A stretch of 64,000 nucleotides of DNA from an uncultured Gammaproteobacteria bacterium (GTDB lineage Bacteria; Patescibacteriota; Patescibacteriia; Magasanikbacterales; UBA922). The notes under the pieces are model-generated. The model saw only the letters and a list, made by a program, of their open reading frames with translations. It made no database searches and was not told the DNA's origin. Positions 1 to 64,000 of this stretch are shown here, piece after piece. The position numbers and the translations under genes were made by a program. Location of the stretch: contig CAZMHV010000002.1 in the NCBI GenBank assembly GCA_964566225.1, positions 81,934 to 145,933 of the forward strand, written 5' to 3'. How positions within the stretch are numbered: position 1 is the first letter of the stretch; each line of letters begins with the position of its first letter.

Positions 1-2
1 TT

Positions 3-956
3 CGTTTTATTTGTGGCACAGAGTCGCAGCACAAAGTTTTGGAACAAAAAGTGAGTGAGTTTCTTGGTACCGAAGATACCATTTTGTATTCATCATGTTT
101 TGATGCCAATGGGGGATTGTTTGAAACCTTGCTTGGTGAAGAAGATGCTATTATTTCGGATAGTCTGAATCATGCGTCTATTATTGATGGAATTCGTTTG
201 TGCAAAGCAGAACGTCATCGTTATGCAAATAGTGACATGAATGAACTCGAAGAAATTTTGAAAAAAACACAAGAAAAAAGATTTCGCATGATTGCCACCG
301 ATGGTGTGTTCAGTATGGATGGCTCTGTTGCAAAGCTCAAAGAAATTTGTGATTTGGCGGACAAGTATGATGCACTGGTGATGGTAGATGATTCACATGC
401 CTCAGGATTCTTGGGTGAACACGGTCGCGGAAGTGTAGAATACTGTGGAGTAGAAGGACGAGTGGATGTGATTACTTCTACCTTTGGAAAAGCACTGGGC
501 GGTGCGAGTGGTGGATTTACGAGTGGCAAAAAACAAATTATTGATTTTTTGCGTCAACGTTCAAGACCGTACTTATTTTCGAATAGTCTCGCACCAGTCA
601 TTGTTGGAACCACGATTGCTATTTTTGACTCGCTTGCTGCCTCACCAGAAAAAATTACGAGTCTCCAAGAAAATGCAAAATATTTTCGTGAAAAAATGAA
701 ATCACTTGGTTTTGAACTGCGTGGTGTTGATCACCCAATTTCACCCGTGATGCTCTATGACGCAAAAGTGGCAGGAGAAATGGCAGCAAAACTTCTCGAA
801 GAAGGAATTTATGTGATTGGTTTTAGTTATCCTGTGGTGCCCCAGGGGCAAGCTCGAATTCGTGTGCAAATTTCGGCAGCGCATTCACGAGAAGATTTAG
901 ATAAATGTATTGGTGCCTTTGAAAAAATTGGAAGAGAGTTAAAAATAATACAATAA
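3..956 (+). CDS. kbl: 2-amino-3-ketobutyrate CoA ligase / 8-amino-7-oxononanoate synthase family (PLP class II aminotransferase), 5' partial
   Basis: Frame is open from the window edge. Translation (…[10 protein letters not shown]…[16 protein letters not shown]…MVDDSHASG…) resembles the Kbl/BioF family. Confidence 0.8.
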
Positions 957-960
957 TTTT

Positions 961-1620
961 ATGTCTTTGAAAGCTGTTATCTTTGATATGGATGGGGTAC
1001 TTATTGATACGGAGCCTGCTTGGCGAGAAGTTGGAGCCAGAATTTATAGTTCTTATGGGGTTCCAATTGTCGCTGAAGATTGTAAACAGACTACAGGTAT
1101 GAGATTGGACGAAGAAGTTTTATATTGGTATAAAAAATTTCCTTGGCAAGGAAAGAATCTTGTAGACGTGGTACAAGAAGTTCAGAATGCCATGATAGAA
1201 GAGATCACCTATAATTCAAAATCTTTGCCCGGAGCTATGCAGGCACTCGATCAAATAAAGAATATGGGGCTTAAAGTTGGTTTGGCATCTTCTTCTGCAG
1301 AGGTTGTAATTAACACAGTATTAAAAAAGTTACAAAGAGAAAATTTTTTTGACGTGGTTTACTCTGCTGAGTTTGAACCTTATGGGAAGCCTCACCCCGC
1401 AGTATATTTAACTACTGCCCAAAAGTTGGGTGTGGATCCCGAGGACTGTATTGCCATCGAAGATTCGCTGAATGGCACAATAGCAGCAAAAGCTGCGAGG
1501 ATGAAGTGTATTACCGTACCAGATGCAGAGAGACGAAATCGAAAAGAATTCGGTATTGCAGATATGGTATTGGATTCACTGGAAGAGTTCAACCAAAATG
1601 TAATAGATGCACTCACTTAA
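961..1620 (+). CDS. HAD-superfamily hydrolase (beta-phosphoglucomutase-like, subfamily IA)
   Basis: N-terminal DMDGVLIDTE motif I and the typical HAD core. Confidence 0.75.
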   Translation: MSLKAVIFDMDGVLIDTEPAWREVGARIYSSYGVPIVAEDCKQTTGMRLDEEVLYWYKKFPWQGKNLVDVVQEVQNAMIEEITYNSKSLPGAMQALDQIKNMGLKVGLASSSAEVVINTVLKKLQRENFFDVVYSAEFEPYGKPHPAVYLTTAQKLGVDPEDCIAIEDSLNGTIAAKAARMKCITVPDAERRNRKEFGIADMVLDSLEEFNQNVIDALT

Positions 1621-1645
1621 TAAATAAATTTTTGACTTTAATTAT

Positions 1646-3466
1646 ATGTGTGGAATTGTTGGTTACATCGGACAAAAAATGGCAACACCTGTTCTTGTGC
1701 AGGGTCTTCGACGACTTGAGTATCGTGGATATGACAGTGCTGGAGTTGCACTTTTGGAAGAAGGTAATTTGCTTCGTATACGATCGGTTGGAAAGATTGA
1801 TGCTCTTTCAGAAAAAATGAAAGGACAAGAATTTAAATCAACGATTGGAATTGCACACACTCGCTGGGCAACGCACGGAGGAGTCACCGAAGAAAATGCA
1901 CATCCACATGTGGCACTCGATGGCAAACTTGTTTTGGTTCACAATGGAATTGTTGAAAATTACCGTGAGCTTCGTGATCAAATGAAACATATTACTTTTG
2001 TTTCACAAACAGATACCGAAGTACTTGCACATTTGGTTGGGGAACATTATAAAGGGAATTTGCGTGAGGCCGTAGAGGCAGCGCTTGCACATGTGCGTGG
2101 GACTTATGGAATTGTGGTGATGCACATGGATGAACCAAATCATTTGGTAGCTGCACGTATGGGGAGTCCAATTGTGGTTGGAGTCGGTGAAAATGAAAAT
2201 TATATTGCGTCAGATGCAACACCAATTTTGGCATACACCAAAAAAGTTATTTTTCTTGATGACGGAGAAATTGCGGATGTGAGTCGTGATGGAGTTGAAA
2301 TTTTTACTCTCAGTGATGTACATGTAGAAAAACTTGTAGAAGAAATTCAATGGGATGAAGGACAAGCACAATTACAAGGATTTCCACATTTCATGCTCAA
2401 AGAAATTTTTGATCAGCCAACCGTATTCAAAGATGCTATTCGTGGAAGATACAATATTGAAGAAAGTACTGCACACCTTGGTGGTCTCAATATGACGGAG
2501 GAAGAAATGCGTCGTGTGAGTCGTGTTATTTTTATTGCGTGTGGAACTGCTTCGTATGCGGGGATGATTGGTAAATATGCATTTGAAAAACTTGCGGGTA
2601 TTCCTGCAGAACTTGATGTTGCGAGTGAGTTTCGATATCGCGACCCAATTATTGACGAAAATACTTTGGTATTTGCTATTTCACAATCTGGTGAAACAGC
2701 AGATACTCTGGCTGCGGTACGTGAGGCCAAACGCAAAGGTGCGTTTGTACGTGGTATTGTGAATGTGGTTGGTTCAACGATTGCTCGTGAAACAGACGGT
2801 GGCACGTATATTCATGCAGGACCAGAGCTTGCTGTGGCTTCTACCAAGGCATATACAAATATGGTCGCCGTAGCAACACTCTATGCACTGCAATTTGGAC
2901 GTGTGCGAAAATTGTCGGCTGCATCGGGCGAAAAAATTGTGAATGCACTTCGTGAAATTTCAGAAAAAATGGAAGCCGTTTTGAAACAAAATGATGCTAT
3001 TAAAGAGTTAGTACAAAAATACAAAGGATGTTCTGATATGTTGTTTTTGGGTCGTGGTATCAATTATCCTGTGGCTCTTGAAGGATCACTCAAACTCAAA
3101 GAAATTTCATATATCCATGCCGAAGCGTATCCAGGTGGAGAAATGAAGCATGGTCCTATTGCCCTGCTTTCACCAGAATTTCCTGTGTTTGCGGTTATGA
3201 CCAAAAACTCTTTGTATGATAAAATGCGTAGTAATATTGAAGAAGTTCGAGCGCGTGGAGCCAAAGTAATTTTGCTTGCTACTGAAGGAGATGACAAGGC
3301 AAAAGAATTGGCCGAAGATGTGATTTATGTTCCCGAAACCATTGAAGTGCTTGAACCATTGGTAAATACTTTGCCACTTCAAATGTTTGCTTATCACATG
3401 GCAGTTGCACTTGGCAAAGATGTGGATAGACCACGAAATTTGGCCAAGAGTGTGACGGTTGAATAA
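1646..3466 (+). CDS. glmS: glutamine--fructose-6-phosphate aminotransferase
   Basis: MCGIVGY N-terminal nucleophile; two SIS domains; 606 aa. Confidence 0.95.
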   Translation: MCGIVGYIGQKMATPVLVQGLRRLEYRGYDSAGVALLEEGNLLRIRSVGKIDALSEKMKGQEFKSTIGIAHTRWATHGGVTEENAHPHVALDGKLVLVHNGIVENYRELRDQMKHITFVSQTDTEVLAHLVGEHYKGNLREAVEAALAHVRGTYGIVVMHMDEPNHLVAARMGSPIVVGVGENENYIASDATPILAYTKKVIFLDDGEIADVSRDGVEIFTLSDVHVEKLVEEIQWDEGQAQLQGFPHFMLKEIFDQPTVFKDAIRGRYNIEESTAHLGGLNMTEEEMRRVSRVIFIACGTASYAGMIGKYAFEKLAGIPAELDVASEFRYRDPIIDENTLVFAISQSGETADTLAAVREAKRKGAFVRGIVNVVGSTIARETDGGTYIHAGPELAVASTKAYTNMVAVATLYALQFGRVRKLSAASGEKIVNALREISEKMEAVLKQNDAIKELVQKYKGCSDMLFLGRGINYPVALEGSLKLKEISYIHAEAYPGGEMKHGPIALLSPEFPVFAVMTKNSLYDKMRSNIEEVRARGAKVILLATEGDDKAKELAEDVIYVPETIEVLEPLVNTLPLQMFAYHMAVALGKDVDRPRNLAKSVTVE

Positions 3467-3499
3467 TCCTTTTGTTATCGCGGTAAAACTTTTTTTAGT

Positions 3500-4468
3500 A
3501 TGAAAAAAATAGTCACAATTGGTGGAGGTGGAGGACACAGCGCTATTGTCCAAGCTTTGAAAGATTTACCCATTGATCTGACTGTTTTGTGTAATACGGT
3601 TGATGATGGAGGTGGAAGTGGAATTTTGGTGCATCAATATGGTGTTCATTCACCTGGAGATTTTCGTCGTGTGGTGACAAGCCTGGCACAAAAAAATGCC
3701 GATGGGTTGAATTATAGATTTGACTCTGGCGTCAATCAAGGTCAGACCGTATTCAATTTGATGCTTGCAGGTCTTGAACTTTCAACTGGTTCTGTGCAGG
3801 GAGCAATTGATACCGTGCGTGATTGGTTTGGAATTGTGCCAATGATTGCGCCTATTACCGAGGGTGTTCCTGTACTCCATGCCAAAACAGTTTCCGGCAA
3901 AGAAATTGTCGGACAATCGAATGTCGTAAAGCATGTGTGGTCACAGCAAGATCCAATTGAACAAATTTTTCTTGAACCCAAAGAAATAAAATTGAGTGAT
4001 GTTGCTCGCACTGCTTTGCATGAAGCAGATTATATTGTTGTATGTATGGGAGATTTGTATAGTAGCATTGCACCTTTTTTTGCCATTGAAGAAGTCAAAC
4101 AAATGTGGTCGAAACTAAGTGCCAAGGTTATTTGGCTTCCAAACGTGGCAGTAACTCCAGGACATGTGCATTATAAAAGTACCTCCCGTGCTCTCAAGTT
4201 TTTGCAATCACTGTCTCCACTTTTTATTCCTGATATGGTTGTAACACATGCCGGTGAAATTTCTGCAGATATAAAAAATGCATTGCAACAAAAAGGGTAT
4301 GGAGTTTCTGAACAAGATATTGTTTCAACTGAACAAACACAGGTTGTTGCAGAACCTTTGATAGAGTCACAAGGTATTGTAAATTCACATGCGGACAACA
4401 TTGAACGCAGCCCAATTTTATATAATATTTCACTCCTGAAAAATATTTTTGAAAAAATAATTGTATGA
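3500..4468 (+). CDS. CofD/YvcK (UPF0052) family protein, gluconeogenesis factor-like
   Basis: KIVTIGGGGGHS glycine-rich N-terminus and DDGGGSG motif typical of the YvcK/CofD family. Confidence 0.6.
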   Translation: MKKIVTIGGGGGHSAIVQALKDLPIDLTVLCNTVDDGGGSGILVHQYGVHSPGDFRRVVTSLAQKNADGLNYRFDSGVNQGQTVFNLMLAGLELSTGSVQGAIDTVRDWFGIVPMIAPITEGVPVLHAKTVSGKEIVGQSNVVKHVWSQQDPIEQIFLEPKEIKLSDVARTALHEADYIVVCMGDLYSSIAPFFAIEEVKQMWSKLSAKVIWLPNVAVTPGHVHYKSTSRALKFLQSLSPLFIPDMVVTHAGEISADIKNALQQKGYGVSEQDIVSTEQTQVVAEPLIESQGIVNSHADNIERSPILYNISLLKNIFEKIIV

Positions 4469-4950
4469 TAAGACGAGCTACGTCACAAGATATTCAAGCT
4501 ATTGCTGACCTCGATAGACTCGGATTTAGTGGTAATCGTCCACCCGGTGTTGCCGAAAAGTGGATTGGCACAAATTTTGCACGAGGTGATCAGTACCAGT
4601 ACTTTGTGTTTGAAAAGGATGGTATGATAGCAGGGTTTATTGCCTGGGAAATAAAAAATGGTTTTGCCCGTGAAGTCCCAATTATTGAACTTGAAAAATT
4701 TGCGGTACATCCAGATTTTCGCGGGCAGGGCATTGGCACAGCGCTCATTGATGAAACTTTTCCTGTCATGAAAGAGTGGATTCACACTTTTTTACCAGAG
4801 GCCAAAGAAATGAGAGTCATTGTCTGGTGTTTGAAAGGAAATGACAAGGCTCTTGAACTGTATAAAAAGATCTGTGGTGATGGTGTGAAAGGTGAAAGAA
4901 GTATTTTTTCAAGTGATGAAGTACTGCTTCGTGGGACATATACTTTATAA
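4465..4950 (+). CDS. GNAT family N-acetyltransferase
   Basis: FAVHPDFRGQGIGTALI acetyl-CoA-binding motif; start overlaps upstream stop (ATGA). Confidence 0.7.
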   Translation: MIRRATSQDIQAIADLDRLGFSGNRPPGVAEKWIGTNFARGDQYQYFVFEKDGMIAGFIAWEIKNGFAREVPIIELEKFAVHPDFRGQGIGTALIDETFPVMKEWIHTFLPEAKEMRVIVWCLKGNDKALELYKKICGDGVKGERSIFSSDEVLLRGTYTL

Positions 4951-4984
4951 CAAAAATTGATTATACTAGAGAAATAAATTTTGA

Positions 4985-5875
4985 GTGTTTTTTATGGAAT
5001 TAAAAATTGTCGCAACGCATCCATCTTTAGATTACGAACTCATTGATTCTGGTGATGGAGAAAAACTTGAACGATACGGAAAATATACATTTCGTCGTCC
5101 AGACCCACAAGCACTGTGGGCAAAAAATGTATCAGCCAAACAATGGAATGAGGCACATTTTTCTTTTCGTCGAGATGGTAAAAAAGGTGATTGGATTGTA
5201 GCGTCTGGTGTAGAAGAACGTTGGCAAATTGCTTTTGGAACATTGAAATTTTGGATTCGTCCAACAGCTTTTAAACATACTGGATTATTTCCTGAACAGT
5301 TGCCAAATTGGGAATGGATGCAAAACGTTATTCGTGCCTCAGACAAAAAAGAAATAAAAGTATTAAATTTGTTTGGTTACACCGGTGGAGCTTCACTTGC
5401 GTGTGCTCAGGCAGGAGCCTCTGTGGTGCATGTGGATGGTTCCAAGGTTGCTATTGGTTGGGGTAAGGACAATGCCGCACTTTCTGGTCTTTCAGAAAAA
5501 CCAATTCGTTGGATACTCGATGATGCTCGTGAATTTGTGCGACGTGAAATTAAACGGGGCAATAAATATGATGGCATTATTCTTGATCCACCAGCTTTTG
5601 GTCATGGGCCAAATAAAGAATTGTGGAAAATTGAAGAACATCTCCCAGAGCTCTTAAAAATGTGTGGTGAAATTTTGTCCGATCAACCTTTGTTTTTTTT
5701 GATTAACGGATACGCCTCTGGATATTCTGCAATTGCTTATGAAAATAATCTTACACCAATGCTTACCAAATTTGGTGGTGATTTTGAAAAAGGTGAACTG
5801 ACTATTGAAGAATCACAAACAGGTAGACTCTTACCATGTGGAATTTTTGCACGATGGAGTAATTCAACTCTATAA
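4985..5875 (+). CDS. class I SAM-dependent methyltransferase (RlmI/Methyltrans_SAM-like, no PUA domain)
   Basis: LNLFGYTGG…VDGS… and DPPAFG motifs resemble the RlmI/RlmK-type rRNA MTase C-terminal domain. Confidence 0.55.
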   Translation: MFFMELKIVATHPSLDYELIDSGDGEKLERYGKYTFRRPDPQALWAKNVSAKQWNEAHFSFRRDGKKGDWIVASGVEERWQIAFGTLKFWIRPTAFKHTGLFPEQLPNWEWMQNVIRASDKKEIKVLNLFGYTGGASLACAQAGASVVHVDGSKVAIGWGKDNAALSGLSEKPIRWILDDAREFVRREIKRGNKYDGIILDPPAFGHGPNKELWKIEEHLPELLKMCGEILSDQPLFFLINGYASGYSAIAYENNLTPMLTKFGGDFEKGELTIEESQTGRLLPCGIFARWSNSTL

Positions 5876-5909
5876 TTATTTTTTATACATAAAGTATAAG
5901 TGTGCTCTT

Positions 5910-6473
5910 ATGAAGAAATCTTTATTGGTTTTGGGTGTTGGAACAATTTTTTTGACAGGTTGTTCCTCGGTAACTCCTATAAAAGAAGTCTCAATGCCAG
6001 TTCAACCACCACAAGAACAAAAACGTATTGAACAAAAAGTAATAACGACAAATTCTATGGAAAATAATATTCAAAATATTGATGCACTCGTTGCTGCAAA
6101 AGAGTTGTATACATACGAGCTTCCTATTGCCAATAGTGTTATCACCAAACGTGAAGTTTCTGGATATCTTGATGCAGAAAAAACTGGAAAAATTTCTAAA
6201 GTTGAAATTGGTATGGGTGAAGTAAAAGATGAATACTATTTTGAAAAAGGTACTTTGGTTTTTCTCCGTACTACTACACAATTTACGGTAGATGGAAAAG
6301 CTGATACTCAAATTCGTGAGATGAGTTTTGAAAATGGAAAAATGGTAAAGCATATGAAAAATGCTCAGGTAGTTACCGATACAAGTAATAACGCATCACT
6401 CGAAGAACAAAGTATTACCGATGCTGCAACACTCTTTGAAGAATTTGAAATGAAAAAAGAATTGAATGGTTAA
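5910..6473 (+). CDS. hypothetical lipoprotein
   Basis: MKKSLLVLGVGTIFLTGCSS signal peptide plus lipobox. The track ORF starts at 5805 but overlaps the upstream gene; the internal ATG at 5910 is in frame. Confidence 0.6.
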   Translation: MKKSLLVLGVGTIFLTGCSSVTPIKEVSMPVQPPQEQKRIEQKVITTNSMENNIQNIDALVAAKELYTYELPIANSVITKREVSGYLDAEKTGKISKVEIGMGEVKDEYYFEKGTLVFLRTTTQFTVDGKADTQIREMSFENGKMVKHMKNAQVVTDTSNNASLEEQSITDAATLFEEFEMKKELNG

Positions 6474-7152
6474 TATGGATTTGCGAGTACTCTACGAAGA
6501 TAATCATATTATTGCTGTGTATAAACCCTCTGGCATGCTCGTGCAGGGGGATCATTCTGGCGACTCAACACTTATGGATGAGGTGAAGTATTATCTCAAA
6601 CAAAAGTATGACAAGCCAGGCAATGTATTTCTCGGCATGGTACACCGCCTTGATCGTCCGGTCAGTGGTATTGTTTTGTTTGCCAAGACGAGCAAGGGGG
6701 CATCGAGACTCTCAGAACAGTTTCGCACACACAGCATTCAAAAAATCTATCATGCACTGGTTTTGGGTACTCCAAAATTGCCCACAGGAACCCTCATAAA
6801 TTACCTCAAAAAGGATGCTGACAAAAATTTTGTACGGGTGTATGATACTCCTACTCCAGATGCGCTCCGGGCTGAGCTGGATTATGAAGTGGTTTCGTCT
6901 CATGGTGGTAGATCGATCTTGAAAGTTGTTCTCAAAACTGGTCGTCCTCACCAAATTCGTTCGCAGCTTGCCCATATTGGGTGTCCTATTGTGGGTGACG
7001 TAAAATATGGTGCTCCAGAAGAACGGGAAGTAACATCACATGGTGAAAAGCATAGTAGTATTTCACTGTGTGCTACCTCGGTTATGTTTAAATTGGCTAC
7101 CCAAGAAGAATATAAATGTATTGAAATTCCCATTCCATCGGAGTGGGGCTAA
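6466..7152 (+). CDS. RluA-family pseudouridine synthase (no S4 domain)
   Basis: HRLDRPVSGIVLFAKT catalytic Asp motif. Confidence 0.8.
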   Translation: MVNMDLRVLYEDNHIIAVYKPSGMLVQGDHSGDSTLMDEVKYYLKQKYDKPGNVFLGMVHRLDRPVSGIVLFAKTSKGASRLSEQFRTHSIQKIYHALVLGTPKLPTGTLINYLKKDADKNFVRVYDTPTPDALRAELDYEVVSSHGGRSILKVVLKTGRPHQIRSQLAHIGCPIVGDVKYGAPEEREVTSHGEKHSSISLCATSVMFKLATQEEYKCIEIPIPSEWG

Positions 7153-7167
7153 CAATTATAGGAGAGT

Positions 7168-7641
7168 ATGTATGTTTCCTCAAAGTTGCGTTTGATGGAA
7201 GAGAATGGTTTTCGTTCTTTAATCTCAGACGGAATTTTTGAATCAAATGAAATAATTTTGAATTTTGAACGAAATTTTGTTGCTGTTCCAGATACTGTGA
7301 CCTTACAAATTGGTGAGAATATGCACCAATTGAGTAGAGATAAAAATGCTTTTGAAAATTTTGTGAATCATAGTTGTGAGCCTACGGCATATATTGATTT
7401 TCAGAATCTTTCTTTGAAAGCCTTCCGAAAAATTGAAATCGGTGAGGTGATAACTTATAATTATTTTACGACAGATTATCATTCAAAAGACATTTTTAAC
7501 TGCAACTGTAGGTCAAAAAAATGTAAAAAAGTTATTAATGGTTTTATGAATCTATCGTATCAAGAAATGCAAGCACTCGAACCATATCTTTCTCCTTTTT
7601 TGAAACAAAAAATGAAAGAGTTGGTATATGCACGAGTATAA
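7168..7641 (+). CDS. SET-domain protein (putative protein-lysine methyltransferase)
   Basis: NHSCEPT signature, an EVITYNY-type Tyr motif and a post-SET Cys cluster CNCRSKKC. Confidence 0.7.
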   Translation: MYVSSKLRLMEENGFRSLISDGIFESNEIILNFERNFVAVPDTVTLQIGENMHQLSRDKNAFENFVNHSCEPTAYIDFQNLSLKAFRKIEIGEVITYNYFTTDYHSKDIFNCNCRSKKCKKVINGFMNLSYQEMQALEPYLSPFLKQKMKELVYARV

Positions 7642-7671
7642 AATTCTATTTTGTAATTGTATTGACATGTT

Positions 7672-8862
7672 ATGAACTTGTACGAATTTGAAGGAAAAAA
7701 TATTTTTGAAAAATATGGAATAAAAATTCCACGTGGTGTGGTGGTGCGCCGCGATGATAATTTTATTGCCAAATATAGTGAACTTGGACTCACTGATGTT
7801 GTTGTGAAAGCACAAGTTCTTTCTGGAAAGCGTGGCAAGGGCGGGGGAATTAAGTTTGCTTCATCAGACGAAGAAGTACAAAAGGCCTGTGCTGAAATTT
7901 TTGCCATGGAAATTCGAGGGCAGTATGTGGCGGCTATTCGTATTGAAGAAAAATTATCAATTGCGGAAGAACACTATCTTTCTATTACGTACGATACAAA
8001 TCGTAAACAGCCAGTTTTGATTTACAGTCGTGATGGGGGAATGGATATTGAAGATGTCCCTGAAGAAAAAATTGTAAAACAAAATTTGGATATTCAAAAA
8101 GAAATGATTGAAAGTGAAATTCCTTTTGCACAAAATTTGTGGAATTGTTTTTTGAAAGAAGATACACGGGTGGTGGAAATTAATCCACTCGTGAAAACAA
8201 CTTCGGGTGAGTGGATCGCCGCAGATGCCAAAATTGCGATCGATGATGATGCATTTTACAGGCATGAAGACTGGAAAGCTTTGGAGCCTCGTACTATGAT
8301 GGGACGACTCCCAACTGATCGTGAAAATGATGCCAAAAAAATTGATGAAGGGGAAGCGTATTATCGTGGAACCGCAGGAAAATATATTGAAATGGATGGC
8401 AATATCGCTATTCTCTTTTCTGGTGGTGGTGCGAGTATTGCCAATATGGATGCCCTCATGAAAGCCGGTCTTACCCCTGCCAATTACACAGAATATTCAG
8501 GAAATCCTCCTCGTGAAAAAGTCCATGCACTTGCCAAGGTGGTTCTGAGTAAACCAGGTCTTCAGGGCCTGTGGATTGCCGGAGGTGTGGCAAATTTTAC
8601 CAATGTATCAGAAACCTTTCATGGAATTGTTGATGCACTTGATGAATTGAAACCAACCTATCCAATTGTGGTGCGACGTGCAGGACCATTTGAAAAAGAG
8701 GGAATGGAATTGATGAAAGAATGTGCAAAAAGAAATAATTTACACATGAAATTTTTTGGGAAAGAAACGTCAATGAGTGATACTGCTGAAATTTTGGCAA
8801 AAGCAGTAAAAGAAAGTATTCCTTTTGAACAATCCGATGAATGGCCTATTTATTGGCCATAA
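7672..8862 (+). CDS. sucC: succinyl-CoA synthetase beta-subunit-like ATP-grasp protein (alternatively AclB / citryl-CoA synthetase large subunit)
   Basis: MNLYEFEGKNIFEKYGI N-terminus; ATP-grasp plus CoA-ligase domain; 396 aa. Confidence 0.75.
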   Translation: MNLYEFEGKNIFEKYGIKIPRGVVVRRDDNFIAKYSELGLTDVVVKAQVLSGKRGKGGGIKFASSDEEVQKACAEIFAMEIRGQYVAAIRIEEKLSIAEEHYLSITYDTNRKQPVLIYSRDGGMDIEDVPEEKIVKQNLDIQKEMIESEIPFAQNLWNCFLKEDTRVVEINPLVKTTSGEWIAADAKIAIDDDAFYRHEDWKALEPRTMMGRLPTDRENDAKKIDEGEAYYRGTAGKYIEMDGNIAILFSGGGASIANMDALMKAGLTPANYTEYSGNPPREKVHALAKVVLSKPGLQGLWIAGGVANFTNVSETFHGIVDALDELKPTYPIVVRRAGPFEKEGMELMKECAKRNNLHMKFFGKETSMSDTAEILAKAVKESIPFEQSDEWPIYWP

Positions 8863-8880
8863 TTGTAATAAATTTGTTGT

Positions 8881-9396
8881 ATGAAAAAATATTTTCTTAT
8901 TCTTTTGTTTTTTGTGGGAGTGACACTGAGTATATTTTTTGGTGTTCGTTTTCAAAAAGAAAATGCTGTTACACGCGTAGAAAATCAAGAACTCTTTGAA
9001 CAAATTTTGATGAATCCTTTTGCCGGAGGAGTAAGTGATATTCAAGGATTTAAAAACCAAAAAGGAAAGTCTGATACATATTTTAAATTTCGTGTTACGA
9101 ATGAACAAAAAGAAGTATTGTTGAAGCTGCATGAATATAAAAAAATCGACTGTACCAATGAAGCCGTGTTGTCAAAGTTGCTTGCACCAGAAAAAACAAA
9201 AAACATTGTAGAAGGATCAACTTCTTTTTGGAATGTAAGTGAAGTTGAAAATAAAGTTTGTTATGCAACTTTTTTGTTCACTGCATCTGGAATTGAAGGA
9301 AGGTTGTATTCAAATAATTTGAGACAACGCGCACAAAGTGAGATGGTAATTGACGAAAAAAATAACGTGGTGTATTTTCATGAATCAGGAATATAA
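8881..9396 (+). CDS. hypothetical membrane-anchored protein
   Basis: N-terminal TM helix; no recognisable motif; sits between the sucC-like and sucD-like genes. Confidence 0.4.
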   Translation: MKKYFLILLFFVGVTLSIFFGVRFQKENAVTRVENQELFEQILMNPFAGGVSDIQGFKNQKGKSDTYFKFRVTNEQKEVLLKLHEYKKIDCTNEAVLSKLLAPEKTKNIVEGSTSFWNVSEVENKVCYATFLFTASGIEGRLYSNNLRQRAQSEMVIDEKNNVVYFHESGI

Positions 9397-9405
9397 AAAT
9401 TTTGT

Positions 9406-10302
9406 ATGTCTATTTTGCTCCAACCCAATACACAAGTACTTATCCAGGGGATGACTGGTAAAGAAGGTCAAAAAGCAGCGAAAGCTATGCTGGATTATGG
9501 CACACAAGTAGTATGTGGTGTCACTCCCAATAAAGGTGGACAAGAAGTCGAAGGAAGGCCTATTTTTAACTCTGTGGGTGAGGCAAAAGCTCAATTTCCA
9601 GAATTATCTGTGTCTGCCGTATATGTGCCTCCCTTTGCTGCCAAGGCTGCAATTTTGGAAGCCATTGAAAATGATATAAAACTTATCAATATTATTGTTG
9701 AGCGGATTCCTATCCAAGATACGGCGTACTGTTTGGCGGCGGCACGTGAACGTGGTGTACAAATTTTAGGACCAAGTTCACTTGGGTTTATGATTCCGGG
9801 GGTAGGCCGCATTGGTGTCGTCGGTGGACCACTTGAATTGGCCAATCAAGTATTTCAATCTGGGAGCATTGGTGTCATTTCTCGCTCTGGTGGCATGACC
9901 AATGAAATTTCTTGGCAAATTCGCAAAGCAGGCATGGGCCAAAGTGCTGCCGTGCATGTGGGAGGGGACTTACTCATGGGAACCACTTATGCAGATTTAC
10001 TTCGTTTATTTGAAAAAGATGATGCCACGAAAGGTGTTGTGCTTTTTGGTGAACATGGGGGAAGTTATGAATTTGAAATTGTAGAAGCGATTCAAAAGAA
10101 AGAATATACGAAGCCACTTGCGATTTATATTGGTGGCAAGTTTGCCAACTCTTTGCCCGAGGGTATGAATATTGGTCATGCTGGAGCGATTGTGGAGCGG
10201 GGCAAGGGTGCTGCAGAAAAAGAGAAGGCGCTCAGTGATGTTGGTGTTATGATTGCAGAGCGATATGAAGATTTAGTTACTTTAATTCAACCCTTTGCTT
10301 AA
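9406..10302 (+). CDS. sucD: succinyl-CoA synthetase alpha-subunit-like CoA-binding protein
   Basis: CoA-binding Rossmann N-terminus (LIQGMTGKEGQ) and a His-loop region. Confidence 0.75.
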   Translation: MSILLQPNTQVLIQGMTGKEGQKAAKAMLDYGTQVVCGVTPNKGGQEVEGRPIFNSVGEAKAQFPELSVSAVYVPPFAAKAAILEAIENDIKLINIIVERIPIQDTAYCLAAARERGVQILGPSSLGFMIPGVGRIGVVGGPLELANQVFQSGSIGVISRSGGMTNEISWQIRKAGMGQSAAVHVGGDLLMGTTYADLLRLFEKDDATKGVVLFGEHGGSYEFEIVEAIQKKEYTKPLAIYIGGKFANSLPEGMNIGHAGAIVERGKGAAEKEKALSDVGVMIAERYEDLVTLIQPFA

Positions 10303-11041
10303 TTGTATGCATTTTAAAACCGCAATCACTCACATCACTGATGATGGAAAGGAAATTATTCGTGGAAATAATTTTGATGAGCTCATTGAACACAAAACAT
10401 TTTCAGAAGTAATTTTTTTATTGCTGATGGGAAAACTACCGAATGAAAAAGAATTGAACATGATAAATGCATTTTTGGTTGCAGCCATTGATCATGGTCC
10501 TGGCACTGCTTCTGCGCTCACGGCTCGCATATCTGCATCGAGTAAAAATAGCATGCATACTTCACTCGCTGCAGGCCTTCTCGGGTTGGGTGAACGTCAT
10601 GGACTTGCCATCGAAGGAGCCATGAAATTTTTTCAAGAAAATATTGGTGCAGCTGATCTTGCATCACTCCTCAAACAAATGAAAGAACAAAAAAAGTATG
10701 CACCTGGATTTGGACACAGAATTTTATCGGTTGATAATCGAGCAAATACATTACTCGATATTGCCAAGAAAAATAATTTTTTTGGAAAACACTGTGAGTT
10801 TGCTCTGCAGGTACGTGACGAACTCAACAAAATTTCTTCAAAACCACTTCCCATAAATATTGATGGGGCTATGGGGGCGATTTTGTGCGACATGGGTGTG
10901 GATTCACGTTTGTCCAAGGGGATCTTTATGATTTCTCGTGTGCCAGGCTTGGTGGCACAAATTTACGAAGAAATGTGTAGTGACGAGGGACTCAGACGAC
11001 TCGAAAGTGATGAGATTGAATATATCGGTAAAGGACTGTAA
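10295..11041 (+). CDS. citrate synthase-like domain protein (citryl-CoA lyase / ATP-citrate-lyase C-terminal-domain-like)
   Basis: GFGHRIL (the GFGHRVY counterpart), LGERHG, and NIDGAMGAIL…SRVPGLVAQ match the catalytic C-terminal half of citrate synthase. Confidence 0.65.
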   Translation: MLNCMHFKTAITHITDDGKEIIRGNNFDELIEHKTFSEVIFLLLMGKLPNEKELNMINAFLVAAIDHGPGTASALTARISASSKNSMHTSLAAGLLGLGERHGLAIEGAMKFFQENIGAADLASLLKQMKEQKKYAPGFGHRILSVDNRANTLLDIAKKNNFFGKHCEFALQVRDELNKISSKPLPINIDGAMGAILCDMGVDSRLSKGIFMISRVPGLVAQIYEEMCSDEGLRRLESDEIEYIGKGL

Positions 11042-11052
11042 AATACATATAT

Positions 11053-11571
11053 ATGGATATTCTTTCACATGGCCTGTGGGGTGGCGCAGCCTTTGGTCGC
11101 AAAACAAAAAAGAGTTTTTGGCTGGCCTTTGGATTTGGTGTGGCACCAGATCTATTTTCGTTTGGGATTTTTACAGCCATGAATGTGCTTGGTTTTGTGT
11201 CTGGCCCAGATTGGTCAAATGGCCCACCGAGTAATGAAAGTATCCCTGCATACGTCCATAGTCTGTATAATGTCACTCACAGTTTGGTCATTTTTTCTAT
11301 AATTTTTCTCGTTGTGTGGCTACTACGCAAAAAGCCATTGTACGAAATGCTTGCGTGGCCACTCCATATATTGTTGGACATTCCTACTCACTCTACTCGT
11401 TTTTTTGCCACACCATTTTTGTGGCCCATCACGAGTTATAAAATAGATGGGGTACCTTGGTCAAATCCTTGGATTTTTTTTCCTGATTGGATATTGCTTT
11501 TTGTAGTCTATGGGTATTTGTGGTACCAAAAGAAAAAGCGAATGCAGTCTAAAAAGGAAAAAACTTCGTAA
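11053..11571 (+). CDS. membrane-bound metal-dependent hydrolase-like protein (YdjM/DUF457-like)
   Basis: MDILSHGLWGGA… start and polytopic hydrophobic profile. Confidence 0.45.
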   Translation: MDILSHGLWGGAAFGRKTKKSFWLAFGFGVAPDLFSFGIFTAMNVLGFVSGPDWSNGPPSNESIPAYVHSLYNVTHSLVIFSIIFLVVWLLRKKPLYEMLAWPLHILLDIPTHSTRFFATPFLWPITSYKIDGVPWSNPWIFFPDWILLFVVYGYLWYQKKKRMQSKKEKTS

Positions 11572-11715
11572 GATTGACATTTTCAGGATTTTGTGATATT
11601 TCTACTTGTGCGTGTGGGGAAATATTTGGTATTTTTTCCCATACACTCTCTGTGCAAATCGGTCAGCAACACAAGTTTGCGGCCGATTCTTTTTTCTCTC
11701 GTTTTTTGAATATAT

Positions 11716-12963
11716 ATGAACCAAAAACCATTTGAAGTCATGTCTCCCGCAGGGTCATGGGAAACGCTCAATGCTGCCATCAAAGGTGGCGCTGATTCAG
11801 TGTACTTTGGCATTGAACAGCTCAACATGCGTGCTCGCGCAGCCAACAATTTTAAAATTTCTGAACTTGGTGAAATTGTACGTCACTGTAGTGATCACAA
11901 TGTCAAAACGTATCTTACTCTCAACACCATTTTATATGATCACGATATTCCTCTCATGAAAAAAATTTGTGACGAGGCCAAAAAGGCTGGTGTGACCGCA
12001 GCGATTACCTGTGATCTCGCTGGAATTATGTATGCGCATTCGATTGGTCTTGAAGTACATATTTCTACACAGCAAAATATTAGTAACATTGAACAAGTAA
12101 AATTTTTTGCACAGTATGCAGATGTTGTGGTGCTCGCGCGTGAACTCACACTCAAACAAATTCAGTATATTTGTGACGAAATTAAAAAACAAGACATTCG
12201 CGGACCAAAAGGAAATTTGGTAGAAGTAGAAATTTTTGTACATGGTGCTTTGTGTGTTGCCATCTCGGGTAAATGTCACATGAGTTTAGCCACACAAAAT
12301 GCCTCGGCCAATCGTGGTGCCTGCATTCAAAATTGTCGTCGTGCATATCGTGTGATTGACGAAGAAACCGGTGATGAACTCGTGCTTGAAAATAAATATG
12401 TCATGTCTCCAAAAGATTTGTGTACGGTTGGATTTCTGGATCAACTCTTGAAAGCGGGAGTGCGAGTACTCAAAATTGAAGGCCGGGGCAAATCTGCTGA
12501 TTATGTGTATACCGTTACAAAAGTATACAAAGAAGCAGGAGAGGCAGTTTTGAACGGAACTTTTACCAAAGAAAAAGTAGATGAATGGATGACACTTTTG
12601 GGCACGGTGCACAACCGTGGTTTTTGGGAAGGTGGATATTATCTTGGCAAAAAACTTGGTGAATGGAGTGGAAATTATGGTTCACAAGCCACCAAAGAAA
12701 AAATTTGTATTGGTGTTGGTCAAGGATATTTTGAAAAAACAAAAATTGGAGAGTTCCGCATGGACAGTGGCGAACTCAAACGTGGTGATGAAATTTGGAT
12801 TACGGGCAAGACTACAGGAATTATTCAAACCACAGTCAAAGACTTGTATGTTGATGGTGTTCCAGCAGAAAAAGCCATGAAGGGAGACATTATCACCATG
12901 CCAATTGATGAAAAAATTCGTAAGAGTGATAAATTATTTTTAGTGGTATCAAAACATGCCTAA
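11716..12963 (+). CDS. peptidase U32 family protein (collagenase-like)
   Basis: EIFVHGALCVAISGKCHMS U32 signature. Confidence 0.85.
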   Translation: MNQKPFEVMSPAGSWETLNAAIKGGADSVYFGIEQLNMRARAANNFKISELGEIVRHCSDHNVKTYLTLNTILYDHDIPLMKKICDEAKKAGVTAAITCDLAGIMYAHSIGLEVHISTQQNISNIEQVKFFAQYADVVVLARELTLKQIQYICDEIKKQDIRGPKGNLVEVEIFVHGALCVAISGKCHMSLATQNASANRGACIQNCRRAYRVIDEETGDELVLENKYVMSPKDLCTVGFLDQLLKAGVRVLKIEGRGKSADYVYTVTKVYKEAGEAVLNGTFTKEKVDEWMTLLGTVHNRGFWEGGYYLGKKLGEWSGNYGSQATKEKICIGVGQGYFEKTKIGEFRMDSGELKRGDEIWITGKTTGIIQTTVKDLYVDGVPAEKAMKGDIITMPIDEKIRKSDKLFLVVSKHA

Positions 12964-13198
12964 GATTATTCACCAAAAAGAAGATTGTATTGGCTGCAAC
13001 TCATGTGTGGAGTATGCTTGTGCGTATTGGAAAATGATGGAAGATGGAAAGTCTGAACTGATTGGTGGCGTCAAAAAAGGGGATGTGTATATAAAAGAGA
13101 TTGCAGATATTGAAGTCGAACAAAATGAAATGGCTGCCATTTCGTGCCCCATGCATATTATCAAAATTGTAGATGATTCGGGCAAGGAAATTATTTAA
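12956..13198 (+). CDS. small ferredoxin-like Cys-cluster protein
   Basis: CIGCNSC…C and a C-terminal CP motif; 80 aa; overlaps the U32 gene stop. Confidence 0.5.
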   Translation: MPKIIHQKEDCIGCNSCVEYACAYWKMMEDGKSELIGGVKKGDVYIKEIADIEVEQNEMAAISCPMHIIKIVDDSGKEII

Positions 13199-13286
13199 AA
13201 GTGAATAGAAAAAGACTGTCTTCCAAAGGATTGTCTTTTTTTTTATATACGAGTACACTTGATACGTAAATACCTAATATGTTTTT

Positions 13287-13571
13287 ATGTATTATCCTCC
13301 TCGTGATGGCTGGAAAAATTTAGAACAAGCCCATCGTATGGGTGTATCTTGGGGTCAAATTTGGTCTATTATTGGAGCGGTAGCTCTTATGGCAGTCATA
13401 GGTTTTGGGATTTCTGTTTTTGTTGGAAGACAAAATGCCAAAATGATAGAACAAAAAATAAATGAGGCCACCTCACAGGCTGAAGTGAATCAAAATGATG
13501 TTCAAAAACAAATTCAAAATAGTGTTGATCAAAAACTTCGTGAAGCTGGAATTGATCCAGTGCAAAAATAA
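13287..13571 (+). CDS. hypothetical small membrane-anchored coiled-coil protein
   Basis: One TM helix followed by a Gln/Lys-rich helix; no homology recognised. Confidence 0.35.
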   Translation: MYYPPRDGWKNLEQAHRMGVSWGQIWSIIGAVALMAVIGFGISVFVGRQNAKMIEQKINEATSQAEVNQNDVQKQIQNSVDQKLREAGIDPVQK

Positions 13572-13576
13572 CGTCT

Positions 13577-14848
13577 ATGCAAAAAATCCTTGATCTTCAT
13601 ATTCATTCTCGTTACTCACGTGCTTGTTCACAGTCTCTGAACTTGCAGAACATTGCTGCAGCATGTGAATTGCGAGGCATCGACATCGTCACCACCGGGG
13701 ATTTTACGCATCCAAAGTGGTTTGAAAGCATTCACAATGAATTGGTTGAAGATACGGCAGGAATATATAAGTTAAAGAATAATTCGAGTAAAACACGATT
13801 TCTTATTGGCACTGAAGTTGCGTCCATCAAAAAACATAAAGACAAAACACGTCGTGTCCATCATTTGCTTTTTGCACCAACTATTGATGTTGCTCAAAAA
13901 TTCAATGCATATCTCACAAATAGGGGATGTAACTTGAAAGCAGACGGTCGTCCCATACTCGGACTCACGTCCAAAGAGATTCTCGAAGTCATGCTGAGCA
14001 TCGACGAACGCATGGTAATGATCCCTGCACATGCGTGGACGCCCTGGTTTGGTATTTTTGGTTCCAAAGGTGGCTACAACACGCTTGAAGAAGCCTACGA
14101 TGAATTGACACCTTACATTAACGCAATTGAAACAGGACTCTCGAGTGATCCACTCATGAATTGGCGATTGTCGCAGCTCGACAACATTACACTTATTTCC
14201 AATTCAGATGCACACAGTCCACAAAAACTCGGACGCGAGGCCAATATATTGCAATTTGAAAATGAAAAAGAAATAACATATGCCGAGATTATGCGTGTGA
14301 TTCGTGAAGGAGACAAAAAGAAATTTGTTTCGACCATTGAATTTTATCCCGAAGAAGGCAAGTATCATGTTGATGGTCATGCCCTGTGTAATTTTTGGTG
14401 CACACCAGAAGAAACAAAAAAACACAAAGGTATTTGCCCTGTGTGCAAAAAACAGCTCGTCATTGGAGTTATGAATCGTGTGGCAGAGTTGGCAGATAGA
14501 ACAGAGCTGCATGCACGTCAAGCTGCGCGTATTCCATACCAAAGTATTGTGCCACTGCCCGAGATTATTGCAGATGTACTTGGTGTTGGTGTGGCAAGTA
14601 AGGCCGTGCAAAAACAGTATGCACAACTTTTGCAAACACTTGGCAATGAATTTCATATTTTACTTGAAGTTTCACCCAAAGAAATTGAAAAGGCGAGTAC
14701 ACCACAGATTGCTGAGGCGGTGCAGCGTGTGCGCAGTGGAAATATTTATATTCGGCCAGGGTACGATGGTGTATTTGGTGTGGTAAAAGTATTTCAAGAT
14801 GATGAAGAACGTAAAAAACAAAAACAACTTGGGATTGAACTTGAATAA
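13577..14848 (+). CDS. PHP-domain nuclease-like protein (TIGR00375 / endonuclease Q-like) with C-terminal Zn-ribbon
   Basis: LDLHIHSRYSRA PHP metal-binding N-terminus; C-x2-C…C-x2-C (CNFWC…CPVC). Confidence 0.5.
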   Translation: MQKILDLHIHSRYSRACSQSLNLQNIAAACELRGIDIVTTGDFTHPKWFESIHNELVEDTAGIYKLKNNSSKTRFLIGTEVASIKKHKDKTRRVHHLLFAPTIDVAQKFNAYLTNRGCNLKADGRPILGLTSKEILEVMLSIDERMVMIPAHAWTPWFGIFGSKGGYNTLEEAYDELTPYINAIETGLSSDPLMNWRLSQLDNITLISNSDAHSPQKLGREANILQFENEKEITYAEIMRVIREGDKKKFVSTIEFYPEEGKYHVDGHALCNFWCTPEETKKHKGICPVCKKQLVIGVMNRVAELADRTELHARQAARIPYQSIVPLPEIIADVLGVGVASKAVQKQYAQLLQTLGNEFHILLEVSPKEIEKASTPQIAEAVQRVRSGNIYIRPGYDGVFGVVKVFQDDEERKKQKQLGIELE

Positions 14849-14851
14849 AAA

Positions 14852-14882
14852 CAAAAAATCCCCAGTGAAGGGGATTTTTTTA
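14852..14882. terminator. rho-independent terminator (bidirectional)
   Basis: aaaaaatcccc-agtgaa-ggggattttttt hairpin between convergent genes. Confidence 0.8.
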
Positions 14883-14898
14883 TTGCTTTAAGAAAGTA

Positions 14899-15036
14899 TT
14901 ATTTTCTTTTAGCAGCCTTGCGAGCGGCCTTGCGCTTTGGAGCAGCCTTGCGAGCTGGTCTCTTAGCAGCAGCTTTGCGCTTTGGAGCAGCCTTGCGAGC
15001 TGGTCTTTTAGCAGCAGCTTTTCTTTTTGCTGGCAT
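14899..15036 (-). CDS. histone H1-like Lys/Ala-rich DNA-binding protein
   Basis: MPAKRKAAAKRPARKAAPKRKAAAKRPARKAAPKRKAARKAAKRK. The track ORF extends to 15102; the internal ATG at 15036 gives the basic 45-aa protein. Confidence 0.55.
   Translation of the reverse strand: MPAKRKAAAKRPARKAAPKRKAAAKRPARKAAPKRKAARKAAKRK
14929..15018. repeat. 2 x 45-bp tandem direct repeat inside the histone-like gene
   Basis: gcgctttggagcagccttgcgagctggtct occurs twice, 45 bp apart; encodes the AAKRPARKAAPKRKA repeats. Confidence 0.8.
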
Positions 15037-15270
15037 AATAGTGTGTATTATGTTTGAATAATTGCGCGATGTAACTTTTGATATTACCATGGTGCATACC
15101 AAATGGCGTTACATTCACGTGAAGAAAATATTTTTACATGACAAGCATGGATGTAAAAAATTTTTCTTTCGAAATGTTTATGAAAAACATTTTGTTCCGA
15201 CCTTTATAAGTAGTATAAACTTTTTTTCAATATTTTGAAATAGATCGTCAACAAAAACTGTGGATATGTT

Positions 15271-15723
15271 TTGTTTGTAAAAAATAAATTTGTAAGATAT
15301 GATGATAAAAAATATATTTTTATGAGTGAATACAAAAGAAAAATTCATAATGACATTGAAAATTCCACACAAAAAGAAATTGCACGACTGGAACAATGTA
15401 TTATTGCATCAAACAATTCTGGACTTTGGATTGAAATGAAAATTATTGATCCAAAAAATCAAGAAAATTTTTTTCGAGAGATTTTTTCGTTCAAAAGAAA
15501 AAGGTTGATATCTATTGCAACTGAGAGTTTAAAATTTTTTCAGGATGAAAATTTAAGAAGAGAATCCTCTGACGTGGTTTTGTATATTTGTCCAAACTTT
15601 GGTGATACAACATTATTTCCTATACAAAAACAACCCATTTCATTATTGGCACGATTACTGCTTACCTGTAAGGAAGTCAAAATTGTTCGTAATAGTGATA
15701 TAAAAAACAAAAATACGCCTTGA
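15271..15723 (+). CDS. hypothetical protein
   Basis: ORF only; AT-rich and Lys-rich; no motif. Confidence 0.3.
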   Translation: MFVKNKFVRYDDKKYIFMSEYKRKIHNDIENSTQKEIARLEQCIIASNNSGLWIEMKIIDPKNQENFFREIFSFKRKRLISIATESLKFFQDENLRRESSDVVLYICPNFGDTTLFPIQKQPISLLARLLLTCKEVKIVRNSDIKNKNTP

Positions 15724-15738
15724 AGCGTAATATATATG

Positions 15739-15810
15739 TCCTCTCGGGCGGAATCGAACCGTCATCGTAGGTTCCGGAAACCTATGTTCTATCCATTGAA
15801 CTACGAGAGG
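15739..15810 (-). tRNA. tRNA-Arg (anticodon CCG)
   Basis: Reverse complement folds as a cloverleaf: acceptor CCTCTCG/CGAGAGG, D-stem GTTC/GAAC, anticodon loop TTCCGGA, T-loop TTCGATT. Confidence 0.8.
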
Positions 15811-16549
15811 CTTGTGTCAGCTTGTCTGAAATTTCTGCCAGTTGTTTTTGAACGCGTTTTAATATTTTTTCACCTTCTTCAATACTTTGTTCAATCCATT
15901 GAAGGCCAAAAGTTTGTTTGTGCCACTCAAATGTATTCATATCATTCACCCATACTAAAAACTCTTGCATACTTTGTTCAAAAAAAAGTTTTGCTTTTTC
16001 TGTTCGAAAGTGAAGTTCTTTGGAGTGCAAAAACCACCAAATAGCTATTTTGTATTTATATTGATTGAGTTTGGACTCATGTGCAAAAGCGTACAGAAAA
16101 TTCAGTCTTTCTATACAAAGTGTATCAAGTGTGTCAGAGTCTTTTAAAATTGAAAGGAGTATTCGATGTTTTTTATGAAGTAAAAGGTGAACAAAAATTT
16201 TTCCTGTTCCAATATTACTGCACATAATAATTCTTATTGCCAAACTTATCGTTGTACTAAATTCCTTTACTTTGAGAGATTCTTTCCATAAAAGAAAGGC
16301 TGAAATCATGTCATCGACCAGTCTCATCCATATAATAGAGGGTTTTTTTATAACTGTTCGTCCTGTATCGTGCCACCACGCAGCCAAAATAAGTGCATCA
16401 CGTTCTTTTTGGTTCAAATCAAAAGTACGGCTAATTTGTTCAGCATTTTCAGCGACTCTTCGTGCATGACTCATATCATGGTAGGCATCACCAGATTGCA
16501 GCATTCTTTTTTCAGCTACCTCAATAAGTTGTCGAATTCTTTTTTGCAT
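15782..16549 (-). CDS. HD-domain phosphohydrolase
   Basis: WWHDTGR HD motif. Start trimmed to the internal Met because the track ORF 5' end overlaps tRNA-Ile; the last 9 codons and stop lie inside the tRNA-Arg sequence. Confidence 0.55.
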   Translation of the reverse strand: MQKRIRQLIEVAEKRMLQSGDAYHDMSHARRVAENAEQISRTFDLNQKERDALILAAWWHDTGRTVIKKPSIIWMRLVDDMISAFLLWKESLKVKEFSTTISLAIRIIMCSNIGTGKIFVHLLLHKKHRILLSILKDSDTLDTLCIERLNFLYAFAHESKLNQYKYKIAIWWFLHSKELHFRTEKAKLFFEQSMQEFLVWVNDMNTFEWHKQTFGLQWIEQSIEEGEKILKRVQKQLAEISDKLTQASRSSMDRT

Positions 16550-16558
16550 AAAAAATTG

Positions 16559-16631
16559 TGCGCCCAGATGGCTTCGAACCATCGACCCCAACGTTATAAG
16601 CGTTATGCTCTAACCCCTGAGCTATGGGCGC
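16559..16631 (-). tRNA. tRNA-Ile (anticodon UAU)
   Basis: Reverse complement GCGCCCATAGCTCAGGGGTTAGAGCATAACGCTTATAACGTTGGGGTCGATGGTTCGAAGCCATCTGGGCGCA: 7-bp acceptor, D-loop with GG, anticodon loop CTTATAA, T-loop TTCGAAG. Confidence 0.75.
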
Positions 16632-16736
16632 ATAGAAGGCTTGCTTCTTCAAAACAGAAGAATTATACCAGAAGCCCCTTGATTTTTCAAGGCTTTTGCG
16701 CTATACTTGGCTTTATACTCAAATATAAGCCATTCC

Positions 16737-17708
16737 ATGAAAAATATTGACCAAGAACTGATAATTTCACCCGAAGACGTGGGTAAGCGCATTGATGCGC
16801 TCCTGGCGCAGATTTTGGGTATCAGCCGTGTTCAAACCGCTATACTTATTGAAAAAGCACGTGTGAAAATGGGTGATCGTGTCATTCGTAAATCATCAGA
16901 AAGACTCAAAGCTGGGCAAAATCTCGTTTTACTCGCTCCAGAACAAGACGAAGTTGAAACCGCCCACATTGTCCAAAAGGTGGTTTTCCCAGAAATTGAA
17001 ATTCTCAAGGAAACCGATGACTATATTGTCTTCAATAAACCCTCTGGCCTTTTGGTACATGAAACCGAAGCACATGAACCGGTAACTCTTGCGGCCTGGC
17101 TTCTTCATCACTATCCACAAATGCAGGGGATTGGTGAAAATCCAACTCGTCCTGGTATTGTGCATCGTCTTGATAAAGACGCTTCAGGTGTGCTTGTGGT
17201 AGCCAAAACTCAGGCTATGTTTGATGCTCTCAAGGCACAGTTTAAAGAACGTACTATTGAAAAAGAATATCGTGTCTTGGTACAAGGTGTGGTAGAAAAA
17301 GATGAAGGGAAAATTGACTTCGCCATTGATCGTGGAAGCGATGGTAGAATGGTTGCTCGACCACGTACTGAAAAGGTCTCTTTGAAAAATGTTGCCAAAC
17401 TTCAAGAAGGCAAAGAAGCCCTGACTGAATTTACCGTATTGCAGCGATTTATCAATTATACAATGCTGGCTGTTCGCATTCATACTGGCCGTACTCACCA
17501 AATTCGTGTGCACATGTTTGCCTACAATCATCCAGTGGTAGGGGACACTTTATATTTTCAAAAAAAGCTTGAAAAATTTAACAAAGGCATTGGTCGGCTT
17601 TTTCTGCATTCTTACCGAATCGGCTTTACGAATCTGACAGGAGAAAAAGTCGAAGTTATTGCACCACTCCCAGAGAAACTTGAAGAATTTTTGAAAAAAA
17701 TTAAGTAA
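16737..17708 (+). CDS. RluD/RluC-type pseudouridine synthase with N-terminal S4 domain
   Basis: S4-like N-terminus and HRLDKDASGVLVVAKT catalytic motif. Confidence 0.8.
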   Translation: MKNIDQELIISPEDVGKRIDALLAQILGISRVQTAILIEKARVKMGDRVIRKSSERLKAGQNLVLLAPEQDEVETAHIVQKVVFPEIEILKETDDYIVFNKPSGLLVHETEAHEPVTLAAWLLHHYPQMQGIGENPTRPGIVHRLDKDASGVLVVAKTQAMFDALKAQFKERTIEKEYRVLVQGVVEKDEGKIDFAIDRGSDGRMVARPRTEKVSLKNVAKLQEGKEALTEFTVLQRFINYTMLAVRIHTGRTHQIRVHMFAYNHPVVGDTLYFQKKLEKFNKGIGRLFLHSYRIGFTNLTGEKVEVIAPLPEKLEEFLKKIK

Positions 17709-17709
17709 T

Positions 17710-18267
17710 ATGGGAACACTTGTTGTCATATCATCACCTTCTGGAGCTGGCAAAAACTCTGTTATTCGCCGTCTTTTGGAAATTTTCCCAAGCAGTGCCC
17801 GGTTTGTAACAACTACAACTCGCAGCCCTCGACCTGGTGAACAAGAGGGAAAAGACTATTTTTTTGTATCACGAGAAAATTTTGAAGCCATGGTTGGGGA
17901 AGATAAATTCATCGAACACAATGTGTATGCAGATGAATATTATGGTTCAGAAAAAGAAAAGCTTGAGGCTGTGCTTCAAAAATATGACTACGTTTTTGTG
18001 GCGATGGATGTCAACGGCAAACACTCACTTGATACTTTGGGCATTCCTCATGTATCAATTTTTCTCCTTCCCGAAGATATGAGTGTTCTCGAACAGCGTA
18101 TTGAAGTGCGTGGGGGAGTCACAGAACAAGAAGTCCAAAAACGCTTGGCTACCGCCCGTGAAGAACTCAAGGCTGCCAATGACTATGACCGTAAGGTGGT
18201 GAATCCAGAAGGCAAAATGGAAGAGGCCGTCCAAGAAATCGTGGAATTTTTGCACAGTAGAGTCTAA
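17710..18267 (+). CDS. gmk: guanylate kinase
   Basis: SSPSGAGKNS P-loop; TTTRSPRPGEQEGKDYFFVSRENFE. Confidence 0.9.
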   Translation: MGTLVVISSPSGAGKNSVIRRLLEIFPSSARFVTTTTRSPRPGEQEGKDYFFVSRENFEAMVGEDKFIEHNVYADEYYGSEKEKLEAVLQKYDYVFVAMDVNGKHSLDTLGIPHVSIFLLPEDMSVLEQRIEVRGGVTEQEVQKRLATAREELKAANDYDRKVVNPEGKMEEAVQEIVEFLHSRV

Positions 18268-18287
18268 AAATACACCTTTTGACCCTC

Positions 18288-18316
18288 TTGACAAAAATCC
18301 TCCTTTCGGGTATAGT
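18288..18316 (+). promoter_or_regulatory. sigma70-like promoter upstream of rplS
   Basis: TTGACA - 17 nt - TATAGT. Confidence 0.45.
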
Positions 18317-18386
18317 ACTGCCACTATAACTTATATCCTCACGTTGGGAGAACTCAAACTCAACCTCTGAATTTAATCATTTTTTT

Positions 18387-18743
18387 ATGTCAGAAGACAT
18401 CCGCATGAGTATTGCCCCTGGTATGATCGTGAAGGTCCATCAGAAAATTAAAGAAACTGATGCCAAGGGACAAGAAAAAGAACGTATTCAGATTTTTGAA
18501 GGAATGGTCCTTGCTACCAAGCATGGTCATGAAGTGGGCGCAACATTCACTGTTCGCAAAGTTTCAGACGGCGTTGGCGTGGAAAGAATTTTCCCAATCA
18601 ACTCCCCAGTGGTAGACAAAGTAGAACTCGTTCGCCAAATGCGCGTTCGCCGTTCAAAACTCTACTTCCTCCGCGATTACTCAAAGAAGCTCAAAGAAGT
18701 AAAGAAACCAAAGAAAGCAGTAAAGGCAGAAGTAACAGCGTAA
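18387..18743 (+). CDS. rplS: 50S ribosomal protein L19
   Basis: …[31 protein letters not shown]… L19 core. Confidence 0.9.
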
Positions 18744-18753
18744 TACAAATATT

Positions 18754-18785
18754 AAAAAAATCCCGTCGAAACGGGATTTTTTTTC
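18754..18785. terminator. bidirectional rho-independent terminator
   Basis: aaaaaaatcccgt-cgaa-acgggattttttt between convergent rplS and uvrA. Confidence 0.8.
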
Positions 18786-18792
18786 ATGTAAA

Positions 18793-21624
18793 CTACTTGA
18801 GCAAATCCTTCAAATACCCACCGGTCACACTCTTCTTATTTTTCATCACTTCTTTTGGATTTCCTTGTGCTACCAATTCTCCACCACGAATACCACCCTC
18901 TGGTCCAAGATCAATCACCCAGTCAGCACATTTAATGACATCAAGGTTGTGTTCAATGGTCAACACAGTGTTGCCTTTGTCAACAAGCTGGTTCATCACA
19001 TGCAGCAAACGTTTGATATCTTCAAAGTGCAAACCAGTGGTCGGTTCGTCGAGAATGTATAATGTATTTCCAGTTGAGCGGCGAGAAAGCTCTGTGGCCA
19101 GTTTAATACGTTGCGCTTCACCACCAGAAAGAGTGGTGGCTGCTTGACCCAGTTGCACATATCCAAGACCGACGTCACGAATCACACGAAGTTTATCTGC
19201 AATCGCAGGTACATCATTAAAGAATCGATACGCATCTTCCACCGTGAGTTTCAACACATCAGCAATGGTTTTGCCACGATAGTGAATTTCCAGTGCATCG
19301 CGATTGTAGCGATCTCCACGACATTCTCCACATTCCACAAACACGTCAGGCATAAATTGCATTTGAATCGTGCGGTACCCGTCTCCGGCACAGGCTTCAC
19401 ATCGTCCACCACCCTTTACATTGAAACTAAACATACCGGCATCATAGCCACGCATTTTGGCTTCTGGTACATTGGTGAACAAATCACGAATAGAAGTAAA
19501 TACACCGGTGTACGTCGCAGGGTTGCTACGAGGTGTGCGTCCAATTGGAGTTTGGTCAATAGTAATAACTTTATCAATATTGTTGATACCATTAATTTTT
19601 TTGTGTGCACCAGGTTCTTCTTTGGCGCGATAAAATTGTTTGGCCAAAGCTTTTCCAAGAATATCAATGATCAATGAAGATTTTCCTGAACCAGAAACAC
19701 CGGTGACCGATACAAACATTCCAAGTGGAATTTTCACATCCAAATTTTTTAAGTTGCAGGCCGTTGCACCAATAATTTCGATTGATTTACCATTGCCTTT
19801 ACGATAACTCTTTGGTACATCGATATCGTCTTTGCCTGCGAGGTAGCGTCCAGTAATTGATTTTTGATTTTTAATCAGTTGGGCAGGAGTTCCTTCACCA
19901 ATAATTTCTCCTCCATAAGCACCAGCACCAGGACCTACATCTACTACATAGTCAGCCGCTTCAATAATGGCACGGTCATGTTCTACCACAATTACTGTGT
20001 TGCCAATATCACGCAAATGCTGCATGGTATCAATAAGTTTTACTGTATCCTTGGTATGTAGTCCAATAGAAGGTTCGTCGAGAATATAAATAACGTCAGT
20101 AAGCCCAGTAGAGAGCTGTGTCGAAAGACGAACACGCTGTGCTTCACCACCAGAGAGTGTGGTCATAGAGCGATCAAGCGTTACGTAGGGGAGGCCTGCT
20201 TCAATCAAATATTTGAGACGCAGTCCAATTTCTTTCAAAATAGGTTCAGAAAGTACACGAACATTTTCTGGAAGTTGTTTGTACATGGAACCTTCTTCTT
20301 TTTTGTTTACAAAGAGTGGGAGCACTTCTTCAATAGTGAGTTCCACAATATCAGAAATTGAATATTCTCCGAGACGGATTGAAAGTGACTCTGCACGCAA
20401 ACGTTTTCCTTTACATACAGGACAAAGTGTTTCACGCATGTAGGCTTCAATTTCTTTGCGCACGTAGTCTGAGTCTGTCTCTGTATGTCGTTGTACCAAA
20501 TGCGGTACCACTCCTTCAAAATGAACTTGTTTGCCATCGATGGTATATTTTTGACCATCAGTACCATAGAGAATAATATCCATGGCTGCCTTGTTTAATT
20601 CTTGGACAGGAGTATGCAAAGAAAAATTATGGTGTTTACTTACTTCTTGAAGTACTTTTTGATAATACGCTTGGCTCCCTACAATACGAGTCCATGGTTG
20701 AATAGCACCTTCGGCCAGAGTCAAACGTGGGTTTGGAATCACGAGTTCTGGATCAACATCAAGTGTATACCCAAGACCAGTACATCGTTGACATGCACCA
20801 TAGGGACTGTTGAAACTAAAACTTTTTGGTTCAATACTGGTAAAGATTTTACCTGTTTTAGCAGAGTAGGCAACCGTAGAAACCAATTTTTCGTCTCCTG
20901 TTTCTTCGTCTACCATGAGCACAAATCCATTTGATAAGTCGAGTGTTTTTTCAACAATTTCATCAATATTTTTACTTCCTTTTTTACCATCATAAGTAAC
21001 AATACAAATTTCGTGTGTATCTTTATCGTCAAATAATCTGTCTGGAACATTTTGTAATTTCATGAGTACTCCGTCAATGCGTACGGTGTCATACCCAGAT
21101 TGTTCAATGAGGGTAAAAGCATCTTTCATTTTGACGGCACCCTGAATAGTAAGTGGTGCCAAAACAATGGTTCCTTTTTTCTTTTTAAATTCCTTACGGA
21201 GTTCTTCCATGATCTCACCTGGGGTATATGAACGGATCGCTTGGTTAGTTTCTGGATCAAATTGTGTCCCAAAACGAGAAAAAAGTATACGTAAATAATC
21301 GTATACTTCTGTTGCTGTGCCCACAGTAGAACGTGGGTTGTTGGTTTGGTTTTTTTGTTCAATCGCAATAGTAGGTGAGAGTCCTTTGATATCTTCAACA
21401 TCTGGTCTGTCTTGCACTTCCATAAATTGGCGTGCATAGGCTGACAAACTTTCGGCATATCGTCTTTGGCCTTCGGCATAAATAGTATCAAATGCCAAAG
21501 AAGATTTACCACTTCCCGAAAGACCAGTAATTACGGTGAGTTTATTTTTGGGAATATCGAGTGAAACGTTTTTGAGATTGTGAACTCGTGCGTTCACTAC
21601 AGAGATTTGTTTCATATGCGCCAA
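18793..21624 (-). CDS. uvrA: excinuclease ABC subunit A
   Basis: 943 aa; two ABC ATPase modules ([26 protein letters not shown]); Zn fingers. Confidence 0.95.
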
Positions 21625-21702
21625 ATGATTGGTTGAAGATGAAGAATAAGAGACCTCAACTTTGGGAAAGAAGTATACCCCACAATCACGAAAAAGTCAA
21701 GG

Positions 21703-21745
21703 AAAAGACAAAGAACCCGTTTGGGGGTTCTTTGTCTTTTGTCGT
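21703..21745. terminator. rho-independent terminator downstream of the Cys-rich protein gene
   Basis: aaaagacaaagaaccc-gtttg-ggggttctttgtctttt. Confidence 0.7.
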
Positions 21746-21750
21746 TTTAA

Positions 21751-23193
21751 CTATTGATACAAATTTTGATAATATTTTATTGACTCAGTACCTTCATCTC
21801 CATTATGTATTTGGCCTACATCAATATCTAGGATAAGACCATTCATAAGTTGTTCTGAAGTAATAAGAAATGAGTCAATTTTTGCCTTTGAAAGATTTTC
21901 TGAAATTGTTTTTTTATCGCCAATATCTACTGCCGTGCCATTTTTATATCCCAAAAAATGAGTTTCTACATTTGCTCTATGTGGAAATACTTCATGTACT
22001 CCTACTTCAAGCATAAATCCTTTGAGTCCACCACTATCTGCACAATTTGATTCTGCCTCAACGATTGCATTTTGAACGTTTGAAAGAGGTATAATATATC
22101 GTTGTTCTTTCTTTTGATTGTTACTTTGGAGTTCACTTTCTCTTGTGCTTGCAATTGTATTATAATAACTTTCGTCTACTTTGTTACAAACTCTGTCAAG
22201 TTCTATCGCTTGTTTTGTGCCCCCATACCCATCGACAATCCAACCTTCTGTTTCAATTACCCAGCCACTTTCCCATGTCCAGGTACCAAGAAGTGAGCCT
22301 ATTCCAGCTAGGTGATCTTGAGGATTACTATTATAAATTTTCCCAGCAATTACTCCAGGTTTACACTCACCTGCTGTTGTATCACATACCTGTCCTTTGC
22401 CATATCCACAAGAAGTTCCGAGACAACTGAGTCCCATTTGATCTTGTACAAAATATGACTTATTGCATTCTGCATCTTTGGATTCTTTGTCAAATACTGC
22501 CTGGCCATATTTTTCGTCACGAACTTTATCAACTACTGGGTTACTATGTGCAACATCTTCTATAAACATGGCAAGTTTTTTTTCTTTTATGGACTCTTTG
22601 GTACAGTATTTTCCAATTTCTTCAATAGTATTGATCATCCAAATAGAGGGGAGTCGAAAATTTACCAAATTTGGGTTTACGAAGTACAAAACACTATAGG
22701 AGAGTATAGCAACCGTGAGTCCCATCAGTGCCCCACTAATTCGTTTTTTGGCTCCTTCAATAATACTTGAATTTCCACCAGAGACAGACCATTGAAAACC
22801 TGCCAAAATAATCATGAGTACAGAAATAATACCTGCCGCCATAATAGAGTAGCGGTACATGTAGCGTATAAAGTCACCCACGTCAGAAAATTTTCTTTTG
22901 CCTCCAAACGAAATTTTGGTTTCTGTTGATCCTACGGGCAAACAAAAGCCAACTTCGACTGGTTTTCCATTGAGATCTGTTTTTGTTTTGCCACAGGCTT
23001 TGAGGGTTTCTCCATTTTGCACAAAACCATCTTCTGGACGTTGATCTTGAAAGTGCATGGTATTTGATCTTTTTTCAATACATTTTGGTTTTTCCCAACA
23101 ACGTTGGTCAAGTGCAAACGTTGGGGTTGGAAAAATAAGCACACCCAAAGTCAAAACAGTTCCGAGGAAAAGAATTTTTTTCATACGATTCAA
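21751..23193 (-). CDS. hypothetical secreted/membrane Cys-rich protein
   Basis: Signal peptide, internal TM segment (MAAGIISVLMIILAGFQW), Cys-rich C-terminal region. Confidence 0.45.
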   Translation of the reverse strand: MNRMKKILFLGTVLTLGVLIFPTPTFALDQRCWEKPKCIEKRSNTMHFQDQRPEDGFVQNGETLKACGKTKTDLNGKPVEVGFCLPVGSTETKISFGGKRKFSDVGDFIRYMYRYSIMAAGIISVLMIILAGFQWSVSGGNSSIIEGAKKRISGALMGLTVAILSYSVLYFVNPNLVNFRLPSIWMINTIEEIGKYCTKESIKEKKLAMFIEDVAHSNPVVDKVRDEKYGQAVFDKESKDAECNKSYFVQDQMGLSCLGTSCGYGKGQVCDTTAGECKPGVIAGKIYNSNPQDHLAGIGSLLGTWTWESGWVIETEGWIVDGYGGTKQAIELDRVCNKVDESYYNTIASTRESELQSNNQKKEQRYIIPLSNVQNAIVEAESNCADSGGLKGFMLEVGVHEVFPHRANVETHFLGYKNGTAVDIGDKKTISENLSKAKIDSFLITSEQLMNGLILDIDVGQIHNGDEGTESIKYYQNLYQ

Positions 23194-23201
23194 ACATCAA
23201 A

Positions 23202-24044
23202 TTATTTTTTGGGGAGTGCATTTACTATGACTCGTTCCCAAAGTTGTGTATCAATGACTCCTTCAAATTTTTTATCTCCAACAACAAATGTTGGTGTTCC
23301 GCGTACGCCAACATCTGCACCATCTTGCATATCTTCTTGGATATCGTTCAAGTATTTTTCATTTTGAATACAGGTTTGAAATTTTTGTGTATCAAGTCCA
23401 AGTATGGCGCCATTGGAGAGCAGTGATTCTGTATCAAGTATTTTTTTGGTAAATAAAATATCATAATAAGGCCAAAATTTTCCTTGTTCTTGGGCACAGG
23501 CTGCAGCATTGGCAGCCCCAAGAGCATTGGGGTGAAGGGATCCAAGAGGAAAGTGCTTGAAAATTACTTGAATAACATCCCCATATTGTTCCTGCATTTG
23601 TTTAAAAATAGGGTAGGACTGTTGACTGTAAGGGCACTCAAAGTCAATAAATGCAATAATTTTAACCGGTGCATCTGTTCGTCCCAAAGTTGGATTATGT
23701 TTACGGATAAGTTTTTGAGCTTCAATTTTACTTGATGCCCCACGTCTTTTGAGAGCTTGTTCTGGGGAAAGGGTAAAGGAAGGGTTCACTTTTTCACTTA
23801 GGGCTTGTTTTTGGGATTCTGTGCCATAGCGTATGGTCCATACTGCGCTTATAAGCTTTACAACAAACAAAAGTACAAAAAGAATCACTAAAATAAGCAA
23901 AATAATGACAAAAGATTTTTTGCCACGAGATCCTTGCGGAGTGTGCAATATAAAGTCGTCAGGCATTTGAGGTGGGTTTGGTCTGTTTTGGTTATTCTGG
24001 CCTTTAGTATAGCATATTTTTATAAATTCGTGAAAGCTTGACAT
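23202..24044 (-). CDS. DsbA-family thioredoxin-fold protein, membrane-anchored (active site reads CPYS)
   Basis: N-terminal TM; DsbA-like fold with FIDFECPYSQQ motif and a cis-Pro region (RGTPTFVV). Confidence 0.6.
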   Translation of the reverse strand: MSSFHEFIKICYTKGQNNQNRPNPPQMPDDFILHTPQGSRGKKSFVIILLILVILFVLLFVVKLISAVWTIRYGTESQKQALSEKVNPSFTLSPEQALKRRGASSKIEAQKLIRKHNPTLGRTDAPVKIIAFIDFECPYSQQSYPIFKQMQEQYGDVIQVIFKHFPLGSLHPNALGAANAAACAQEQGKFWPYYDILFTKKILDTESLLSNGAILGLDTQKFQTCIQNEKYLNDIQEDMQDGADVGVRGTPTFVVGDKKFEGVIDTQLWERVIVNALPKK

Positions 24045-24156
24045 TTTTCTGTTTCTATATTATAATTTCGCCATTATTTATCCCTCATTTTTCACATCTA
24101 TTCCTCTGCCTGACCACTCGGGCGGCCGTGAAAAAGAGGTAAAAGGAATAAAATAT

Positions 24157-24870
24157 ATGAATATACCAAGTCTCGAAGAGATGCTCAAGGCTGGTGCCCA
24201 CTTTGGACACAAAAAGTCACGTTGGCATCCAAAAATGGAACAATACATTTTTGGTGACCGCCATGGCATTCACATCCTCAATTTGGAGGAAACCCAAAAA
24301 CAACTTGAAACCGTACTCGGACAAGTAAAACAAATGGCAAAAGAAGGCAAAACTATTTTGTTTGTGTCTACCAAGCCTCAAGCTCGTGAAATCGTGAAAG
24401 CAGCCGCACTTGATTGTGATGCGCCATATCTCACTGATCGTTGGCTCGGCGGAATGCTTACCAACTTTACTGAAATGAAACGCCTGATCAAAAAGTATCT
24501 TCGTCTCAAAGAAGAACAAGCAACTGGCGAACTTGAAAAATATACCAAAAAAGAACGTTTGGAAATTGGTAAAGAAATTGAAAAAATGGATGGTTATCTT
24601 GGCGGTCTCGGCTCACTTGAAAAAATGCCAGACGCACTCTTTTTGCCTTCTGTTCAACAAGAAAAAACAGCCATGAAAGAAGCTCGTGCTATGGAAGTAC
24701 CAGTGATTGGTGTTTGTGATAGTAATGCCAACCCACGTTTTGTAGAATACGTTATTCCTGCAAACGACGATGCTGTAAAATCAATTACGCTCATTGTAAA
24801 CCTCATGTCTGCTGCTATTAAAGAAGGTAAAGCAGAACGTGAAAAAGAAGCAAAAGAAGCTGGAAAATAA
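24157..24870 (+). CDS. rpsB: 30S ribosomal protein S2
   Basis: MLKAGAHFGHKKSRWHPKM. Confidence 0.95.
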   Translation: MNIPSLEEMLKAGAHFGHKKSRWHPKMEQYIFGDRHGIHILNLEETQKQLETVLGQVKQMAKEGKTILFVSTKPQAREIVKAAALDCDAPYLTDRWLGGMLTNFTEMKRLIKKYLRLKEEQATGELEKYTKKERLEIGKEIEKMDGYLGGLGSLEKMPDALFLPSVQQEKTAMKEARAMEVPVIGVCDSNANPRFVEYVIPANDDAVKSITLIVNLMSAAIKEGKAEREKEAKEAGK

Positions 24871-24882
24871 AATTTTTGAAAA

Positions 24883-24962
24883 GCGAGAAGTGAAATGCAT
24901 GCATGTGGTTGAATCGATTGTATTTTCGTTCTCACTTCTGCATAAAAACTTCTCGTTTTTTT
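24883..24962 (+). terminator. putative rpsB-tsf intergenic stem-loop / terminator
   Basis: gcgagaagt…acttctcgttttttt long-range stem followed by a T-run. Confidence 0.35.
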
Positions 24963-24998
24963 ATTCAATCTTTTAACTTACCACTAATTTTAAATTGT

Positions 24999-25649
24999 AT
25001 GGCAATTACTGCTCAAGATATTGCAAAACTTCGCGCTCAAACTGGCTGTGGCATGATGGACTGTAAAAAGGCACTTGAAGAAGCCAATGGAAATATGGAT
25101 GCTGCGGTGGATTTGCTCCGTACCAAAGGAATGATGAAAGCTGCTAAACGCGCAGACAAAGTAGCCGCCGAAGGAACGGTAATCAGTTATATTCATGGTG
25201 GTGGAAAAGTTGGTGTACTCGTAGAAGTAAACTGTGAAACTGACTTTGTGGCCAAGACTGATGGATTCAAAGCACTTGCTACCGATATTGCACTCCACAT
25301 TGCTGGAATCGCTCCAAAGTATGTATCACGTGACGAAGTTCCTGCAGACATGGTAGAACACGAAAAAGGAATTTACCGTGAACAACTCATGGCCGAAGGA
25401 AAACCTGCAGAAATTGTAGAAAAAATTCTCACTGGAAAAATCGACAAATATTTTAGTGAAATTTGTTTGCTCGAACAACCATTTATCAAGGACGAAGAAA
25501 AAACTATCCAACAACTTCTTACTGAAAAGACTGCAGAAACTGGAGAAAAAATGTCTGTTCGACGTTTTGTCCGTTTTGCACTCGGTGAAGGAATTGAAAA
25601 GAAAGAAGTTGACTTTGTGGCTGAGGTGAATGCACAAGCGGGGATGTAA
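24999..25649 (+). CDS. tsf: elongation factor Ts
   Basis: MAITAQDIAKLRAQTGCGMMDCKKALEEANGNMDAAVDLLR UBA-like N-terminus. The track ORF start at 24903 is probably an upstream extension. Confidence 0.9.
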   Translation: MAITAQDIAKLRAQTGCGMMDCKKALEEANGNMDAAVDLLRTKGMMKAAKRADKVAAEGTVISYIHGGGKVGVLVEVNCETDFVAKTDGFKALATDIALHIAGIAPKYVSRDEVPADMVEHEKGIYREQLMAEGKPAEIVEKILTGKIDKYFSEICLLEQPFIKDEEKTIQQLLTEKTAETGEKMSVRRFVRFALGEGIEKKEVDFVAEVNAQAGM

Positions 25650-25663
25650 TTTTGTATAAAAAG

Positions 25664-25694
25664 AAAGAGACCTTTGAAAAGGGTCTCTTTTTTG
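25664..25694 (+). terminator. rho-independent terminator
   Basis: aaagagacc-tttgaaaa-gggtctcttttttg. Confidence 0.8.
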
Positions 25695-25722
25695 CTATAC
25701 TCTTTCTAGAAATAATATTTTT

Positions 25723-26010
25723 ATGAATCGAATTGCCTTTTCTCTGCTTTTTATTCTTGGGATTTCTCTCCCAAATTTTGTGTTTGCAACAGCGGGTCCA
25801 ATGTGGCCGCTGCCTCTTCAGTTTTTGGTGTTGATGGTTTCATTTTCACTCCTTTTTTTACCATTTGCTGGGATTTGCTTTTTTCTTGCATATTTTTTTG
25901 AAAAAAAGAAAAAATCAAAAAATGTAAAGATGATGTTTTTCCTGTTAGGAGTATTTTTTTCTATTCTCACAATTTTTTTTACTATAAAGAATACATTTTT
26001 TTATAAATAA
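25723..26010 (+). CDS. hypothetical small membrane protein
   Basis: Signal/TM-rich 95-aa ORF. Confidence 0.35.
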   Translation: MNRIAFSLLFILGISLPNFVFATAGPMWPLPLQFLVLMVSFSLLFLPFAGICFFLAYFFEKKKKSKNVKMMFFLLGVFFSILTIFFTIKNTFFYK

Positions 26011-26020
26011 TTCATTCTGT

Positions 26021-27025
26021 ATGCCCGCAAAAATTAAAGTTGCCATTAACGGTTTTGGTCGCATTGGACGCCATGCGTTTAAAGTCATGTCAAAAAAGAA
26101 AAATATGGAAGTGGTCGCGGTCAATGATTTGACGGATACCCGAACTTTGGCACATCTTTTAAAATACGATACTGCCTACCCAGACTTTGAAGCAAAAGTT
26201 TCTTTTGATGAAAAAAATATTATTGTCGCTGGGAAAAAGATTGTGGTGTGCGCAGAAAAAGATCCAGCCATGCTGCCTTGGAAAAAACTTGATATTGATG
26301 TCGTGATTGAATCAACCGGAAGATTTACTGATGCCGAAGCTGCCAAAGCGCATATTAAAGCTGGTGCCAAAAAAGTAGTTATTTCTGCTCCAGGAAAAGG
26401 GGATTTAAAAACATTTGTGCGTGGAGTGAATGACAGTGAGTATAAAGGTGAACAGGTGATTGACAATGCTTCTTGCACGACAAACTGTGCGGCGCCAATG
26501 ATGTTGGTACTTGAAAAAGAATTTGGTATTGAAAAAGCTATGCTTACCACCGTGCATTCATATACTGCATCACAAGTGTTGCAAGATGGCCCTTCCAAGG
26601 ATTTGCGTGAGGCGCGAGCAGCCGCTGCAAATATGGTGCCAACCAAAACGGGTGCGGCTGTTGCGGTTACAAGAACTATTCCACAGCTTGCTGGAAAGTT
26701 TGATGGGCTCTCGGTGCGTGTGCCAACCATTACGGTTTCACTTACTGACCTTACGGTACTTGTGAAAAAGACAGTGACAGTTGAGCAGCTCAATAAAGCA
26801 TATATCAAAGCATCAAAAACGTATTTGAAAGATATTTTGGGAGTTTCTGCCGAGCCATTGGTTTCGAGTGATTACATTGGAAATAAAAATTCTGTGACGA
26901 TTGATCTCGAGCTCACACGTGTTGTTGATGGAAATTTAGTGAAAGTGGTTGGCTGGTATGACAACGAATGGGGATATGCAAATCGTTTGGTGGAGATGGT
27001 TGAGGTGGTTACGAAAAAGAAATAA
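26021..27025 (+). CDS. gap: glyceraldehyde-3-phosphate dehydrogenase
   Basis: INGFGRIGR NAD motif; SCTTNC active site. Confidence 0.95.
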   Translation: MPAKIKVAINGFGRIGRHAFKVMSKKKNMEVVAVNDLTDTRTLAHLLKYDTAYPDFEAKVSFDEKNIIVAGKKIVVCAEKDPAMLPWKKLDIDVVIESTGRFTDAEAAKAHIKAGAKKVVISAPGKGDLKTFVRGVNDSEYKGEQVIDNASCTTNCAAPMMLVLEKEFGIEKAMLTTVHSYTASQVLQDGPSKDLREARAAAANMVPTKTGAAVAVTRTIPQLAGKFDGLSVRVPTITVSLTDLTVLVKKTVTVEQLNKAYIKASKTYLKDILGVSAEPLVSSDYIGNKNSVTIDLELTRVVDGNLVKVVGWYDNEWGYANRLVEMVEVVTKKK

Positions 27026-27056
27026 AAAAATCAGAGAGTCTTGTGACTCTCTGAAC
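27021..27056. terminator. hairpin terminator between convergent gap and the small minus-strand gene
   Basis: cagagagtc-ttgt-gactctctg; the T-run follows on the minus-strand reading, an A-run precedes on plus. Confidence 0.6.
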
Positions 27057-27074
27057 AAAAGATTGAGGACGGCA

Positions 27075-27395
27075 CTACACTATGATCCCCAAATCATCGT
27101 GTGGTGCCTGTACCTTGATGGGCACGGGGTGAGCGTGAATGATGAAGCCGCCAATGGCGGCAACGAGTGCTGTGATAGCGAGGAACGCCAAGAACGACTT
27201 GATTGCTCGCGGCCATGGCATCTCTGTGGCCATGAGTGTCAGAGCAAAGGTGATCAGTCCTGATGGTGGAGACTCATAGCTATTGGTATAGACGTTCATG
27301 GTCAGAATGACCACATATCCTGACGTCAGAGCCAGGACCGCCGCAACCAAGATGCCGGTCACAAAATCATTTTTCATCAAAATGGTTCCCTTCAA
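27075..27395 (-). CDS. small hydrophobic membrane protein, atypical high-GC3 codon usage
   Basis: Three predicted TM helices. Codons are mostly C/G-ending (acc, ggc, atc, gtc, ctg), unlike the neighbours. Likely start at the second Met (27377). Confidence 0.45.
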   Translation of the reverse strand: MKGTILMKNDFVTGILVAAVLALTSGYVVILTMNVYTNSYESPPSGLITFALTLMATEMPWPRAIKSFLAFLAITALVAAIGGFIIHAHPVPIKVQAPHDDLGIIV

Positions 27396-27463
27396 AGTTG
27401 GTCACTATTAACTCATATAATACTAAAAAAGTCAATGGCATATTCTCTTTTTTTCATCTTTTT

Positions 27464-28657
27464 ATGGTAATTTCTTCTTTGAAACAATTAAAAAATATAA
27501 AAGGAAAAAGAGTACTGGTCCGCGTAGATTTTAACGTTCCACTCAAAAATAAAAAAATTACTGATAATTCTCGCATCAAATCAAGTGGTCTGACTTTAAA
27601 CTACCTTCGAAAAATGGGTGCCAAAGTTATTGTCGTCACTCATTTGGGGAGGCCTGAGGGAAAGGTTGTTCCAGAGTTTTCTCTCAAACCTCTTGTCAAA
27701 GAGCTCTCAAAAATTTTGACTGGTATGAAAGAAAAACCAATCAAAATCAAACTCGTTGAATTGAATACAAAAACATCTGGAGTTGTTGAAAAAATGAAAG
27801 CAGGAGATATGGTCATGCTCGAAAATATTCGCTTTCATCAGGGTGAAGAAAAAAATGATCCTGCCTTTGCCAAAGAGCTTGCCTCACTGGCTGACCTATT
27901 TGTGCTTGATGGCTTTGCTGTAGCACATCGCAGTGCTGCCTCTGTCTCTGGTGTTGCCCGCTACCTTCCTGCATATGCCGGATTTTTGCTCTCACAAGAA
28001 ATTAATCAGCTTGACAAACTTCTTGATAAACCCAAAAAACCTTTTGTGGCTATTATTGGTGGAGCCAAAATTGAAACCAAACTTCCTGTGGTAAAAAATA
28101 TTTTAAAAAAGGCAAGTACGGTTCTTTTGGGAGGTGCCATTGTCAATACCTATTGGCAAACCAAAGGATATGGTGTTGGAAGTTCTCTTGTTGACCAAGG
28201 GGTTGAAAAAAAATCATTGACTGCACTCACCCAAAAACAAGTTATTCTTCCGCTTGACGTTATTGTTGGAGACATTCTTGGAAAAAAAATTCGTGTTGTC
28301 GATATACAAAAAAAGCCCCACGCCATTTGTTCTGCCGGAGAAGCAATTTTGGATATTGGACCTGCAACGGTTGAATTGTTTACCAAATATATTACAAAGG
28401 CCAAGACGGTTGTGTGGAACGGTGCTATGGGATACTTTGAAGTGTCTGCTTTTGCTACAGGAACTTTTGAAGTGGCACGAGCGGTGGCGGGTCAAAGACG
28501 TCTGTTTACTCTCGTTGGTGGGGGTGAAACACTGCTTGTCATGGATACACTCAAACAACCCTCTCAAAATTATATTACTTCTACTGGTGGGGGAGCTATG
28601 CTCGAATATTTGTCTGGAGTCAAACTTCCTGGTGTTGTTGTGTGTCAAAAAAAATAA
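27464..28657 (+). CDS. pgk: phosphoglycerate kinase
   Basis: GKRVLVRVDFNVP N-terminus. The track ORF start at 27398 is likely an extension. Confidence 0.95.
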   Translation: MVISSLKQLKNIKGKRVLVRVDFNVPLKNKKITDNSRIKSSGLTLNYLRKMGAKVIVVTHLGRPEGKVVPEFSLKPLVKELSKILTGMKEKPIKIKLVELNTKTSGVVEKMKAGDMVMLENIRFHQGEEKNDPAFAKELASLADLFVLDGFAVAHRSAASVSGVARYLPAYAGFLLSQEINQLDKLLDKPKKPFVAIIGGAKIETKLPVVKNILKKASTVLLGGAIVNTYWQTKGYGVGSSLVDQGVEKKSLTALTQKQVILPLDVIVGDILGKKIRVVDIQKKPHAICSAGEAILDIGPATVELFTKYITKAKTVVWNGAMGYFEVSAFATGTFEVARAVAGQRRLFTLVGGGETLLVMDTLKQPSQNYITSTGGGAMLEYLSGVKLPGVVVCQKK

Positions 28658-28686
28658 AAAGTGTTATACTACACTTATGTCATGAC

Positions 28687-29826
28687 ATGCACGAGTGTAT
28701 GAATTTATTGTCTTCAGTGGAACACGCTGTACCGACTGGTACCAAAATGTACAACTCACAAACTCTTCTTGTAGGTGTTCCGACGGTTTTTCCCCAACCA
28801 GAGCACGAGTATCGCATCCACGATGCTCATTTTTTTGTTTATAAAGTAAAGGATTCGAGCCAAAATTTTTTTCCTGATACCAATCTGCAAACTATTGTAA
28901 AAGAATCTCGTAAATCATACCTCCGTTATGGGGACATACCACTTCTTGATCAGTATGATTTGAAATCTTCTCTCTATCTTACACGTGTTGTGTACCCACA
29001 GAATATTGAGGGAATATCTGTTTTGGTCGAAGAATGGGTTTCCGTTCGATTTGTCCCAACCAGTGGTACTCCAAACAGTACAGAAGATCTGGATGCCTGT
29101 ATCTATCGTGGAAAGCCTCTGTCGACAACGGTAACAGAGCTCAGCACCAGTATATCTATTTCACGTATTTGTCGAGTTCCTCCCAAAGTAGCTCTGGGAC
29201 AGGATCACTTTTCAGGTATATTTTTGCCACATAAAAATAAATATACCTCGCTTGCTTTTGTTTTCATGAATCATCAGTTTTTGCAAGAAAAAAAAGACCA
29301 CGATACGTATCAACTCTGGTTTACGGCTCTTGCGAAGCCTGAACTCTTTAGTAAAGTACTCTGTTTATCAGATGAACAAAAGTCGTTTGATTTTCCATTT
29401 ACTCCTGTACTCCAAAAATTAATTTCGTCTCACCTAAATCAATTTCGTATACAACGAACAGTTTTGTCATATCGTCATCCAGGTTATTTTTTAGATTTAT
29501 ATACATTACTTCGTTTGTTGAGAAAACTTATTGATTTTGGACGTTTGAGTGAAAAAACTTGGCAAAAATATTTCGATACGTCACTTGGCATTGCTGAATT
29601 TCAAGAAAATTTTGATCACTACTCATATCAGGATATGTTGCCTCACTTTTTAGGTTTGGCAGAGTTACTTCTCTCACCAGGTTGGATTGAAAACAGTCGT
29701 ATGCATGGTACTGAGTTACGAAGTCTTGTGGATATTTGTGTCCCTGACGCTGTAGAGTTATCAGTGTGTCCTTACGACAAATGGAAGGATCATATTCAAA
29801 ATATTGTAAATTATTATACAGAGTAA
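28687..29826 (+). CDS. hypothetical protein (first gene of the E1-like cassette)
   Basis: 379 codons from the first in-frame ATG after pgk; no recognisable motif. Confidence 0.4.
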   Translation: MHECMNLLSSVEHAVPTGTKMYNSQTLLVGVPTVFPQPEHEYRIHDAHFFVYKVKDSSQNFFPDTNLQTIVKESRKSYLRYGDIPLLDQYDLKSSLYLTRVVYPQNIEGISVLVEEWVSVRFVPTSGTPNSTEDLDACIYRGKPLSTTVTELSTSISISRICRVPPKVALGQDHFSGIFLPHKNKYTSLAFVFMNHQFLQEKKDHDTYQLWFTALAKPELFSKVLCLSDEQKSFDFPFTPVLQKLISSHLNQFRIQRTVLSYRHPGYFLDLYTLLRLLRKLIDFGRLSEKTWQKYFDTSLGIAEFQENFDHYSYQDMLPHFLGLAELLLSPGWIENSRMHGTELRSLVDICVPDAVELSVCPYDKWKDHIQNIVNYYTE

Positions 29827-29832
29827 AAACAT

Positions 29833-31080
29833 ATGTCTTCTGCTCCTTTTTGTATAGAAGCAAAAATTGCTCATGAAAAGAAACAAATCTGGTTCGATAG
29901 TGAACAAAATGCACACCTTATTTGGGAAGGTGAAGAGAAAGTTATTTCAAAAGCACATCAATATAATTTGATTGAATGTACACTTTTTGGTCTCAATGAA
30001 AGATTGACACTCTCATCAACTTCACCGGTTATGGACGACCAGGGGACAACCCTTCGTGATTTATTTAATGAAGAGTGGGAAAAGTATAATGACGCTATTA
30101 CTAATGCTCTCGGAATTCAAGTGGATTATGGTTACTATGCCTATTACCCTGAAAAATGTGATTTGGTGTGGTATGCACCACCTTTTTGGCACAAAGTTGT
30201 TTCCGTAGCAAGTAGTTCAAAGCTTCTCGCAGATAAAGAAAAAAAATTATCTTGGAAGCAAATACGAAAAATTTTAGAAGAAACCACTATCGCCGTAGCT
30301 GGTTGTAGTGTTGGAAGTAATGTGGCTCATATGGTTGTCATGGATATGCGTCCTAACCATATAAAATTGGCTGACAAAAGTCTCTATAAAATGGAAAACA
30401 TCAACCGTGTTCGTTTACAGTATAATGAAATTGTCAAAAGTAATGCGCAAAGAGGGGATTCACTGAGTCTCCCATTTCAAAACAAAGCCGAGACCGTAGC
30501 TCGTCAGCTTTGGGCGATTGATCCATATATTTTTATTGATGTTTTTGCTCAAGGGGTTCACGAAGGAAACGTCAATGAATTTCTTACCAAAAATGATGGA
30601 GTTTCTCCAATTGATTTTTTGGTAGAAGAAGTTGACGACCCAAAGGTAAAGATTTTTTTGAGGCAAGAAGCTCGGAAACGAAAAATTCCACTTCTCATGG
30701 TCACAGATATTGGTTCTTGTGTCCAAATGGATATTCTCCGTTTTGACCTTGATGAAAATACTTCGTATACCTATGCAGCGAGTGATGAGGCACTCCTCTT
30801 AGCAAATGAGGCGGTGATCAGAGAATCTGGTAATAAAAAAGTTTTTTTTGAATTTGTGGATACGCTTATTGGCAGAGATTATGACTGCGACGAACTTTCG
30901 GATATTTTGCATGGGCGCTCAGAAGTTCCTACTTCTACGATTATTCCACAGCTTGGTTCCACCGCAGCTATGGCTGGTGCCATTGCTGCCGAAGCTATTG
31001 CTCGTATTCGTCTCGGTGAGGTGTATCCACCTCGTATGATTATCAATAAAAAGACGTTTGAAGTGAAAATATATCACTAA
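29833..31080 (+). CDS. ThiF/MoeB/E1-like adenylyltransferase-fold protein
   Basis: TIAVAGCSVGSNVAHMVV (GxGxxG Rossmann) followed by D…L…NxNR spacing as in E1-like enzymes; C-terminal GSTAAMAGAIAAEAI. Confidence 0.55.
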   Translation: MSSAPFCIEAKIAHEKKQIWFDSEQNAHLIWEGEEKVISKAHQYNLIECTLFGLNERLTLSSTSPVMDDQGTTLRDLFNEEWEKYNDAITNALGIQVDYGYYAYYPEKCDLVWYAPPFWHKVVSVASSSKLLADKEKKLSWKQIRKILEETTIAVAGCSVGSNVAHMVVMDMRPNHIKLADKSLYKMENINRVRLQYNEIVKSNAQRGDSLSLPFQNKAETVARQLWAIDPYIFIDVFAQGVHEGNVNEFLTKNDGVSPIDFLVEEVDDPKVKIFLRQEARKRKIPLLMVTDIGSCVQMDILRFDLDENTSYTYAASDEALLLANEAVIRESGNKKVFFEFVDTLIGRDYDCDELSDILHGRSEVPTSTIIPQLGSTAAMAGAIAAEAIARIRLGEVYPPRMIINKKTFEVKIYH

Positions 31081-32186
31081 ATTTTTGAGGGTAAGAGAAC
31101 TTCCTCAACGGGGACTCTTGGAGTATGTGGCCTTTGTAAATCTTTTTGGTCTTTAATATACCCCATTCGAAAAACGGCGGTAATTCGTTTACTGGTGCCA
31201 AGTGTCGCTGCAAAAATTCTGTTGACCAAAGCGACTTCTACAATTCCAGCATGAACGGCTGTACAAATTTCAAACTGTGTACATGTCAAAAAAATGCGTT
31301 CCAGAGTTTGTCCTGCGGCTATCCAATGTTGGGGATCATCTTTTTCTGCGGTCAAAAATCCAATAAAGGGTGATTTCTCCATAGCAATTTTTCCAGCCAG
31401 GGCAAATTTCAGTCCATCTTCTGGTTGCAGAGACTCTTCTCCTCGGAGTGCTTGGTGGAGACGTAGGGCTTCGTCATCTTGAAGTCCAAATCCTATTCCT
31501 GGCATGCCAAGTAATGACATACTTTCATTTGGCAGTAACCAATCACCAAGTTCTCGACTAAATTTTTTGGAGTTGATTACATACGAATCAGCTTGTCCTT
31601 GAAATTCTGCCATGGCCTGTCGGCGTATGGGATCTCCAATAAGGTGAAGTTCTATACCAGTGTGTTTTCCGGCTTCTTGAATTTTTTGTAAAATTGTTTC
31701 ATCAATAATTTTTTCCCGATCATATTCAGCCCGCATAACTTTTCTATTTGAAATTGCTTTGAGCAGTTGATTGTCTGTCGGGAGGCTTTCTTCAAAGGTG
31801 AGTTCTGCTATGGGAGTATATCGTAAAGTATCTTCAAGTGAGGTGGGGGTGTATTTGTCTTTTTCATTTTCAAATATATGCAAAGAACACTTTTTTCTAT
31901 ATGCTGCGGCAGCGACGACGATGTTTTCTAGAGCACAACCAATGCTAATGACGGACTGTCTTCCTTCTTTGTCAGAGGCAGGGAGAACGCGACTTCTGTC
32001 GAGGTATATTGTTATTTCATAAGATTTTTCTGAAATAAAAAATGCCCAAGGTTGGACGTTATGTGTATTTGGTGCAAGGGTTGCCAATTGTATGAAGTAA
32101 CGAAGTTGTTCAAAATTTGAAAGTAAAGCAAACTCTTGTTCTGAAAAAATTTTTGTACTCGAAATTGAAATATTTTCAACAGACAT
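31077..32186 (-). CDS. nitroreductase-family protein (tandem nitroreductase-like fold, SagB/McbC-type dehydrogenase-like)
   Basis: NVQPWAF motif and the second half GMPGIGFG…; 369 aa. Confidence 0.55.
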   Translation of the reverse strand: MSVENISISSTKIFSEQEFALLSNFEQLRYFIQLATLAPNTHNVQPWAFFISEKSYEITIYLDRSRVLPASDKEGRQSVISIGCALENIVVAAAAYRKKCSLHIFENEKDKYTPTSLEDTLRYTPIAELTFEESLPTDNQLLKAISNRKVMRAEYDREKIIDETILQKIQEAGKHTGIELHLIGDPIRRQAMAEFQGQADSYVINSKKFSRELGDWLLPNESMSLLGMPGIGFGLQDDEALRLHQALRGEESLQPEDGLKFALAGKIAMEKSPFIGFLTAEKDDPQHWIAAGQTLERIFLTCTQFEICTAVHAGIVEVALVNRIFAATLGTSKRITAVFRMGYIKDQKDLQRPHTPRVPVEEVLLPSKI

Positions 32187-32258
32187 ATTTTGTGAAGTTT
32201 GTTAAAATGAGATATACTGTAGAGAGAAAATAAAATTATTTTCGTTGTTACTATTTTT

Positions 32259-33908
32259 ATGAACTTGGTTATCACTCAAGATATTGAAATTGTACTCGGT
32301 ATTCTTACATTTATTGCATCAACTTCACTTGGGTTTCTAGTATATAAGAATAATAAAAAGAGTGCAACCAATAAATTATTTCTTTTTTTAGCACTGTTTA
32401 TTGATTTGTACATTTTTGTCAACTATGTCTCACTGCATCCACCAAGCACTGATCCACAAGTACAGTTGTTTTGGATCCGAATTGTCATGATGGTGTGTTC
32501 CTTTCTCGGCCCTATCCTCATTTTGTTGGTGCATACGTTCCCAAGAGAAAAAATCACTCTCAGGTTGCGATATATTGTTTCACTTGGGATACTCATGCTC
32601 AGTTCTGCGGTTGCATCTATTACTCCTCTTGTTTTTTCGTCTATAAACTTTCCCGAAGGTAAGCCCGTACCAGTTCCAGGTCCAGGAATTCCTATTTTTT
32701 TTCTTGATTTTATTGGTCTTTTCTTACTCAGTTTTATTATATTGATTGTCAAATATCGCAGAGCAAAGGGTGAAGAAAAACAAAAACTTTTTTCATTTCT
32801 CTTGGGTGTAATTATTTCTTTTTCACTGATGGGTATTTCCACAGTAACGTTTGTGGTTATCTTAAAAACGTCTGCTGCTGTTTTTTTGGGTCCAATTTTT
32901 CCAGTCATCCTCATGACGTGTATTGCTTATGCTATTGTGAAGCATAAAATATTTAACGTTCAAGTTTTTTCGACACAGGCACTCATGGCAACAATTTATA
33001 TTGTTCTTTTTTCCAAAATATTTTTTTCGCAAACACTCATTGCACGAGTAGTTGATGCGGTTCTTTTTTTGATTGTGACTGTGGTCGGAATTTTACTTGT
33101 TGGAAGTGTACGTCGTGAAATTGAGCAACGCGATCAACTTGCCGCTCTTGCTAATTCCTTGGAGAGAGCCAATCTACGTCTCAAAGAACTTGATCAACAA
33201 AAAACAGAGTTTCTTTCTATTGCCTCACACCAATTACGTACACCGTTATCTATTATTAAGGGGTATATTGAACTTATTGAAGACGGTGTCTATGGCAAAC
33301 TTCCGAAGAAGGCTGAACCCGTACTTGTTGACATGAATGAAAGTAATGAACGTCTTGTAAAGCTTGTGGATGAATTTTTGGATATTACTCGTATTGAACA
33401 AGAACGAACCAAATTTAACTTTGAAAAATTGGACTTAAAAGATACTATTGCGAGTGTTCTCAAAGAACTTTCTCAAAAATCCAAGAGTAAACGTCTGGTT
33501 GTCCAAACAGACATTCTTCCCAAAGATACTGTGGTTGATATGGACGAAGAAAAAATTCGTCATGTAGTGTTTAATTTTGTGGATAACGCTATTAAATATA
33601 GTGACAAAGGGACTATCAAAGTCTCTGTAAACGAAGAAGATTCAGGATTTTGTCTTCGTGTAAAAGACCAGGGTTTTGGTTTTGAAAAAGAAGATGAAGT
33701 GAATTTTTTCCAAAAATTTTATCGTGGCAAAAATGTTGTTGGAACCAATGTAAATGGTACTGGACTTGGTATTTATGTTTGCAAAAAATTTATTGAAGCG
33801 CATGGTGGCAAAGTATGGGCCAAGAGTCCAGGGCTTGGTAAGGGAAGTGAATTTGGATTTTGGATTCCCAAAATACATCAACCGTTGGCAAAATCAAACA
33901 ATGAATAA
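32259..33908 (+). CDS. membrane sensor histidine kinase
   Basis: About 7 N-terminal TM helices, HisKA (SIASHQLRTPLS) and HATPase_c (GTGLGIYVCKKFIEAHGG). Confidence 0.85.
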   Translation: MNLVITQDIEIVLGILTFIASTSLGFLVYKNNKKSATNKLFLFLALFIDLYIFVNYVSLHPPSTDPQVQLFWIRIVMMVCSFLGPILILLVHTFPREKITLRLRYIVSLGILMLSSAVASITPLVFSSINFPEGKPVPVPGPGIPIFFLDFIGLFLLSFIILIVKYRRAKGEEKQKLFSFLLGVIISFSLMGISTVTFVVILKTSAAVFLGPIFPVILMTCIAYAIVKHKIFNVQVFSTQALMATIYIVLFSKIFFSQTLIARVVDAVLFLIVTVVGILLVGSVRREIEQRDQLAALANSLERANLRLKELDQQKTEFLSIASHQLRTPLSIIKGYIELIEDGVYGKLPKKAEPVLVDMNESNERLVKLVDEFLDITRIEQERTKFNFEKLDLKDTIASVLKELSQKSKSKRLVVQTDILPKDTVVDMDEEKIRHVVFNFVDNAIKYSDKGTIKVSVNEEDSGFCLRVKDQGFGFEKEDEVNFFQKFYRGKNVVGTNVNGTGLGIYVCKKFIEAHGGKVWAKSPGLGKGSEFGFWIPKIHQPLAKSNNE

Positions 33909-34002
33909 TTTTAGTATACAGTCATTGTTTTTTCTTTGAATTTTTTGTATACTTATCTGATATAAGTTTTGTAACTTACTTGTTAATATCTATTTCTTTT
34001 TT

Positions 34003-34488
34003 ATGTTTCAAAAACCTTCTCCACAAATTGCACTCAGTCAAGTTGAAGAACCTTCGTATAGTCATCAGCCAAGTCCTCGTGCTGATGAAGTTGAAACCGT
34101 CGTGGGGCCTTCTGTGCAGGTAGAAGGAGATTTTTCGTCAGAAGGAAATATTATTGTAAAAGGAACCGTATCTGGAAGTGTAAAGACAAGTAAATTACTT
34201 TCGGTTGAAAATGGGGCTCGTATTTTGGCCAATGTTCGTGCTGGAAATGCAAGTATCGCGGGTCAAGTAAAAGGAAATATTATGGTTGATGATCGTGTTG
34301 AGCTCATGTCAACTGCTGAAATTTTTGGAGACATCCACTGCTTGACCTTGGTTGTGGCTCCTGGAGCCGTGCTCCAAGGCAAGGTAAATATGCGTCCAGA
34401 TGAAGAAAAATCTGAGAGAAAAGTGAAACTTCCTCTCCGTTCAAAATCAAGAACTTTTGAAGATACTGGTTCACTGCAGAGCGAATAA
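34003..34488 (+). CDS. bactofilin-family cytoskeletal protein
   Basis: Repetitive beta-helix pattern V-G-x-V-x-G-x-I characteristic of bactofilin/DUF583. Confidence 0.65.
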   Translation: MFQKPSPQIALSQVEEPSYSHQPSPRADEVETVVGPSVQVEGDFSSEGNIIVKGTVSGSVKTSKLLSVENGARILANVRAGNASIAGQVKGNIMVDDRVELMSTAEIFGDIHCLTLVVAPGAVLQGKVNMRPDEEKSERKVKLPLRSKSRTFEDTGSLQSE

Positions 34489-34508
34489 GCGGTTAATAGG
34501 GACACTTT

Positions 34509-35273
34509 ATGTACCTGTATCTCTATGACGACGCCCTCAAAAACAAGAAGTATAGTTCAACCCTCAAGGCTATAGAAACCAGGTTGACAGATCTTGGAAT
34601 TGCTGGTAAAATAGTCCGGCTTGCGCATTTTAGCAATGCTCAGGCCGTGATTGAAGAAGAGTTCAAAAGAGGGTATACCACGGTAGTTATCGTGGGCAAT
34701 GACACTACTTTTGGCAATATTCTCTCTCGCGCGGCAACCTGCCGGGTCGTCTTTGGCTTTTTGCCAATTGGACCAAACAATACGATTGCTGAAGTACTGG
34801 GTATTCCACTTGGTGTAGATGCCTGTGATGTACTCTCTCGCCGGCGCAAGGTTCTCCTTGACGCTGGGTGGGTCAACAATCGGTACTTTGTTTCTCGTCT
34901 TGAAGTATTTCCCCATGATATCATGGTGCAGTATGATGGACTGTTTTCTGTGTCTTCCAAAAATCAAAAAATGGAGCTGGTGGTCTGCAATTTGCAACCA
35001 TATTTTTGGAAGGACAATAAAAATCAAAACAAAGTAATTCGTCCCCAAGATGGAAAACTGGAAGCCTTTCTTCACCCAGTCAAAAAGCGCAAACTTTTTG
35101 GTGGGTATGAGTACGAGGATCCAAGTATTTTCCCTTTTGAAGAAATGGAAGTTTCGAGTAAAACTCCGTTTGTCGTAGAAGCCGATGGAAAACGCTCCAA
35201 AGAAGTAAAAATAACAATCAAACTTGCCAAAGGTCAAATTGAAATGATTGTTGGTAAGCAGAGAAAATTTTAA
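34509..35273 (+). CDS. diacylglycerol-kinase catalytic-domain lipid kinase (YegS/DagK family)
   Basis: VVIVGNDTTFGNIL…LPIGPNNTIAEVLGIP matches the DAGK_cat GGDGT…P.GTGND motifs. Confidence 0.6.
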   Translation: MYLYLYDDALKNKKYSSTLKAIETRLTDLGIAGKIVRLAHFSNAQAVIEEEFKRGYTTVVIVGNDTTFGNILSRAATCRVVFGFLPIGPNNTIAEVLGIPLGVDACDVLSRRRKVLLDAGWVNNRYFVSRLEVFPHDIMVQYDGLFSVSSKNQKMELVVCNLQPYFWKDNKNQNKVIRPQDGKLEAFLHPVKKRKLFGGYEYEDPSIFPFEEMEVSSKTPFVVEADGKRSKEVKITIKLAKGQIEMIVGKQRKF

Positions 35274-35275
35274 AC

Positions 35276-35359
35276 GCTCAGGTGGCGAAATTGGTAGACG
35301 CACTACCTTGAGGTGGTAGCGCTCGCAAGGGCATGGAGGTTCGAGTCCTCTCCTGAGCA
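35276..35359 (+). tRNA. tRNA-Leu (anticodon GAG)
   Basis: GCTCAGG acceptor, 3-bp D-stem, anticodon loop TTGAGGT, long variable arm, T-loop TTCGAGT, 3' CCTGAGCA. Confidence 0.8.
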
Positions 35360-35363
35360 CGAA

Positions 35364-35403
35364 ATAAAGAAGTACCTTTTGGTGCTTCTTTATTTTGTTT
35401 TTT
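35364..35403 (+). terminator. rho-independent terminator after tRNA-Leu
   Basis: aataaagaag…cttctttatt stem then ttgttttttg. Confidence 0.6.
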
Positions 35404-35509
35404 GTGATGAGGGTTCGAACTTGGGAAGGGTGAAACCGAGAGGTTTCACTTGCTGAGGAGGGGGTTTGGGGAACCCGAAGGTTCCCCAAAGAGCCCGCAG
35501 GGCGAGTGA

Positions 35510-35527
35510 GAGTCCTCTCCTGAGCAC
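35510..35527 (+). repeat. 18-bp exact direct repeat of the tRNA-Leu 3' end (att-like)
   Basis: gagtcctctcctgagcac at 35343-35360 (inside the tRNA) recurs at 35510-35527. Confidence 0.8.
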
Positions 35528-35701
35528 AGTAAAAAAATTGCTAGAAATAGCAATTTTTTTTATTTTGTAGACTTATTTGACTTGACAGAAGCATAAAGCT
35601 GTGATATTTTCTGTTATTGCTTTGGTTTGTACCTATGCATGACCAATGGTGGCCGTGCATAGTGCGAACGAAACGCGATAACTGCTGAGTGAGGTAATCA
35701 G

Positions 35702-36415
35702 ATGCTTCAGGAATTTTTGAAGAATGTCGAACTGTTGTTCATGGGGCGTGTCCCCATGGTCCTGGTCTACTACCTGTGCCCCCTGCAGGCCTATGACGCC
35801 AAGAAGGCCGAATGGCTCTGCTCTGAGCGGGGCTACAAGTCGGACTTCGGCCCGAACGCCAAGCTCATCACGGTGCTCCAGGGTTTCAACGTCTTCCTGT
35901 ACGTCACCAATCCGGGACGTCTCATCACGCAGCTGCGCGGGTTCCCCCTCGTGGCCGCGTCGGATCTCAACAAGCAGGGGCGCCCCGTGAGCATGGTGAA
36001 GTTTGGCCAGCACATCGAGGTCGGCGTTCGCCCGTTGATTCCTGCATCCGCAGCAGAGATCAGCGCCGACGTCGAGGCTGCCTTCGACTCCACCCATGAG
36101 CCGCCCCATGAGTTGTCTCTCGATGAACTCTTTGACGTCGACGATGGTGGTGATCCTCCGTCCTTGGCAGACCACCCGATCGACACCACCCTCGGTGGGA
36201 TGGGGGAGCTCAGTGACATCACCAGTGTGCGACGCACCCTGGGTCAGGACTTCTCCGGGGGCGACGAAATCTCGGCCTTCGACAATCCCCCGGGCACTCA
36301 GCCCGTCATCGACTTGTCGGCGATCGGGGTGTCCCACGAGGATCCCGCCGCTTCGGTGGAGGTCGAGCTCGAGTCTCTGGTCGGAGAGAATGGGGGTTCC
36401 CGTCCAGGGGACTGA
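35702..36415 (+). CDS. hypothetical protein (high-GC island gene 1)
   Basis: Plus-frame GC3 ~80% identifies this as the coding frame, not the overlapping 35633..36484 minus ORF; acidic disordered C-terminus. Confidence 0.5.
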   Translation: MLQEFLKNVELLFMGRVPMVLVYYLCPLQAYDAKKAEWLCSERGYKSDFGPNAKLITVLQGFNVFLYVTNPGRLITQLRGFPLVAASDLNKQGRPVSMVKFGQHIEVGVRPLIPASAAEISADVEAAFDSTHEPPHELSLDELFDVDDGGDPPSLADHPIDTTLGGMGELSDITSVRRTLGQDFSGGDEISAFDNPPGTQPVIDLSAIGVSHEDPAASVEVELESLVGENGGSRPGD

Positions 36416-36483
36416 CCTGTTCACGACCTCTCCGAGGTCACCAGTGAGCCGCGCCTCAATAAGAGAGGTCGCACGCACGCTCA

Positions 36484-36547
36484 CCCAATGCCGTCCGCAC
36501 TGTGTATTGTTACTAAGAATATACAGTAAGGAGGTTTCGGCATTGGG
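36484..36547. repeat. nested inverted repeat (palindromic element)
   Basis: cccaatgccg…cggcattggg, a 10-bp perfect inverted repeat enclosing actgtgtat…atatacagt. Confidence 0.6.
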
Positions 36548-36552
36548 TGAAA

Positions 36553-36589
36553 ACAGGGAATGATACTTGTGTCATTCCCTGTTTTTTTA
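36553..36589 (+). terminator. rho-independent terminator
   Basis: acagggaatga-tacttgtg-tcattccctgt-ttttttt. Confidence 0.8.
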
Positions 36590-36675
36590 TCTTGACAAAG
36601 CAAAATTTTTATGATATACACACAACGCATCCAAATTCTGGATGAGTCTTTTTACCACTGGTCATATCAAAGGCG

Positions 36676-38139
36676 GTGATTCGCATGAACTCGTTCGCTC
36701 GTGTTGTGTCGCGGATTTCTTTTGTCGTCGGCATTCTCTATCTCGGCTATCTGGCCGTGGATGAGTGGTTCGTCCCGAGCTCGAAAAAGGCGGAGGTCAT
36801 CAAGGACCTGAAACTTGATCAGGAAGACCTCTGTTTTGCCTTGGCAAAGGCCGCTGGCAAAACCCTCAATTCGAACAAGGGAACTTCGATCTCTGTGAGC
36901 CGGTTTGGTGGGGTTCAGACGGACTCCCTGGTCTTTTTGGCCAAGAAGTGGACTGCTTTTTCGGCGGCTGACTGGGTTGCTTGGGACTATGTTCCGGGCA
37001 AGGGGTGCGCCATCAGCTATGTGATGGGGAAGGTGGGTACCCCACTTGAACCTGAAGACGTGGTCATTCGTATTGAAGGACCTCTCGATACTGTGTGGGA
37101 CGAGTTCGCCTCGGTCTCAGGCCATTCCGCCCTTCCTACCTTGGCCAATTCTCAGTTCATGCTCTTGGCAACTGGTGGGGAATGGACCCCTGATGTGTTT
37201 GCTCAGGCGGCACGCCAGAACTACACTGGTGTGATCGAGGCACTTTCCCTGGTTGAGAATGATGCCATCTTCAATCGTCGGGTCACGTTGTACAACAACG
37301 CGCTCCAAGTGATTGATGAATGGGTGCATGCCTGGCGTTCGTATCAGATGAACCATCGAGCGCAACAGGTGGGGATTCTCTTGCTGGCGTTGCTTGTCGA
37401 ATTCATCTGGTTCTACTTCCGTGTTCGGGCGTATTCGCAGGGCATTGTCTGGCTGGTGGTCCACTTTTTTTCGGGCTGTGAAGCCTCAAGCAAGAATCAA
37501 GTGGTCAAGCTGTCCAAGAAAGATGTCCCTGCCCCTGCTGTGCAGGAGGTTCTTCCTTCTGGCCCCAAGCCCTTGACTCTGTCCGATTTGCTCTCGCGGG
37601 CATCTTCGGTCGGAGGAGAAGTGCTTCGCGGTCTCGTTGCTGCATCGTTGGGATCGTCTCCTACGGCAGACTCCCTTCGTGTGGCCAACGACAAAGTCTC
37701 GGCGGTTCAGGGTCATGGCGATTTGCTCACCTCGGCTCGTCGTTTCGGCGAGGATACCGTTGCCGAGTGCATGGACTATCTGTTTGAGGGCCAACTGGGC
37801 TCTGCACAGCAGCTCATCCGTCAGAAAGAGTACCAGCGCATCAGCGGGGATCTTCGGACGGCTTCGTTCCAGCTCGGTGTCGAGGCTCAGGTGGATGAAC
37901 TTCTCTATCAAGGATCGATTGAGGAGGCTCGCAAGGTCATTGAGTCAGCCCGAGCTCGAATCGGGTTTCAGGCTCAAATCCAGAACCTTCGAGCCTGGGT
38001 GAAAGACCACTCTCGCGATCTGGATCCTCATCTGCTCATTCGAGTGGCGTCGTTCGATCCGAAGGCTCCCGGGGCTCACAAAGAGTTGAATCGTCTCGAG
38101 CGAGAGGTTCAGGCCGTCAAGACCCGATTGGGTCTCTGA
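36676..38139 (+). CDS. hypothetical membrane protein (high-GC island gene 2)
   Basis: 487 aa; N-terminal TM and a central double TM; GC-rich codon usage (tcg/ctc/gcc). Confidence 0.5.
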   Translation: MIRMNSFARVVSRISFVVGILYLGYLAVDEWFVPSSKKAEVIKDLKLDQEDLCFALAKAAGKTLNSNKGTSISVSRFGGVQTDSLVFLAKKWTAFSAADWVAWDYVPGKGCAISYVMGKVGTPLEPEDVVIRIEGPLDTVWDEFASVSGHSALPTLANSQFMLLATGGEWTPDVFAQAARQNYTGVIEALSLVENDAIFNRRVTLYNNALQVIDEWVHAWRSYQMNHRAQQVGILLLALLVEFIWFYFRVRAYSQGIVWLVVHFFSGCEASSKNQVVKLSKKDVPAPAVQEVLPSGPKPLTLSDLLSRASSVGGEVLRGLVAASLGSSPTADSLRVANDKVSAVQGHGDLLTSARRFGEDTVAECMDYLFEGQLGSAQQLIRQKEYQRISGDLRTASFQLGVEAQVDELLYQGSIEEARKVIESARARIGFQAQIQNLRAWVKDHSRDLDPHLLIRVASFDPKAPGAHKELNRLEREVQAVKTRLGL

Positions 38140-38207
38140 AGTCTCGCACTGTTTTCAACTCCAACCATTTTTAACAACAACAAACAAGGAGGGAAAGGGA
38201 GGGGAAA

Positions 38208-38240
38208 CAAAAACAGTCCAGAGTATGGACTGTTTTTGTT
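38208..38240. terminator. bidirectional hairpin terminator
   Basis: acagtcc-agagtat-ggactgt flanked by an A-run on one side and a T-run on the other; serves the island gene (+) and rnpB (-). Confidence 0.7.
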
Positions 38241-38660
38241 TGTCTTTTCTTGCTATAAGCCGAATTTTGTGTCCCTTGCGGGCGACGATCATTTCTCTTG
38301 ATCACACATTGCTGGGTGATTCTAGCGAGCGAACTTTTCGCATTTCTCCGCTTCGGTGCGCTGGCTAACAAGTGTTCGCCAAGCGTAACGAAGTGAAGTC
38401 GCGCTGCTCTTTCTCCAAGTAGGGCTTACCACGATTGCACATTTCTGTGCAACGAGTAGAGTAGCCTTGCGACTTCTCTACACTTTTCACCTTTCACCAC
38501 CTTGCGGTGGCTAGTATTGTCTCTGTGGTGCTATCCCGCTCACAAACTTCACAGTTTGGAGGGTGGGCGTTACCCACTACTTTTTTTCCCGGCTTGCACC
38601 AGGGGAGTTCGGACTTTCCTCATTCTGGCAAGCCAGAAAGCGATCATCTACAAGAAAAGA
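38241..38660 (-). ncRNA. rnpB: RNase P RNA (bacterial type A-like)
   Basis: Minus strand shows GAGGAAAGUCCGAACUCC (P4 5' strand), GGGUAACGCCC, ACAGAGACAA, GGUGAAAGGUGAAAAG and ACAAAAUUCGGCUUAU (P4 3' strand, compensatory with the 5' strand). The ends form P1: UCUUUUCUUG / CAAGAAAAGA. Confidence 0.8.
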
Positions 38661-38799
38661 CCGCCCCAGAGTACCATTTTTTGGCCTTTTTGTCAAGTTG
38701 ACTTTTTGGCTTTTTTCAGATAATATTTATGGTATCTGAATATTTATTCAGAACACCCACTTGTAAAATTCAAGTCTGGGTAAAAATGCCTGTCACCGT

Positions 38800-40218
38800 A
38801 TGAAACGATTTGAAATCTTTTTCATGGTTTTTCAAGTACCACTTGATATCCTCATGCTTTTGTTTGCAGGAGTTTCTGGATACTTGCTTCGTTTTTCAGG
38901 TTGGGCGGTCGCGCTCAAGCCAGTTGCCTTTGGTCTTACTTTTTCAGAGTACATCTCTCTTGTTTTGTTTGTTATTCCGGTGTGGCTTGTCACATTTTCT
39001 TTGCTTGGACTCTATACACCAGATGTGAACAGAAAGTTTGTAGCAGAGGTTACAAAAATTTTTTTGGCATCGCTCGCAAGTTTGTCCGTAATTGCTCTTT
39101 ACATTTTGTTTACTCAGCAACTTTTTGATTCTCGATTTTTGGTATTGGCCAGTTTTTCTTTTGCTTGTCTTTATATTTCTCTTGGTAGAATGTTTATGCG
39201 TGGACTGCGTGTACTTTTTTACCGTTCAGGTATTGGACGTCGCCGGGTCGTACTTATTGGAGAAGGTGAAATTGCCGATTCTATTGAAAATATTTTAACC
39301 AGTCGTTCAGCACTTGGGTATGAAGTCATTGAACGAGTAAAGCATTTTTCTGACTCCCTAAAAAATAAAATTAGCAGACAAAAACCCGATGAAATTATTT
39401 TTGCAAACCCTCGTTCACATGAACAAGAAACACTGCAAGCCATTGACTTTGCCAATGAAAAACACATTGTATTCAAATATTCAGCTGATTTATTTTCAAC
39501 CTATTCTACCAATGTAAACATGTATCCACTTGGTGGAATTCCTATTATTGAACTCAAACGAACACCACTTGATGGGTGGGGAAGAGTTGTCAAACGAGTG
39601 TTTGATATTGTGGTTGGACTCATAATGATTGTTGTTTTGAGTCCAATTATGATACTTGCTGCCCTGCTTATTTTTATTGAAACTGGGAGTCCTATTATTT
39701 ATAAAAATGAACGAGTGGGACTTCGTGGACAAAAATTTTTTACGCTTAAATTTCGTTCCATGTATCAAAAAGATTCCACAGGAAGTCAGTTTGGTGAAAA
39801 TGGAAAAAAAGCGCAGCAAAAAGAAAAACAACTTATCAAAAAGCAAAGTATCAAAGCTGGACCTATTTATAAAATTGCCAATGATCCTCGTGTGACACCT
39901 TTTGGCAGTTTTATTCGTCGTTTCAGTATTGATGAAATGCCACAATTTTTCAATGTCATTGTCGGTGACATGAGTATTGTTGGCCCACGTCCACACCAAC
40001 CACGAGAAGTAGCTCGTTACGAAAAAGAACACAAAAAAGTATTTACTCTCAAACCTGGTATTACTGGTTTGGCACAAATTTCTGGACGATCAGACTTGAG
40101 TTTTGAAGAAGAACATCGGCTCGATGTTTTCTATATTGAAAAATGGACTCTCCTTCTCGATATCGTCATTTTTCTCAAAACTCCATTTGTCCTTTTTAAA
40201 AAACGAAAGGCATTATAA
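38800..40218 (+). CDS. polyprenyl-phosphate sugar phosphotransferase (WbaP/bacterial sugar transferase family)
   Basis: N-terminal TM helices and conserved C-terminal catalytic domain (…PGITGLAQISGRSDLSFEEEHRLDVFYIEKWTLLLD…). Confidence 0.85.
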   Translation: MKRFEIFFMVFQVPLDILMLLFAGVSGYLLRFSGWAVALKPVAFGLTFSEYISLVLFVIPVWLVTFSLLGLYTPDVNRKFVAEVTKIFLASLASLSVIALYILFTQQLFDSRFLVLASFSFACLYISLGRMFMRGLRVLFYRSGIGRRRVVLIGEGEIADSIENILTSRSALGYEVIERVKHFSDSLKNKISRQKPDEIIFANPRSHEQETLQAIDFANEKHIVFKYSADLFSTYSTNVNMYPLGGIPIIELKRTPLDGWGRVVKRVFDIVVGLIMIVVLSPIMILAALLIFIETGSPIIYKNERVGLRGQKFFTLKFRSMYQKDSTGSQFGENGKKAQQKEKQLIKKQSIKAGPIYKIANDPRVTPFGSFIRRFSIDEMPQFFNVIVGDMSIVGPRPHQPREVARYEKEHKKVFTLKPGITGLAQISGRSDLSFEEEHRLDVFYIEKWTLLLDIVIFLKTPFVLFKKRKAL

Positions 40219-40283
40219 AAAATAAAATACAAAAAAGTGAAAACACCTTGCAGAAAATATTTGAGTTGATGACCTAGTGAAGT

Positions 40284-41396
40284 ATGAAGATTGCACTTGT
40301 CCATGATTATCTTGCTCAAGACGGGGGAGCAGAAAGAGTTTTAAAAGCGTTTCATGAAATCTGGCCCGAAGCGCCAATTTTTGTTTTATTTCACCAAAAG
40401 GGGAGTGTTGCTGGTTTTGATACCGCAACCATACACGAGTCATTTTTTCGTTTTTTACCATTTGGTCGAACTCACTACCAGTGGTATTTACCATGGATGC
40501 CCTTGGCTACCGAACGTCATAATTTGCATGAATTTGATGTGGTACTTTCTTCTACCAGTGCTTTTGCCAAAGGTGTGCTTACTCGTCCGAACACTTTGCA
40601 TATTTCGTATTGTCATACACCCACCCGATACTTGTGGACGGATACGCATGAATATATTGCAGAGCTTCGATATAATGGTCTTATAAAATCGTTGTTACCT
40701 CCTGTATTACACCGCTTGCGTATTTGGGATAAGGCAAGTGTTGACAGAGTCGATCACTTTATTGCCAACTCCAAAACAGTAGGCAAACGTATTTCCAAAT
40801 ACTATCGTGCACCCAGTGATGTTATCTATCCACCGGTAGATACTCATAATTTTTTTGTGAGTGAAACAGTTGAAGATTATTTTTTGACTGGTGGACGTAT
40901 TGTTCCATACAAACGATTTGATCTTGTGATTGAAGTTTTCAACCGTTTAGGTAAGCCTCTCAAAATTTTTGGCACAGGTCCAGATTTGGATCGACTTCAA
41001 AAACATGCGAAGCCAAATATTGAGTTTTTGGGCAGAGTGAGTGATGAACAAAAAGCATCTCTTATGAGTAAAGCTCAGGCATTTGTTCATCCTCAAATAG
41101 AAGATTTGGGTATAACTCCCCTCGAATCTATGGCCTCAGGTCGTCCAGTGATTGCTTACGGTGTTGGTGGCGTAACCGAAACTGTCGTGCCTCACAAAAC
41201 AGGTATTTTTTTTCAACATCAAACCTGGGAGTCATTGCTGGAGGCTATTTTGGATTTTGACAAAACCAAGTGGGATACCCATGCTATTCGTGAACATTCA
41301 ATCTTGTTTAGTGCTTCTACTTTTAAAAAAAGAATTCGTGATTATGTTGAAAGTAGGTATGATGAATTTAACGAAACAATGGACTATTTGAACTGA
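40284..41396 (+). CDS. glycosyltransferase family 4
   Basis: GT4 fold; E…GITPLESMASGRPVIA motif. Confidence 0.8.
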   Translation: MKIALVHDYLAQDGGAERVLKAFHEIWPEAPIFVLFHQKGSVAGFDTATIHESFFRFLPFGRTHYQWYLPWMPLATERHNLHEFDVVLSSTSAFAKGVLTRPNTLHISYCHTPTRYLWTDTHEYIAELRYNGLIKSLLPPVLHRLRIWDKASVDRVDHFIANSKTVGKRISKYYRAPSDVIYPPVDTHNFFVSETVEDYFLTGGRIVPYKRFDLVIEVFNRLGKPLKIFGTGPDLDRLQKHAKPNIEFLGRVSDEQKASLMSKAQAFVHPQIEDLGITPLESMASGRPVIAYGVGGVTETVVPHKTGIFFQHQTWESLLEAILDFDKTKWDTHAIREHSILFSASTFKKRIRDYVESRYDEFNETMDYLN

Positions 41397-41478
41397 TATT
41401 GGGAACATTTCTCAAACTCTAAAAAATTATTTATAAAGAAATTGAGCACGTTTAATTTTTTTGCTCAGTCACTTACTT

Positions 41479-42648
41479 ATGAATATTGGCATTGATATCA
41501 ATCCACTTCTCACTTCACCCCGGACGGGAGTTGGTGAATATACCTTTGAACTGCTCAATGCTTTGTTTACCCTTGATAAAAAAAATCAATATTTTCTTTT
41601 TTCCAACTCATTTTCCAAAAAACACGACGACCAAATTTGGAGTCAAAAAAATGTTCACTGTATTCATACTCGTGTCCCAAATAAAATTTTTCATCTGGTG
41701 ATGCAACTTACCAAACGACCCTACATCGATGAGCTTTTGGTAAAACAATATGAAAAAAAGAATAAAATAAAAATTGGTCACCTGGATGTGTTTTTTTCTC
41801 CTAATATTGGTTTTTCTTCACTTTCCAAAAAATGTAAAAAAATTCTTACGGTGCATGATGTTTCATTTGAATTATTTCCTAAGTGTTTTTCTTTCAAAAT
41901 GCGTCTGTGGCATAAAATTTTAGATCCCAAAAAACAGTGTGAACAAGCACAGAATATCTTTGTCCCATCAGAGAATACCAAACAAGATCTCATGCTCTTG
42001 TATAATATTTCTCCAGAAAAAATTTCTGTGAGTCCGCTTGGTCTCAGTTCGTGTTTTGCCTCGGTTGATGTTTTTGATCCTGAACACTTACGTCTGGTGA
42101 AAGACAAATACCATCTCCCGAGCAAGTATATTTTCTTTTTAGGCACGGTAGAACCACGTAAAAATATTTTATTTTTACTCCAGGCTTTTGCTTTATTTCA
42201 AAAACAATTTCCGGTACAAGCAAGTGAATATACCTTGGTTATCGCAGGTAACAATGGTTGGAAATACAAACCAATACAAAAGAGTATTGCAGCGACTCCA
42301 CAGGTTCAATATATTGGATATGTAGAAGAACGTGATAAACCTCTTTTGTATCACGGTGCCAGCATGTTTGTGTATCCAAGTTTGTACGAAGGATTTGGAC
42401 TCCCAGTACTCGAAGCTATGGCCAGTGGTGTACCCGTTATTACGAGCAATCGTTCCTCGCTTCCTGAAATAACAAGTGGGGCTGCGTATTTGATTGATCC
42501 ACGCAATATTCAAACTCTCGTAACCGCTTTTGTACGGCTCAGCGATTCTGAGTCGCTAAGGCATGCGCATGTATCCAAAGGACTCAACGAAGCACAAAAA
42601 TTTTCGTGGCAAAAATCAGCAGAACAGTTTTTGAAAAATATTTATTAA
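41479..42648 (+). CDS. glycosyltransferase family 4
   Basis: EGFGLPVLEAMASGVPVITS. Confidence 0.8.
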   Translation: MNIGIDINPLLTSPRTGVGEYTFELLNALFTLDKKNQYFLFSNSFSKKHDDQIWSQKNVHCIHTRVPNKIFHLVMQLTKRPYIDELLVKQYEKKNKIKIGHLDVFFSPNIGFSSLSKKCKKILTVHDVSFELFPKCFSFKMRLWHKILDPKKQCEQAQNIFVPSENTKQDLMLLYNISPEKISVSPLGLSSCFASVDVFDPEHLRLVKDKYHLPSKYIFFLGTVEPRKNILFLLQAFALFQKQFPVQASEYTLVIAGNNGWKYKPIQKSIAATPQVQYIGYVEERDKPLLYHGASMFVYPSLYEGFGLPVLEAMASGVPVITSNRSSLPEITSGAAYLIDPRNIQTLVTAFVRLSDSESLRHAHVSKGLNEAQKFSWQKSAEQFLKNIY

Positions 42649-42654
42649 AATACT

Positions 42655-43779
42655 ATGCGTATTGGTATTGACGCACGCATGATGGGTAAAGGATTTGGAC
42701 TGGCTCGGTACACCGAGCAACTTATTGTGCATTCTTTACAAGTTGATACGGTCAACGAATTTGTTTTGTTTTTACGCAAAGAAAATTGGGATCAGATTCC
42801 AGATACCACACCTCGAGTCAAAAAAGTACTTGCAGATATTCCCTGGTATAGCCTACAAGAACAGTTGCAACTGATTGGCATTATCAAAAAAGAAAAGGTC
42901 GATCTCATGCATTTTCCACATTGGAATATTCCATATTTTTATCGCCAGCCGTATGTGGTCACCATTCATGATCTTATCATGTTTCACTTTCCACGGGCAC
43001 AGGCTACCACACTTGGGCCTGTGAAATTTTGGGTCAAAGATATGGCGCATCGGCTGCTTTTGCGTACAATATCCAAAAGTGCCAAACATATTTTTGCTAC
43101 GAGTGAATTTACCAAGAGTGATATCCACGCAACATTACATGTGCCTTTAGAAAAAATGACGGTCACGTATCAGGCACCGTTTGAGGTCATTCAAAACATG
43201 GACGACATAAACCATGAATCCCTTCTCGCCAAATATAATATTACCAAGCCATATATACTCTATGTTGGTGCAGCCTATCCACACAAAAATCTCAGAGGTC
43301 TGATTGATGCATGGAAATTGTATGAACAAAAATATGGTTCAACCCATCAGTTGGTGTTGGTTGGTAAAGAAAATTATTTTTATTCGGAAATAAAAAAGTA
43401 TCAGCAAGCAGTGGCACCAGAGAGTCATGTTTTGTTTACAGGTTTTGTTCCTGACGAAGAACTTTCGGTACTGTATGAACATGCTTCTTTGTACGTATTT
43501 CCGAGTCTCTACGAAGGTTTTGGTCTTCCTCCCCTGGAAGCCATGGTACATGGCGTACCAGTTGTCTCATCAAATCAGAGTTGTCTTCCTGAAGTCCTGG
43601 GCAATGCAGCACTGTATTTTGATCCCCAAAACAGAGATGAGATGGTTGAAAAAATTCACTCTGGTCTCACCGATATATTACTTCAAGAAAATTTGAAAAT
43701 ACATTCAAAAAAAATTCTGCAAAAATACTCCTGGGAAACACTTGCCAGACAGACGATAAATGTCTACCTCTGCCCTTGA
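42655..43779 (+). CDS. glycosyltransferase family 4
   Basis: EGFGLPPLEAMVHGVPVVSS. Confidence 0.8.
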   Translation: MRIGIDARMMGKGFGLARYTEQLIVHSLQVDTVNEFVLFLRKENWDQIPDTTPRVKKVLADIPWYSLQEQLQLIGIIKKEKVDLMHFPHWNIPYFYRQPYVVTIHDLIMFHFPRAQATTLGPVKFWVKDMAHRLLLRTISKSAKHIFATSEFTKSDIHATLHVPLEKMTVTYQAPFEVIQNMDDINHESLLAKYNITKPYILYVGAAYPHKNLRGLIDAWKLYEQKYGSTHQLVLVGKENYFYSEIKKYQQAVAPESHVLFTGFVPDEELSVLYEHASLYVFPSLYEGFGLPPLEAMVHGVPVVSSNQSCLPEVLGNAALYFDPQNRDEMVEKIHSGLTDILLQENLKIHSKKILQKYSWETLARQTINVYLCP

Positions 43780-43832
43780 TTTTTTCTGCGTTTAGTGATA
43801 CAATAGCCTCCACTTAACTTCTTTTATTCTCT

Positions 43833-44561
43833 ATGTCTGGAATTTTTCAAACCGTTCTCTATCAGCCAATTTTCAATGGTTTTGTAGCATTGTATAACCT
43901 TATACCAGATGTTGGTATTGTTATTTTGATTGTCACCATACTCTTAAAGGTGGTAACCTATCCTTTGACTGACAAATCTATCAAAGCACAAAGGTCACTC
44001 AGTGCTCTGCAACCCAAAATGGAAGATTTGAAAAAAAAGTACAAAGACGATCAGCAAACTTTGGCGCAAGAAACCATGAAGTTGTACAAGGAACATAAAG
44101 TAAATCCACTTGGCTCGTGTCTGCCTTTGCTCATTCAGCTTCCTATTTTTATTGCACTGTACCAAGTTTTACAAAATGGACTTACGGCTAATGACTTTCA
44201 ATTGCTCTATTCATTTGTGCCGAGCCCAGGAAGTATCAATACCATAACACTTGGATTTTTTGACCTAGTAAAACCAAACGTTGTCTTGGCAGTACTTGCT
44301 GGTGCGTCTCAGTTTATGCAAGCCAAAACTATGATGCGCAAACACCCACCAAAAGCCGCAGGCGAAGGTGGTAAAGACGAAGATATGGCAGCTATGATGA
44401 ATAAACAAATGCTCTATGTCATGCCGGTGCTTACGGTGATTATTGGTCTCAAGCTTCCTGGTGGTTTGTCACTCTACTGGTTTTTGTCGACTATTTTAAC
44501 GGCAGCGCAACAATATTGGGTTGCCAAAAAAGAAAAACAGACTGATGTTGTAGTGTTATAA
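43833..44561 (+). CDS. yidC: membrane protein insertase YidC (short form)
   Basis: …VTYPLTDKSIKAQRSLSALQPKMEDLKKKYKDDQQ…HKVNPLGSCLPLLIQLPIFIALY. Confidence 0.85.
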   Translation: MSGIFQTVLYQPIFNGFVALYNLIPDVGIVILIVTILLKVVTYPLTDKSIKAQRSLSALQPKMEDLKKKYKDDQQTLAQETMKLYKEHKVNPLGSCLPLLIQLPIFIALYQVLQNGLTANDFQLLYSFVPSPGSINTITLGFFDLVKPNVVLAVLAGASQFMQAKTMMRKHPPKAAGEGGKDEDMAAMMNKQMLYVMPVLTVIIGLKLPGGLSLYWFLSTILTAAQQYWVAKKEKQTDVVVL

Positions 44562-44566
44562 TCAAT

Positions 44567-44866
44567 ATGCGTATTGCTTTCAAACAGCTCAAAAAAATGA
44601 AAGTGGAAACGCTTTCTGGTACCAACCTTGGCAAAGTGCATGATATTATTTTCGATACAGAAGGTCAAAATATTATTCAGTATATAGTAAAACTCGGGAC
44701 TCTTGCTACCGAAGAAAATTTAATCAGTCGTGATCAGATTGTTCGATTTGAAGACAAAAAAGTGATTGTTTATGATACGGCTGTAAAGAAAAAAGACCGT
44801 GATATGGAAAAAATCATTCCTTTAGTTCCACAGGTTGACTCCAACCTTGCCATGCGACAAGAGTAA
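44567..44866 (+). CDS. PRC-barrel domain protein (YlmC/YmxH-like)
   Basis: LSGTNLGKVHDIIFDTEGQNIIQYIV… PRC-barrel pattern. Confidence 0.5.
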   Translation: MRIAFKQLKKMKVETLSGTNLGKVHDIIFDTEGQNIIQYIVKLGTLATEENLISRDQIVRFEDKKVIVYDTAVKKKDRDMEKIIPLVPQVDSNLAMRQE

Positions 44867-44871
44867 AAACA

Positions 44872-44906
44872 AAAAAGAAGATCCTTCATGGACCTTCTTT
44901 TATTTT
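44872..44906 (+). terminator. rho-independent terminator
   Basis: agaagatcc-ttcatg-gaccttctt-ttatttt. Confidence 0.6.
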
Positions 44907-44935
44907 ACGTCAAAATACGTTACACTTGAACCTAT

Positions 44936-45871
44936 ATGGACATGTTTCACATTTCTCTCAAAAAAACCTTGGCCTACTTTGATTTATTTTCTTGCCCCAT
45001 TACCAAGGAAGAGTTATATACATATCTTTTCTCTCCACAAGAAGAAATTTCTTTTGATACGTTTGTGCGTCGTCTTCATACCCTTGAGGCTTCCAAAGAA
45101 AAGTGTTTTGAAACCTCGTGTGGGTATTATTTTTTACCAGCGAAACAAGAAACTGTGACCATGCGTGAACGTCGTGTTTGGTATATTGAAAAAAAATTAA
45201 AAATTGCCAAACGAGCGGCTCGGCTTTTACGTTATATTCCATTTGTCAAAGCCTTTTTTGTATGCAATCAAATACAAATTGGTGTGACTCAAAAAAGTGA
45301 TATTGATGTGCTTATTGTGGTAAAGCAGGGGAGAATGTTTTTTACTCGATTGTGCATTACATTTTTGCTTGGTCTTTTTCGCCTTCGTCGTGGAAAGAAA
45401 AAAGTAACCGATCGGATCTGTTTGAGTTTTTATGTCACAGACAATGCGTTAGATTTTTCTTCTCTCCAAATAGGGGAGCCTGATATTTATTTTACCTATT
45501 GGCTCGCAACACTCATTCCAGTCTATGATCCAGAGGACTCCTTGCAAAAAATATTTTCAAACAACATTTGGGCAACAAAAAATTTACCACATGCCTTTGA
45601 GAGCGTACCCCTTGGCAGTGATTGGAAAGTAACAAATAATATGTTTAGTCTTTTTATAAAACAGTGGCTTGAAAAAATACTGCAGGGCAAGTGGGGGGAC
45701 AAGCTTGAAGCTGCCACCAAAAAATTTCAGCTCAAACATATGCAGGGCAATAAGTCGAGTGTCCAAAATCAAGACTCTCGCGTTGTTATCTCAGACACTT
45801 TATTAAAATTTCACGAAAACGACCGCCGAGACCTGTTTCGACAAGAGTGGGAAAAGCGGTGGAAGATATAA
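44936..45871 (+). CDS. hypothetical protein (possible nucleotidyltransferase fold)
   Basis: …QKSDIDVLIVV… resembles the Pol-beta-type NTase hG[GS]/DxD region; otherwise unrecognised. Confidence 0.35.
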   Translation: MDMFHISLKKTLAYFDLFSCPITKEELYTYLFSPQEEISFDTFVRRLHTLEASKEKCFETSCGYYFLPAKQETVTMRERRVWYIEKKLKIAKRAARLLRYIPFVKAFFVCNQIQIGVTQKSDIDVLIVVKQGRMFFTRLCITFLLGLFRLRRGKKKVTDRICLSFYVTDNALDFSSLQIGEPDIYFTYWLATLIPVYDPEDSLQKIFSNNIWATKNLPHAFESVPLGSDWKVTNNMFSLFIKQWLEKILQGKWGDKLEAATKKFQLKHMQGNKSSVQNQDSRVVISDTLLKFHENDRRDLFRQEWEKRWKI

Positions 45872-45880
45872 AAAATATTC

Positions 45881-47185
45881 ATGAACAGTATCTTTGATAA
45901 AAAAAAATTACCTCAAAAGTTACATTTTTTTCTCAGTGCACTTTTGTTTCTCCTCCCATGGCAAACCATTCTCATCCTTCAAAAATGGGAACTCGGCACC
46001 ATTGGTATTTTTGGATTTGAAATTTTATTTTGGATTGTTGCCGCAGTATTTTTTGTCTGGTATTTTCAAAGTAAAAAACAACCGACAAAAATGAGTTGGC
46101 TCTTCGTAACTTCTTTTGTTTTTTTGGGCTTTTGTTTTCTCTCTATTCTTTGGTCACCTGAGCCAATGGTTGCTTTTTTTCAAAGCCTTCGAATCACTGA
46201 GGGTTTTTTACTTTTATATATATTCACGGTTGTTCCGTTTGATACATACAAGGCCGCAGGTTGGTTTATTGCAGGATCAACGGTGCAAGCACTCCTTGGA
46301 ATCTATCAATTTCTCACTCAGTCCACAGTGAGTTTCAAATGGCTTGGACTTGTTTCCCATCCAGTGCTGGAGACAGGGACGTCGGTTATTCAAAGTCTTG
46401 AAGTAGGCAGGTGGCTCCGCGCATATGGTGCATTTCCACACCCCAATGTACTTGGTGGATACCTCGTTGTTGGAATTATGTGTACAACACTTTTTCTTTT
46501 CTCAAAAAATATTCAAAATAAAAAAATAATTTTTTTGAGTCTGTTCATTCAAACTGCAGCACTTTTTTTCACCTTTAGTCGTTCGGCGTGGATTGCTACG
46601 GTACTTTGGTTTGGTGGACTCGTTGCATACTCTGTGGTGAAAAAATACAAAAAACAAAACTCTCTCTTAATCAAAAATATTCCTCACATTGTCTTTTCTT
46701 TTTTTCTATTCATCAGTATTGTATCCCTGTTCTATTTTCCTCTTGTCAAAACTCGTATTAGAGGCGAATCCTATCATGAAGTTCGTTCCATTGAAGAACG
46801 CATTGGTGGCCCTAAGTTTGCTTTGAATCTTTGGAAAACCTCGCCCCTCATAGGAGTAGGAGTAGGCAACTATGTTCCAGCCATGTCTGAAGTTTCTCCA
46901 AATCAAGAACGGTGGGTATACGAACCAGTCCATGTTGTCCCGCTTTTAATGCTCACGGAGCTTGGAATTTTCGGCTTCAGTGTATTTCTCCTTGTTGGTT
47001 TTTTCTTTGCAAAGAATATTCCTTTGGGTGGTATTTTTATGCTGGTAGGCTTTTCTGTGCTTCCATTGTTTATGCTCGATCACTATTTATATTCACTCCC
47101 AGGAGGGCTATTTCTCTCGGGGGTTATTCTTGGGCTTTTTCCAAAATTTTTCCACACTTTGTCCCCACCTCAGGAACAAAACTAG
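45881..47185 (+). CDS. O-antigen ligase/polymerase family membrane protein (Wzy_C-like)
   Basis: About 10 TM helices; conserved …FSRSAWIA… loop region. Confidence 0.65.
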   Translation: MNSIFDKKKLPQKLHFFLSALLFLLPWQTILILQKWELGTIGIFGFEILFWIVAAVFFVWYFQSKKQPTKMSWLFVTSFVFLGFCFLSILWSPEPMVAFFQSLRITEGFLLLYIFTVVPFDTYKAAGWFIAGSTVQALLGIYQFLTQSTVSFKWLGLVSHPVLETGTSVIQSLEVGRWLRAYGAFPHPNVLGGYLVVGIMCTTLFLFSKNIQNKKIIFLSLFIQTAALFFTFSRSAWIATVLWFGGLVAYSVVKKYKKQNSLLIKNIPHIVFSFFLFISIVSLFYFPLVKTRIRGESYHEVRSIEERIGGPKFALNLWKTSPLIGVGVGNYVPAMSEVSPNQERWVYEPVHVVPLLMLTELGIFGFSVFLLVGFFFAKNIPLGGIFMLVGFSVLPLFMLDHYLYSLPGGLFLSGVILGLFPKFFHTLSPPQEQN

Positions 47186-47409
47186 TTTTTTGGCCAGTTT
47201 TTGACCTTTTTTTCGAGTCTTTGAAATCATTGACAAATACCCCCAAAAGTGCGACAATACGAGTCCAGAAGGCAAAAGAAAGGTCTCCGGCCCAGGCGTT
47301 CGCTCAACGATTTCGTGTCATGACAGGCATCACGATATCTCCATGAGACGGCGCCTTGAGCTGGGTACCTTTTTGAGGCTTTCTTGTGGAAAAAGAAGGG
47401 ATATTCCTC

Positions 47410-47439
47410 TTGACAATTTGACCCTAGAAATGGTATAAA
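47410..47439 (+). promoter_or_regulatory. sigma70-like promoter of groES-groEL
   Basis: TTGACA - 18 nt - TATAAA, immediately 5' of the CIRCE-like inverted repeat. Confidence 0.55.
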
Positions 47440-47440
47440 A

Positions 47441-47467
47441 TTATCACTCTCAATATGGGAGTGATAA
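47441..47467 (+). promoter_or_regulatory. CIRCE-like HrcA operator (variant)
   Basis: TTATCACTC-N9-GAGTGATAA versus consensus TTAGCACTC-N9-GAGTGCTAA; upstream of groES. Confidence 0.7.
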
Positions 47468-47607
47468 TTTATTTTATCTCAGTAAAAATAAAGCTATATT
47501 ATATATAATTTATTTTTACTTCGATAGTATCTTCGTGTAAACATTTCACGAAAAAAGAAAATGTCTACACGAATCATAAGTTTTTAATTCATATAATTTT
47601 TATTCAT

Positions 47608-47895
47608 ATGAACATCAAACCACTTGGAAATAGAGTTCTTGTTGAACTCAAGAAAAAAGAATCAACCACTGCTTCTGGCATCGTGCTTCCTGAAAGTGGA
47701 GACAAACAAAAAGCCGAAGGTGTTGTGGTAGCCGTAGGACCAGGCAAAATACTTGAAAATGGTGAACGTACCAAGATAGAAGTTACTGTTGGTCAAACCG
47801 TGCTTGTGAAATCATGGGGCGGAGACGAAGTCAAAATGAATGAAAAAGAGTATAAAATTTTTGATGCCGAAGATATTTTGGGCATTGTTGAATAA
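47608..47895 (+). CDS. groS: co-chaperonin GroES
   Basis: MNIKPLGNRVLV…; 95 aa. Confidence 0.95.
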   Translation: MNIKPLGNRVLVELKKKESTTASGIVLPESGDKQKAEGVVVAVGPGKILENGERTKIEVTVGQTVLVKSWGGDEVKMNEKEYKIFDAEDILGIVE

Positions 47896-47949
47896 CAAAC
47901 CATTGCTTTTCCTCGTTTTCACTTTACCTCAACTCATAAATAAATATAA

Positions 47950-49599
<1,650 letters not shown>

Positions 49600-49611
49600 A
49601 CAAATCAAAAA

Positions 49612-49648
49612 CAAAAAAGCAGTGACTCTTCACTGCTTTTTGTTTTAT
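49612..49648 (+). terminator. rho-independent terminator after groEL
   Basis: agcagtga-ctct-tcactgct-ttttt. Confidence 0.8.
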
Positions 49649-49691
49649 TCTTAAAAATTTGATATACTTTAATTTCAAGATTATTTAGTAT

Positions 49692-52025
49692 TTGTGTATG
49701 AAAAATTTTTCTTATGCAAAACAGTCACTTGCTGTACTTTTAGGTATTGTCCTTTTTGTTGTCTATTTTAGTTTTGGGTCTGTTGCCAAAGCTACGGTAC
49801 TCACGGGTGCAGACAGTGATGTAGGTATATTTTGGTATGTTTTTGGTGGACCAGCCAATGATACCACAGACGCAAATGATAGCGATAGTATGGGAGATGT
49901 TTCTTGGCCAGCGGGCAATCAAGATTCCAGAAATATTTATATTGGTCACCTTACATCCAAATTTACTAAAGTAGTAGTAGATGTTTCTTCGGCAACAACT
50001 GATACTGGCCAAGATCTGGATATGCAATATTGGAATGGTTCTGCGTGGACAGCTCTCACCCTCACTGCACAAACACATCCGTTTGATACGGTCGGAGTAA
50101 ATAGTTTTTCTTTTTCTGCTCCTTCTGATTGGGTAACCACCAGTGTTGGAGGAACGAGTGCTTATTATATACGTACTCCGATAGCGGTTGGGACTCTTAA
50201 TGAAAAAGGTTATGTAAATGCACAAGTGAGTCAGATCTCTTTGCAACTTGTTGCACCTCCGGGGATTACTCTAACAGAATCTGGTATTGGTGGTACTTCT
50301 CTCACCGAATCTGGAGCAACAGATGGTTATACTATTGTACTCAATGCTCAGCCAACTTCAAACGTGACTATCGCGGTTACTCCGGATAGTAATTCCAGTG
50401 TATCTACCAGTAGTATTGTTTTTACTACAAGTAATTGGGATACTCCAGTCAATGTCACCGTCACTGCGGTAGATGACTCTATCGCAGAAGGATCGCATTC
50501 TTCTACCCTTACGCATAGTGCTACATCAGATGACTCAAATTATAATGGTATCAGTATTAATTCTATTATAGCAAGTGTTGGAGACAATGACACCGCTGCA
50601 ATTACTCTTAGCGATTCAAGTGCCCAAACTGCGGTAACAGAAGGAGGCGCAACAGGTTACCTCACAGCTGTTTTGACGAGTCGTCCTACCAGTACAGTTA
50701 CACTTACCTTGACACCTTCGAGTCAGATTACGCTTTCTACCACTACTATTGAATTTTCTTCCGTCAACTGGAATATTCCTGTAACTTCAACTATTACCGC
50801 TGTAAATGATTCTGCTGTGGAGGGAACCCACACAGGGACTATTACATACTCGGTTGCAAGTTCTAACTGGAACTATTCAGGCTTGGTATTGACGAATACC
50901 TCTGTTTCTATTACCGATAATGATACTGAATCTACCCCTACAGTCACTTCCAACAGCAATGCTCCTTCAGCTACTCCTCCTACTCCTCCAGCATTGCCAA
51001 CTTCACAAAATGATGAAAATACTGCTATTTTTGTGCCTGTTCCTCAAGAAGTTGTATTAGAGAAAGATGTGTCAATTCCTCTCATCCTCGGCGGAGAAAA
51101 CCACAGCCTTACTCAAGTAGGAACCGCTACTGAGAGTCAAATTACCGTTATTTTGCGGTCAGAACCTATTATCGTAACCTTAACAAAAAGTGAAATTCAA
51201 GAAATTGATTTCAATAAAGATGGCAAACAAGATATTCGTCTGCAATATAAAGGGTTTAAAAATAGTAAACCTCAACTCGAAATCACCCCACTTATAGAAG
51301 TAGGTGAAGGCAGTAAAGCTCTTTCTATCAACCTTGGCGCAACATCAACTCTTTCACGAAGTGTGACATTGACACTGCGTGCGTACAATGCGAGTTGGAT
51401 GGCCATTTCTGAGGATCCAAAATTTCAAAATGTCTCATTTGTAGCGTATCAAAAAAGTTATCCCTTTACTCTTTCAGAGGGAACCGGTGAAAAAACAGTA
51501 TATGTTCGTTTTCGTGGTGACAACGGTGGAACGGTCGACTCAAGTGATCGTATTCTTTTAGAAAAAATAACTACCTGTCCACTCACCCCAGGGAAGCCTT
51601 ATAAATCTCCACAAAATCCTGCTGTATATTTGGTACTTGATGCCCAAAGTCAAGAAGTAGCCGCTACCGATGCTCCTTGTGTAAAACGCCTCTTCAAAGA
51701 TCCCTCTACATACTTTACTTATTTCTCATCCTATAAAAGTATTATCGGTACGACTGAACAGATACTTTCATCGATACCCGACGACCCTATATCTTTTATT
51801 CCACTTGGACCCAACGCAAAACTTGATGAAAAAGGTCTTGTCAAACAGGTTTTAACTCCCAATGTGTATATTGTTCTCTCCAATAAGTTACACTGGGTAA
51901 AAACAGAACAAGTTTTCAAAAAAATGGGGTTGGTATGGAACTCTATTCAAGATATTTCACATGTTCTTTTTCGTAACTTCAGTGAGGGGGCACCGATTGA
52001 AACAGAATCAGATATACAAAAATAA
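49692..52025 (+). CDS. secreted surface protein with tandem ~110-aa Calx-beta-like repeats
   Basis: Signal peptide; repeats …TESGATDGYTIVLNAQPTSNVTIAVTP…VNVTVTAVDDSIAEGSHS… and …TEGGATGYLTAVLTSRPTSTVTLTLTP…TITAVNDSAVEGTHTG…; Pro/Thr linker PTPPALPTS. Confidence 0.6.
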   Translation: MCMKNFSYAKQSLAVLLGIVLFVVYFSFGSVAKATVLTGADSDVGIFWYVFGGPANDTTDANDSDSMGDVSWPAGNQDSRNIYIGHLTSKFTKVVVDVSSATTDTGQDLDMQYWNGSAWTALTLTAQTHPFDTVGVNSFSFSAPSDWVTTSVGGTSAYYIRTPIAVGTLNEKGYVNAQVSQISLQLVAPPGITLTESGIGGTSLTESGATDGYTIVLNAQPTSNVTIAVTPDSNSSVSTSSIVFTTSNWDTPVNVTVTAVDDSIAEGSHSSTLTHSATSDDSNYNGISINSIIASVGDNDTAAITLSDSSAQTAVTEGGATGYLTAVLTSRPTSTVTLTLTPSSQITLSTTTIEFSSVNWNIPVTSTITAVNDSAVEGTHTGTITYSVASSNWNYSGLVLTNTSVSITDNDTESTPTVTSNSNAPSATPPTPPALPTSQNDENTAIFVPVPQEVVLEKDVSIPLILGGENHSLTQVGTATESQITVILRSEPIIVTLTKSEIQEIDFNKDGKQDIRLQYKGFKNSKPQLEITPLIEVGEGSKALSINLGATSTLSRSVTLTLRAYNASWMAISEDPKFQNVSFVAYQKSYPFTLSEGTGEKTVYVRFRGDNGGTVDSSDRILLEKITTCPLTPGKPYKSPQNPAVYLVLDAQSQEVAATDAPCVKRLFKDPSTYFTYFSSYKSIIGTTEQILSSIPDDPISFIPLGPNAKLDEKGLVKQVLTPNVYIVLSNKLHWVKTEQVFKKMGLVWNSIQDISHVLFRNFSEGAPIETESDIQK
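50260..50940 (+). repeat. two tandem protein-coding repeats (~340 bp each) inside the surface-protein gene
   Basis: The two repeat units are parallel at protein level (see the CDS entry for 49692..52025). Confidence 0.55.
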
Positions 52026-52084
52026 TAGAGATTTGACTGAAAAAAGCTGTACACAGATACCTGTGTACGCTTTTCTTTATACGT

Positions 52085-53023
52085 ATGCATATACTTCCTC
52101 TCCTCAAAAAAATATTTTCAGAAAAAAAATATTGGCAGGTCAAAAGTCTTGTACTTCGATTTTTTTCGTTTTTGTGTATTTTTTTTCTTGTTGATTTTAC
52201 CCATGAAACCTATACTCAAAAATATTTTGGGTATGCGGTACGCACCAGTGACGGATTTATCAATTATTTGCCATATCTTTTTTTGGGTGCATTTTTTGTA
52301 CTGAGGCTTCCATCATTTTTTACTGGCCCCCAAAATAATCATACCAAAATTTTATCATCTGTATATACATATCTCGCTCTGTTCTTTTTTTTGATGCCGG
52401 TTCCAAGGAGTATTTTTGAGTCAAATCTCTCACTTATTTTTGTTCAGTCAATTTTCATGCTTTTGGGCTATATAAGTTTATTTGTAGCCATACTCGGAAA
52501 GAATTTTATAAAAAAATTTTCTGTAGACCTTTCCGTTATTATACTTCTTATTATTCCGTCACATTTGGCTCCACTCCTCATCGATCACTTTTGGCAGTAT
52601 TCATCACGGGTTACGTTAGCAGGTCTTTCACTTTTATTTTCACTTTTGCATATTGATGGAGTTATTATACCAAGTGAATTTGCTGTTCGTATGAAAGACT
52701 TTTCTGTGATTGTCGGTCCTTCGTGTGCAGGTATTCATTCCCTCACAGCTTTTACCGTATTGTACGGTGCCATACTACTTCTTGCCTCCAAAGATGTCGC
52801 TTTCAAGGGATATTATGCTGCTTTGTTTTATGCCATTGGTCTTTTTGCTGTATTTTTGCTCAATAGTATTCGTGTTTTCTTGATTATTTTGGTGGGAGTT
52901 TATTATTCCAAAGATTTTGCTATCCACTTGTTCCATGAGACTATTGGTTCAGTGCTCCTTCTCAGTTTTTTCATTTTGTATACTTCTTTTATTCTTCCCA
53001 AAATTCTGAGAAGAGCATCTTGA
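52085..53023 (+). CDS. exosortase/archaeosortase-family transmembrane protein (EpsH-like)
   Basis: Polytopic; VIVGPSCAGIHSL matches the exosortase catalytic Cys region (C-x-G…); a conserved Arg region follows. Confidence 0.5.
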   Translation: MHILPLLKKIFSEKKYWQVKSLVLRFFSFLCIFFLVDFTHETYTQKYFGYAVRTSDGFINYLPYLFLGAFFVLRLPSFFTGPQNNHTKILSSVYTYLALFFFLMPVPRSIFESNLSLIFVQSIFMLLGYISLFVAILGKNFIKKFSVDLSVIILLIIPSHLAPLLIDHFWQYSSRVTLAGLSLLFSLLHIDGVIIPSEFAVRMKDFSVIVGPSCAGIHSLTAFTVLYGAILLLASKDVAFKGYYAALFYAIGLFAVFLLNSIRVFLIILVGVYYSKDFAIHLFHETIGSVLLLSFFILYTSFILPKILRRAS

Positions 53024-53077
53024 TTTTTTTCTCTTTTTCCGCTATTATCAAGGCCACTGAGTCACAAAACTGCCCTT

Positions 53078-54208
53078 ATGCAAGAAGAAAAAAAACAGCT
53101 TCAAGCCCTCGAACAAAAAATTGAATCAACTTGGAAATTACTTCGTATTGATGACTTAATTGCCGAAAAATCAGACCTCCAAAAAAAAATGGAGGATCCT
53201 ACTTTTTGGTCACACCAAGAAGATGCTACCAAAGTGAGTAAACGGGTGAGTGAACTTTCTGAAGAAATACAAACTTGGCAGACCATGAAATACCAAACCC
53301 AACAGCTTTTAGAACTTGCTTCCGACGTCGAACAAAATCCAGACAGTGGATTAGAACAAGAAATACACAATAACTTAACCGAGTTGCAAAATAAATTTTT
53401 ACACCTCGAATTTTATTTATTGTTTTCTGGTAAAAATGACCAAAAAAATGCAATTGTATCTATTTATGCGGGCAGTGGGGGAACCGAAGCCCAGGACTGG
53501 GCTGAGATGCTACGACGTATGGTTTTTCGATACTGTGAGAAAAAAAACTGGAGAGTAAGTATCCTTGATGAATCTCTAGGACAAGAAGCCGGTCTCAAAT
53601 CATGTACATTTCGAGTGGAAGGTCGTCTTGCCTATGGTTATTTACAGTCAGAGCATGGCACGCATCGTCTGGTGAGACTCTCGCCATTCAATGCTGACGC
53701 ACTGCGACAAACATCATTTGCTCAAATTGAAGTCATTCCAGAAATGGAATTGAGTGATGCTTTGCATATTGATCCCAAAGATCTTCGCATTGATACGTTT
53801 ATGTCTGGTGGCAAAGGTGGTCAGAGTGTCAATACAACCTATAGTGCGGTACGCATTGTGCACCTTCCTACCGGTATTACCGTACAGTGTCAAAATGAAC
53901 GCAGTCAACTCCAAAATAGAGAGAGCGCTATGAAAGTTCTTTTTTCTAAATTGCAAAAAGTACAAGAAGAAAAAGAAGAAAAAGAACGTCTCGAACTCCG
54001 CGGAGAATACAAAAGTGCTGAGTGGGGGAATCAAATTCGTTCGTATGTGCTTCACCCCTACAAAATGGTCAAAGATATACGTACTCGATATGAAACCAAA
54101 GACCCTGAAGATGTATTGTCTGGTCATTTGGACCCTTTTATTGAAGAATATTTACGGTGGAAAAAAGATGGTATGCCAAATAGAAAAAATACTGATGAGA
54201 GTGAATAA
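53078..54208 (+). CDS. prfB: peptide chain release factor 2 (uninterrupted, no +1 frameshift site)
   Basis: SPF tripeptide (RLSPFNA) and GGQ (SGGKGGQSVNTT); single continuous 376-codon frame. Confidence 0.9.
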   Translation: MQEEKKQLQALEQKIESTWKLLRIDDLIAEKSDLQKKMEDPTFWSHQEDATKVSKRVSELSEEIQTWQTMKYQTQQLLELASDVEQNPDSGLEQEIHNNLTELQNKFLHLEFYLLFSGKNDQKNAIVSIYAGSGGTEAQDWAEMLRRMVFRYCEKKNWRVSILDESLGQEAGLKSCTFRVEGRLAYGYLQSEHGTHRLVRLSPFNADALRQTSFAQIEVIPEMELSDALHIDPKDLRIDTFMSGGKGGQSVNTTYSAVRIVHLPTGITVQCQNERSQLQNRESAMKVLFSKLQKVQEEKEEKERLELRGEYKSAEWGNQIRSYVLHPYKMVKDIRTRYETKDPEDVLSGHLDPFIEEYLRWKKDGMPNRKNTDESE

Positions 54209-54211
54209 ACT

Positions 54212-54823
54212 ATGCAACATATTTTTTTGGAAGACTGCAATCTTGAAGTACTCGTTGACCTATTGACACAAGGCAAGACTTTGGTGTATCCAACCGAAAC
54301 CTGCTATGGCCTCGGCTGTGACCCCTCAAATTCACTCGCAGTAGAAAAAATTTTTCATATCAAAAAACGGCCAGAAAATAAACCTATGCTCTTGGTGTTT
54401 CCAAATATTGAAATGCTCAAAAAGTATATTGTTTGGGATACGACACTTGAAAAACTTTCAAGCTACTGGCCAGGACCGTTGACTGTAGTCGCACAAGTCT
54501 TAGCAGGAGCACCTCTCGCTCCTGCATTGACACAAATAAATCATACGGTAGCCGTACGGGTTTCTTCGTATCCATTTGTAGCAGAACTCACGGCTCTGTT
54601 TGGTGGTCCTCTTGTATCAACCTCAGCAAATATTGCAGGTGAACCAAATCCTTATACAGCCACAGAAATTGTTGACCGATTCAACAAAGAAAAAATTTTT
54701 CCTGATATCATTATTGATGCAGGAACACTGCCTCCCAACCCACCAAGTACGCTTATTCAAGTTGACCATGGCACGGTTACGGTTCTTCGTCAGGGAAGTA
54801 TTCAGGTTATCCACCCCATATAA
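54212..54823 (+). CDS. tsaC: L-threonylcarbamoyladenylate synthase (YrdC/TsaC)
   Basis: LVYPTETCYGLGCD…; YrdC domain only (~200 aa). Confidence 0.85.
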   Translation: MQHIFLEDCNLEVLVDLLTQGKTLVYPTETCYGLGCDPSNSLAVEKIFHIKKRPENKPMLLVFPNIEMLKKYIVWDTTLEKLSSYWPGPLTVVAQVLAGAPLAPALTQINHTVAVRVSSYPFVAELTALFGGPLVSTSANIAGEPNPYTATEIVDRFNKEKIFPDIIIDAGTLPPNPPSTLIQVDHGTVTVLRQGSIQVIHPI

Positions 54824-54894
54824 ATTGTGAACTCAACAAAATTTTGTTATAATAGACTGGATAAAAAACTTTTTCACATCCAGTCTTTTTTTGT

Positions 54895-55614
54895 ATGGAT
54901 GGAATGGATACGAACAATAAATTGACTCGTGAACAAAAAGTGGGCGTCACGCTACTTTTTATTTTTACCTTACTCACCGTTGGTCTTGCTTTTTTGCAAA
55001 TGCGTAACACTTTGTTTACGCCTTTTGTGTTAAACCCAACTGATGTTGTGGATACCCAAAAATCACTTCAAGATTTGCAGGTTGACCTCCAAAAAATCGA
55101 TACAGACAAAGACGGACTCAATGACTTTGAAGAACAAGAATACTATGCTACCAGTCGATACCTGCCAGATACGGACTCTGATGGTGTTTCTGATAAAGTC
55201 GAAATTGATGCGGGTACCAATCCGTTATGTGTTGAAGGAAAATTTTGTGAATTTGGCCAAGCCAATCCTCAAGCAGTCTCTACTACTCAAGCCATTACAG
55301 CGCTTCCTGTAGGGAGTACAGCCCTTTCACCAGTTGCTGGGATTGCCCAAGATCAAGAAACTGCAGCAGCTCAGTTGCAGGCACTCATCAATGATCCAGA
55401 ACAAATTCGTCAAATGCTTCGTCAAACTGGTTCTATCCCCGAAGAACAGCTCAAAAAACTTGATAATGCAACACTTATTAGTTTGTTGAAGCAAATCATC
55501 TCTCAGCAAGGTCAGCCTCAAACCCCACCTGTCCCCGATGCTTCTGGAGTCTCTACTTCTACCAAAAATTCTGTTACAACAACTTCAACTTCTCAATTTG
55601 AAACAGAACCCTAA
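54895..55614 (+). CDS. hypothetical membrane-anchored protein with Asp-rich Ca-binding-like repeats
   Basis: N-terminal TM; DTDKDGLNDFEE…DTDSDGVSDKVE (thrombospondin-type-3/EF-like Asp motifs); Gln/Pro-rich C-terminus. Confidence 0.45.
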   Translation: MDGMDTNNKLTREQKVGVTLLFIFTLLTVGLAFLQMRNTLFTPFVLNPTDVVDTQKSLQDLQVDLQKIDTDKDGLNDFEEQEYYATSRYLPDTDSDGVSDKVEIDAGTNPLCVEGKFCEFGQANPQAVSTTQAITALPVGSTALSPVAGIAQDQETAAAQLQALINDPEQIRQMLRQTGSIPEEQLKKLDNATLISLLKQIISQQGQPQTPPVPDASGVSTSTKNSVTTTSTSQFETEP

Positions 55615-55622
55615 TTTTTTCT

Positions 55623-58600
55623 ATGCTAGAGTTTTTTTCACCCAAAAGGAAATTTGTCAAAGTCACTCTGTTTGTCGTTGGCATGCTTCAAGTTTTTAGT
55701 TTTCTTTTGGTCGCTCCGGTTTTTGCACAAGCGGGTCAGCCTGTATCTGACTATACGACAGAGTTAAATACCTATGTTACAGCCAATGTTTTGCTTGCTG
55801 ATAAGGCCAAAAAAGAAGTTGACCAAGGACTTTTGGCTACTGGAGTTGCCTCTATCATCCATGCTTTTTCCTATTTCATGGACAAAATCGCCTATGACAC
55901 TGCTCAGTACGTAGCCAATGGTGGCAAAGGCCAAAGTGCTTTGGTATTTAGAAAGGGTTTCAAGAGCTATATTGAAGACACGGCTCTTGATGCTGCCGGA
56001 GATTTTATTGAAAATTTTAGTACCAATGCACTCGGTATTAACCTCTGTCAAATTCCAGATCCACACCTGGCTATATTTTTGACACTTGGTTTCAAGAGTA
56101 TTTATGGCAAAGGTGGTCCTCAATCAAGTTGTTCTTGGCAACAATTTCGTAATAACTGGAGTCGAGAAGCGTTTGAACAACGCTATGGCCCAGGTGGAAG
56201 TCGTTTTTTGGCAGAAACTTTTAGTGCAAATTTAAAAGTAAGTAATACTGACTTCGGTGTAGGGTTATCTGCTATTGCCAAGCTTGACAAAGTTACGGCT
56301 CAAGCCAAAACCGCTGCTGCTGATGACCGCAAAGAAGGACAGGGGTACAAAGCGGTAACGGCTATGATTACGGGAAATATTTTGACTCCATCACAGGTTG
56401 TCCAAAAAGAAACTGATGTTGCTACCAATCATTACAAAGTTGAAGCCAATAACCAGCAGCTGGCGGGTATTTTGGCCAGTGGTGCCAATCAAGTTTTTTG
56501 GCATGCAGGTTCTGTATTTTTGAATACACTGACTTCAGAGATGATCAATAAATTGCTCACCCAAGGAATGTTTCCTGATATTGGAGACGATGGGAGTGCG
56601 GTAGAGGGTGGCTTTTATAACAGTCCACAAAATCGTTTGAATGGTGCAGCAAATCCCTATGCTCAGTTGCTTACGGCTCGACCTTCTACTCAAGTCAATA
56701 ATTATAATATCATTTCAGAGTTTGCTACCTGTCCAGACGCTCCAGGTATGAACAATTGTGTCATCGATACCGACTTCCAAAGAGCGCTCGACATTGGTAA
56801 CAGTGATAAACCACTTACTATCCAAGAGGCACTTGATAAAGGTTTGCTCCACGGCAATTGGCCTCTTATTTCTCCTAAACGTGAAGCTGACAATGCCAGT
56901 CCAAATCATGATTGTTACCAGGGAAAATATTGCTATTCCAATATCCAAAAACTTCGTAAAGTAAATATCTTGCCACTTGGTTTTGAAATTGCCGCTCTTC
57001 GTTCTGATCCAGATCAACCTTGGACACTTGAAACGGTCGTGAGAAACTTTGAAACCTGTTATCGTGTCAATGGACAAGGAAATCCTGATCCAAATGGTAC
57101 TATTATTCGAGAAAATGCTGCGTTTCCATTTTGTCATCTTATTAATCCAAACTGGATTATTCGTGTACCAGCGCTCCAATGTATGGGCAAGGTGATTACC
57201 GATTCACTGCTTAGTCCCGATTCTGCGCAGCGTCGTGAAGAATGTCTTGATGTCAAAACATGTATTAACGAAGGTGAAAATGGAAGTTGTGGTGGTACTT
57301 ACGCGTACTGTACTCAAGAAAAAAATATTTGGAGAATTCCAGGACAATCTTGTCCTGCTGAGTATAATACCTGTACCACGTACATGAACAATTCTACCCG
57401 CCAGGCAGCTTCATATTTGGCGCGTACGGTTGACTACGGTGAATGTAGTATTGATACAGTAGGGTGTCGTGCGTATGCTATCCAAAAATACGGTGCGGGT
57501 AACTGGCTTGGTTCCGGTGATGTTGATGATAGTGACAACCACAAAACATTTCGTGCTCTTCATGACACCACAGATATTATATACTTTGACAATGCTATAA
57601 AAGCACAAAGTACGGTTTGTCGTCCTGGCAATAATGGATGTACATTATTTTATGGTGCAGTCCAAGATACCACTACCGGTCAGTACCAAAAAACATCAAA
57701 CAACAAATTTATTGAAGACAAAAATGTTCAAATTCATCTCAAAAAAGCTCCCGATTATTTGAAATGTTATGATAGTAATCAGGCAAGTCCAGATATTGAT
57801 TGGCCAACTACTTTGGCTGACGTAGAAACCAATGTTTCTCAAAGCGAACAGTGTAATGCTTTTGCTTCAGTATGTTTAGAAAGTGAAATTGGTTGTGAGG
57901 CTTATACTCCGCTTGATGCCAAACAAGTGGCTCTTGCGGGTGTACCTCAAATTCCAGGTATGATTGGGGCACAAAATGTATGTAGTAGTGATTGTGTGGG
58001 ATATGCTACTTTCAAACAAGAAGCTGATAAATTTTCCAATGAAAAATTTCCATTGTATTTTATTCCTCAAAATGGCAAGAGTTGTGATGCCAAGTACACT
58101 GGCTGTTCAGAATTTACCAATATTGATACACGTGCTCAAGGTGGAGAAAAGAAAGAGTATTATACAGATCTCAAATACTGTGAAAAACCTTTGGCAGACC
58201 AAAGTAATATAAAAACATTCTATACTTGGGAAGGCAGTATCAACCAAGGTCTTTCTCTCAAAACTGTCAAAATATTACCAGTGAGTGCTGAAGAAAATAC
58301 ATATTTAAATGCAGTTCTTGCAGACGAAGATGCCAAATACATTGATCAATTTCCTGTTGGTTCACCTGCGTATGGAGATGATAGTAAAATTGCACTTATG
58401 GGTGCGGTTACCCAATGTAACAAAGAAAACTATTTGATTCGTCAAAACAATCCATACGATGTTGATGCTGCGGTACCAGATTGTAAAGCATACTATGACG
58501 ACGCTGGAAATATTTTTTACAGAGTCTCAGGAGATGACTCCAAATCTCTCAATAAATTAGTAACTATTTCACCGGCATGTCATCCTTTGCGCAAAACCAA

Positions 58601-61600
58601 TCCTGAATTTTTTGCAGACATTGCACTCCAGGGCAATAGTGATGCATGTTTACGCAAGGGAGGTAACTATGACCCTGCCCAAGGAACCTGTCAGCGTTGT
58701 ATGAATGGTGGACGTTTTGAAAACAACAGCTGTGTCTATCAAACTATTTCTGCTCCAGGACAATCAACTTCTTGTCCAGCTGTGGCCAATGGATGCCGTT
58801 CATATACTGGAAGTACTGCCAACAACGTAAATGAAATATTCAATGACGACTTTGAGGGAGCTACTGACGAAGAAGTAGCGCAAATGGTTGCTCCATGGAA
58901 ACCTGCTCGAAATGTTCGTATCTCTGTTGAGGCTGCACAGGCTGGTGCGCACTCACTTGAAGTGAGCGGTCCTGCCAATCAAGTAGTGAATCGTCAAATA
59001 GAACCAGGATCATTCAAGAGTGATTCTTGGTATGAGGTAACATTCTGGGCCAAAGGTTCTGGCCGAAATGTTTCAGTAGCACTTTCTCAAACCGAAAACA
59101 ATGCTCGCGTGGTGAAAGCAGATTTTTCTCTTGACCCACTCACTGGTGAGCATGTGGCTGCCTCTATTGATCAAGATTGGCATGCATATCACCTTGGACC
59201 AGTTCAATTTATTGGCGCCACCAGTACTCCGCTCATGCTTGATTTTGTACTCGAGGGGAACAACAATCTGCCTGTGTATATTGACCATGTTCGTTTTACC
59301 CAGGTTCGTGACCATATTCCTCTTATCAAAGATTCATGGAAAACTTCTGAGGGGTATGATGCTCCACTTTCTTGTGATTCAGATCCTCTCGATGCACTCC
59401 CTGGTGAAAGACTTGGTTGTTCTGCCTACAAAGATAGTAATAACAAAATTCGTTTTGCCACAGGTTTTGAAAAACTCTGTCGTGAAAAAGCGGTGGGTTG
59501 TCAACCACTCTGGGATACCTTCAATACTGTCGAAGGTGATGATGCTGATAAAAAATTGGTTTACAACGTTTTGTGTCAGGTAAATCCTCAGGCGGCAAAC
59601 ATGGCCAAAGTTGAAAATGGTAAATGTACCCTGTATCGTGCTGGAAATCTCAACAAACCAGCAGGGGAGTGTGCTATCAAAAATCAGTTTGAACCATACT
59701 GTTACGTTTCCAAAGTTGTCTTGGAAGCAGATGAAAATTTTAGTATCAGTTTTGGTAATAACGCACTCACCCGATCAACCGTCATTGTTCCTGCAGACAC
59801 GGCCAGTAGTACTCCAATATTTTTGGCCAACCGCAAAGATTTTCGTTGTAGTGAAACAGAACGTGGTTGTATGGCTGTAGGACTTGAAAATCAGCTTATT
59901 TCAACTGCAACCGTTTCTACTTCTTATAAATATACTGACATGATGGTCAAAAATGACCCTGCCTTGTACGATAAAACGTTGTGTCGAAGTGATTTGGTTG
60001 GTTGTGACGAATTTAAAAACAATAACAATGTAACCTACTTCAAAGATCCAAAAATTATTGGTAACAAAACCTGTGTGTACAAAGAAAAAGGCAACACAGA
60101 TACATTTGGTTGGTTTCAGGACGGTGTTGGTCGTTGTACGGCCAACTCAGACCGTTTGTGTCGTACCAATGATGACTGTGACCGAGGAGATACTTGTAAC
60201 TCTGCAACTTTGAATACGGTTGCCTGCTATGAAGATTACCAACGCGAAGGTGGCATGTATGATTTGTGGAGTAATAATACCCAGCAGTACGATGGTTTTG
60301 TAGGTTCTTGTCCAAATAACTATAACCTGTGTACAGAACTTATTGATCCAGCCGATACTTCATCGGTGCATCCTGCTGGTCAAGCATACTATGTTATTTT
60401 CAATAATCAGGTGACTTCACAGGTTTCAAAATGTGATGGCAAAGTAAGTTTGAGTGAAGGTTGTGTTCTCTTCAACAAAACCGATCAACCAAATAAATTG
60501 TACGATAGTGTCGCTACCTATACCAATTCAGAAAATGCAAATCCCAAATATTCGCCAGTAGCACCTGTTTCAACTGGTCGAAGTCTCAATACCAACTTAA
60601 TCTTGAAAGTGAACCGTGACCGTATGTGTAGTCGATGGCTTGATTGTGCTACCAGTATTCGTCAAACCGATGCTTCGGGCAAGCCAGTTGACCTCTGTTA
60701 TGCATTTCGTGAATGTGAACAACAAGAAGGTGGCGTCTGTACCAAGTGGGTAGACAACTTTGCCAATAATAGTACGGTACAACAAGCTGCTACTCGTATT
60801 ACCTATGGCAACTATATCAAGCGTGGTACTTCATGGTATGACAATGAATTTACGGGGTATTCACTGTACAACAAATTCCGTATTGACAACATGATCTATG
60901 TTTCATTTGATAACGACGTTTTGAAATCAACCTATAAACTCTTAGAAGGGGATGTAGAAAAAATGGTGGACAGACAGTATCTTGCCTATGAAATGGATGG
61001 TCAATTTTTTACTGGTGAAAGTCGTGGCAAAGGGTGTTTCCCAGATCCTGCAAATCCAAATGTCAGTACAGACATGAAAATTTGTGGATATGACAATGGT
61101 GGTCGTTGTTACAAAAATAAATGTATATATCCTATCACTGGTGTGTTTCCAGCAGGTATTGACCCTGTCAGTGCTGTAGACGCAACTCGTCGCAGTAGTA
61201 TGATCACACTGTTGAATGCACTTACCTCCAACAGTTGTAAAGGTCACCCAGAAATTACCGGACCATTTGAAATTCAGACCGTGCTTGATAAAGACGCAAA
61301 TCCTGTTAAAAAATACCTGTTCGATGGGGATGGTTTCAATGCAGGCTTATTCCGTTTAGAAGTACGAAACCCTCGCAGTGGATTTTCCAATGCCAATTAC
61401 TGTCAAGACGAAGAGTGTTCCTGTGGTTACAAAAAAATATATTACAATGGAAATTCTCTTCCAGACTATGTTGACTTACAAAAACCTGTAAATAGTCGTG
61501 GTGTTTGTATTAGTGGAGATATTCCTGTTCGAAATGATGATGGAACTGTGAATAATCAAAGAACGCAAAGTGCTGTTGGTTCATACTGTCAAAATGACAA

Positions 61601-64000
61601 TGATTGTAATATGCCAGGTCTTCCACCCGAACAACGAACTGGCAAATGTAGTTTGGTATCCAAAATTGAAAACCACATTGGTTTCAAAGGTTTCTGTTTG
61701 GAGCCTGATTATAGTCGCCCAACATTTCTCAAAAATCAGCCATACGAATGTTTGACTTGGCTGCCAATTCAAGTTTCTGCTTCCAATGTGGACGTATATA
61801 ACGCACATACCAGTGCTGGATATGATTTGTCGAGAGATGCAGGGAGTGGCAATGCTGGTCAGGTGTATTGTAGTGTTGCAACGGATGTAGGACACTATCT
61901 TGGCGATGCTCGATATGATGTTTCGTTCAATGGTTTACCTCCTGAATATCAAGATGACTTTAATGGGATTTATAAAAATAATGGTTCTTTGAACCTTGTA
62001 GAGGGAGACGATTATGATCGTGATACTGATATACATCATAACTCAGAGTGGAATGATTATGCTAGAAATATAGTAAGTCAAGAGTTAAAACGTATATATA
62101 CGGTTGTAAATTCTCACTGGAGAAATATAAATGGTAAAAGAAATGACAACCAGCACGTCTTACGTATTGAATACAACTCATCATGTCGTGATTGTGGAAA
62201 TATCGAAAACAACGAAGGTTGGGAAGATTTTGGATCATTTTGGCTCGACCCAAATGACCATGGTGAAAGTGTTCTTCGTGCAGGTTCCACTGGTGCTGTA
62301 TATGCATTTGTCCCTCGTCAGACATTTGACCACGTAGGTTTGTATGAGTTTGGCACCATCATGCATCCTCCCCGTATTTGGGACAATGACCAGTTTGAAA
62401 ACTTACTCACAAATGATCCCCGATCTTTTTCTGTCGCACCTCAAGATGTAATGAATCCACATATTCCTGCGTTTCAATCTCGACTGGCAACCTTTTTTAT
62501 GAGTCCAGAAGCAAGTAATCATCACTTAACCAATGCAGCAGAACGTCCAAATGGTCGGTCAAGTATTTGGAACATGATTGACGATAGAGTCTATATTTCA
62601 CCATTAGAAAAGCATTTGAGAGAAGCTGATATAGAGAGTATTAATCTTGTTCCATTAGCATTTCCTAAGAATCCATCAAATAATGACGAAGTCCCTGCTC
62701 TTATGAGTTCAGAATTGGTTATTGACTTCAATGCACTTCGTAGACTTCCCGAAGGTGGTCAAGCTCAGGTAAAAGTTGTACTCGAAGCACAGGCAGATAA
62801 CAATAATGGAAACTTCTTACCAGCCAAAGCTGAACCAGACTCTGTACTGTGGACATATCGTCTTAACAATGTTTCTGGATCCACATTTAATTTCAAAAAT
62901 TATAATCATTTCACCGAAATGGATGACGCGATAAAAAATAATCCACGAAATCAAATTGCAACGAGATATGTCATGGTATACACTGATTCTTTGCAAGATA
63001 CCAATAGACTCCCTTCTTTTATCCAGTCACATGTTGCTTCAAACGGTCAAATAAATGCCAACAATATTGCGAGTCCTCCAAGTAATTCTGACTCAGATCC
63101 TTTTTCTGTTCCTTGTACCGAAGATACTGATGGGTTCAACAAAGATTGGATCGCGGTAGGACTTGATTTCAATGCAGATGGTGAATTTTTAGGATACATT
63201 TCTCGGTACTGCAATAGGTTCAATGCTGCGGTAGAAATGGCAGTGGTGGCCAAAATAAATGACTCATGTAGTGAGTTTATGCAGGTGTATAATGATCAAG
63301 AAAACATTGTGAGTGGTCAAACCAACAAAGCCTGGACCCAAAAGGTATGGACTGGTGCAAAGATGTGGGTTCAAAATCAGCTTGTGGAAAGTAAAATTAA
63401 ATCATCTATCACTCGGAGTCTTTCATATGGACCTTTTGGTTCATTGTACTTGGCTGGGTCAGATGTAGCCACGGTCGCTGGTCTGGTCAATGGTGAAAAT
63501 GCTTTTGTGTATAACAATCAACGAGTTGAAGAGAACCAAAAAATTGCTATCAACAAGTTAAGAAATTATACATTTAGTGGAAGACCAGTAGAGAGTCTTC
63601 CGGCCAATCAGTATTCAGGGGTACCATACTCATGTACTTCTCGATGGTTTGGTATTGATCGTGATGCAGATATAAATCAAGCTATTGCACCAGACTTTGC
63701 ATTTTTGAAGTTTCGGTCAAATGTTGGTGACCATGATTGTTTTGGGGTAAATCCTTATATTGAAAATGGTTCCGAAGATATTGTTCAAAATTTACGGAGT
63801 CATATGAATGATACCGATCCAAATACAGAGATTTTAGGTCTGTTTGCAAAATCCTTTGCTACCCTTGAGTTCAATGTGTTAAATAATCAGAGTAGAACGC
63901 TTCAACTGAGAAAGGTAGTCGATCAATCATTCTTGGATAAATCATATCGCAGCAATGAATATACTGAAAATGGTGTGAACATTAAGTTGCTTCCACCACA
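55623..64000 (+). CDS. giant Cys-rich secreted/surface protein, 3' partial (>2,790 aa within the window)
   Basis: In-frame ATG at 55623 with a signal/TM segment (VTLFVVGMLQVFSFLLVAPVFAQA). My reading in this frame found no stop to the window end. Only short ORFs appear on other frames and strands here. Many spaced Cys pairs. Confidence 0.6.
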   Translation, partial: MLEFFSPKRKFVKVTLFVVGMLQVFSFLLVAPVFAQAGQPVSDYTTELNTYVTANVLLADKAKKEVDQGLLATGVASIIHAFSYFMDKIAYDTAQYVANGGKGQSALVFRKGFKSYIEDTALDAAGDFIENFSTNALGINLCQIPDPHLAIFLTLGFKSIYGKGGPQSSCSWQQFRNNWSREAFEQRYGPGGSRFLAETFSANLKVSNTDFGVGLSAIAKLDKVTAQAKTAAADDRKEGQGYKAVTAMITGNILTPSQVVQKETDVATNHYKVEANNQQLAGILASGANQVFWHAGSVFLNTLTSEMINKLLTQGMFPDIGDDGSAVEGGFYNSPQNRLNGAANPYAQLLTARPSTQVNNYNIISEFATCPDAPGMNNCVIDTDFQRALDIGNSDKPLTIQEALDKGLLHGNWPLISPKREADNASPNHDCYQGKYCYSNIQKLRKVNILPLGFEIAALRSDPDQPWTLETVVRNFETCYRVNGQGNPDPNGTIIRENAAFPFCHLINPNWIIRVPALQCMGKVITDSLLSPDSAQRREECLDVKTCINEGENGSCGGTYAYCTQEKNIWRIPGQSCPAEYNTCTTYMNNSTRQAASYLARTVDYGECSIDTVGCRAYAIQKYGAGNWLGSGDVDDSDNHKTFRALHDTTDIIYFDNAIKAQSTVCRPGNNGCTLFYGAVQDTTTGQYQKTSNNKFIEDKNVQIHLKKAPDYLKCYDSNQASPDIDWPTTLADVETNVSQSEQCNAFASVCLESEIGCEAYTPLDAKQVALAGVPQIPGMIGAQNVCSSDCVGYATFKQEADKFSNEKFPLYFIPQNGKSCDAKYTGCSEFTNIDTRAQGGEKKEYYTDLKYCEKPLADQSNIKTFYTWEGSINQGLSLKTVKILPVSAEENTYLNAVLADEDAKYIDQFPVGSPAYGDDSKIALMGAVTQCNKENYLIRQNNPYDVDAAVPDCKAYYDDAGNIFYRVSGDDSKSLNKLVTISPACHPLRKTNPEFFADIALQGNSDACLRKGGNYDPAQGTCQRCMNGGRFENNSCVYQTISAPGQSTSCPAVANGCRSYTGSTANNVNEIFNDDFEGATDEEVAQMVAPWKPARNVRISVEAAQAGAHSLEVSGPANQVVNRQIEPGSFKSDSWYEVTFWAKGSGRNVSVALSQTENNARVVKADFSLDPLTGEHVAASIDQDWHAYHLGPVQFIGATSTPLMLDFVLEGNNNLPVYIDHVRFTQVRDHIPLIKDSWKTSEGYDAPLSCDSDPLDALPGERLGCSAYKDSNNKIRFATGFEKLCREKAVGCQPLWDTFNTVEGDDADKKLVYNVLCQVNPQAANMAKVENGKCTLYRAGNLNKPAGECAIKNQFEPYCYVSKVVLEADENFSISFGNNALTRSTVIVPADTASSTPIFLANRKDFRCSETERGCMAVGLENQLISTATVSTSYKYTDMMVKNDPALYDKTLCRSDLVGCDEFKNNNNVTYFKDPKIIGNKTCVYKEKGNTDTFGWFQDGVGRCTANSDRLCRTNDDCDRGDTCNSATLNTVACYEDYQREGGMYDLWSNNTQQYDGFVGSCPNNYNLCTELIDPADTSSVHPAGQAYYVIFNNQVTSQVSKCDGKVSLSEGCVLFNKTDQPNKLYDSVATYTNSENANPKYSPVAPVSTGRSLNTNLILKVNRDRMCSRWLDCATSIRQTDASGKPVDLCYAFRECEQQEGGVCTKWVDNFANNSTVQQAATRITYGNYIKRGTSWYDNEFTGYSLYNKFRIDNMIYVSFDNDVLKSTYKLLEGDVEKMVDRQYLAYEMDGQFFTGESRGKGCFPDPANPNVSTDMKICGYDNGGRCYKNKCIYPITGVFPAGIDPVSAVDATRRSSMITLLNALTSNSCKGHPEITGPFEIQTVLDKDANPVKKYLFDGDGFNAGLFRLEVRNPRSGFSNANYCQDEECSCGYKKIYYNGNSLPDYVDLQKPVNSRGVCISGDIPVRNDDGTVNNQRTQSAVGSYCQNDNDCNMPGLPPEQRTGKCSLVSKIENHIGFKGFCLEPDYSRPTFLKNQPYECLTWLPIQVSASNVDVYNAHTSAGYDLSRDAGSGNAGQVYCSVATDVGHYLGDARYDVSFNGLPPEYQDDFNGIYKNNGSLNLVEGDDYDRDTDIHHNSEWNDYARNIVSQELKRIYTVVNSHWRNINGKRNDNQHVLRIEYNSSCRDCGNIENNEGWEDFGSFWLDPNDHGESVLRAGSTGAVYAFVPRQTFDHVGLYEFGTIMHPPRIWDNDQFENLLTNDPRSFSVAPQDVMNPHIPAFQSRLATFFMSPEASNHHLTNAAERPNGRSSIWNMIDDRVYISPLEKHLREADIESINLVPLAFPKNPSNNDEVPALMSSELVIDFNALRRLPEGGQAQVKVVLEAQADNNNGNFLPAKAEPDSVLWTYRLNNVSGSTFNFKNYNHFTEMDDAIKNNPRNQIATRYVMVYTDSLQDTNRLPSFIQSHVASNGQINANNIASPPSNSDSDPFSVPCTEDTDGFNKDWIAVGLDFNADGEFLGYISRYCNRFNAAVEMAVVAKINDSCSEFMQVYNDQENIVSGQTNKAWTQKVWTGAKMWVQNQLVESKIKSSITRSLSYGPFGSLYLAGSDVATVAGLVNGENAFVYNNQRVEENQKIAINKLRNYTFSGRPVESLPANQYSGVPYSCTSRWFGIDRDADINQAIAPDFAFLKFRSNVGDHDCFGVNPYIENGSEDIVQNLRSHMNDTDPNTEILGLFAKSFATLEFNVLNNQSRTLQLRKVVDQSFLDKSYRSNEYTENGVNIKLLPP

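Follow-up and report, generated by a model that had tools for sequence, protein, structure and literature searches.

The window analyzed here, a stretch of 64,000 nucleotides, carries at positions 7168 to 7641 of the forward strand a gene for a SET-domain methyltransferase, an open reading frame (ORF) that begins with ATG and codes for 157 amino acids followed by a stop codon. The ATG start is supported because the homologues likewise begin with M[YF]VS, and at a short spacing upstream of it the sequence AGGAGAG (7160 to 7166, same strand, read directly) resembles a Shine-Dalgarno site. The gene stands in a long array of codirectional genes, 15 nt after the gene for an RluA-type pseudouridine synthase (6466 to 7152, +) and 30 nt before a gene for an ATP-grasp/citrate-binding protein. 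The terminator scan found nothing terminator-like that would separate the SET gene from the RluA-like gene before it or from the genes that follow, and around the SET gene the counts of both the promoter and terminator scans were near the shuffled expectation, those of promoter-like sites in the scanned region being somewhat higher (27 versus a shuffled mean of 19.2, standard deviation 4.4). One near-consensus sigma-70-like promoter match (TTGAAA-17-TATAAT, 11/12) falls inside the SET coding region, at 7433 to 7461 (+). This site may be a chance occurrence, or transcription of the citrate-lyase-like genes downstream could start from it.

The DNA is bacterial, with a class A RNase P RNA, three tRNAs, a GC content of ca. 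40% and housekeeping genes that include those for GlmS, UvrA, GroEL, S2, EF-Ts, GAPDH, PGK, a release factor and YidC. Since all the named relatives of its GroEL at 79 to 85% identity belong to Candidatus Magasanikbacteria or Patescibacteria, the host is a member of Candidatus Magasanikbacteria, i.e., an ultra-small bacterium of the Candidate Phyla Radiation (CPR). Two other regions of the window stand out. A GC-rich island at ca. 35600 to 38200 (55.5% GC in the 36- to 38-kb bin versus ca. 40% elsewhere), adjoining the RNase P RNA gene (38240 to 38659, −), is possibly horizontally acquired DNA; its ORFs at 35633 to 36484 (−) and 36676 to 38139 (+) gave no match in Pfam, nor did the second one in NCBIfam. 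From 55602 to 64000 (+), a single stop-free frame of at least 2,799 codons continues past the 3′ end of the window, and this part had seemed poor in ORFs because the ORF listing leaves out frames that run off the window end. Its product, judging by the hydrophobic N-terminal segment of the translated frame, is probably a giant surface or secreted protein.

Upstream of the SET gene there are genes for a GNAT protein (4465 to 4950) and an RlmI-like SAM methyltransferase (4985 to 5875). The RluA-like gene next to it is one of two of this family located less than 10 kb apart, the other being at 16707 to 17708 (+). Downstream, from 7672 to 11041 (+), there is a gene set similar to ATP-citrate lyase or citryl-CoA synthetase-lyase, with ATP-grasp_2 and Citrate_bind domains, CoA_binding and Ligase_CoA domains, and a Citrate_synt C-terminal domain; a 171-aa ORF with no assigned family is interleaved among these genes. 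Such a set is unexpected in a CPR bacterium, with its reduced central metabolism.

Motifs, profile and fold of the SET domain

The preliminary description had recognized a bacterial SET-domain protein by three strings, all of which are present in the 157-aa ORF: NHSCEPT (residues 67 to 73), EVITYNY (93 to 99) and CNCRSKKC (112 to 119). It had also proposed a profile search and a structure prediction as checks, and both agree with it. The Pfam SET profile (PF00856), present in all the family members, matched residues 56 to 99 only, with an E value of 1.3e-6 and 29.2 bits (gathering score, 22.4); the protein matched nothing in NCBIfam. When the single sequence was searched against the PDB, the best matches were the SET domains of MLL1 (E value, 2.5e-8), and the profile built from a 55-sequence family alignment (A2, used for AlphaFold2 as well) matched 139 solved SET chains, with a best E value of 9e-26. 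The AlphaFold2 model has a mean pLDDT of 96 and a pTM of 0.89, and its best structural matches are solved SET domains. It consists of an all-beta core followed by two C-terminal helices (residues 131 to 140 and 143 to 156), and full-length superpositions at 2.2 to 2.6 Å imply that the SET pseudoknot is formed in the modeled protein. With the profile match, the confident model and a bacterial host (class A RNase P RNA, GroEL), the original assignment stands: this is a genuine, very small SET-domain protein of the methyltransferase class, for which we infer the corresponding activity.

The N-terminal beta-strands of the domain (residues 7 to 32; 7186 to 7263, +) were assigned by DSSP to residues 7 to 12, 15 to 20 and 29 to 32. 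Here, the position of the SAM-binding motif I (GxG) is occupied by F15-R16-S17, both in the window protein and in its three nearest relatives (P0002 to P0004), whereas the family has G15 in 142 and G17 in 109 of 224 domains. Active SET enzymes do not all carry GxG, and its absence therefore lowers confidence in the activity but not in the membership of the SET class. The change of both glycines, to Phe and Ser, would fit a catalytically impaired SET domain with a degenerated motif I, kept as a binding or structural module. However, motif I of SET enzymes touches SAM mainly via backbone atoms, the corresponding residues of the solved enzyme BurB (see below) are Arg42 and Ala44, and the model is confident at this point (pLDDT of 96 to 97). 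Moreover, the alignment of the close relatives (A1) shows no variation in the Cys cluster or at N64, F65, N67, H68, S69, C70, P72, N98 and Y99, and because the other functional residues are kept in the same subclade, we consider the loss of activity quite improbable.

The SET-I insert (residues 45 to 62; 7300 to 7353, +) is very short and carries a T-L-Q-I motif in common with BurB, T45-L-Q-I48 aligning to T73-L-Q-I76 of that enzyme; the family conserves L46, Q47 and I48. NHSCEPT (7366 to 7386, +) contains the Asn and His of the SAM pocket and Cys70, the predicted fourth zinc ligand. H68 and C70 are found in all 224 strong domains, and the last residue of the NHxCxPN motif is Thr73 instead of Asn, as in 13 of the 224 relatives. 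EVITYNY (7444 to 7464, +), with Tyr97 at the Phe/Tyr-switch position and the conserved active-site Tyr99, has as its aligned counterparts ELTYDY in MLL1 and LTMDY in BurB. The post-SET CxCx4C cluster (C112, C114 and C119; 7501 to 7524, +) aligns to CNCGAKKC of MLL1, and its three cysteines are nearly universal (224, 223 and 221 of 224 domains, respectively); together with H68, C70 and Y99 they are invariant in A2. As these positions and that of C70 align with the zinc clusters of MLL1 and BurB, the four cysteines would probably bind one zinc ion, in a post-SET cluster of the kind known from MLL, SET2, SUV39 and BurB. The C-terminal tail (residues 125 to 157; 7540 to 7638, +) is family specific, with GF..L (G125 in 197, F126 in 179 and L129 in 203 of 224 domains) followed by two helices with LSPFL, in which S142-P143-[FY]144-L145 is conserved. 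This tail is absent from MLL1, and only its first part is present in BurB.

Family distribution and gene neighborhood

Members of the family are ca. 145 to 175 aa long and share the SET core, a post-SET cluster of four Cys and the tail (G125-F126-x-x-L129 ... L141-S-P-[FY]-L145). Ten close relatives were recovered by a word-indexed search and 116 by a profile search. When 1.84 billion representatives were scanned exhaustively with HMMER, the matches numbered 89 at an E value of ≤1e-30, 2,438 at ≤1e-10 and 9,917 at ≤1e-3, the weaker tiers certainly taking in other SET families; with ca. 89 and ca. 2,400 cluster representatives in the first two tiers, the family is not rare. In species-representative genomes, the relatives belonged to Patescibacteria (with Paceibacterota and Saccharibacteria among them) and to DPANN archaea (Woesearchaeota, Nanoarchaeia and Iainarchaeum), with further ones in single MAGs labeled Bdellovibrionales, Gammaproteobacteria and Latescibacterota. 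This patchy distribution suggests older horizontal transfer. NCBI names some members “SET domain-containing protein” or “SET domain-containing protein-lysine N-methyltransferase,” and a search of one literature collection for SET domains in Patescibacteria, CPR and DPANN turned up no paper treating SET domains in CPR or DPANN or describing the family, which is widespread and uncharacterized and of which the window protein is a new member.

At the locus of a 66%-identical homologue (L017), the gene order CofD, GNAT, RlmI-like methyltransferase, RluA-like, SET and citrate-lyase-like genes is kept, and the SET gene is therefore vertically inherited in the close Magasanikbacteria lineage. The first part of the citrate-lyase-like set (the ATP-grasp/citrate-binding gene and the 171-aa ORF) is also present there, up to the end of the contig. 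With this synteny and the housekeeping surroundings, a recent mobile or eukaryote-derived origin is unlikely. An all-versus-all BLAST comparison of the ORFs located less than 6 kb from the SET gene in 15 loci grouped only the SET genes themselves and gave no conserved neighbor gene. Nor did Pfam reveal any common theme among 20 immediate neighbors of the related SET genes. Those neighbors code for ASCH, HhH-GPD glycosylase, DAP/Orn decarboxylase, class I LysRS, Glu dehydrogenase, DedA, GIY-YIG, RNHCP, Pth, cyclophilin, signal peptidase, PolX and histidine phosphatase proteins. We had considered a theme of translation-apparatus modification, given the GNAT, RlmI-like and RluA-like genes upstream, and dropped it because these are found only in the close Magasanikbacteria lineage; the SET protein is treated here as a stand-alone enzyme without a dedicated partner. 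In an uncultured “Bdellovibrionales” MAG (L003, 6778 to 10192), the SET homologue lies between genes for a DAP/ornithine-type PLP decarboxylase and a class I lysyl-tRNA synthetase, a lysine-themed neighborhood seen at this one locus only.

The CPR and DPANN lineages in which the family is concentrated are thought to live attached to hosts, as would be expected if the protein were an effector delivered by an episymbiotic CPR cell to modify the proteins of its host, and secreted bacterial SET effectors are known (NUE, RomA/LegAS4 and BtSET; PMC3980110). However, the window protein has the first SET beta-strand right at its start and neither a signal peptide nor an extra targeting domain, and its gene has housekeeping surroundings with no secretion genes adjacent. 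In addition, the hosts of CPR bacteria are, to our knowledge, prokaryotes without histones, and we regard a role as an effector as highly improbable.

Proposed reaction and comparison with BurB

The best explanation of the sequence, to which we would give a probability of about 0.6, is a mini-SET enzyme for which protein-lysine methylation is the likelier activity. It would be a minimal stand-alone class V (SET-fold) S-adenosylmethionine (SAM)-dependent methyltransferase of Candidatus Magasanikbacteria, made up of the SET beta-core, an extremely short SET-I, a zinc-binding post-SET CxCx4C (plus Cys70) and the two-helix tail of the family. SAM would be held against Asn67/His68 and the post-SET region, and the nucleophile would meet the methyl group beside Tyr99, with Phe65, Tyr97 and Phe110 forming the putative aromatic pocket. 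In the likeliest reaction, one or several proteins of the organism itself would be N-methylated at a lysine side chain. Lysine is favored as the acceptor because the active-site residues of lysine methyltransferases are retained and the genes of a Bur-type pathway are absent.

The motifs are near-identical to those of the MLL/SET1 enzymes (Trithorax, KMT2), which are H3K4 lysine methyltransferases: FVNHSCEPT in the window protein versus FINHSCEPN, VITYNY versus ELTYDY and, for a further motif, CNCGAKKCRKFLN in MLL1 versus CNCRSKKCKKVIN in the window protein. Both also have Tyr at the Phe/Tyr-switch position. The architecture differs, since the SET-I of MLL is ca. 20 residues longer and the protein ends right after the Cys cluster; MLL enzymes are multidomain proteins of >3,000 aa that require the WRAD partners, whereas here we have a stand-alone protein of 157 aa with a helical tail. 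Another minimal SET core that stands alone and has a short SET-I is vSET of Paramecium bursaria chlorella virus 1 (PDB 1N3J), an H3K27 methyltransferase of 119 aa.

The SET fold alone does not make a lysine methyltransferase, given that the closest solved relative is BurB, both in the profile comparison (93 bits versus 79 bits for MLL1) and in the Foldseek one (TM score, 0.71). BurB from Burkholderia thailandensis (PDB 9L4T/9L4V) is a SET enzyme of 172 aa that S-methylates free methionine, bound through main-chain atoms, in the biosynthesis of DMSP and malleicyprol, and its gene is clustered with BurI/D/E (PMC12542666). Its Tyr124 is not strictly catalytic, as the Y124F variant retains >60% of the activity (PMC12542666). 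What the mini-SET family and BurB have in common is architectural: a very short SET-I carrying T-L-Q-I, the post-SET cluster and the beginning of the tail. The window protein could be a small-molecule methyltransferase of the BurB kind, acting on a free amino acid or another metabolite, e.g., converting methionine into S-methylmethionine. Against this, the identity between the two proteins is only 24%, the LSPFL helix is missing in BurB, and the residues around the active site differ. Where BurB has Leu, Met and Leu, the family has Asn67 (198 of 224 domains), an aromatic residue (F/Y/W) at position 97 (206/224) and Phe or Tyr at position 65 (181/224), and MLL1 has Asn, Tyr and Phe, respectively; Tyr99 is common to BurB, MLL1 and 222 of the 224 domains. 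S-G-L in BurB replaces E-N-F of residues 63 to 65, and none of the BurB-type substitutions (LHSC, M-D-Y or S-G-L) is present in the window protein, which like its family follows the pattern NHSC, Y/F-N/D-Y and E/D-N/D-F/Y. In other words, the features typical of lysine methyltransferases, Asn67 of NHSC and an aromatic residue (Tyr97) two positions before the catalytic Tyr, are both there. Residue 44, aligned to the channel Tyr of MLL1, is Val, and the family shows a mixture at this position (Y in 70, H in 27, K in 22, F in 19 and T in 19 of 224).

The gene context also differs from that of BurB, as the window SET gene is not accompanied by partners of the BurI/D/E type. No gene for an SMM decarboxylase, aminotransferase or aldehyde dehydrogenase was found beside the SET gene in the window and in 14 related loci, the DAP/Orn-type decarboxylase upstream in L003 being the sole exception to the missing Bur-type partners. 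Production of DMSP or malleicyprol is not known from CPR or DPANN organisms. A small-molecule substrate seems rather unlikely on these grounds, although the sequence cannot by itself settle the choice between this reaction and that on lysine.

Candidate substrate and significance

Bacteria and archaea were already known in the late 1990s to have SET-domain proteins, several of which are now characterized. The small SET enzymes encoded by prokaryotes, as the one described here, include cpnSET/NUE of Chlamydia, Go1-SET of Methanosarcina, BaSET of Bacillus and RomA/LegAS4 of Legionella. Two of them, cpnSET and Go1-SET, methylate basic DNA-binding proteins of their own organisms, Hc1 and MC1-alpha, respectively, and BaSET targets H1 (PMC3980110). 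For the window protein, any choice of substrate is speculative, and this includes the one pointed out by the preliminary description, a Lys/Ala-repeat protein similar to histone H1. Its ORF does exist in the same window (14899 to 15036, −), coding for 45 aa with K/A/R/P repeats (13 K, 9 R, 17 A and 5 P) and a pI of ca. 12, and only analogy makes its product a candidate substrate. Directly 3′ of it there is a hairpin with a T-run resembling an intrinsic terminator (14853 to 14880, −; read directly as aaaaaatcccc-ttcac-tgggga-tttttt), which supports a real gene, and the ORF is real-looking. An obvious Shine-Dalgarno sequence is absent, Pfam gave no match, the Hc1 and Hc2 families included, and the ORF has probably never been called as a gene, since its exact sequence is missing from a collection of 15 billion proteins.

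As a special case of lysine methylation, the mini-SET enzyme might specifically methylate this 45-aa protein, in a modification of the nucleoid similar to that of Hc1 by the chlamydial cpnSET. The presence in the same genome of a lysine-rich ORF with its own terminator, and the three precedents mentioned above, are in favor. However, 7.3 kb and ca. ten genes separate the two, which are on opposite strands, and the H1-like ORF belongs to no Pfam family, those of Hc1 and Hc2 among them. A scan for K/R- and A/P-rich ORFs in the window and the related loci L001 to L016 found only the one in the window; in the related loci, K/A-rich ORFs were absent up to ca. 8 kb from the SET gene. The SET enzyme is not acidic either (pI of 6.8; 4.6 to 9.9 in the family), so its charge is uninformative. 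We consider this pairing improbable, and the H1-like protein, by analogy with the known systems, would be a reasonable first substrate candidate and not a finding.

One more bacterial SET protein is no surprise, and NCBI already names relatives of this one; by itself, the mini-SET family opens no long-standing question. What goes beyond the first reading is the CPR host, the existence of a subfamily with a helical tail across CPR and DPANN, and the kinship to BurB combined with an active site of the lysine-methyltransferase type. A coherent subfamily of ca. 150 aa (SET core, zinc post-SET cluster and LSPFL helical tail) common to CPR bacteria and DPANN archaea is mildly useful, as a compact, well-predicted and easily expressed target for studying the role of SET enzymes in minimal genomes and the point in SET evolution at which the switch from lysine to small molecules arose. 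A broader and, we think, unlikely scenario is that mini-SETs throughout CPR and DPANN, with their BurB-like architecture and lysine-methyltransferase-type site, methylate the basic nucleoid protein(s) of their own cells, such as the 45-aa H1-like one, and have been exchanged horizontally between both radiations. If this were true, ultra-small bacteria and archaea would have, in nucleoid-protein methylation, a “chromatin mark” system of a rudimentary kind. If, alternatively, the whole family acted like BurB on a small molecule, SET-fold metabolite methyltransferases would be far commoner than known. The mini-SET unit is also found repeated: proteins from a metagenome library (P0121 to P0128), of 600 to 1,480 aa, contain 5 to 8 copies in tandem, a full copy scoring ca. 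90 to 110 bits, and these polyproteins suggest a protist origin.

Follow-up and report, generated by a model that had tools for sequence, protein, structure and literature searches.

What might a Magasanikbacteria-like CPR bacterium, with a small genome and presumably a fermentative way of life, do with two genes resembling those for the subunits of succinyl-CoA synthetase and, next to them, a stand-alone citrate synthase domain? The question is raised by nucleotides 7672-11041 of the 64-kb stretch of DNA analysed here (the window), in which a sequence-only reading had seen either a split ATP-citrate lyase (ACL) or the CcsAB/Ccl system; the second idea has stood and the first has lost ground, as Ccl groups with Aquificae Ccl, and CcsB with the CcsB of Hydrogenobacter thermophilus, at 100% bootstrap support. 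The CCS/CCL route, a two-step ATP-driven splitting of citrate, is known from hot-spring autotrophs and has been reported in Aquificaceae and Leptospirillum. We consider it likely (probability about 0.75) that the locus specifies two-enzyme, ATP-dependent citrate cleavage of the CCS/CCL type, most likely operating outside any TCA or rTCA cycle, with substrate and direction of flux read from homology. The genes are as follows.

7672..8862, + strand: ccsA-like, predicted large (beta-type) subunit of citryl-CoA synthetase, 396 aa (Pfam, NCBIfam, PDB, bootstrap trees)
8881..9396, + strand: ORF171, inserted gene, 171 aa, single N-terminal hydrophobic helix (no Pfam or NCBIfam match; hydropathy; relatives)
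9406..10302, + strand: ccsB-like, predicted small (alpha-type) subunit of citryl-CoA synthetase, 298 aa (Pfam, NCBIfam, indels, tree)
10307..11041, + strand: ccl, predicted citryl-CoA lyase, 244 aa from ATG (NCBIfam NF004869, PDB 6hxp_A, tree, catalytic residues)

These four tightly spaced, co-directional ORFs lie where the sequence-only reading had put them, and its motifs GFGHRIL, LGERHG and NIDGAMGAIL are all present. The last ORF had been called from a TTG (10295-11041, 248 aa), which would run ccl into the end of the preceding gene; the ATG at 10307 is most likely the true start, because the identical database protein has 244 aa and orthologues begin MxFKT. With this start, the intergenic gaps are 18, 9 and 4 nt, the last being that between ccsB and ccl. 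Chance is ruled out by E-values of 1e-30 to 1e-80 and by the recurrence of this layout across dozens of assemblies independent of one another.

What kind of protein is the stand-alone domain? As had been claimed, it corresponds to the C-terminal catalytic half of the citrate synthase fold: its match to Pfam Citrate_synt (4e-42) covers only profile positions 169-353 of 357, and it shares the catalytic core of Escherichia coli GltA (28% identity) while lacking the N-terminal part of GltA and an internal segment of about 115 residues. All eight active-site residues of GltA are kept (H63, H98, H137, R145, D186, F207, R211 and R231 in Ccl numbering) and are invariant in 15 orthologues; at the position of His98, the AclA of Chlorobium has Phe. 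The NCBIfam model for citryl-CoA lyase (NF004869, cutoff 212) is passed with 241.7 bits, and those for citrate synthase and methylcitrate synthase score far below their cutoffs. The best PDB match is the Ccl of H. thermophilus (6hxp_A, 9.8e-57; next family 3e-20), relative to which the protein is full-length. Identity to Aquificae Ccl is 43-45%, and in neighbour-joining trees (the only kind built, on a small set of references copied out of PDB alignments), CPR and Aquificae Ccl came together in 100% of bootstraps. Public pipelines have already given this protein the name of lyase.

The small subunit combines a CoA-binding Rossmann domain (Pfam CoA_binding, 5e-22) with Ligase_CoA (5e-11) and has the phospho-histidine loop for which the sequence-only reading had asked that it be checked (GHAGA, His258). 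With SucC/SucD (E. coli, Thermus thermophilus, archaeal) the synthetase shares its fold family and the phospho-histidine mechanism, with 42% identity between the small subunit and E. coli SucD; in the PDB, archaeal SucD proteins score highest (243 and 237 bits), followed by CcsB (6hxq_A, 221) and then by bacterial and mitochondrial SucD (at most 194). The NCBIfam SucD equivalog is matched at 279 bits, under its cutoff of 336. This protein and CcsB have in common two indels as well as the motifs GPSSLG, SRSGG and GGSYE, where SucD has GPNCPG and SRSGT, and at 100% bootstrap support the CPR small subunit joined the CcsB of H. thermophilus.

In the large subunit, an N-terminal ATP-grasp domain (Pfam ATP-grasp_2, 7e-43) is followed by a C-terminal citrate-binding domain of the ACL/CCS kind (Citrate_bind, PF16114, 1e-30) in place of the SucC-type one, and Ligase_CoA finds no match in the 396 aa; across the three enzymes, Citrate_synt, ATP-grasp_2, Ligase_CoA and CoA_binding, the four families that the sequence-only reading had listed for profile searches, are all represented. 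The SucC equivalog reaches 255 bits (cutoff 370), and the best PDB match is the CcsA of H. thermophilus (6hxq_B, 1e-62). When the C-terminal domain alone was compared with the PDB, all citrate-specific enzymes (CcsA 99 bits, AclB 78, human ACLY 68) ranked above every SucC (at most 55). Over this substrate domain, identity to E. coli SucC is 25%, with GGVANFTN where SucC has NIFGGIVRCD. The citrate-binding residues that were to be checked in the protein can be recognized by alignment: G277, N308-F309-T310 and R336 correspond to G309, N346-F347-T348 and R379 of human ACLY, which we take to be the residues in contact with citrate in the ACLY citrate complex (numbering matched by alignment here). 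In the tree of the large-subunit domain, both SucC references stood apart from all the citrate enzymes at 100% bootstrap support, while the CPR protein itself was divided between CcsA (55%) and AclB/ACL (44%).

Taken together, the PDB matches, the lyase cutoff, the citrate-contact and catalytic residues, the shared indels and the bootstrap trees confirm that the first, third and fourth ORFs belong with CcsA, CcsB and Ccl of H. thermophilus, and neither with citrate synthase nor with succinyl-CoA synthetase. These comparisons bear out the sequence-only reading: the lyase lies within the citrate synthase family, and the sucCD-like pair does not settle firmly among canonical succinyl-CoA synthetases. 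A 2022 preprint had already placed CPR sequences with CCS/CCL, and the enzyme system itself is already known; what is unusual is its host and gene context, and it is no new kind of system. The three-protein architecture and domain content of the H. thermophilus system (PDB 6HXQ, 6HXP) are reproduced, with catalytic and substrate residues conserved, although identity is only 38-45%, and the subunits are shorter (CcsA 396 against 429 aa; CcsB 298 against 353 aa, without the C-terminal extension). The three genes form one collinear cluster in the window, whereas in the Aquificaceae reference locus ccl has no ccsAB within 13 kb; and the reference organism is a thermophilic autotroph, unlike this small-genome, presumably fermentative CPR host with no rTCA genes within 64 kb.

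Might the three proteins instead form a single ACL-like holoenzyme in which citryl-CoA is channelled, a split ATP-citrate lyase held together non-covalently? We regard this as unlikely. AclB/AclA of Chlorobium limicola (PDB 6HXJ) and human ACLY have the same domain set and order, and the same overall reaction as predicted here; the gene order ccsA-ccsB-ccl is that of aclB followed by aclA (AclA being CcsB fused to a lyase module), and the ccsB-ccl gap is just 4 nt. Furthermore, EYSG and ANFTNV, the citrate-binding motifs, match human ACLY exactly, where H. thermophilus CcsA has DIGG and ANNTRI, and there is the 44% of bootstraps that put the large-subunit domain with ACL. Against this, the CoA-binding subunit and the lyase, which are fused in ACL, are separate genes here; Ccl joined the stand-alone lyases and not the AclA lyase module (27% identity) in 100% of bootstraps, it retains the His98 that AclA has replaced by Phe, and the small subunit goes with CcsB just as consistently. 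Moreover, unrelated genes of 0.45-1.2 kb lie between ccsB and ccl in 11 of 46 related loci, so there is no apparent pressure toward fusion or coupling. (Relatives were drawn from 70 non-redundant metagenome loci.)

Under the preferred CCS/CCL reading, the ATP-grasp domain of CcsA would bind ATP and the C-terminal domain of the same protein would bind citrate. Phosphorylated on His258, CcsB would pass the phosphoryl group to citrate, and CoA bound to CcsB would then displace the phosphate to give citryl-CoA. The separate Ccl would cleave this to acetyl-CoA and oxaloacetate by the His/His/Asp machinery of citrate synthase. Where would this fit in metabolism? A Pfam scan of 38 window ORFs, which took in nearly all of those longer than 230 aa, turned up no other TCA gene. 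Krebs-cycle enzymes, including aconitase and isocitrate dehydrogenase, are reported to be absent from CPR organisms, which are fermenters dependent on substrate-level phosphorylation (PMC9166423); the suspected lack of a TCA cycle holds for the 64-kb window and for the CPR literature. Most likely, then, neither a TCA nor a reverse-TCA cycle would be involved, and citrate, presumably scavenged, would simply be turned into acetyl-CoA and oxaloacetate.

A possible use of the acetyl-CoA is suggested by the genes upstream of the trio.

39..956, + strand: kbl-like, glycine C-acetyltransferase (2-amino-3-ketobutyrate CoA ligase; NCBIfam NF005394, 516 bits, cutoff 460)
1646..3466, + strand: glmS, glutamine--fructose-6-phosphate transaminase (NCBIfam TIGR01135, 787 bits, cutoff 418)
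3500..4468, + strand: CofD-family YvcK/GlmR-like protein (Pfam CofD 3e-47; NCBIfam TIGR01826, 'UDP-N-acetylglucosamine-binding protein YvcK', 162 bits, below the cutoff of 196)
4465..4950, + strand: small GNAT acetyltransferase, a user of acetyl-CoA (Pfam Acetyltransf_1 1e-14; NCBIfam RimI-like, weak)

The trio, collinear in 29 of 29 related loci, is strongly conserved: median identities to the window proteins are 67% (CcsA), 73% (CcsB) and 55% (Ccl), and GlmS, a housekeeping protein, stands at 70.5% in these loci. Of the 24 loci that reach 6 kb or more upstream of the trio, 22 have a GNAT gene in that region and 21 the YvcK/GlmR-like gene; glmS is there in 19 of the 21 with at least 8.5 kb. 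The GNAT gene is the labelled gene directly 5' of ccsA in 18 of 29 loci, in 14 of these no more than 150 bp away. This conserved linkage to GNAT, GlmS and the GlmR-like protein suggests that acetyl-CoA may be consumed in acetylation reactions, possibly of amino sugars or the envelope. The GNAT protein had no detectable similarity to glucosamine-6-phosphate N-acetyltransferases, and the shared neighbourhood could be nothing more than synteny handed down in a single CPR class. The kbl-like gene, whose alignment covers NF005394 positions 92-397 and whose 5' end is probably outside the window, is also found 5' of glmS in one relative (L005) and three metagenome loci; it represents a second enzyme making or using acetyl-CoA in the same block. 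Since Kbl could supply acetyl-CoA, the case for citrate as its only source is weakened.

The trio might also run in the opposite direction, with Ccl condensing acetyl-CoA (made, for instance, from pyruvate, or by Kbl from threonine) and oxaloacetate to citryl-CoA, from which CcsAB would make citrate and ATP, an ATP-conserving replacement for citrate synthase. Moeller et al., in Arch Microbiol in 1987, are said to have described ATP-citrate lyase in that role in Desulfobacter postgatei. Reversal is energetically feasible, as both steps are near equilibrium in the cleavage direction (CCS -5.9 +/- 3.9 and CCL -2.1 +/- 3.9 kJ/mol; PMC13147460 Table 1), and it would suit fermenters living by substrate-level phosphorylation (PMC9166423); a possible producer of acetyl-CoA, Kbl, is at hand in the conserved block, and Ccl keeps the full catalytic set of citrate synthase, including the His that is Phe in Chlorobium AclA. 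We nevertheless find this direction improbable: oxaloacetate would be needed stoichiometrically, citrate would be a dead end if aconitase and isocitrate dehydrogenase are absent as reported for CPR (PMC9166423), acetyl-CoA can yield ATP by simpler routes that require no co-substrate, and the close linkage to a GNAT that consumes acetyl-CoA is more in keeping with a system that supplies this compound than with one that disposes of it.

It is very unlikely that the same chemistry acts on a different acid, such as 2-methylcitrate, homocitrate or another hydroxy-polycarboxylate, yielding products other than acetyl-CoA and oxaloacetate. The citrate synthase fold does include 2-methylcitrate synthases, found among the weaker matches, and identity between the CPR clade and the Aquificae enzymes that have been characterised is just 38-45%, but the large subunit has exactly the citrate contacts of human ACLY, the lyase has its eight out of eight citrate synthase residues, and the methylcitrate synthase models fall far under their cutoffs. 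Hardly credible is an ordinary SucCD whose neighbour is a citrate synthase in truncated or degenerate form: the top NCBIfam names for the synthetase subunits are succinate--CoA ligase beta and alpha, and archaeal SucD gives the best PDB matches of the smaller one, but both models score under their curated cutoffs, the substrate domain is of the ACL citrate-binding type with both SucC references apart in every bootstrap, the small-subunit indels and motifs are those of CcsB, and the lyase is full-length against H. thermophilus Ccl, above the curated lyase cutoff and invariant at its catalytic sites in 15 orthologues.

There remains the membrane-type ORF between the two synthetase genes, which the sequence-only reading had rightly considered unrelated to the enzyme. 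ORF171 has no match in Pfam or NCBIfam, and its 90% identity cluster has only two members. At 0.314, its GC content is below that of the genes on either side (0.395-0.44). Kyte-Doolittle hydropathy peaks at 2.48, in a stretch confined to residues 4-22, so the N-terminal helix may be a signal anchor or signal peptide. The gene is missing from this position in two relatives (L005 and L008) and replaced by unrelated ORFs in two others (L010 and L011). Since both gene junctions of the trio often hold unrelated inserted ORFs in relatives, ORF171 is, on this comparative evidence, best seen as lineage-specific inserted cargo and not as an enzyme subunit.

Four co-directional open reading frames (ORFs) lie on the plus strand where the sequence-only reading had placed them, with intergenic gaps of 18, 9 and 4 nt:

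7672-8862, plus strand: ccsA-like ORF, 396 aa, with ATP-grasp_2 and PF16114 domains
8881-9396, plus strand: ORF171, 171 aa, without a family match
9406-10302, plus strand: ccsB-like ORF, 298 aa, with CoA_binding and Ligase_CoA domains
10295-11041 (from TTG, 248 aa) or 10307-11041 (from ATG, 244 aa), plus strand: ccl ORF, matching the C-terminal part of the Citrate_synt profile

[quoted passage not shown] They had been proposed to specify either a split ATP-citrate lyase (ACL) or a CcsAB/Ccl system, and the profile, PDB, residue and NJ evidence bears out the second option. Bootstrap supports are direct bipartition counts from neighbour-joining only, and the trees rely on a small number of references transcribed from PDB alignments.

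The lyase is a stand-alone protein of 244 aa with the catalytic C-terminal fold of citrate synthase and without the N-terminal region of that enzyme: its match to Pfam Citrate_synt (4e-42) covers profile positions 169-353 of 357, the C-terminal part only, and it aligns end to end with residues 6-246 of 268 of H. thermophilus Ccl. It scores 241.7 bits against the NCBIfam model for citryl-CoA lyase (NF004869; curated cutoff 212) and falls far under every cutoff of the NCBIfam models for citrate synthase and methylcitrate synthase. Among PDB entries it resembles H. thermophilus Ccl most (6hxp_A, 9.8e-57); the lyase module of AclA follows as the next family (3e-20). The third gene was thus rightly taken to determine a lyase of the citrate synthase fold. 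Eight active-site residues of citrate synthase (listed in PMC13147460) are all intact and are invariant in 15 orthologues: H63, H98, H137, R145, D186, F207, R211 and R231 align with H229, H264, H305, R314, D362, F383, R387 and R407 of Escherichia coli GltA. The position of H98 is occupied by Phe in Chlorobium AclA. Identity is 43-45% to Aquificae Ccl versus 27-28% to AclA and GltA, and the CPR lyases group with two Aquificae Ccl proteins in 100% of 300 NJ bootstraps (small reference set).

The N-terminal part of CcsA is an ATP-grasp_2 domain (7e-43), aligned with residues 1-138 of H. thermophilus CcsA, while the C-terminal part matches the citrate-binding domain of ATP-citrate lyase (PF16114 Citrate_bind, 1e-30) and gives no Ligase_CoA match. 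The top PDB match is H. thermophilus CcsA (6hxq_B, 1e-62), ahead of the SucC subunit of succinyl-CoA synthetase (1.6e-47) and of AclB (1.5e-42), and at full length the PDB scores are 215 bits against CcsA versus 149 against AclB. With the substrate domain alone the order becomes CcsA (99 bits), AclB (78), human ACLY (68) and SucC (at most 55), so that all the citrate-specific enzymes in PDB, CCS and ACL alike, rank above all SucC. Three motifs stand out in this domain, EYSG (274-277), ANFTNV (307-312) and VRRAGP (334-339), where SucC has DVGGG, NIFGGIVRCD and VRLEGN. By alignment G277, N308, T310 and R336 correspond to G309, N346, T348 and R379 of human ACLY, ANFTNV falling on N346-F347-T348; we take G309, N346-F347-T348 and R379 to be the citrate-contact residues in the ACLY citrate complex. 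The citrate-binding residues that it had been suggested to look for in the SucC-like protein are therefore present, within a PF16114 domain. Two SucC references were split from all the citrate enzymes in 100% of NJ bootstraps, and the CPR substrate domains grouped with CcsA in 55% and with ACL in 44% (NJ, few references).

In CcsB (Pfam CoA_binding, 5e-22; Ligase_CoA, 5e-11), the phospho-histidine loop, likewise singled out for checking, is found as GHAGA at residues 257-261, which makes His258 the expected phosphorylated residue. By phmmer, two archaeal SucD proteins (243 and 237 bits) score slightly above CcsB (221 bits). Two indels and the motifs GPSSLG, SRSGG and GGSYE are common to the window protein and H. 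thermophilus CcsB, while all six SucD references show GPNCPG, at times slightly varied, and S(R/K)SGT; the CPR proteins and H. thermophilus CcsB come together in 100% of NJ bootstraps. The possibility of a succinyl-CoA synthetase lying beside a citrate synthase fragment was rejected on these CcsB-type indels, on the citrate-type domain of CcsA, and because both equivalog cutoffs are missed (255 bits for SucC model NF001913, whose cutoff is 370, and 279 bits for SucD model NF004230, whose cutoff is 336).

How close is the cluster to ACL? A fused ACL can be dismissed, as CcsB and the lyase are encoded separately: ccsB ends in a stop codon, and 4 nt lie between it and ccl. Whereas AclA fuses the CoA-binding/phospho-His and lyase modules, here both are kept as separate genes, and ccsB and ccl are unfused in all 46 related loci that have both (in 11 of them more than 300 bp apart). 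Nevertheless, the order of the three genes is ACL-like and collinear, and the citrate-binding motifs are of the ACL type. The three proteins might accordingly assemble non-covalently into an ACL-like holoenzyme; gene order, motifs and the 44% grouping with ACL are in keeping with such an assembly, and the 100% groupings of the lyase with stand-alone Ccl and of CcsB with H. thermophilus CcsB, the retained H98 and the genes that intervene between ccsB and ccl in 11/46 loci are not, so we consider it unlikely. There is also a difference from the Aquificaceae reference locus, where ccl has no ccsAB within 13 kb, whereas the trio is together in the window and in its CPR relatives. The collinear, unfused order combined with ACL-like motifs bears on models in which ACL originated by fusion of CCS/CCL genes.

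The start of the lyase gene had been placed at TTG 10295 (248 aa). The ATG at 10307, 4 nt past the ccsB stop, is most likely the true start, because the identical public protein found by exact look-up is the 244-aa ATG-start form and aligned orthologues start MxFKT; an exact database look-up with the 248-aa form returned no entry. Consensus scans of 4300-12000 found 31 promoter-like sites (21 ± 4.8 expected) and 4 terminator-like sites (5.2 expected), neither of them informative, and we therefore infer from spacing alone that ccsA, ORF171, ccsB and ccl form an operon. No Shine-Dalgarno-like purine run was seen before any of the four (7642-7671, 8863-8880, 9397-9405 and 10303-10306), and in three of these genes a TAATTGT-like string recurs just 5' of the start codon. 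Unlike these genes, the gene adjoining ccsA upstream is preceded by GGAGAG; it encodes a 157-aa SET-domain protein (7168-7641; Pfam SET, 1.3e-6), has a low GC content (0.31), and is not found at this place in relatives that are further removed.

Individual look-ups found the same trio in relatives whose lyases are 56-76% identical, and a metagenome scan with an alignment query gave 80 loci (70 non-redundant). The gene order is strikingly uniform: ccsB is directly upstream of ccl in 39/39 related loci, and ccsA-ccsB upstream of ccl in 29/29. Median identities to the window proteins are 67% for CcsA, 73% for CcsB and 55% for Ccl, and since the housekeeping enzyme GlmS gives 70.5% in the same loci, the synthetase subunits are under a roughly equal degree of constraint. 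Upstream, a GNAT-family gene is found in 22 of 24 related loci, a YvcK-like gene in 21 of 24 and glmS in 19 of 21; in 18 of 29 loci the labelled gene immediately preceding ccsA is the GNAT gene, and in 14 of these the two lie within 150 bp of each other. The related loci are probably all from one CPR class, and the conserved neighbourhood may therefore represent inherited synteny. Downstream, a 423-aa ORF (13577-14848), with no Pfam match at 1e-4, has relatives beyond ccl in 22 of 35 related loci; the copy in locus L008 scores 177 bits against NCBIfam TIGR00375 (under the cutoff of 327) and carries a precomputed Pfam MJ0043_C annotation. This locus (GCA_035473115.1, DATION010000005.1; a 189-kb contig) has a lyase that carries the name 'Candidatus Udaeobacter sp.' (Verrucomicrobiota) in a neighbourhood that is exactly of the CPR type, GlmS-HAD-CofD-GNAT-ccsA-ccsB-ccl-TIGR00375. 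The MAG may have been given the wrong taxonomy, or a transfer may have taken place.

The junctions of the trio are prone to insertion. More than 300 bp separate ccsA from ccsB in 11/35 loci and ccsB from ccl in 11/46, and the ORFs in these spaces are mostly on the same strand; 28 of them, taken from metagenome loci, make up 25 groups unrelated to one another, including two NUDIX proteins, one HAD-like protein, two secreted proteins with CARDB domains, a permease weakly resembling MFS and several orphans that begin with a hydrophobic helix. ORF171 belongs to this last class: its only hydrophobic segment is N-terminal, it has no Pfam or NCBIfam family match, and its GC content is 0.31 against 0.40-0.44 in its neighbours. 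A conserved accessory subunit was rejected as an explanation of the inserted ORFs, both on these heterogeneous matches and because ORF171 shows no similarity to its positional counterparts in related loci L010, L011 and L003. The sequence-only description of an unrelated ORF lying between the subunits was accurate, and ORF171 is cargo at an insertion-tolerant junction and not a subunit. Inserted ORFs occur, among other places, at 4407-6088 in L010, 5544-5960 in L011 and at junctions in L017-L088, with a NUDIX hydrolase at the ccsA-ccsB junction in both L011 and L045. In the metagenome locus L054 a 400-aa multi-pass membrane ORF (MFS_1, 1e-7, weak and under the cutoff) lies between ccsB and ccl, and may be a permease for carboxylates or citrate.

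Where relatives of the lyase carry an organism name, it is nearly always Candidatus Magasanikbacteria or Patescibacteria, and one genome locus is from a MAG explicitly named Magasanikbacteria. The content of the window is typical of a small genome (ribosomal protein S2, EF-Ts, GAPDH, PGK and GroEL, together with UvrA, YidC, glycosyltransferases and RNase P RNA). The suspicion that the host lacks a TCA cycle holds as far as 38 ORFs of the 64-kb window (nearly all those of more than 230 aa), in which Pfam scanning revealed no TCA genes, and published CPR data extend. Partners of the enzymes in a reverse TCA cycle (aconitase, isocitrate dehydrogenase, 2-oxoglutarate:ferredoxin oxidoreductase, fumarate reductase and others) were absent from these 38 ORFs and from the flanks of the related loci examined. 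According to a freshwater study, CPR bacteria do not encode Krebs-cycle enzymes, and the ABY1 class, which contains Magasanikbacteria, is fermentative, citrate going unmentioned (PMC9166423).

The upstream order in the window is Kbl (glycine C-acetyltransferase; 516 bits, cutoff 460), an HxpB-like HAD phosphatase, GlmS, a YvcK/GlmR-family protein and a small GNAT protein, followed by the trio. In Bacillus, GlmS is regulated by GlmR. The block (39-4950) is also kept in loci L005, L008 and L011 and in many of L014-L086, and its Kbl and GNAT members both handle acetyl-CoA. Identification of the GNAT protein as a GNA1-type glucosamine-6-phosphate N-acetyltransferase found no support, there being only a weak RimI-like NCBIfam match and one marginal PDB match.

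Because of the family membership of the three proteins, ATP would be expected to phosphorylate His258 of CcsB, from which the phosphoryl group would move to CcsA-bound citrate; CoA would then displace phosphate to give citryl-CoA, which Ccl would split to acetyl-CoA and oxaloacetate. Neither reaction is far from equilibrium, with energies in the cleavage direction of -5.9 ± 3.9 kJ/mol for CCS and -2.1 ± 3.9 kJ/mol for CCL (PMC13147460). Such values would leave room for operation in reverse, as ATP-yielding citrate synthesis, which we think distinctly improbable. We favour a flux in which citrate scavenged from outside is cleaved, because citrate would be a dead end for an organism without aconitase and isocitrate dehydrogenase, and because the trio is tightly linked to genes for an acetyl-CoA-consuming GNAT, GlmS and a GlmR-like protein. 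An acid other than citrate, such as 2-methylcitrate or homocitrate, for which the methylcitrate synthases among the weaker matches might speak, is very unlikely in view of the ACLY-type residues of CcsA and the eight intact active-site residues of the lyase.

Use of the acetyl-CoA for amino-sugar acetylation is offered only as a hypothesis, since the GNAT protein has no detectable similarity to known glucosamine-phosphate acetyltransferases. The fullest form of the cleavage reading is tentative (we would give it a probability of roughly 0.3): citrate from the host or the environment would provide oxaloacetate and acetyl-CoA, CCS/CCL being the main acetyl-CoA supply for acetylation of envelope amino sugars through GlmS-GlmR-GNAT, with neither autotrophy nor a cycle, and the unfused cluster would be a surviving pre-fusion stage of ACL.

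CPR and DPANN sequences annotated as succinyl-CoA synthetase or citrate synthase have been reported to be monophyletic with CCS or CCL (2022 preprint, 10.1101/2022.10.25.513756), and the third gene of many relatives is already called 'citryl-CoA lyase' by the JGI and NCBI pipelines. Searches of the literature on citryl-CoA in Patescibacteria, CPR, DPANN and Magasanikbacteria turned up no treatment of function, gene order or neighbourhood in CPR, a single sentence of that preprint being the one pertinent source. Three aspects are modestly new: the collinear unfused ACL-like order with ACL-type citrate motifs, the GlmS-GlmR-GNAT linkage kept next to CCS/CCL, and the insertion-prone junctions. 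Known enzyme chemistry is left unchanged. Metagenome surveys widely rely on CCS/CCL genes to mark carbon fixation by the reverse TCA cycle, and here a conserved and, to judge from its sequence, clearly functional cluster occurs in a CPR lineage with no visible TCA cycle, so calls of autotrophy based on such markers would be wrong for that clade. If the cleavage direction is correct, citrate would be a metabolite scavenged by reduced, probably host-dependent cells, and the source of their acetyl-CoA and oxaloacetate would be explained.

Elsewhere in the window, a GC-rich island (35700-38200; 0.55-0.65, against about 0.39 elsewhere) may have been horizontally acquired. It has ORFs at 35633-36484 (minus strand) and 36676-38139 (plus strand; 487 aa, no Pfam match). 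Next to it, on the minus strand at 38240-38659, lies the gene for RNase P RNA. At 28642-32186, a 394-aa ORF without a family match, a 415-aa ThiF-family protein and a 369-aa nitroreductase-like protein on the opposite strand make up a combination that resembles a peptide-modification (azole-forming) cluster. Finally, an open reading frame from 55602 to 64000, missed by ORF lists that demand a stop codon, has at least 2,799 codons and an N-terminal hydrophobic segment, runs past the window end, and probably encodes a giant surface protein.

Follow-up and report, generated by a model that had tools for sequence, protein, structure and literature searches.

Bacteria must read AUA without reading AUG as well, a classic decoding problem to which lysidine, the product of the essential enzyme TilS, is the solution in nearly all of them. 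The locus described here raises the question of how this codon is read in a bacterium that encodes a tRNA-Ile with the anticodon UAU. The gene lies in a 64,000-nucleotide stretch of DNA that was analysed as a whole (the window). Our analysis indicates that it is probably a functional chromosomal tRNA-Ile, with its UAU anticodon encoded in the genome, that decodes AUA in a member of Patescibacteria near Magasanikbacteria.

ARAGORN retrieved the gene as a tRNA-Ile with anticodon tat on the minus strand (16558-16631), one of three tRNAs in the window. The Rfam model RF00005 aligned with it over its full length, from 16631 to 16559, with 65.2 bits (E 6.6e-12; gathering score 29) and zero non-canonical pairs flagged. 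Both searches agree with the initial annotation, which had described a clean cloverleaf with a UAU anticodon and A37; its coordinates are exact, and the strand, which it had left unstated, is minus. The gene is 73 nt long (minus-strand sequence GCGCCCAUAGCUCAGGGGUUAGAGCAUAACGCUUAUAACGUUGGGGUCGAUGGUUCGAAGCCAUCUGGGCGCA). Its anticodon loop reads CUUAUAA (C32 U33 U34 A35 U36 A37 A38), the discriminator base is A73, and the stem pairs include C4:G69, C5:G68 and U12:A23. CCA is not encoded (3' flank CAAUUUUUUAUG), nor is it in most of the 15 copies of this gene described below. The bare sequence does not have the cloverleaf as its minimum-energy fold. In unmodified tRNA sequences the cloverleaf often differs from the minimum-energy fold, and we discounted the discrepancy because covariation supports the cloverleaf. 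The gene and its neighbours are listed in Table 1, with a t6A-pathway gene that lies elsewhere in the window.

Table 1. The tRNA-Ile(UAU) gene and associated features, in window positions.
Feature	Position	Strand	Evidence
tRNA-Ile gene, anticodon UAU	16559..16631	minus	ARAGORN; Rfam; conservation and covariation in 14 related loci
Sigma-70-type promoter-like site, TTGAAA-17 nt-TATAAT, extended -10 TG	16662..16690	minus	Consensus match 11/12
HD-superfamily hydrolase ORF, 255 aa	15782..16549	minus	Pfam HD-CE 1.6e-5, HD 3.5e-4
tRNA-Arg(CCG)	15739..15810	minus	ARAGORN; Rfam 61.4 bits
Terminator-like hairpin and T-run	15714..15729	minus	6-pair stem, then TTTTTGTTTT; consensus match only
RluA-family pseudouridine synthase, RluD-like	16737..17708	plus	TIGR00005 223 bits (cut-off 192.7)
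TsaC/Sua5-family protein, t6A37 pathway	54212..54823	plus	Pfam Sua5_yciO_yrdC, 6.3e-47

In the window, the RluD-like gene is the divergent neighbour of tRNA-Ile(UAU), and it was the anchor for locus comparison. Its product was used as the query of a synteny search against one genome per GTDB species, a collection that holds no close species representative of the host. The nearest relatives of the protein were encoded in 12 metagenome-assembled genomes (MAGs) labelled Candidatus Magasanikbacteria, Patescibacteria group or, in several cases, uncultured Gammaproteobacteria, with 45-58% identity. tRNA-Ile(UAU) was found at the same spot in 11 of these 12, where at most about 600 nt separate it from the RluD-like gene downstream. 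In the remaining relative, L009, a contig of 6 kb, the tRNA is missing at the syntenic spot and the part with RluD and tRNA-Arg(CCG) is present. A profile-based RluD scan of metagenome contigs retrieved three more tRNA-Ile(UAU) loci (L139, L140 and L154), L154 being a more distant contig with 42% RluD identity, while about 75 other RluD loci of that scan (33-40% identity) carried no such tRNA. With the window, the 14 related loci make a set of 15 sequences. Identical copies of window genes were confined to two short Logan contigs (runs SRR16481186 and SRR16481187), and exact-protein matching lengthened the window on its left side by about 1.5 kb. Judging from these comparisons, the host is a Patescibacteria (CPR) bacterium near Candidatus Magasanikbacteria, because its nearest RluD relatives carry those labels and share the locus.

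Five of the related MAGs are titled 'uncultured Gammaproteobacteria bacterium': L004 (CAYHTX01), L005 (CAZHUL01), L006 (CAYYQC01), L009 (CAZQHU01) and L014 (CAZFKS01). All but L009 have a Magasanikbacteria-type RluD/tRNA-Ile(UAU) locus, and RluD in this set of five is 45-58% identical to that of the window. The 'Gammaproteobacteria' labels of all five look wrong.

The CUUAUAA loop is invariant in the 15 sequences, as are A73, G1, G3:C70, C4:G69, U8, A14, G18-G19, U12:A23 and the T-loop positions. The window and its 14 relatives all encode T34; C34, the substrate of TilS, occurs in none of them. Pairing was counted in 12 of the 15 sequences (11 of them distinct), in which 99.6% of cells showed standard pairing and 12 of the 21 stem pairs showed compensatory changes on both sides. 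The observed covariation was reached by none of 500 shuffles, and pairing fell to 25-43% when the partner columns were slid. The orientation of the gene is less constant. tRNA-Ile(UAU) lies directly upstream of the RluD-like gene and on the same strand in five loci (L003, L004, L005, L010 and L154) and is divergent from it in the other 10, the window included. Since both orientations occur at one position, at least one inversion of the short tRNA segment must have taken place.

The promoter-like site ends about 30 nt upstream of the 5' end of tRNA-Ile(UAU). It is a consensus match only, one of four such sites in the region against 3.6 expected from shuffles. On the other side, the HD-hydrolase ORF opens with an ATG 9 nt past the 3' end of the tRNA. 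Its HD-CE and HD matches both fall just below the gathering scores, and it has a weak PDB match to 2pq7, a 'predicted HD superfamily hydrolase'. Homologues of this ORF adjoin tRNA-Ile(UAU) in L003, L005 and L011; in the other relatives, tRNA-Ile and tRNA-Arg are separated by 15-174 nt. tRNA-Arg(CCG) is the usual neighbour, being found near tRNA-Ile and on the same strand in L006, L007, L008, L011, L013 and L014. Directly 3' of the window's tRNA-Arg(CCG) is the terminator-like hairpin, which likely marks the end of the transcription unit. On the simplest reading, tRNA-Ile(UAU), the HD ORF and tRNA-Arg(CCG) appear to be carried on a single transcript. The tRNA would then probably be expressed from its own promoter, in one unit that runs through the HD-hydrolase ORF and tRNA-Arg(CCG) to the terminator. 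RNase P and 3' processing would free it, and the CCA-adding enzyme would complete its 3' end.

The HD-hydrolase ORF has no stop of its own, as its last nine codons and a TAG fall inside the tRNA-Arg(CCG) gene (15782-15810, minus). RNase P cleavage of a co-transcript would therefore leave a non-stop mRNA.

At 89 aligned AUA positions in nine window genes and their orthologues in the relatives, the residues were I (46%), V (17%) and L (13%), and M was not among the seven commonest. This profile is like that of AUU and AUC, whereas AUG positions differ, with 46% M. AUA thus reads, in this alignment, as an isoleucine sense codon of this organism, because the relatives show I, V or L and not M at its positions. 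The codon makes up 98 of the 868 Ile codons in 31 window genes (11.3%), or 8.4 per 1000, which falls in the 'medium' class of PMC12514573. GroEL, S2, EF-Ts, L19 and GAPDH each contain it once or not at all. All sampled relatives use AUA, at 1.3-38 per 1000, roughly following their G+C content. The initial annotation had called AUA codons frequent in an AT-rich genome. The first part was overstated, AUA being a minor codon, and the window is only moderately AT-rich, with a G+C content of 37-48% in 4-kb blocks and of about 40% as a whole. The window also encodes a TsaC/Sua5-family protein, which would fit t6A at A37 of this ANN-reading tRNA.

Several features speak for isoleucine identity. The identity set of E. 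coli IleRS, as reportedly established by Nureki et al. in 1994, includes A73, A35-U36, A37, A38, C4:G69, U12:A23 and C29:G41. All of these except C29:G41 are present and invariant in the 15 tRNA-Ile(UAU) sequences, and position 29:41 is A:U or G:C. IleRS would be expected to charge this tRNA with isoleucine. Direct alignment to E. coli tRNAs (ileV, ileX and metT) gave 73% identity to tRNA-Ile1(GAU), 67.5% to tRNA-Ile2(CAU) and 66% to tRNA-Met. An origin from tRNA-Ile1(GAU), as in a Bacillus subtilis suppressor discussed below, is possible, although the three values are too close to settle the ancestry. With blastn against E. coli genomes, the tRNA had four weak matches, all to tRNA-Val and tRNA-Asn genes.

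The acceptor stem is closer to the lysidine-bearing tRNA in one respect: C4:G69 and C5:G68 resemble tRNA-Ile2. In E. coli, A73, C4:G69 and C5:G68 are the TilS determinants of tRNA-Ile2 (PMC12514573). The canonical tRNA-Ile2(CAU) with lysidine thus shares these three elements with tRNA-Ile(UAU) and serves the same codon, AUA. Unlike it, all 15 sequences have T34 and not C34, so TilS finds no cytidine to act on. In the mechanism that we favour, tRNA-Ile(UAU) would pair with AUA without lysidine on itself: direct pairing of U34 with A would read the minor codon, and lysidine would be unneeded on this tRNA.

The mechanism, though rare in bacteria, is already known; what is new is the host lineage and the apparently clade-wide distribution. 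The closest experimental case is tRNA-Ile2(UAU) of Mycoplasma mobile, a species in which tilS and tRNA-Ile(CAT) were lost, U34 is unmodified, IleRS carries Arg865 and the ribosome rejects AUG (Taniguchi et al. 2013, PMC3575796). Both cases combine a UAU anticodon encoded in the genome, AUA reading without lysidine, a small genome and A37 in the loop; they differ in that the lineages are unrelated (Tenericutes and Patescibacteria) and in that the properties listed for M. mobile were established by experiment. A suppressor of tilS deletion in B. subtilis is likewise a U34 tRNA-Ile, although a laboratory mutant: its tRNA1-Ile, changed from G34 to U34, bound AUA strongly and AUG weakly (PMC3919564). 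The precedents of M. mobile (PMC3575796) and of B. subtilis without tilS (PMC3919564) show that a tRNA-Ile with unmodified U34 is workable in bacteria, with AUG bound only weakly. Nine species without tilS, in three clades, carry tRNA-Ile(TAT), and 371 distinct tDNA-Ile(TAT) sequences were recorded in metagenomes as early as 2013 (PMC3575796). Other counts gave tRNA-Ile(UAU) in 19 bacterial species in tRNADB-CE (PMC4013482) and in 17 bacterial genomes in a tRNAscan-SE 2.0 survey (PMC8450103). In Bifidobacterium and Neorickettsia, a UAU tRNA likewise stands in for tRNA-Ile2(CAU) (PMC3575796; PMC8450103). These bacteria lack tilS and have a eukaryote-type IleRS. Among archaea, Nanoarchaeum equitans and Korarchaeum cryptofilum also replace a CAU tRNA with a modified cytidine by tRNA-Ile(UAU) (PMC8450103). 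They too are ultra-small or reduced organisms, but they belong to another domain of life, and the system replaced is agmatidine and TiaS, not lysidine and TilS. Among the papers that could be searched, we found none tying tRNA-Ile(UAU), lysidine or tilS to Patescibacteria/CPR, Saccharibacteria or Magasanikbacteria.

The initial annotation had linked tRNAs of this kind to loss of tilS, and we then have to consider whether the lysidine system persists alongside. NCBIfam and Pfam scans of 50 window ORFs detected no TilS. Nor did tblastn with E. coli TilS and scans for the PP-loop (SGGxDS), which covered the window together with the loci from genomes and metagenomes; the sole PP-loop match, in L008, is a 251-aa non-TilS ATPase. 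No CAU tRNA was present in the 64-kb window or in about 250 kb of related Patescibacteria loci (at most 20 kb per relative), and neither the window nor the related loci, which make up a small part of each genome, encoded an IleRS. FtsH loci, beside which tilS is often found, were absent among the loci compared. All these absences refer to a small part of the genome per species and carry little weight.

The strongest alternative is accordingly one in which tilS and tRNA-Ile2(CAU), with its lysidine, are kept elsewhere in the genome, the UAU tRNA being a second AUA reader. We regard this as a serious prospect, if a somewhat doubtful one. tilS is otherwise nearly universal in bacteria, and the loci compared cover a small part of each genome. 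Patescibacteria have small genomes with little redundancy, which we count against a second reader. The anticodon loop, moreover, is invariant over a divergence of RluD down to about 42-58% identity, as expected of a needed function, and the roughly 250 kb of related loci yielded neither a CAU tRNA nor TilS. Bacteria with both systems are documented: tilS accompanies tRNA-Ile(UAU) in Lactobacillus casei, Cyanothece PCC 7424 and Ferrimonas balearica, a 'transition state' (PMC3575796). There, however, tRNA-Ile(TAT) is sporadic and limited to species or strains, whereas here it is fixed across a deep clade.

We favour the reading in which tRNA-Ile(UAU) does not merely assist a lysidine system. That it is fixed at a single locus in a deep clade with small genomes suggests that this tRNA is the standard reader of AUA there, probably without a second one. 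Whether tilS was lost in the clade is, in our judgement, evenly balanced. Only tentatively, with confidence a little short of even, do we extend this to the proposal that the whole Magasanikbacteria-like branch, and perhaps more of Patescibacteria, has dropped tilS and tRNA-Ile2(CAU) and would read AUA only through tRNA-Ile(UAU). The words 'perhaps more' are grounded in L154, which carries the tRNA at 42% RluD identity. If the proposal is true, it would add a further independent loss of the lysidine system, in the most species-rich bacterial lineage known for it. It would also raise the question of how a reduced CPR ribosome, or a modification of U34 (possibly by the linked RluA-family synthase), prevents AUG from being read as isoleucine. 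Fixation across a deep Patescibacteria clade would broaden the range of lysidine-free decoding, and a confirmed absence of tilS would mean that TilS is missing from a large environmental lineage. The 15 sequences provide comparative material on the tRNA features that accompany U34. For annotation pipelines that judge the completeness of tRNA sets, Ile-TAT and not Ile2-CAT is to be expected in these genomes.

U34 itself may be modified so that AUG reading is blocked, for instance to pseudouridine or by some other enzyme, possibly the adjacent RluA-family synthase, which would set this tRNA apart from that of M. mobile. The anticodon PsiAPsi of eukaryotic tRNA-Ile is a model for pseudouridine at position 34. 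In each of the 15 loci the synthase gene adjoins the tRNA, whether on the same strand or divergent from it, but this linkage is biased, the loci having been found with the synthase as bait. With its RluD-like, S4-plus-catalytic architecture, the protein looks like a housekeeping 23S rRNA enzyme, and U34 is unmodified in both bacterial cases studied (PMC3575796, PMC3919564). We therefore consider a modified U34 unlikely, and infer an unmodified one for tRNA-Ile(UAU).

Very improbable is an origin as an accessory tRNA of a phage or mobile element, outside the core decoding set. Viruses often carry tRNA-Ile(UAU), and a tRNA-frame pattern matched 112 viral contigs; this degenerate pattern is generic and uninformative on the lineage studied here. 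The window is ordinary chromosome (uvrA, gmk, rplS, rpsB, tsf, gap, pgk, groEL, glmS, yidC, a release factor, tsaC and RNase P RNA). The gene is flanked by housekeeping genes (the RluD-like gene, gmk, rplS, uvrA, rpsB and tsf) with no integrase nearby, its locus is syntenic in 14 others (11 of the 12 genome relatives and three metagenome relatives), and the local G+C content is unremarkable. A pseudogene or chance tRNA-like sequence, which the non-cloverleaf minimum-energy fold and the unencoded CCA might suggest, can be dismissed with near certainty because of the covariation (0 of 500 shuffles, and the loss of pairing on sliding), which contradicts pseudogene status, the more so as the Rfam score is high at 65.2 bits, all universal tRNA positions are present and most of the 15 copies likewise lack CCA.

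One further tRNA came to light in the metagenome loci. In L175 (contig Ga0172379_10002404, 19275-19348), ARAGORN detected a tRNA whose anticodon, UUA, would pair with the stop codon UAA. Seven other tRNAs share its stretch, beside a distant RluD homologue, and it could be a suppressor tRNA, or the contig could belong to a phage or a recoded lineage.

Elsewhere in the window, a U32-peptidase-family protein is encoded at 11716-12963 (+). Its best NCBIfam match, at 161 bits where the cut-off is 534, is TrhP, the tRNA U34 hydroxylase; UbiU ranks next. We found no link between this protein and the UAU tRNA. At 7672-11041 (+), a citryl-CoA lyase that exceeds its cut-off comes after beta and alpha subunits similar to succinyl-CoA ligase, neither of which reaches its equivalog cut-off. 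We read these genes as a putative citryl-CoA synthetase/lyase cluster, a surprise in a CPR bacterium. The genes at 38800-43779 and 52085-53023 (+) encode an exopolysaccharide priming glycosylphosphotransferase, three GT4-type glycosyltransferases and an exosortase-like (EpsH) membrane protein, by homology a surface polysaccharide and sorting toolkit in a lineage with small genomes. An ORF of at least 2799 codons (55602-64000, +), cut off by the window's right edge, has a hydrophobic segment at its N terminus and probably encodes one of the giant surface proteins that are common in CPR genomes. The RNase P RNA (38240-38659, -) is of the bacterial class A type (165.7 bits) and, at about 420 nt, has several long insertions that the model, with its 367 positions, lacks.

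Follow-up and report, generated by a model that had tools for sequence, protein, structure and literature searches.

Results

Genes and signals between tRNA-Leu(GAG) and rnpB. The window analysed here, a contiguous stretch of 64,000 nucleotides, is part of a Magasanikbacteria (CPR/Patescibacteria) chromosome. Relatives are designated by L-numbers (L001, L142 and so on), each of which stands for an individual locus, contig or lineage that was compared with the window. All features named in the initial annotation could be found again, namely tRNA-Leu(GAG), a second copy of its 3′ end, two high-GC open reading frames (ORF1 and ORF2, together the islet), rnpB on the minus strand, and the hairpin terminator that abuts it. 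The 20 other large ORFs of the window are mostly housekeeping genes, and five of them match no Pfam family. The features of the locus are as follows.

35276–35360, plus strand: intact tRNA-Leu(GAG) with no encoded CCA (ARAGORN; Rfam RF00005, 52.8 bits)
35343–35360, plus strand: first repeat copy, the last 18 nt of tRNA-Leu (repeat search)
35359–35398, plus strand: intrinsic terminator directly 3′ of tRNA-Leu, hairpin of 18 pairs followed by a T-run (inverted repeat)
35399–35529, plus strand: hairpin-rich module of ~130 nt, 56% GC, with homologues in L006, L097 and L115/L116
35510–35527: second repeat copy at the module end, identical to the T-loop, T-stem and 3′ acceptor strand of tRNA-Leu
35531–35560, no strand assigned: A-run, 13-bp perfect hairpin and T-run, a bidirectional-type terminator directly after the second repeat copy (inverted repeat)
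35582–35610, plus strand: predicted ORF1 promoter, TTGACA-17-TATTTT extended by TG, a member of the host class TTGACA-N14-TGNTA (promoter scan)
35702–36415, plus strand: ORF1, 237 aa, GC3 0.79, no homologues (ORF call)
36416–36586, plus strand: ORF1 3′ untranslated region, GC-rich to about 36500, 94.6% identical in L001
36481–36493 and 36538–36550: 13-bp perfect inverted repeat in the ORF1 3′ untranslated region (inverted repeat search)
36549–36586, plus strand: predicted ORF1 terminator (terminator scan)
36592–36620, plus strand: predicted ORF2 promoter, TTGACA-N14-TGaTATACA (promoter scan)
36676–38139, plus strand: ORF2, 487 aa from GTG (484 aa from ATG at 36685), GC3 0.62 (ORF call)
38205–38241, no strand assigned: 16-bp perfect hairpin terminator common to the convergent ORF2 and rnpB
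38240–38659, minus strand: RNase P RNA class A (rnpB), conserved and bordering the hotspot described below on the right (Rfam RF00010, 165.7 bits)
38672–38696, minus strand: rnpB promoter TTGACAAAAAGGCCAAAAAATGGTA, of the same class as the ORF1 and ORF2 promoters (promoter scan)

Judged by these predicted signals, the islet consists of two separate single-gene units, each equipped with a strong host-type promoter and its own intrinsic terminator. A promoter of the TTGACA-N14-TGNTA class also lies upstream of rnpB in L006, L009 and L115. Compared by eye, the ORF2 promoter agrees at 21 of 25 positions with that of L111, where the gene at the same site is a different high-GC ORF.

Base composition. 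Between 35702 and 38139 the DNA contains 56.1% GC, as opposed to 39.1–39.3% in the remaining window, so that the reported high GC content of the segment is confirmed with a corrected figure (about 56% instead of ~58%). Using the 44 other ORFs of the window as a reference (GC3 mean 0.305, sd 0.044, maximum 0.41), we obtained z = 10.9 for ORF1 (GC 0.62) and z = 7.1 for ORF2 (GC 0.55), which agrees with the view that both are compositionally foreign. A GC3 of 75–80%, initially assigned to both ORFs, applies to ORF1 and not to ORF2. GC1 and GC2 are raised as well, meaning that all three codon positions are shifted, and the two proteins contain more G, A and R and fewer K, I and N than host proteins. 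The coding regions thus resemble in composition genomes of much higher GC content than that of the host. High-GC DNA begins about 280 bp downstream of tRNA-Leu, and it is not uniform: a dip of 175 bp with 36% GC (36501–36675), with the terminator and promoter inside it, splits the segment into two high-GC blocks. The GC3 values of the two ORFs are unequal, so a composite islet is possible.

ORF1 and ORF2. The claim that the two ORFs lack recognisable relatives held with the L001 orthologue as the sole exception. A search of 5.8 billion indexed proteins with ORF1 and ORF2 returned only the queries themselves and this orthologue, and so did a profile of ORF2 against 1.84 billion representative proteins. 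Neither protein matched a Pfam family above threshold or any entry in PHROGs, PADLOC or NCBIfam, and an antisense ORF likewise had no Pfam family above threshold. No DNA or protein match to the islet was present in the plasmid, phage (blastn) and IMG/VR collections, no donor lineage emerged from the protein or nucleotide searches, and a full-text literature search yielded nothing relevant. Integrases, recombinases or remnants thereof are absent from ORF1, ORF2 and the 20 other large ORFs of the window, consistent with the description of the segment as devoid of an integrase.

ORF2 contains two hydrophobic segments (about residues 7–25 and 226–250) and a C-terminal all-helical domain (residues 300–487) predicted by AlphaFold with a pLDDT of about 85. 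Mean pLDDT values were 50 for ORF2, of which only the C-terminal helices are confident, and 40 for ORF1. A Foldseek search against the PDB found nothing below E = 0.1. These features suggest that ORF2 is membrane-anchored, with an N-terminal anchor, an external part of ~200 aa, a second hydrophobic stretch and a cytoplasmic helical domain. The C-terminal half of ORF1 is strongly acidic (28 D/E vs 3 K/R) and predicted to be disordered, so that the ORF1 product is probably small, with a tail that is acidic and disordered. As a guess, the two proteins could serve accessory envelope or interaction functions. Comparison of ORF2 with L001 gave a dN/dS of 0.47 with all indels in frame; this gene is kept under purifying selection.

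A hotspot between two RNA genes. With the sequences of related lineages we could establish that the order DAGK–tRNA-Leu–rnpB–sugar transferase is conserved in about 20 of them, and the longer synteny HK–bactofilin–DAGK–tRNA-Leu–rnpB–sugar transferase was found in all relatives with a contig spanning the gap. The empty tRNA-Leu site that had been proposed as a point of comparison exists: the gap is essentially empty in eight lineages (loci L005, L010–L014, L112–114 and L141). In other lineages, the following content was found.

L007: Eco57I-type methylase and one ORF (restriction-modification)
L008: proA/B/C
L107: kinase-like gene of normal GC content; tRNA-Leu identical to that of the window, DAGK 80% identical
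L009: unrelated high-GC ORF, GC3 0.74
L111: unrelated high-GC ORF
L097: unrelated high-GC ORF
L115: unrelated high-GC ORFs including an OPT transporter, GC3 0.80
L142–L147 (one lineage): element of at least 5.8 kb, 58–68% GC, with a large serine recombinase beside the tRNA

The high-GC cargo proteins at this site share no mutual homology. Variability of this tRNA-adjacent spot among relatives is evident from both its empty and its differently filled forms. The insert itself occurs only in the window strain and in L001 and is absent from about 20 other lineages, including L107. The suggestion that it might be syntenic in relatives and hence ancient thus applies at the strain or species level, as represented by L001, and not to any more distant relative. 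We conclude that the tRNA-Leu(GAG)/rnpB gap is a conserved hotspot for foreign DNA in Candidatus Magasanikbacteria.

An integrase-bearing element at the same site. In L142, tRNA-Leu (6843–6930) is followed by ORFs of 58–68% GC. The element encodes a 518-aa protein with Resolvase and Zn_ribbon_recom domains beside the tRNA, as well as relaxase-like, coupling-protein-like and primase genes. The integrase is only 23–30% identical to known ones, and integration of the element is visible at one junction only, its right end not being seen. Its GC content dips to 33–45% at 8341–8460 and 8821–8940, comparable to the dip in the window. The L142 element and the islet thus share the insertion site, high-GC ORFs and AT-rich intergenic regions. 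Tblastn and blastn searches with the islet against L142/L146 returned nothing beyond the match at the tRNA end; any family link between the two would therefore be one of position and compositional architecture only.

Discussion

Origin of the islet. Because the content of the gap differs among relatives, and in L142 includes a serine-integrase element, we interpret the islet as lineage-specific foreign DNA in a hotspot. In our judgement it is fairly probable that this is a genuine, horizontally acquired islet in the conserved tRNA-Leu(GAG)–rnpB hotspot, and that its genes are leftover cargo of an L142-like high-GC integrative element. According to this model, a high-GC integrative element resembling the intact one in L142 would have brought ORF1 and ORF2 to the site, its mobility genes would have been lost later, and the two ORFs would remain as leftover cargo. 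Several observations speak against this model: no donor lineage emerged, the two ORFs resemble neither the L142 element nor other cargo of the site in sequence, att sites or target duplications around them are missing, and AT-rich host-type promoters directly adjoin high-GC ORFs, which simple block transfer would not predict. The initial reading of the segment as a degraded tRNA island is retained insofar as the DNA is foreign, adjacent to a tRNA and devoid of integrase and relatives; the part that assigned the repeats as its borders is not.

The position could also have been filled without any mobile element, which we regard as unlikely, yet as an explanation of some substance. Lying between essential RNA genes that converge on it, the gap may simply be permissive, so that foreign genes enter by DNA uptake and recombination in the conserved flanks, and only those units persist that gain host promoters and terminators. 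This would account for conserved flanks around diverse cargo (restriction-modification, proBAC, OPT, orphans) mostly free of mobility genes, and for the host-class promoter on every cargo unit. The unequal GC3 values of the two ORFs are what separate acquisitions would give. Against this explanation, an intact integrase-bearing element of high GC content sits at the same site in L142–L147, high-GC cargo in five lineages suggests a common vehicle, and the module that ends in the tRNA repeat is left unexplained. We prefer delivery by an L142-like element.

The 18-bp repeat and its module. The sequence GAGTCCTCTCCTGAGCAC is present in exactly two copies in the window (35343–35360 and 35510–35527, 167 bp apart), so the exact repeat of the tRNA-Leu 3′ end is real. 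Further copies with up to two mismatches are absent from the window, and none arose in 100 shuffles. The second copy forms the end of the hairpin-rich module. In four lineages (the window and three others) this module immediately follows tRNA-Leu, and in every case its 3′ end copies the tRNA-Leu 3′ end of its own genome, including the different acceptor stem of L115. Folding with RNAalifold gave 28 pairs, six of them with compensatory changes. The fold z-score is −3.8. A covariance model of the module (R1) scored 119–150 bits on the module homologues and nothing elsewhere, and on 34 Magasanikbacteria loci it detected no further copies. Rfam contains no family for 35399–35529 at gathering threshold; the only match below it (E ≤ 5) was blv_FSE on the opposite strand (27 nt, 18.7 bits vs a gathering threshold of 34, E 3.4). 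Of 22 matches to a pattern scan of metagenomes, 20 were an unrelated GC-rich RNA, one (L102) was unrelated and coding-like, and one (L097) was true. Two viral pattern scans produced nothing relevant, and a third picked up just the bare 20-nt hairpin. The module is an uncatalogued conserved element. A pairing of GCTGAGGAGGGG with the tRNA-like tail to give a minihelix was considered and discarded: the L115 tail follows its different acceptor stem and the supposed partner stays GCTGAGGA, and of this pairing only the part with CCTCTC is retained.

The exact repeat also underlies a further explanation, the one originally put forward, in which a tyrosine integrase inserted an island into the tRNA-Leu 3′ end, with the 18-bp repeats as its attL and attR sites and the high-GC ORFs as what is left of its content after degradation. 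The repeat is far beyond chance and runs from the T-loop to past the discriminator base, a stretch that is a typical crossover region of tRNA-targeting integrases, and the site is variable among relatives. However, the repeat pair encloses only 149 bp, with both copies to the left of the ORFs, and a third copy is missing from the window even when three mismatches are allowed in the 15-nt core. Moreover, the module and the cargo occur independently of each other: in L006 the module is followed by nothing before rnpB, in L115 and L097 it stands beside entirely different cargo, and in L007, L008, L009 and L107 there is cargo without the module. We consider this island very improbable. Judged by these sequence comparisons, the 18-bp repeat is the 3′ end of an independent module and not a border of the islet. 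Inverted-repeat and repeat searches found no att sites or target duplications that bracket ORF1 and ORF2. A stretch of ORF2 (37927–37944) matches the variable-arm region of the tRNA at 16/18 positions; the match does not continue into the att core and was treated as chance.

Most simply, the module would be what remains of a miniature site-specific insertion, a scar flanked by att sites. In this respect it invites comparison with CIMEs, the att-flanked, cis-mobilisable remnants without integrase known from work on Streptococcus ICEs. Like these, the 149-bp stretch is non-coding and lies between att-like direct repeats at the 3′ end of a tRNA. Unlike CIMEs it is far smaller, and its ~130-nt hairpin architecture, supported by compensatory changes, is shared by four distant lineages; this conservation makes it unlike a random deletion remnant. 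We know of no cognate integrase for the module.

Large serine recombinase elements of the phiC31/Bxb1 type and the integrative elements of actinomycetes are similar to the L142–L147 element. Long direct repeats are not left behind by serine integrases, and ORF1 and ORF2 are likewise not surrounded by repeats. Unlike such elements, the window contains no recombinase, and it has no homology to the L142 element.

With integron cassette arrays the locus shares the arrangement of unrelated single-gene units at a fixed site beside a structured, repeat-bearing element. It differs in the absence of an IntI gene and of attC-like sites (an inverted-repeat search found no repeated attC-like element between the units), and in that a promoter and a terminator come with every islet unit, whereas most integron cassettes lack a promoter. 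It is conceivable, though we give the idea little credence, that the module belongs to an active capture site. It would then serve as a structured docking element, in RNA or DNA form and with a secondary att site, where foreign units that already carry promoters are inserted by a recombinase encoded elsewhere or on a transient element. If so, Magasanikbacteria would possess an integron-like acquisition platform at tRNA-Leu fed by an unsampled pool of high-GC mobile DNA. Such a pool would explain the recurrence of unrelated high-GC orphans at one site in a phylum with 32–45% GC.

Native genes or assembly artefact. We judge it highly improbable that both ORFs have long been native to Magasanikbacteria, with a high GC content held by selection or local mutational bias. 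Purifying selection on ORF2 and the host-type expression signals would fit such an origin, but the genes are missing in every relative beyond the ~95%-identical strain, including L107, which largely refutes it; they have no homologues in protein searches beyond L001, and all codon positions as well as amino-acid usage are shifted.

The segment had also been suspected to be a mis-assembly or chimera. Two Logan contigs from two runs (L002 and L003) are 100% identical to the window over 35324–43631 and 35324–38623 and cover both junctions. L001, a ~95%-identical strain from a third sample, keeps the order ORF1 (3′ part)–ORF2–rnpB–sugar transferase at 93.5% nucleotide identity and reproduces the internal and right junctions. 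Values of dS between the window and L001 are 0.149 for ORF2 and 0.104 for the 3′ part of ORF1, in or close to the interval spanned by the flanking genes (0.11–0.21), which shows that islet and flanks have diverged in step. The common ancestor of the two strains already carried the islet. Because independent assemblies give both junctions, and L001 the same layout and synonymous divergence, the segment is not a chimera. Composition changes abruptly, and short-read contigs of relatives frequently end at tRNA-Leu, but an independent assembler reproduced the junctions, dS agrees with the flanks, and the segment contains AT-rich rnpB-class promoters as well as terminators of host type, so that a high-GC piece of another organism joined at the tRNA by assembly or binning is improbable in the extreme.

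Implications. Work by Oliveira, Touchon and Rocha (2017) is said to describe hotspots as variable cargo between conserved core genes. The tRNA-Leu/rnpB gap resembles other tRNA-adjacent islets and hotspots in its conserved flanks (DAGK/tRNA-Leu and rnpB/sugar transferase), lineage-dependent content, atypical composition and occupants that mostly lack mobility genes. Unlike usual hotspots, the islet is very small (two genes), resides in a reduced CPR genome and consists of complete orphans, and the cargo at this site is repeatedly much GC-richer than the host. On present evidence, the islet is ordinary in kind and does not represent a new kind of system.

Mobile DNA is usually GC-poorer than its host. 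Here, a hotspot in a small-genome CPR lineage repeatedly holds DNA of far higher GC content than that of the host, in one case as an intact serine-integrase element. For this contig, the high-GC patch is real and may be kept in the assembled genome, with no sign of mis-binning. Elements with 60–68% GC in Patescibacteria with 32–45% GC would inform on the gene sources of these episymbiont-like bacteria.

Results and Discussion

All features listed in the initial annotation (tRNA-Leu, an 18-bp repeat of its end, two ORFs and rnpB) could be found in the window.

35276-35360: tRNA-Leu(GAG) (ARAGORN and Rfam)
35343-35360 and 35510-35527: two copies of the 18-mer GAGTCCTCTCCTGAGCAC
35399-35529 (+): hairpin-rich module of ~130 nt, ending in the second repeat copy
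35702-36415: ORF1, open reading frame intact
36549-36586: strong hairpin-plus-T terminator at the end of ORF1
36676-38139: ORF2, open reading frame intact
38205-38241: strong hairpin-plus-T terminator at the end of ORF2
38240-38659 (minus strand): RNase P RNA class A, rnpB (Rfam, 165.7 bits)

The insert segment contains ~56% GC, unevenly distributed along its length, with high-GC blocks from ~35640 to 36500 and from ~36676 to 38140, and a 175-bp stretch of 36% GC between them. Compared to 44 other window ORFs (mean GC3 0.305, sd 0.044), GC3 is 0.79 in ORF1 (z = 10.9) and 0.62 in ORF2 (z = 7.1). The range of 75-80% initially claimed for both ORFs therefore holds for ORF1, but not for ORF2. Each ORF is preceded by its own TTGACA-N14-TGNTA promoter (35582 for ORF1, 36592 for ORF2). 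This motif occurs just five times in 64 kb, including the rnpB promoter (38696-38672), and the same class is also found upstream of rnpB in three relatives (L006, L009, L115). The ORF2 promoter agrees at 21 of 25 positions with that of an unrelated ORF from another lineage (L111), and TTTTACCACT follows in both. A 13-bp perfect inverted repeat (TCACCCAATGCCG at 36481-36493, CGGCATTGGGTGA at 36538-36550) straddles the drop from 64% to 35% GC in the 3' region of ORF1, just before the terminator, and could be an RNA stem or a recombination junction.

The host assignment is illustrated by the sugar transferase adjoining rnpB, which matched 11 Candidatus Magasanikbacteria MAGs at 57-62% identity in a scan of species-representative genomes. 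Most of the remaining large window ORFs are typical of a chromosome, with GAPDH, PGK, UvrA and a release factor among them. Suspicion that the insert is a chimera or mis-assembly is refuted by three observations. Logan contigs from two separate runs show 100% identity to window positions 35324-43631 and 35324-38623; they lead from the tRNA over the repeat into ORF1, and out of ORF2 into rnpB, with the longer one continuing past it. A related strain from a third run (L001) retains the gene order at 93.5% identity over 36152-48170. Finally, synonymous divergence in ORF2 (0.149) and in the visible part of ORF1 (0.104) is close to that of five flanking genes (0.11-0.21), so the insert has diverged together with its surroundings. 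Short-read contigs of several related strains (L106, L108-L110) stop in or beside tRNA-Leu, and the two Logan contigs begin at 35324; these ends fit co-occurring strains with a common tRNA and different downstream DNA.

ORF2 is a constrained yet fast-evolving gene: its dN/dS is 0.47 versus 0.03-0.11 for flanking genes, and all indels are in-frame. ORF1 consists of a short N-terminal part followed by an acidic, probably disordered tail that shows no constraint (dN/dS 0.94 over 86 codons). Neither protein matched a known family. ORF2 contains hydrophobic segments at residues ~7-25 and ~226-250 and a C-terminal helical domain predicted with pLDDT ~85; outside this domain the model is of low quality, and a search with the predicted structure returned no fold match. 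A membrane-associated accessory role would be a guess.

The 18-bp repeat had been read as attL/attR of an island. The repeat itself is genuine and conserved. The window contains no further copy with up to two mismatches, and the 18-mer occurred in 0 of 100 shuffles. However, the two copies enclose only 149 bp, comprising the tRNA terminator and ~110 nt with two strong hairpins, whereas ORF1 and ORF2 lie beyond the second copy, and a search for a third copy of the tRNA end showed that none exists. The same arrangement of tRNA, terminator, hairpin module, tRNA 3'-end copy and terminator recurs in L006, L097 and L115/L116, followed directly by rnpB in L006 and by differing high-GC cargo in L097 and L115. 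Because the ORFs lie outside the copies and the module recurs with other cargo or none, we conclude that the tRNA end has genuinely been duplicated in an att-like manner and that the repeat belongs to a small module, not to ORF1/ORF2. The module tail copies each genome's own tRNA (T-loop variants GAGT, AAAT and AAGT), and in L115, where the acceptor strand reads CTCGCGC rather than CCTGAGC, it follows that change as well. Six compensatory changes preserve pairing in both hairpins. A covariance model scored 119-150 bits on five copies and found no others in 34 loci; no Rfam family corresponds to the module. Cargo also occurs at this site without the module (L007, L008, L009, L107).

We rejected the internal helix of the module as an acceptor/T-arm minihelix mimic, since the proposed 5' partner is unchanged despite the altered acceptor of L115. 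A match of 16/18 between 35321-35338 (variable-arm/T-stem region of tRNA-Leu) and 37927-37944 inside ORF2 was judged to be chance because it stops short of the 18-bp core. A 21-nt motif, GTGA.A.TCCTCTCCTGAGCA, is common to 20 metagenome sequences (L084-L105 except L097), where it sits in an unrelated high-GC RNA-like sequence starting GTGCGCCC...GACTTGGAG that by eye resembles the 5' end of a group II intron. One more match to this motif scan (L102) is a different coding-like sequence.

Every relative with a gap-spanning contig maintains the order histidine kinase, bactofilin, DAGK-like gene, tRNA-Leu(GAG), rnpB and sugar transferase, and the content of the tRNA-rnpB gap differs between lineages.

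Content of the tRNA-Leu/rnpB gap in related contigs
L005, L010-L014, L112-L114, L141: essentially empty
L007: Eco57I-type methylase and one ORF, low GC
L008: proA, proB, proC
L107: normal-GC kinase-like gene; module and ORF1/ORF2 absent
L009: 284-aa ORF, GC3 0.74 (genome 32% GC)
L111: ORF with lipoprotein-like start, 64% GC
L097: high-GC ORF
L115 (also L116): OPT oligopeptide transporter, GC3 0.80, and ORFs of 176 and 137 aa

Among relatives with data, L107 is the nearest outside the species, with an identical tRNA and 80% identity in DAGK. The high-GC ORFs in four lineages (L009, L111, L097, L115) are related neither to one another nor to ORF1/ORF2. The layout of L115 (6825-10620; also L116) is that of the window: tRNA-Leu is followed by the module, here carrying a 16-nt copy of the genome's own tRNA end, then by a promoter, the high-GC cargo and rnpB. 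As a member of a known family, the L115 transporter could point to the donor lineage. The strand of rnpB is that of tRNA-Leu in L004, L005 and L012-L014, and opposite in the window, L006-L011 and L115; with flanking gene order kept, this indicates local inversion of rnpB between lineages. In L006 the interval from rnpB to the sugar transferase contains a 291-aa ORF (8900-9775) with a signal-peptide-like start and elevated GC (0.49 versus 0.38), so cargo can also be accommodated in the gap beyond rnpB.

Another Magasanikbacteria lineage (L142-L147, an identical assembly in six datasets) carries an element known at its left junction only. In L142 (6843-12762), at least 5.8 kb of DNA with 58-68% GC lies immediately downstream of tRNA-Leu(GAG) and its terminator, in a genome of 38% GC. 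It encodes a large serine recombinase of 518 aa, which shares 23-30% identity with serine integrases of phages and plasmids, together with Replic_Relax and TrwB-like proteins and a DnaG/Toprim primase. Between its high-GC ORFs, the intergenic regions are short and drop to 33-45% GC. In view of this shared architecture, we regard the gene units in the window as the same kind of DNA.

Two other loci in the window deserve mention. A tRNA-Ile at 16558-16631 (-) carries the anticodon UAU (ARAGORN; Rfam 65.2 bits), which is uncommon, as AUA is read in most bacteria by a lysidine-modified CAU tRNA. An ORF pair at 7672-10302 with ATP-grasp_2/Citrate_bind and CoA_binding/Ligase_CoA domains is ATP-citrate-lyase- or succinyl-CoA-synthetase-like, notable for a reduced CPR genome.

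Conclusions

The insert is genuine: a small islet of foreign DNA, specific to its lineage, that occupies a conserved hotspot between tRNA-Leu and rnpB. The main alternative for its origin is stepwise capture without a mobile element. Delivery by a high-GC integrative element of the L142 type appears most likely, with about an even chance of being correct; the islet would then be residual cargo of the kind of element that is intact in L142. Such an islet is ordinary in kind. It is mildly unusual in that unrelated orphan genes with GC far above that of the host recur at a single site, and in that the module bearing the tRNA end is uncatalogued.
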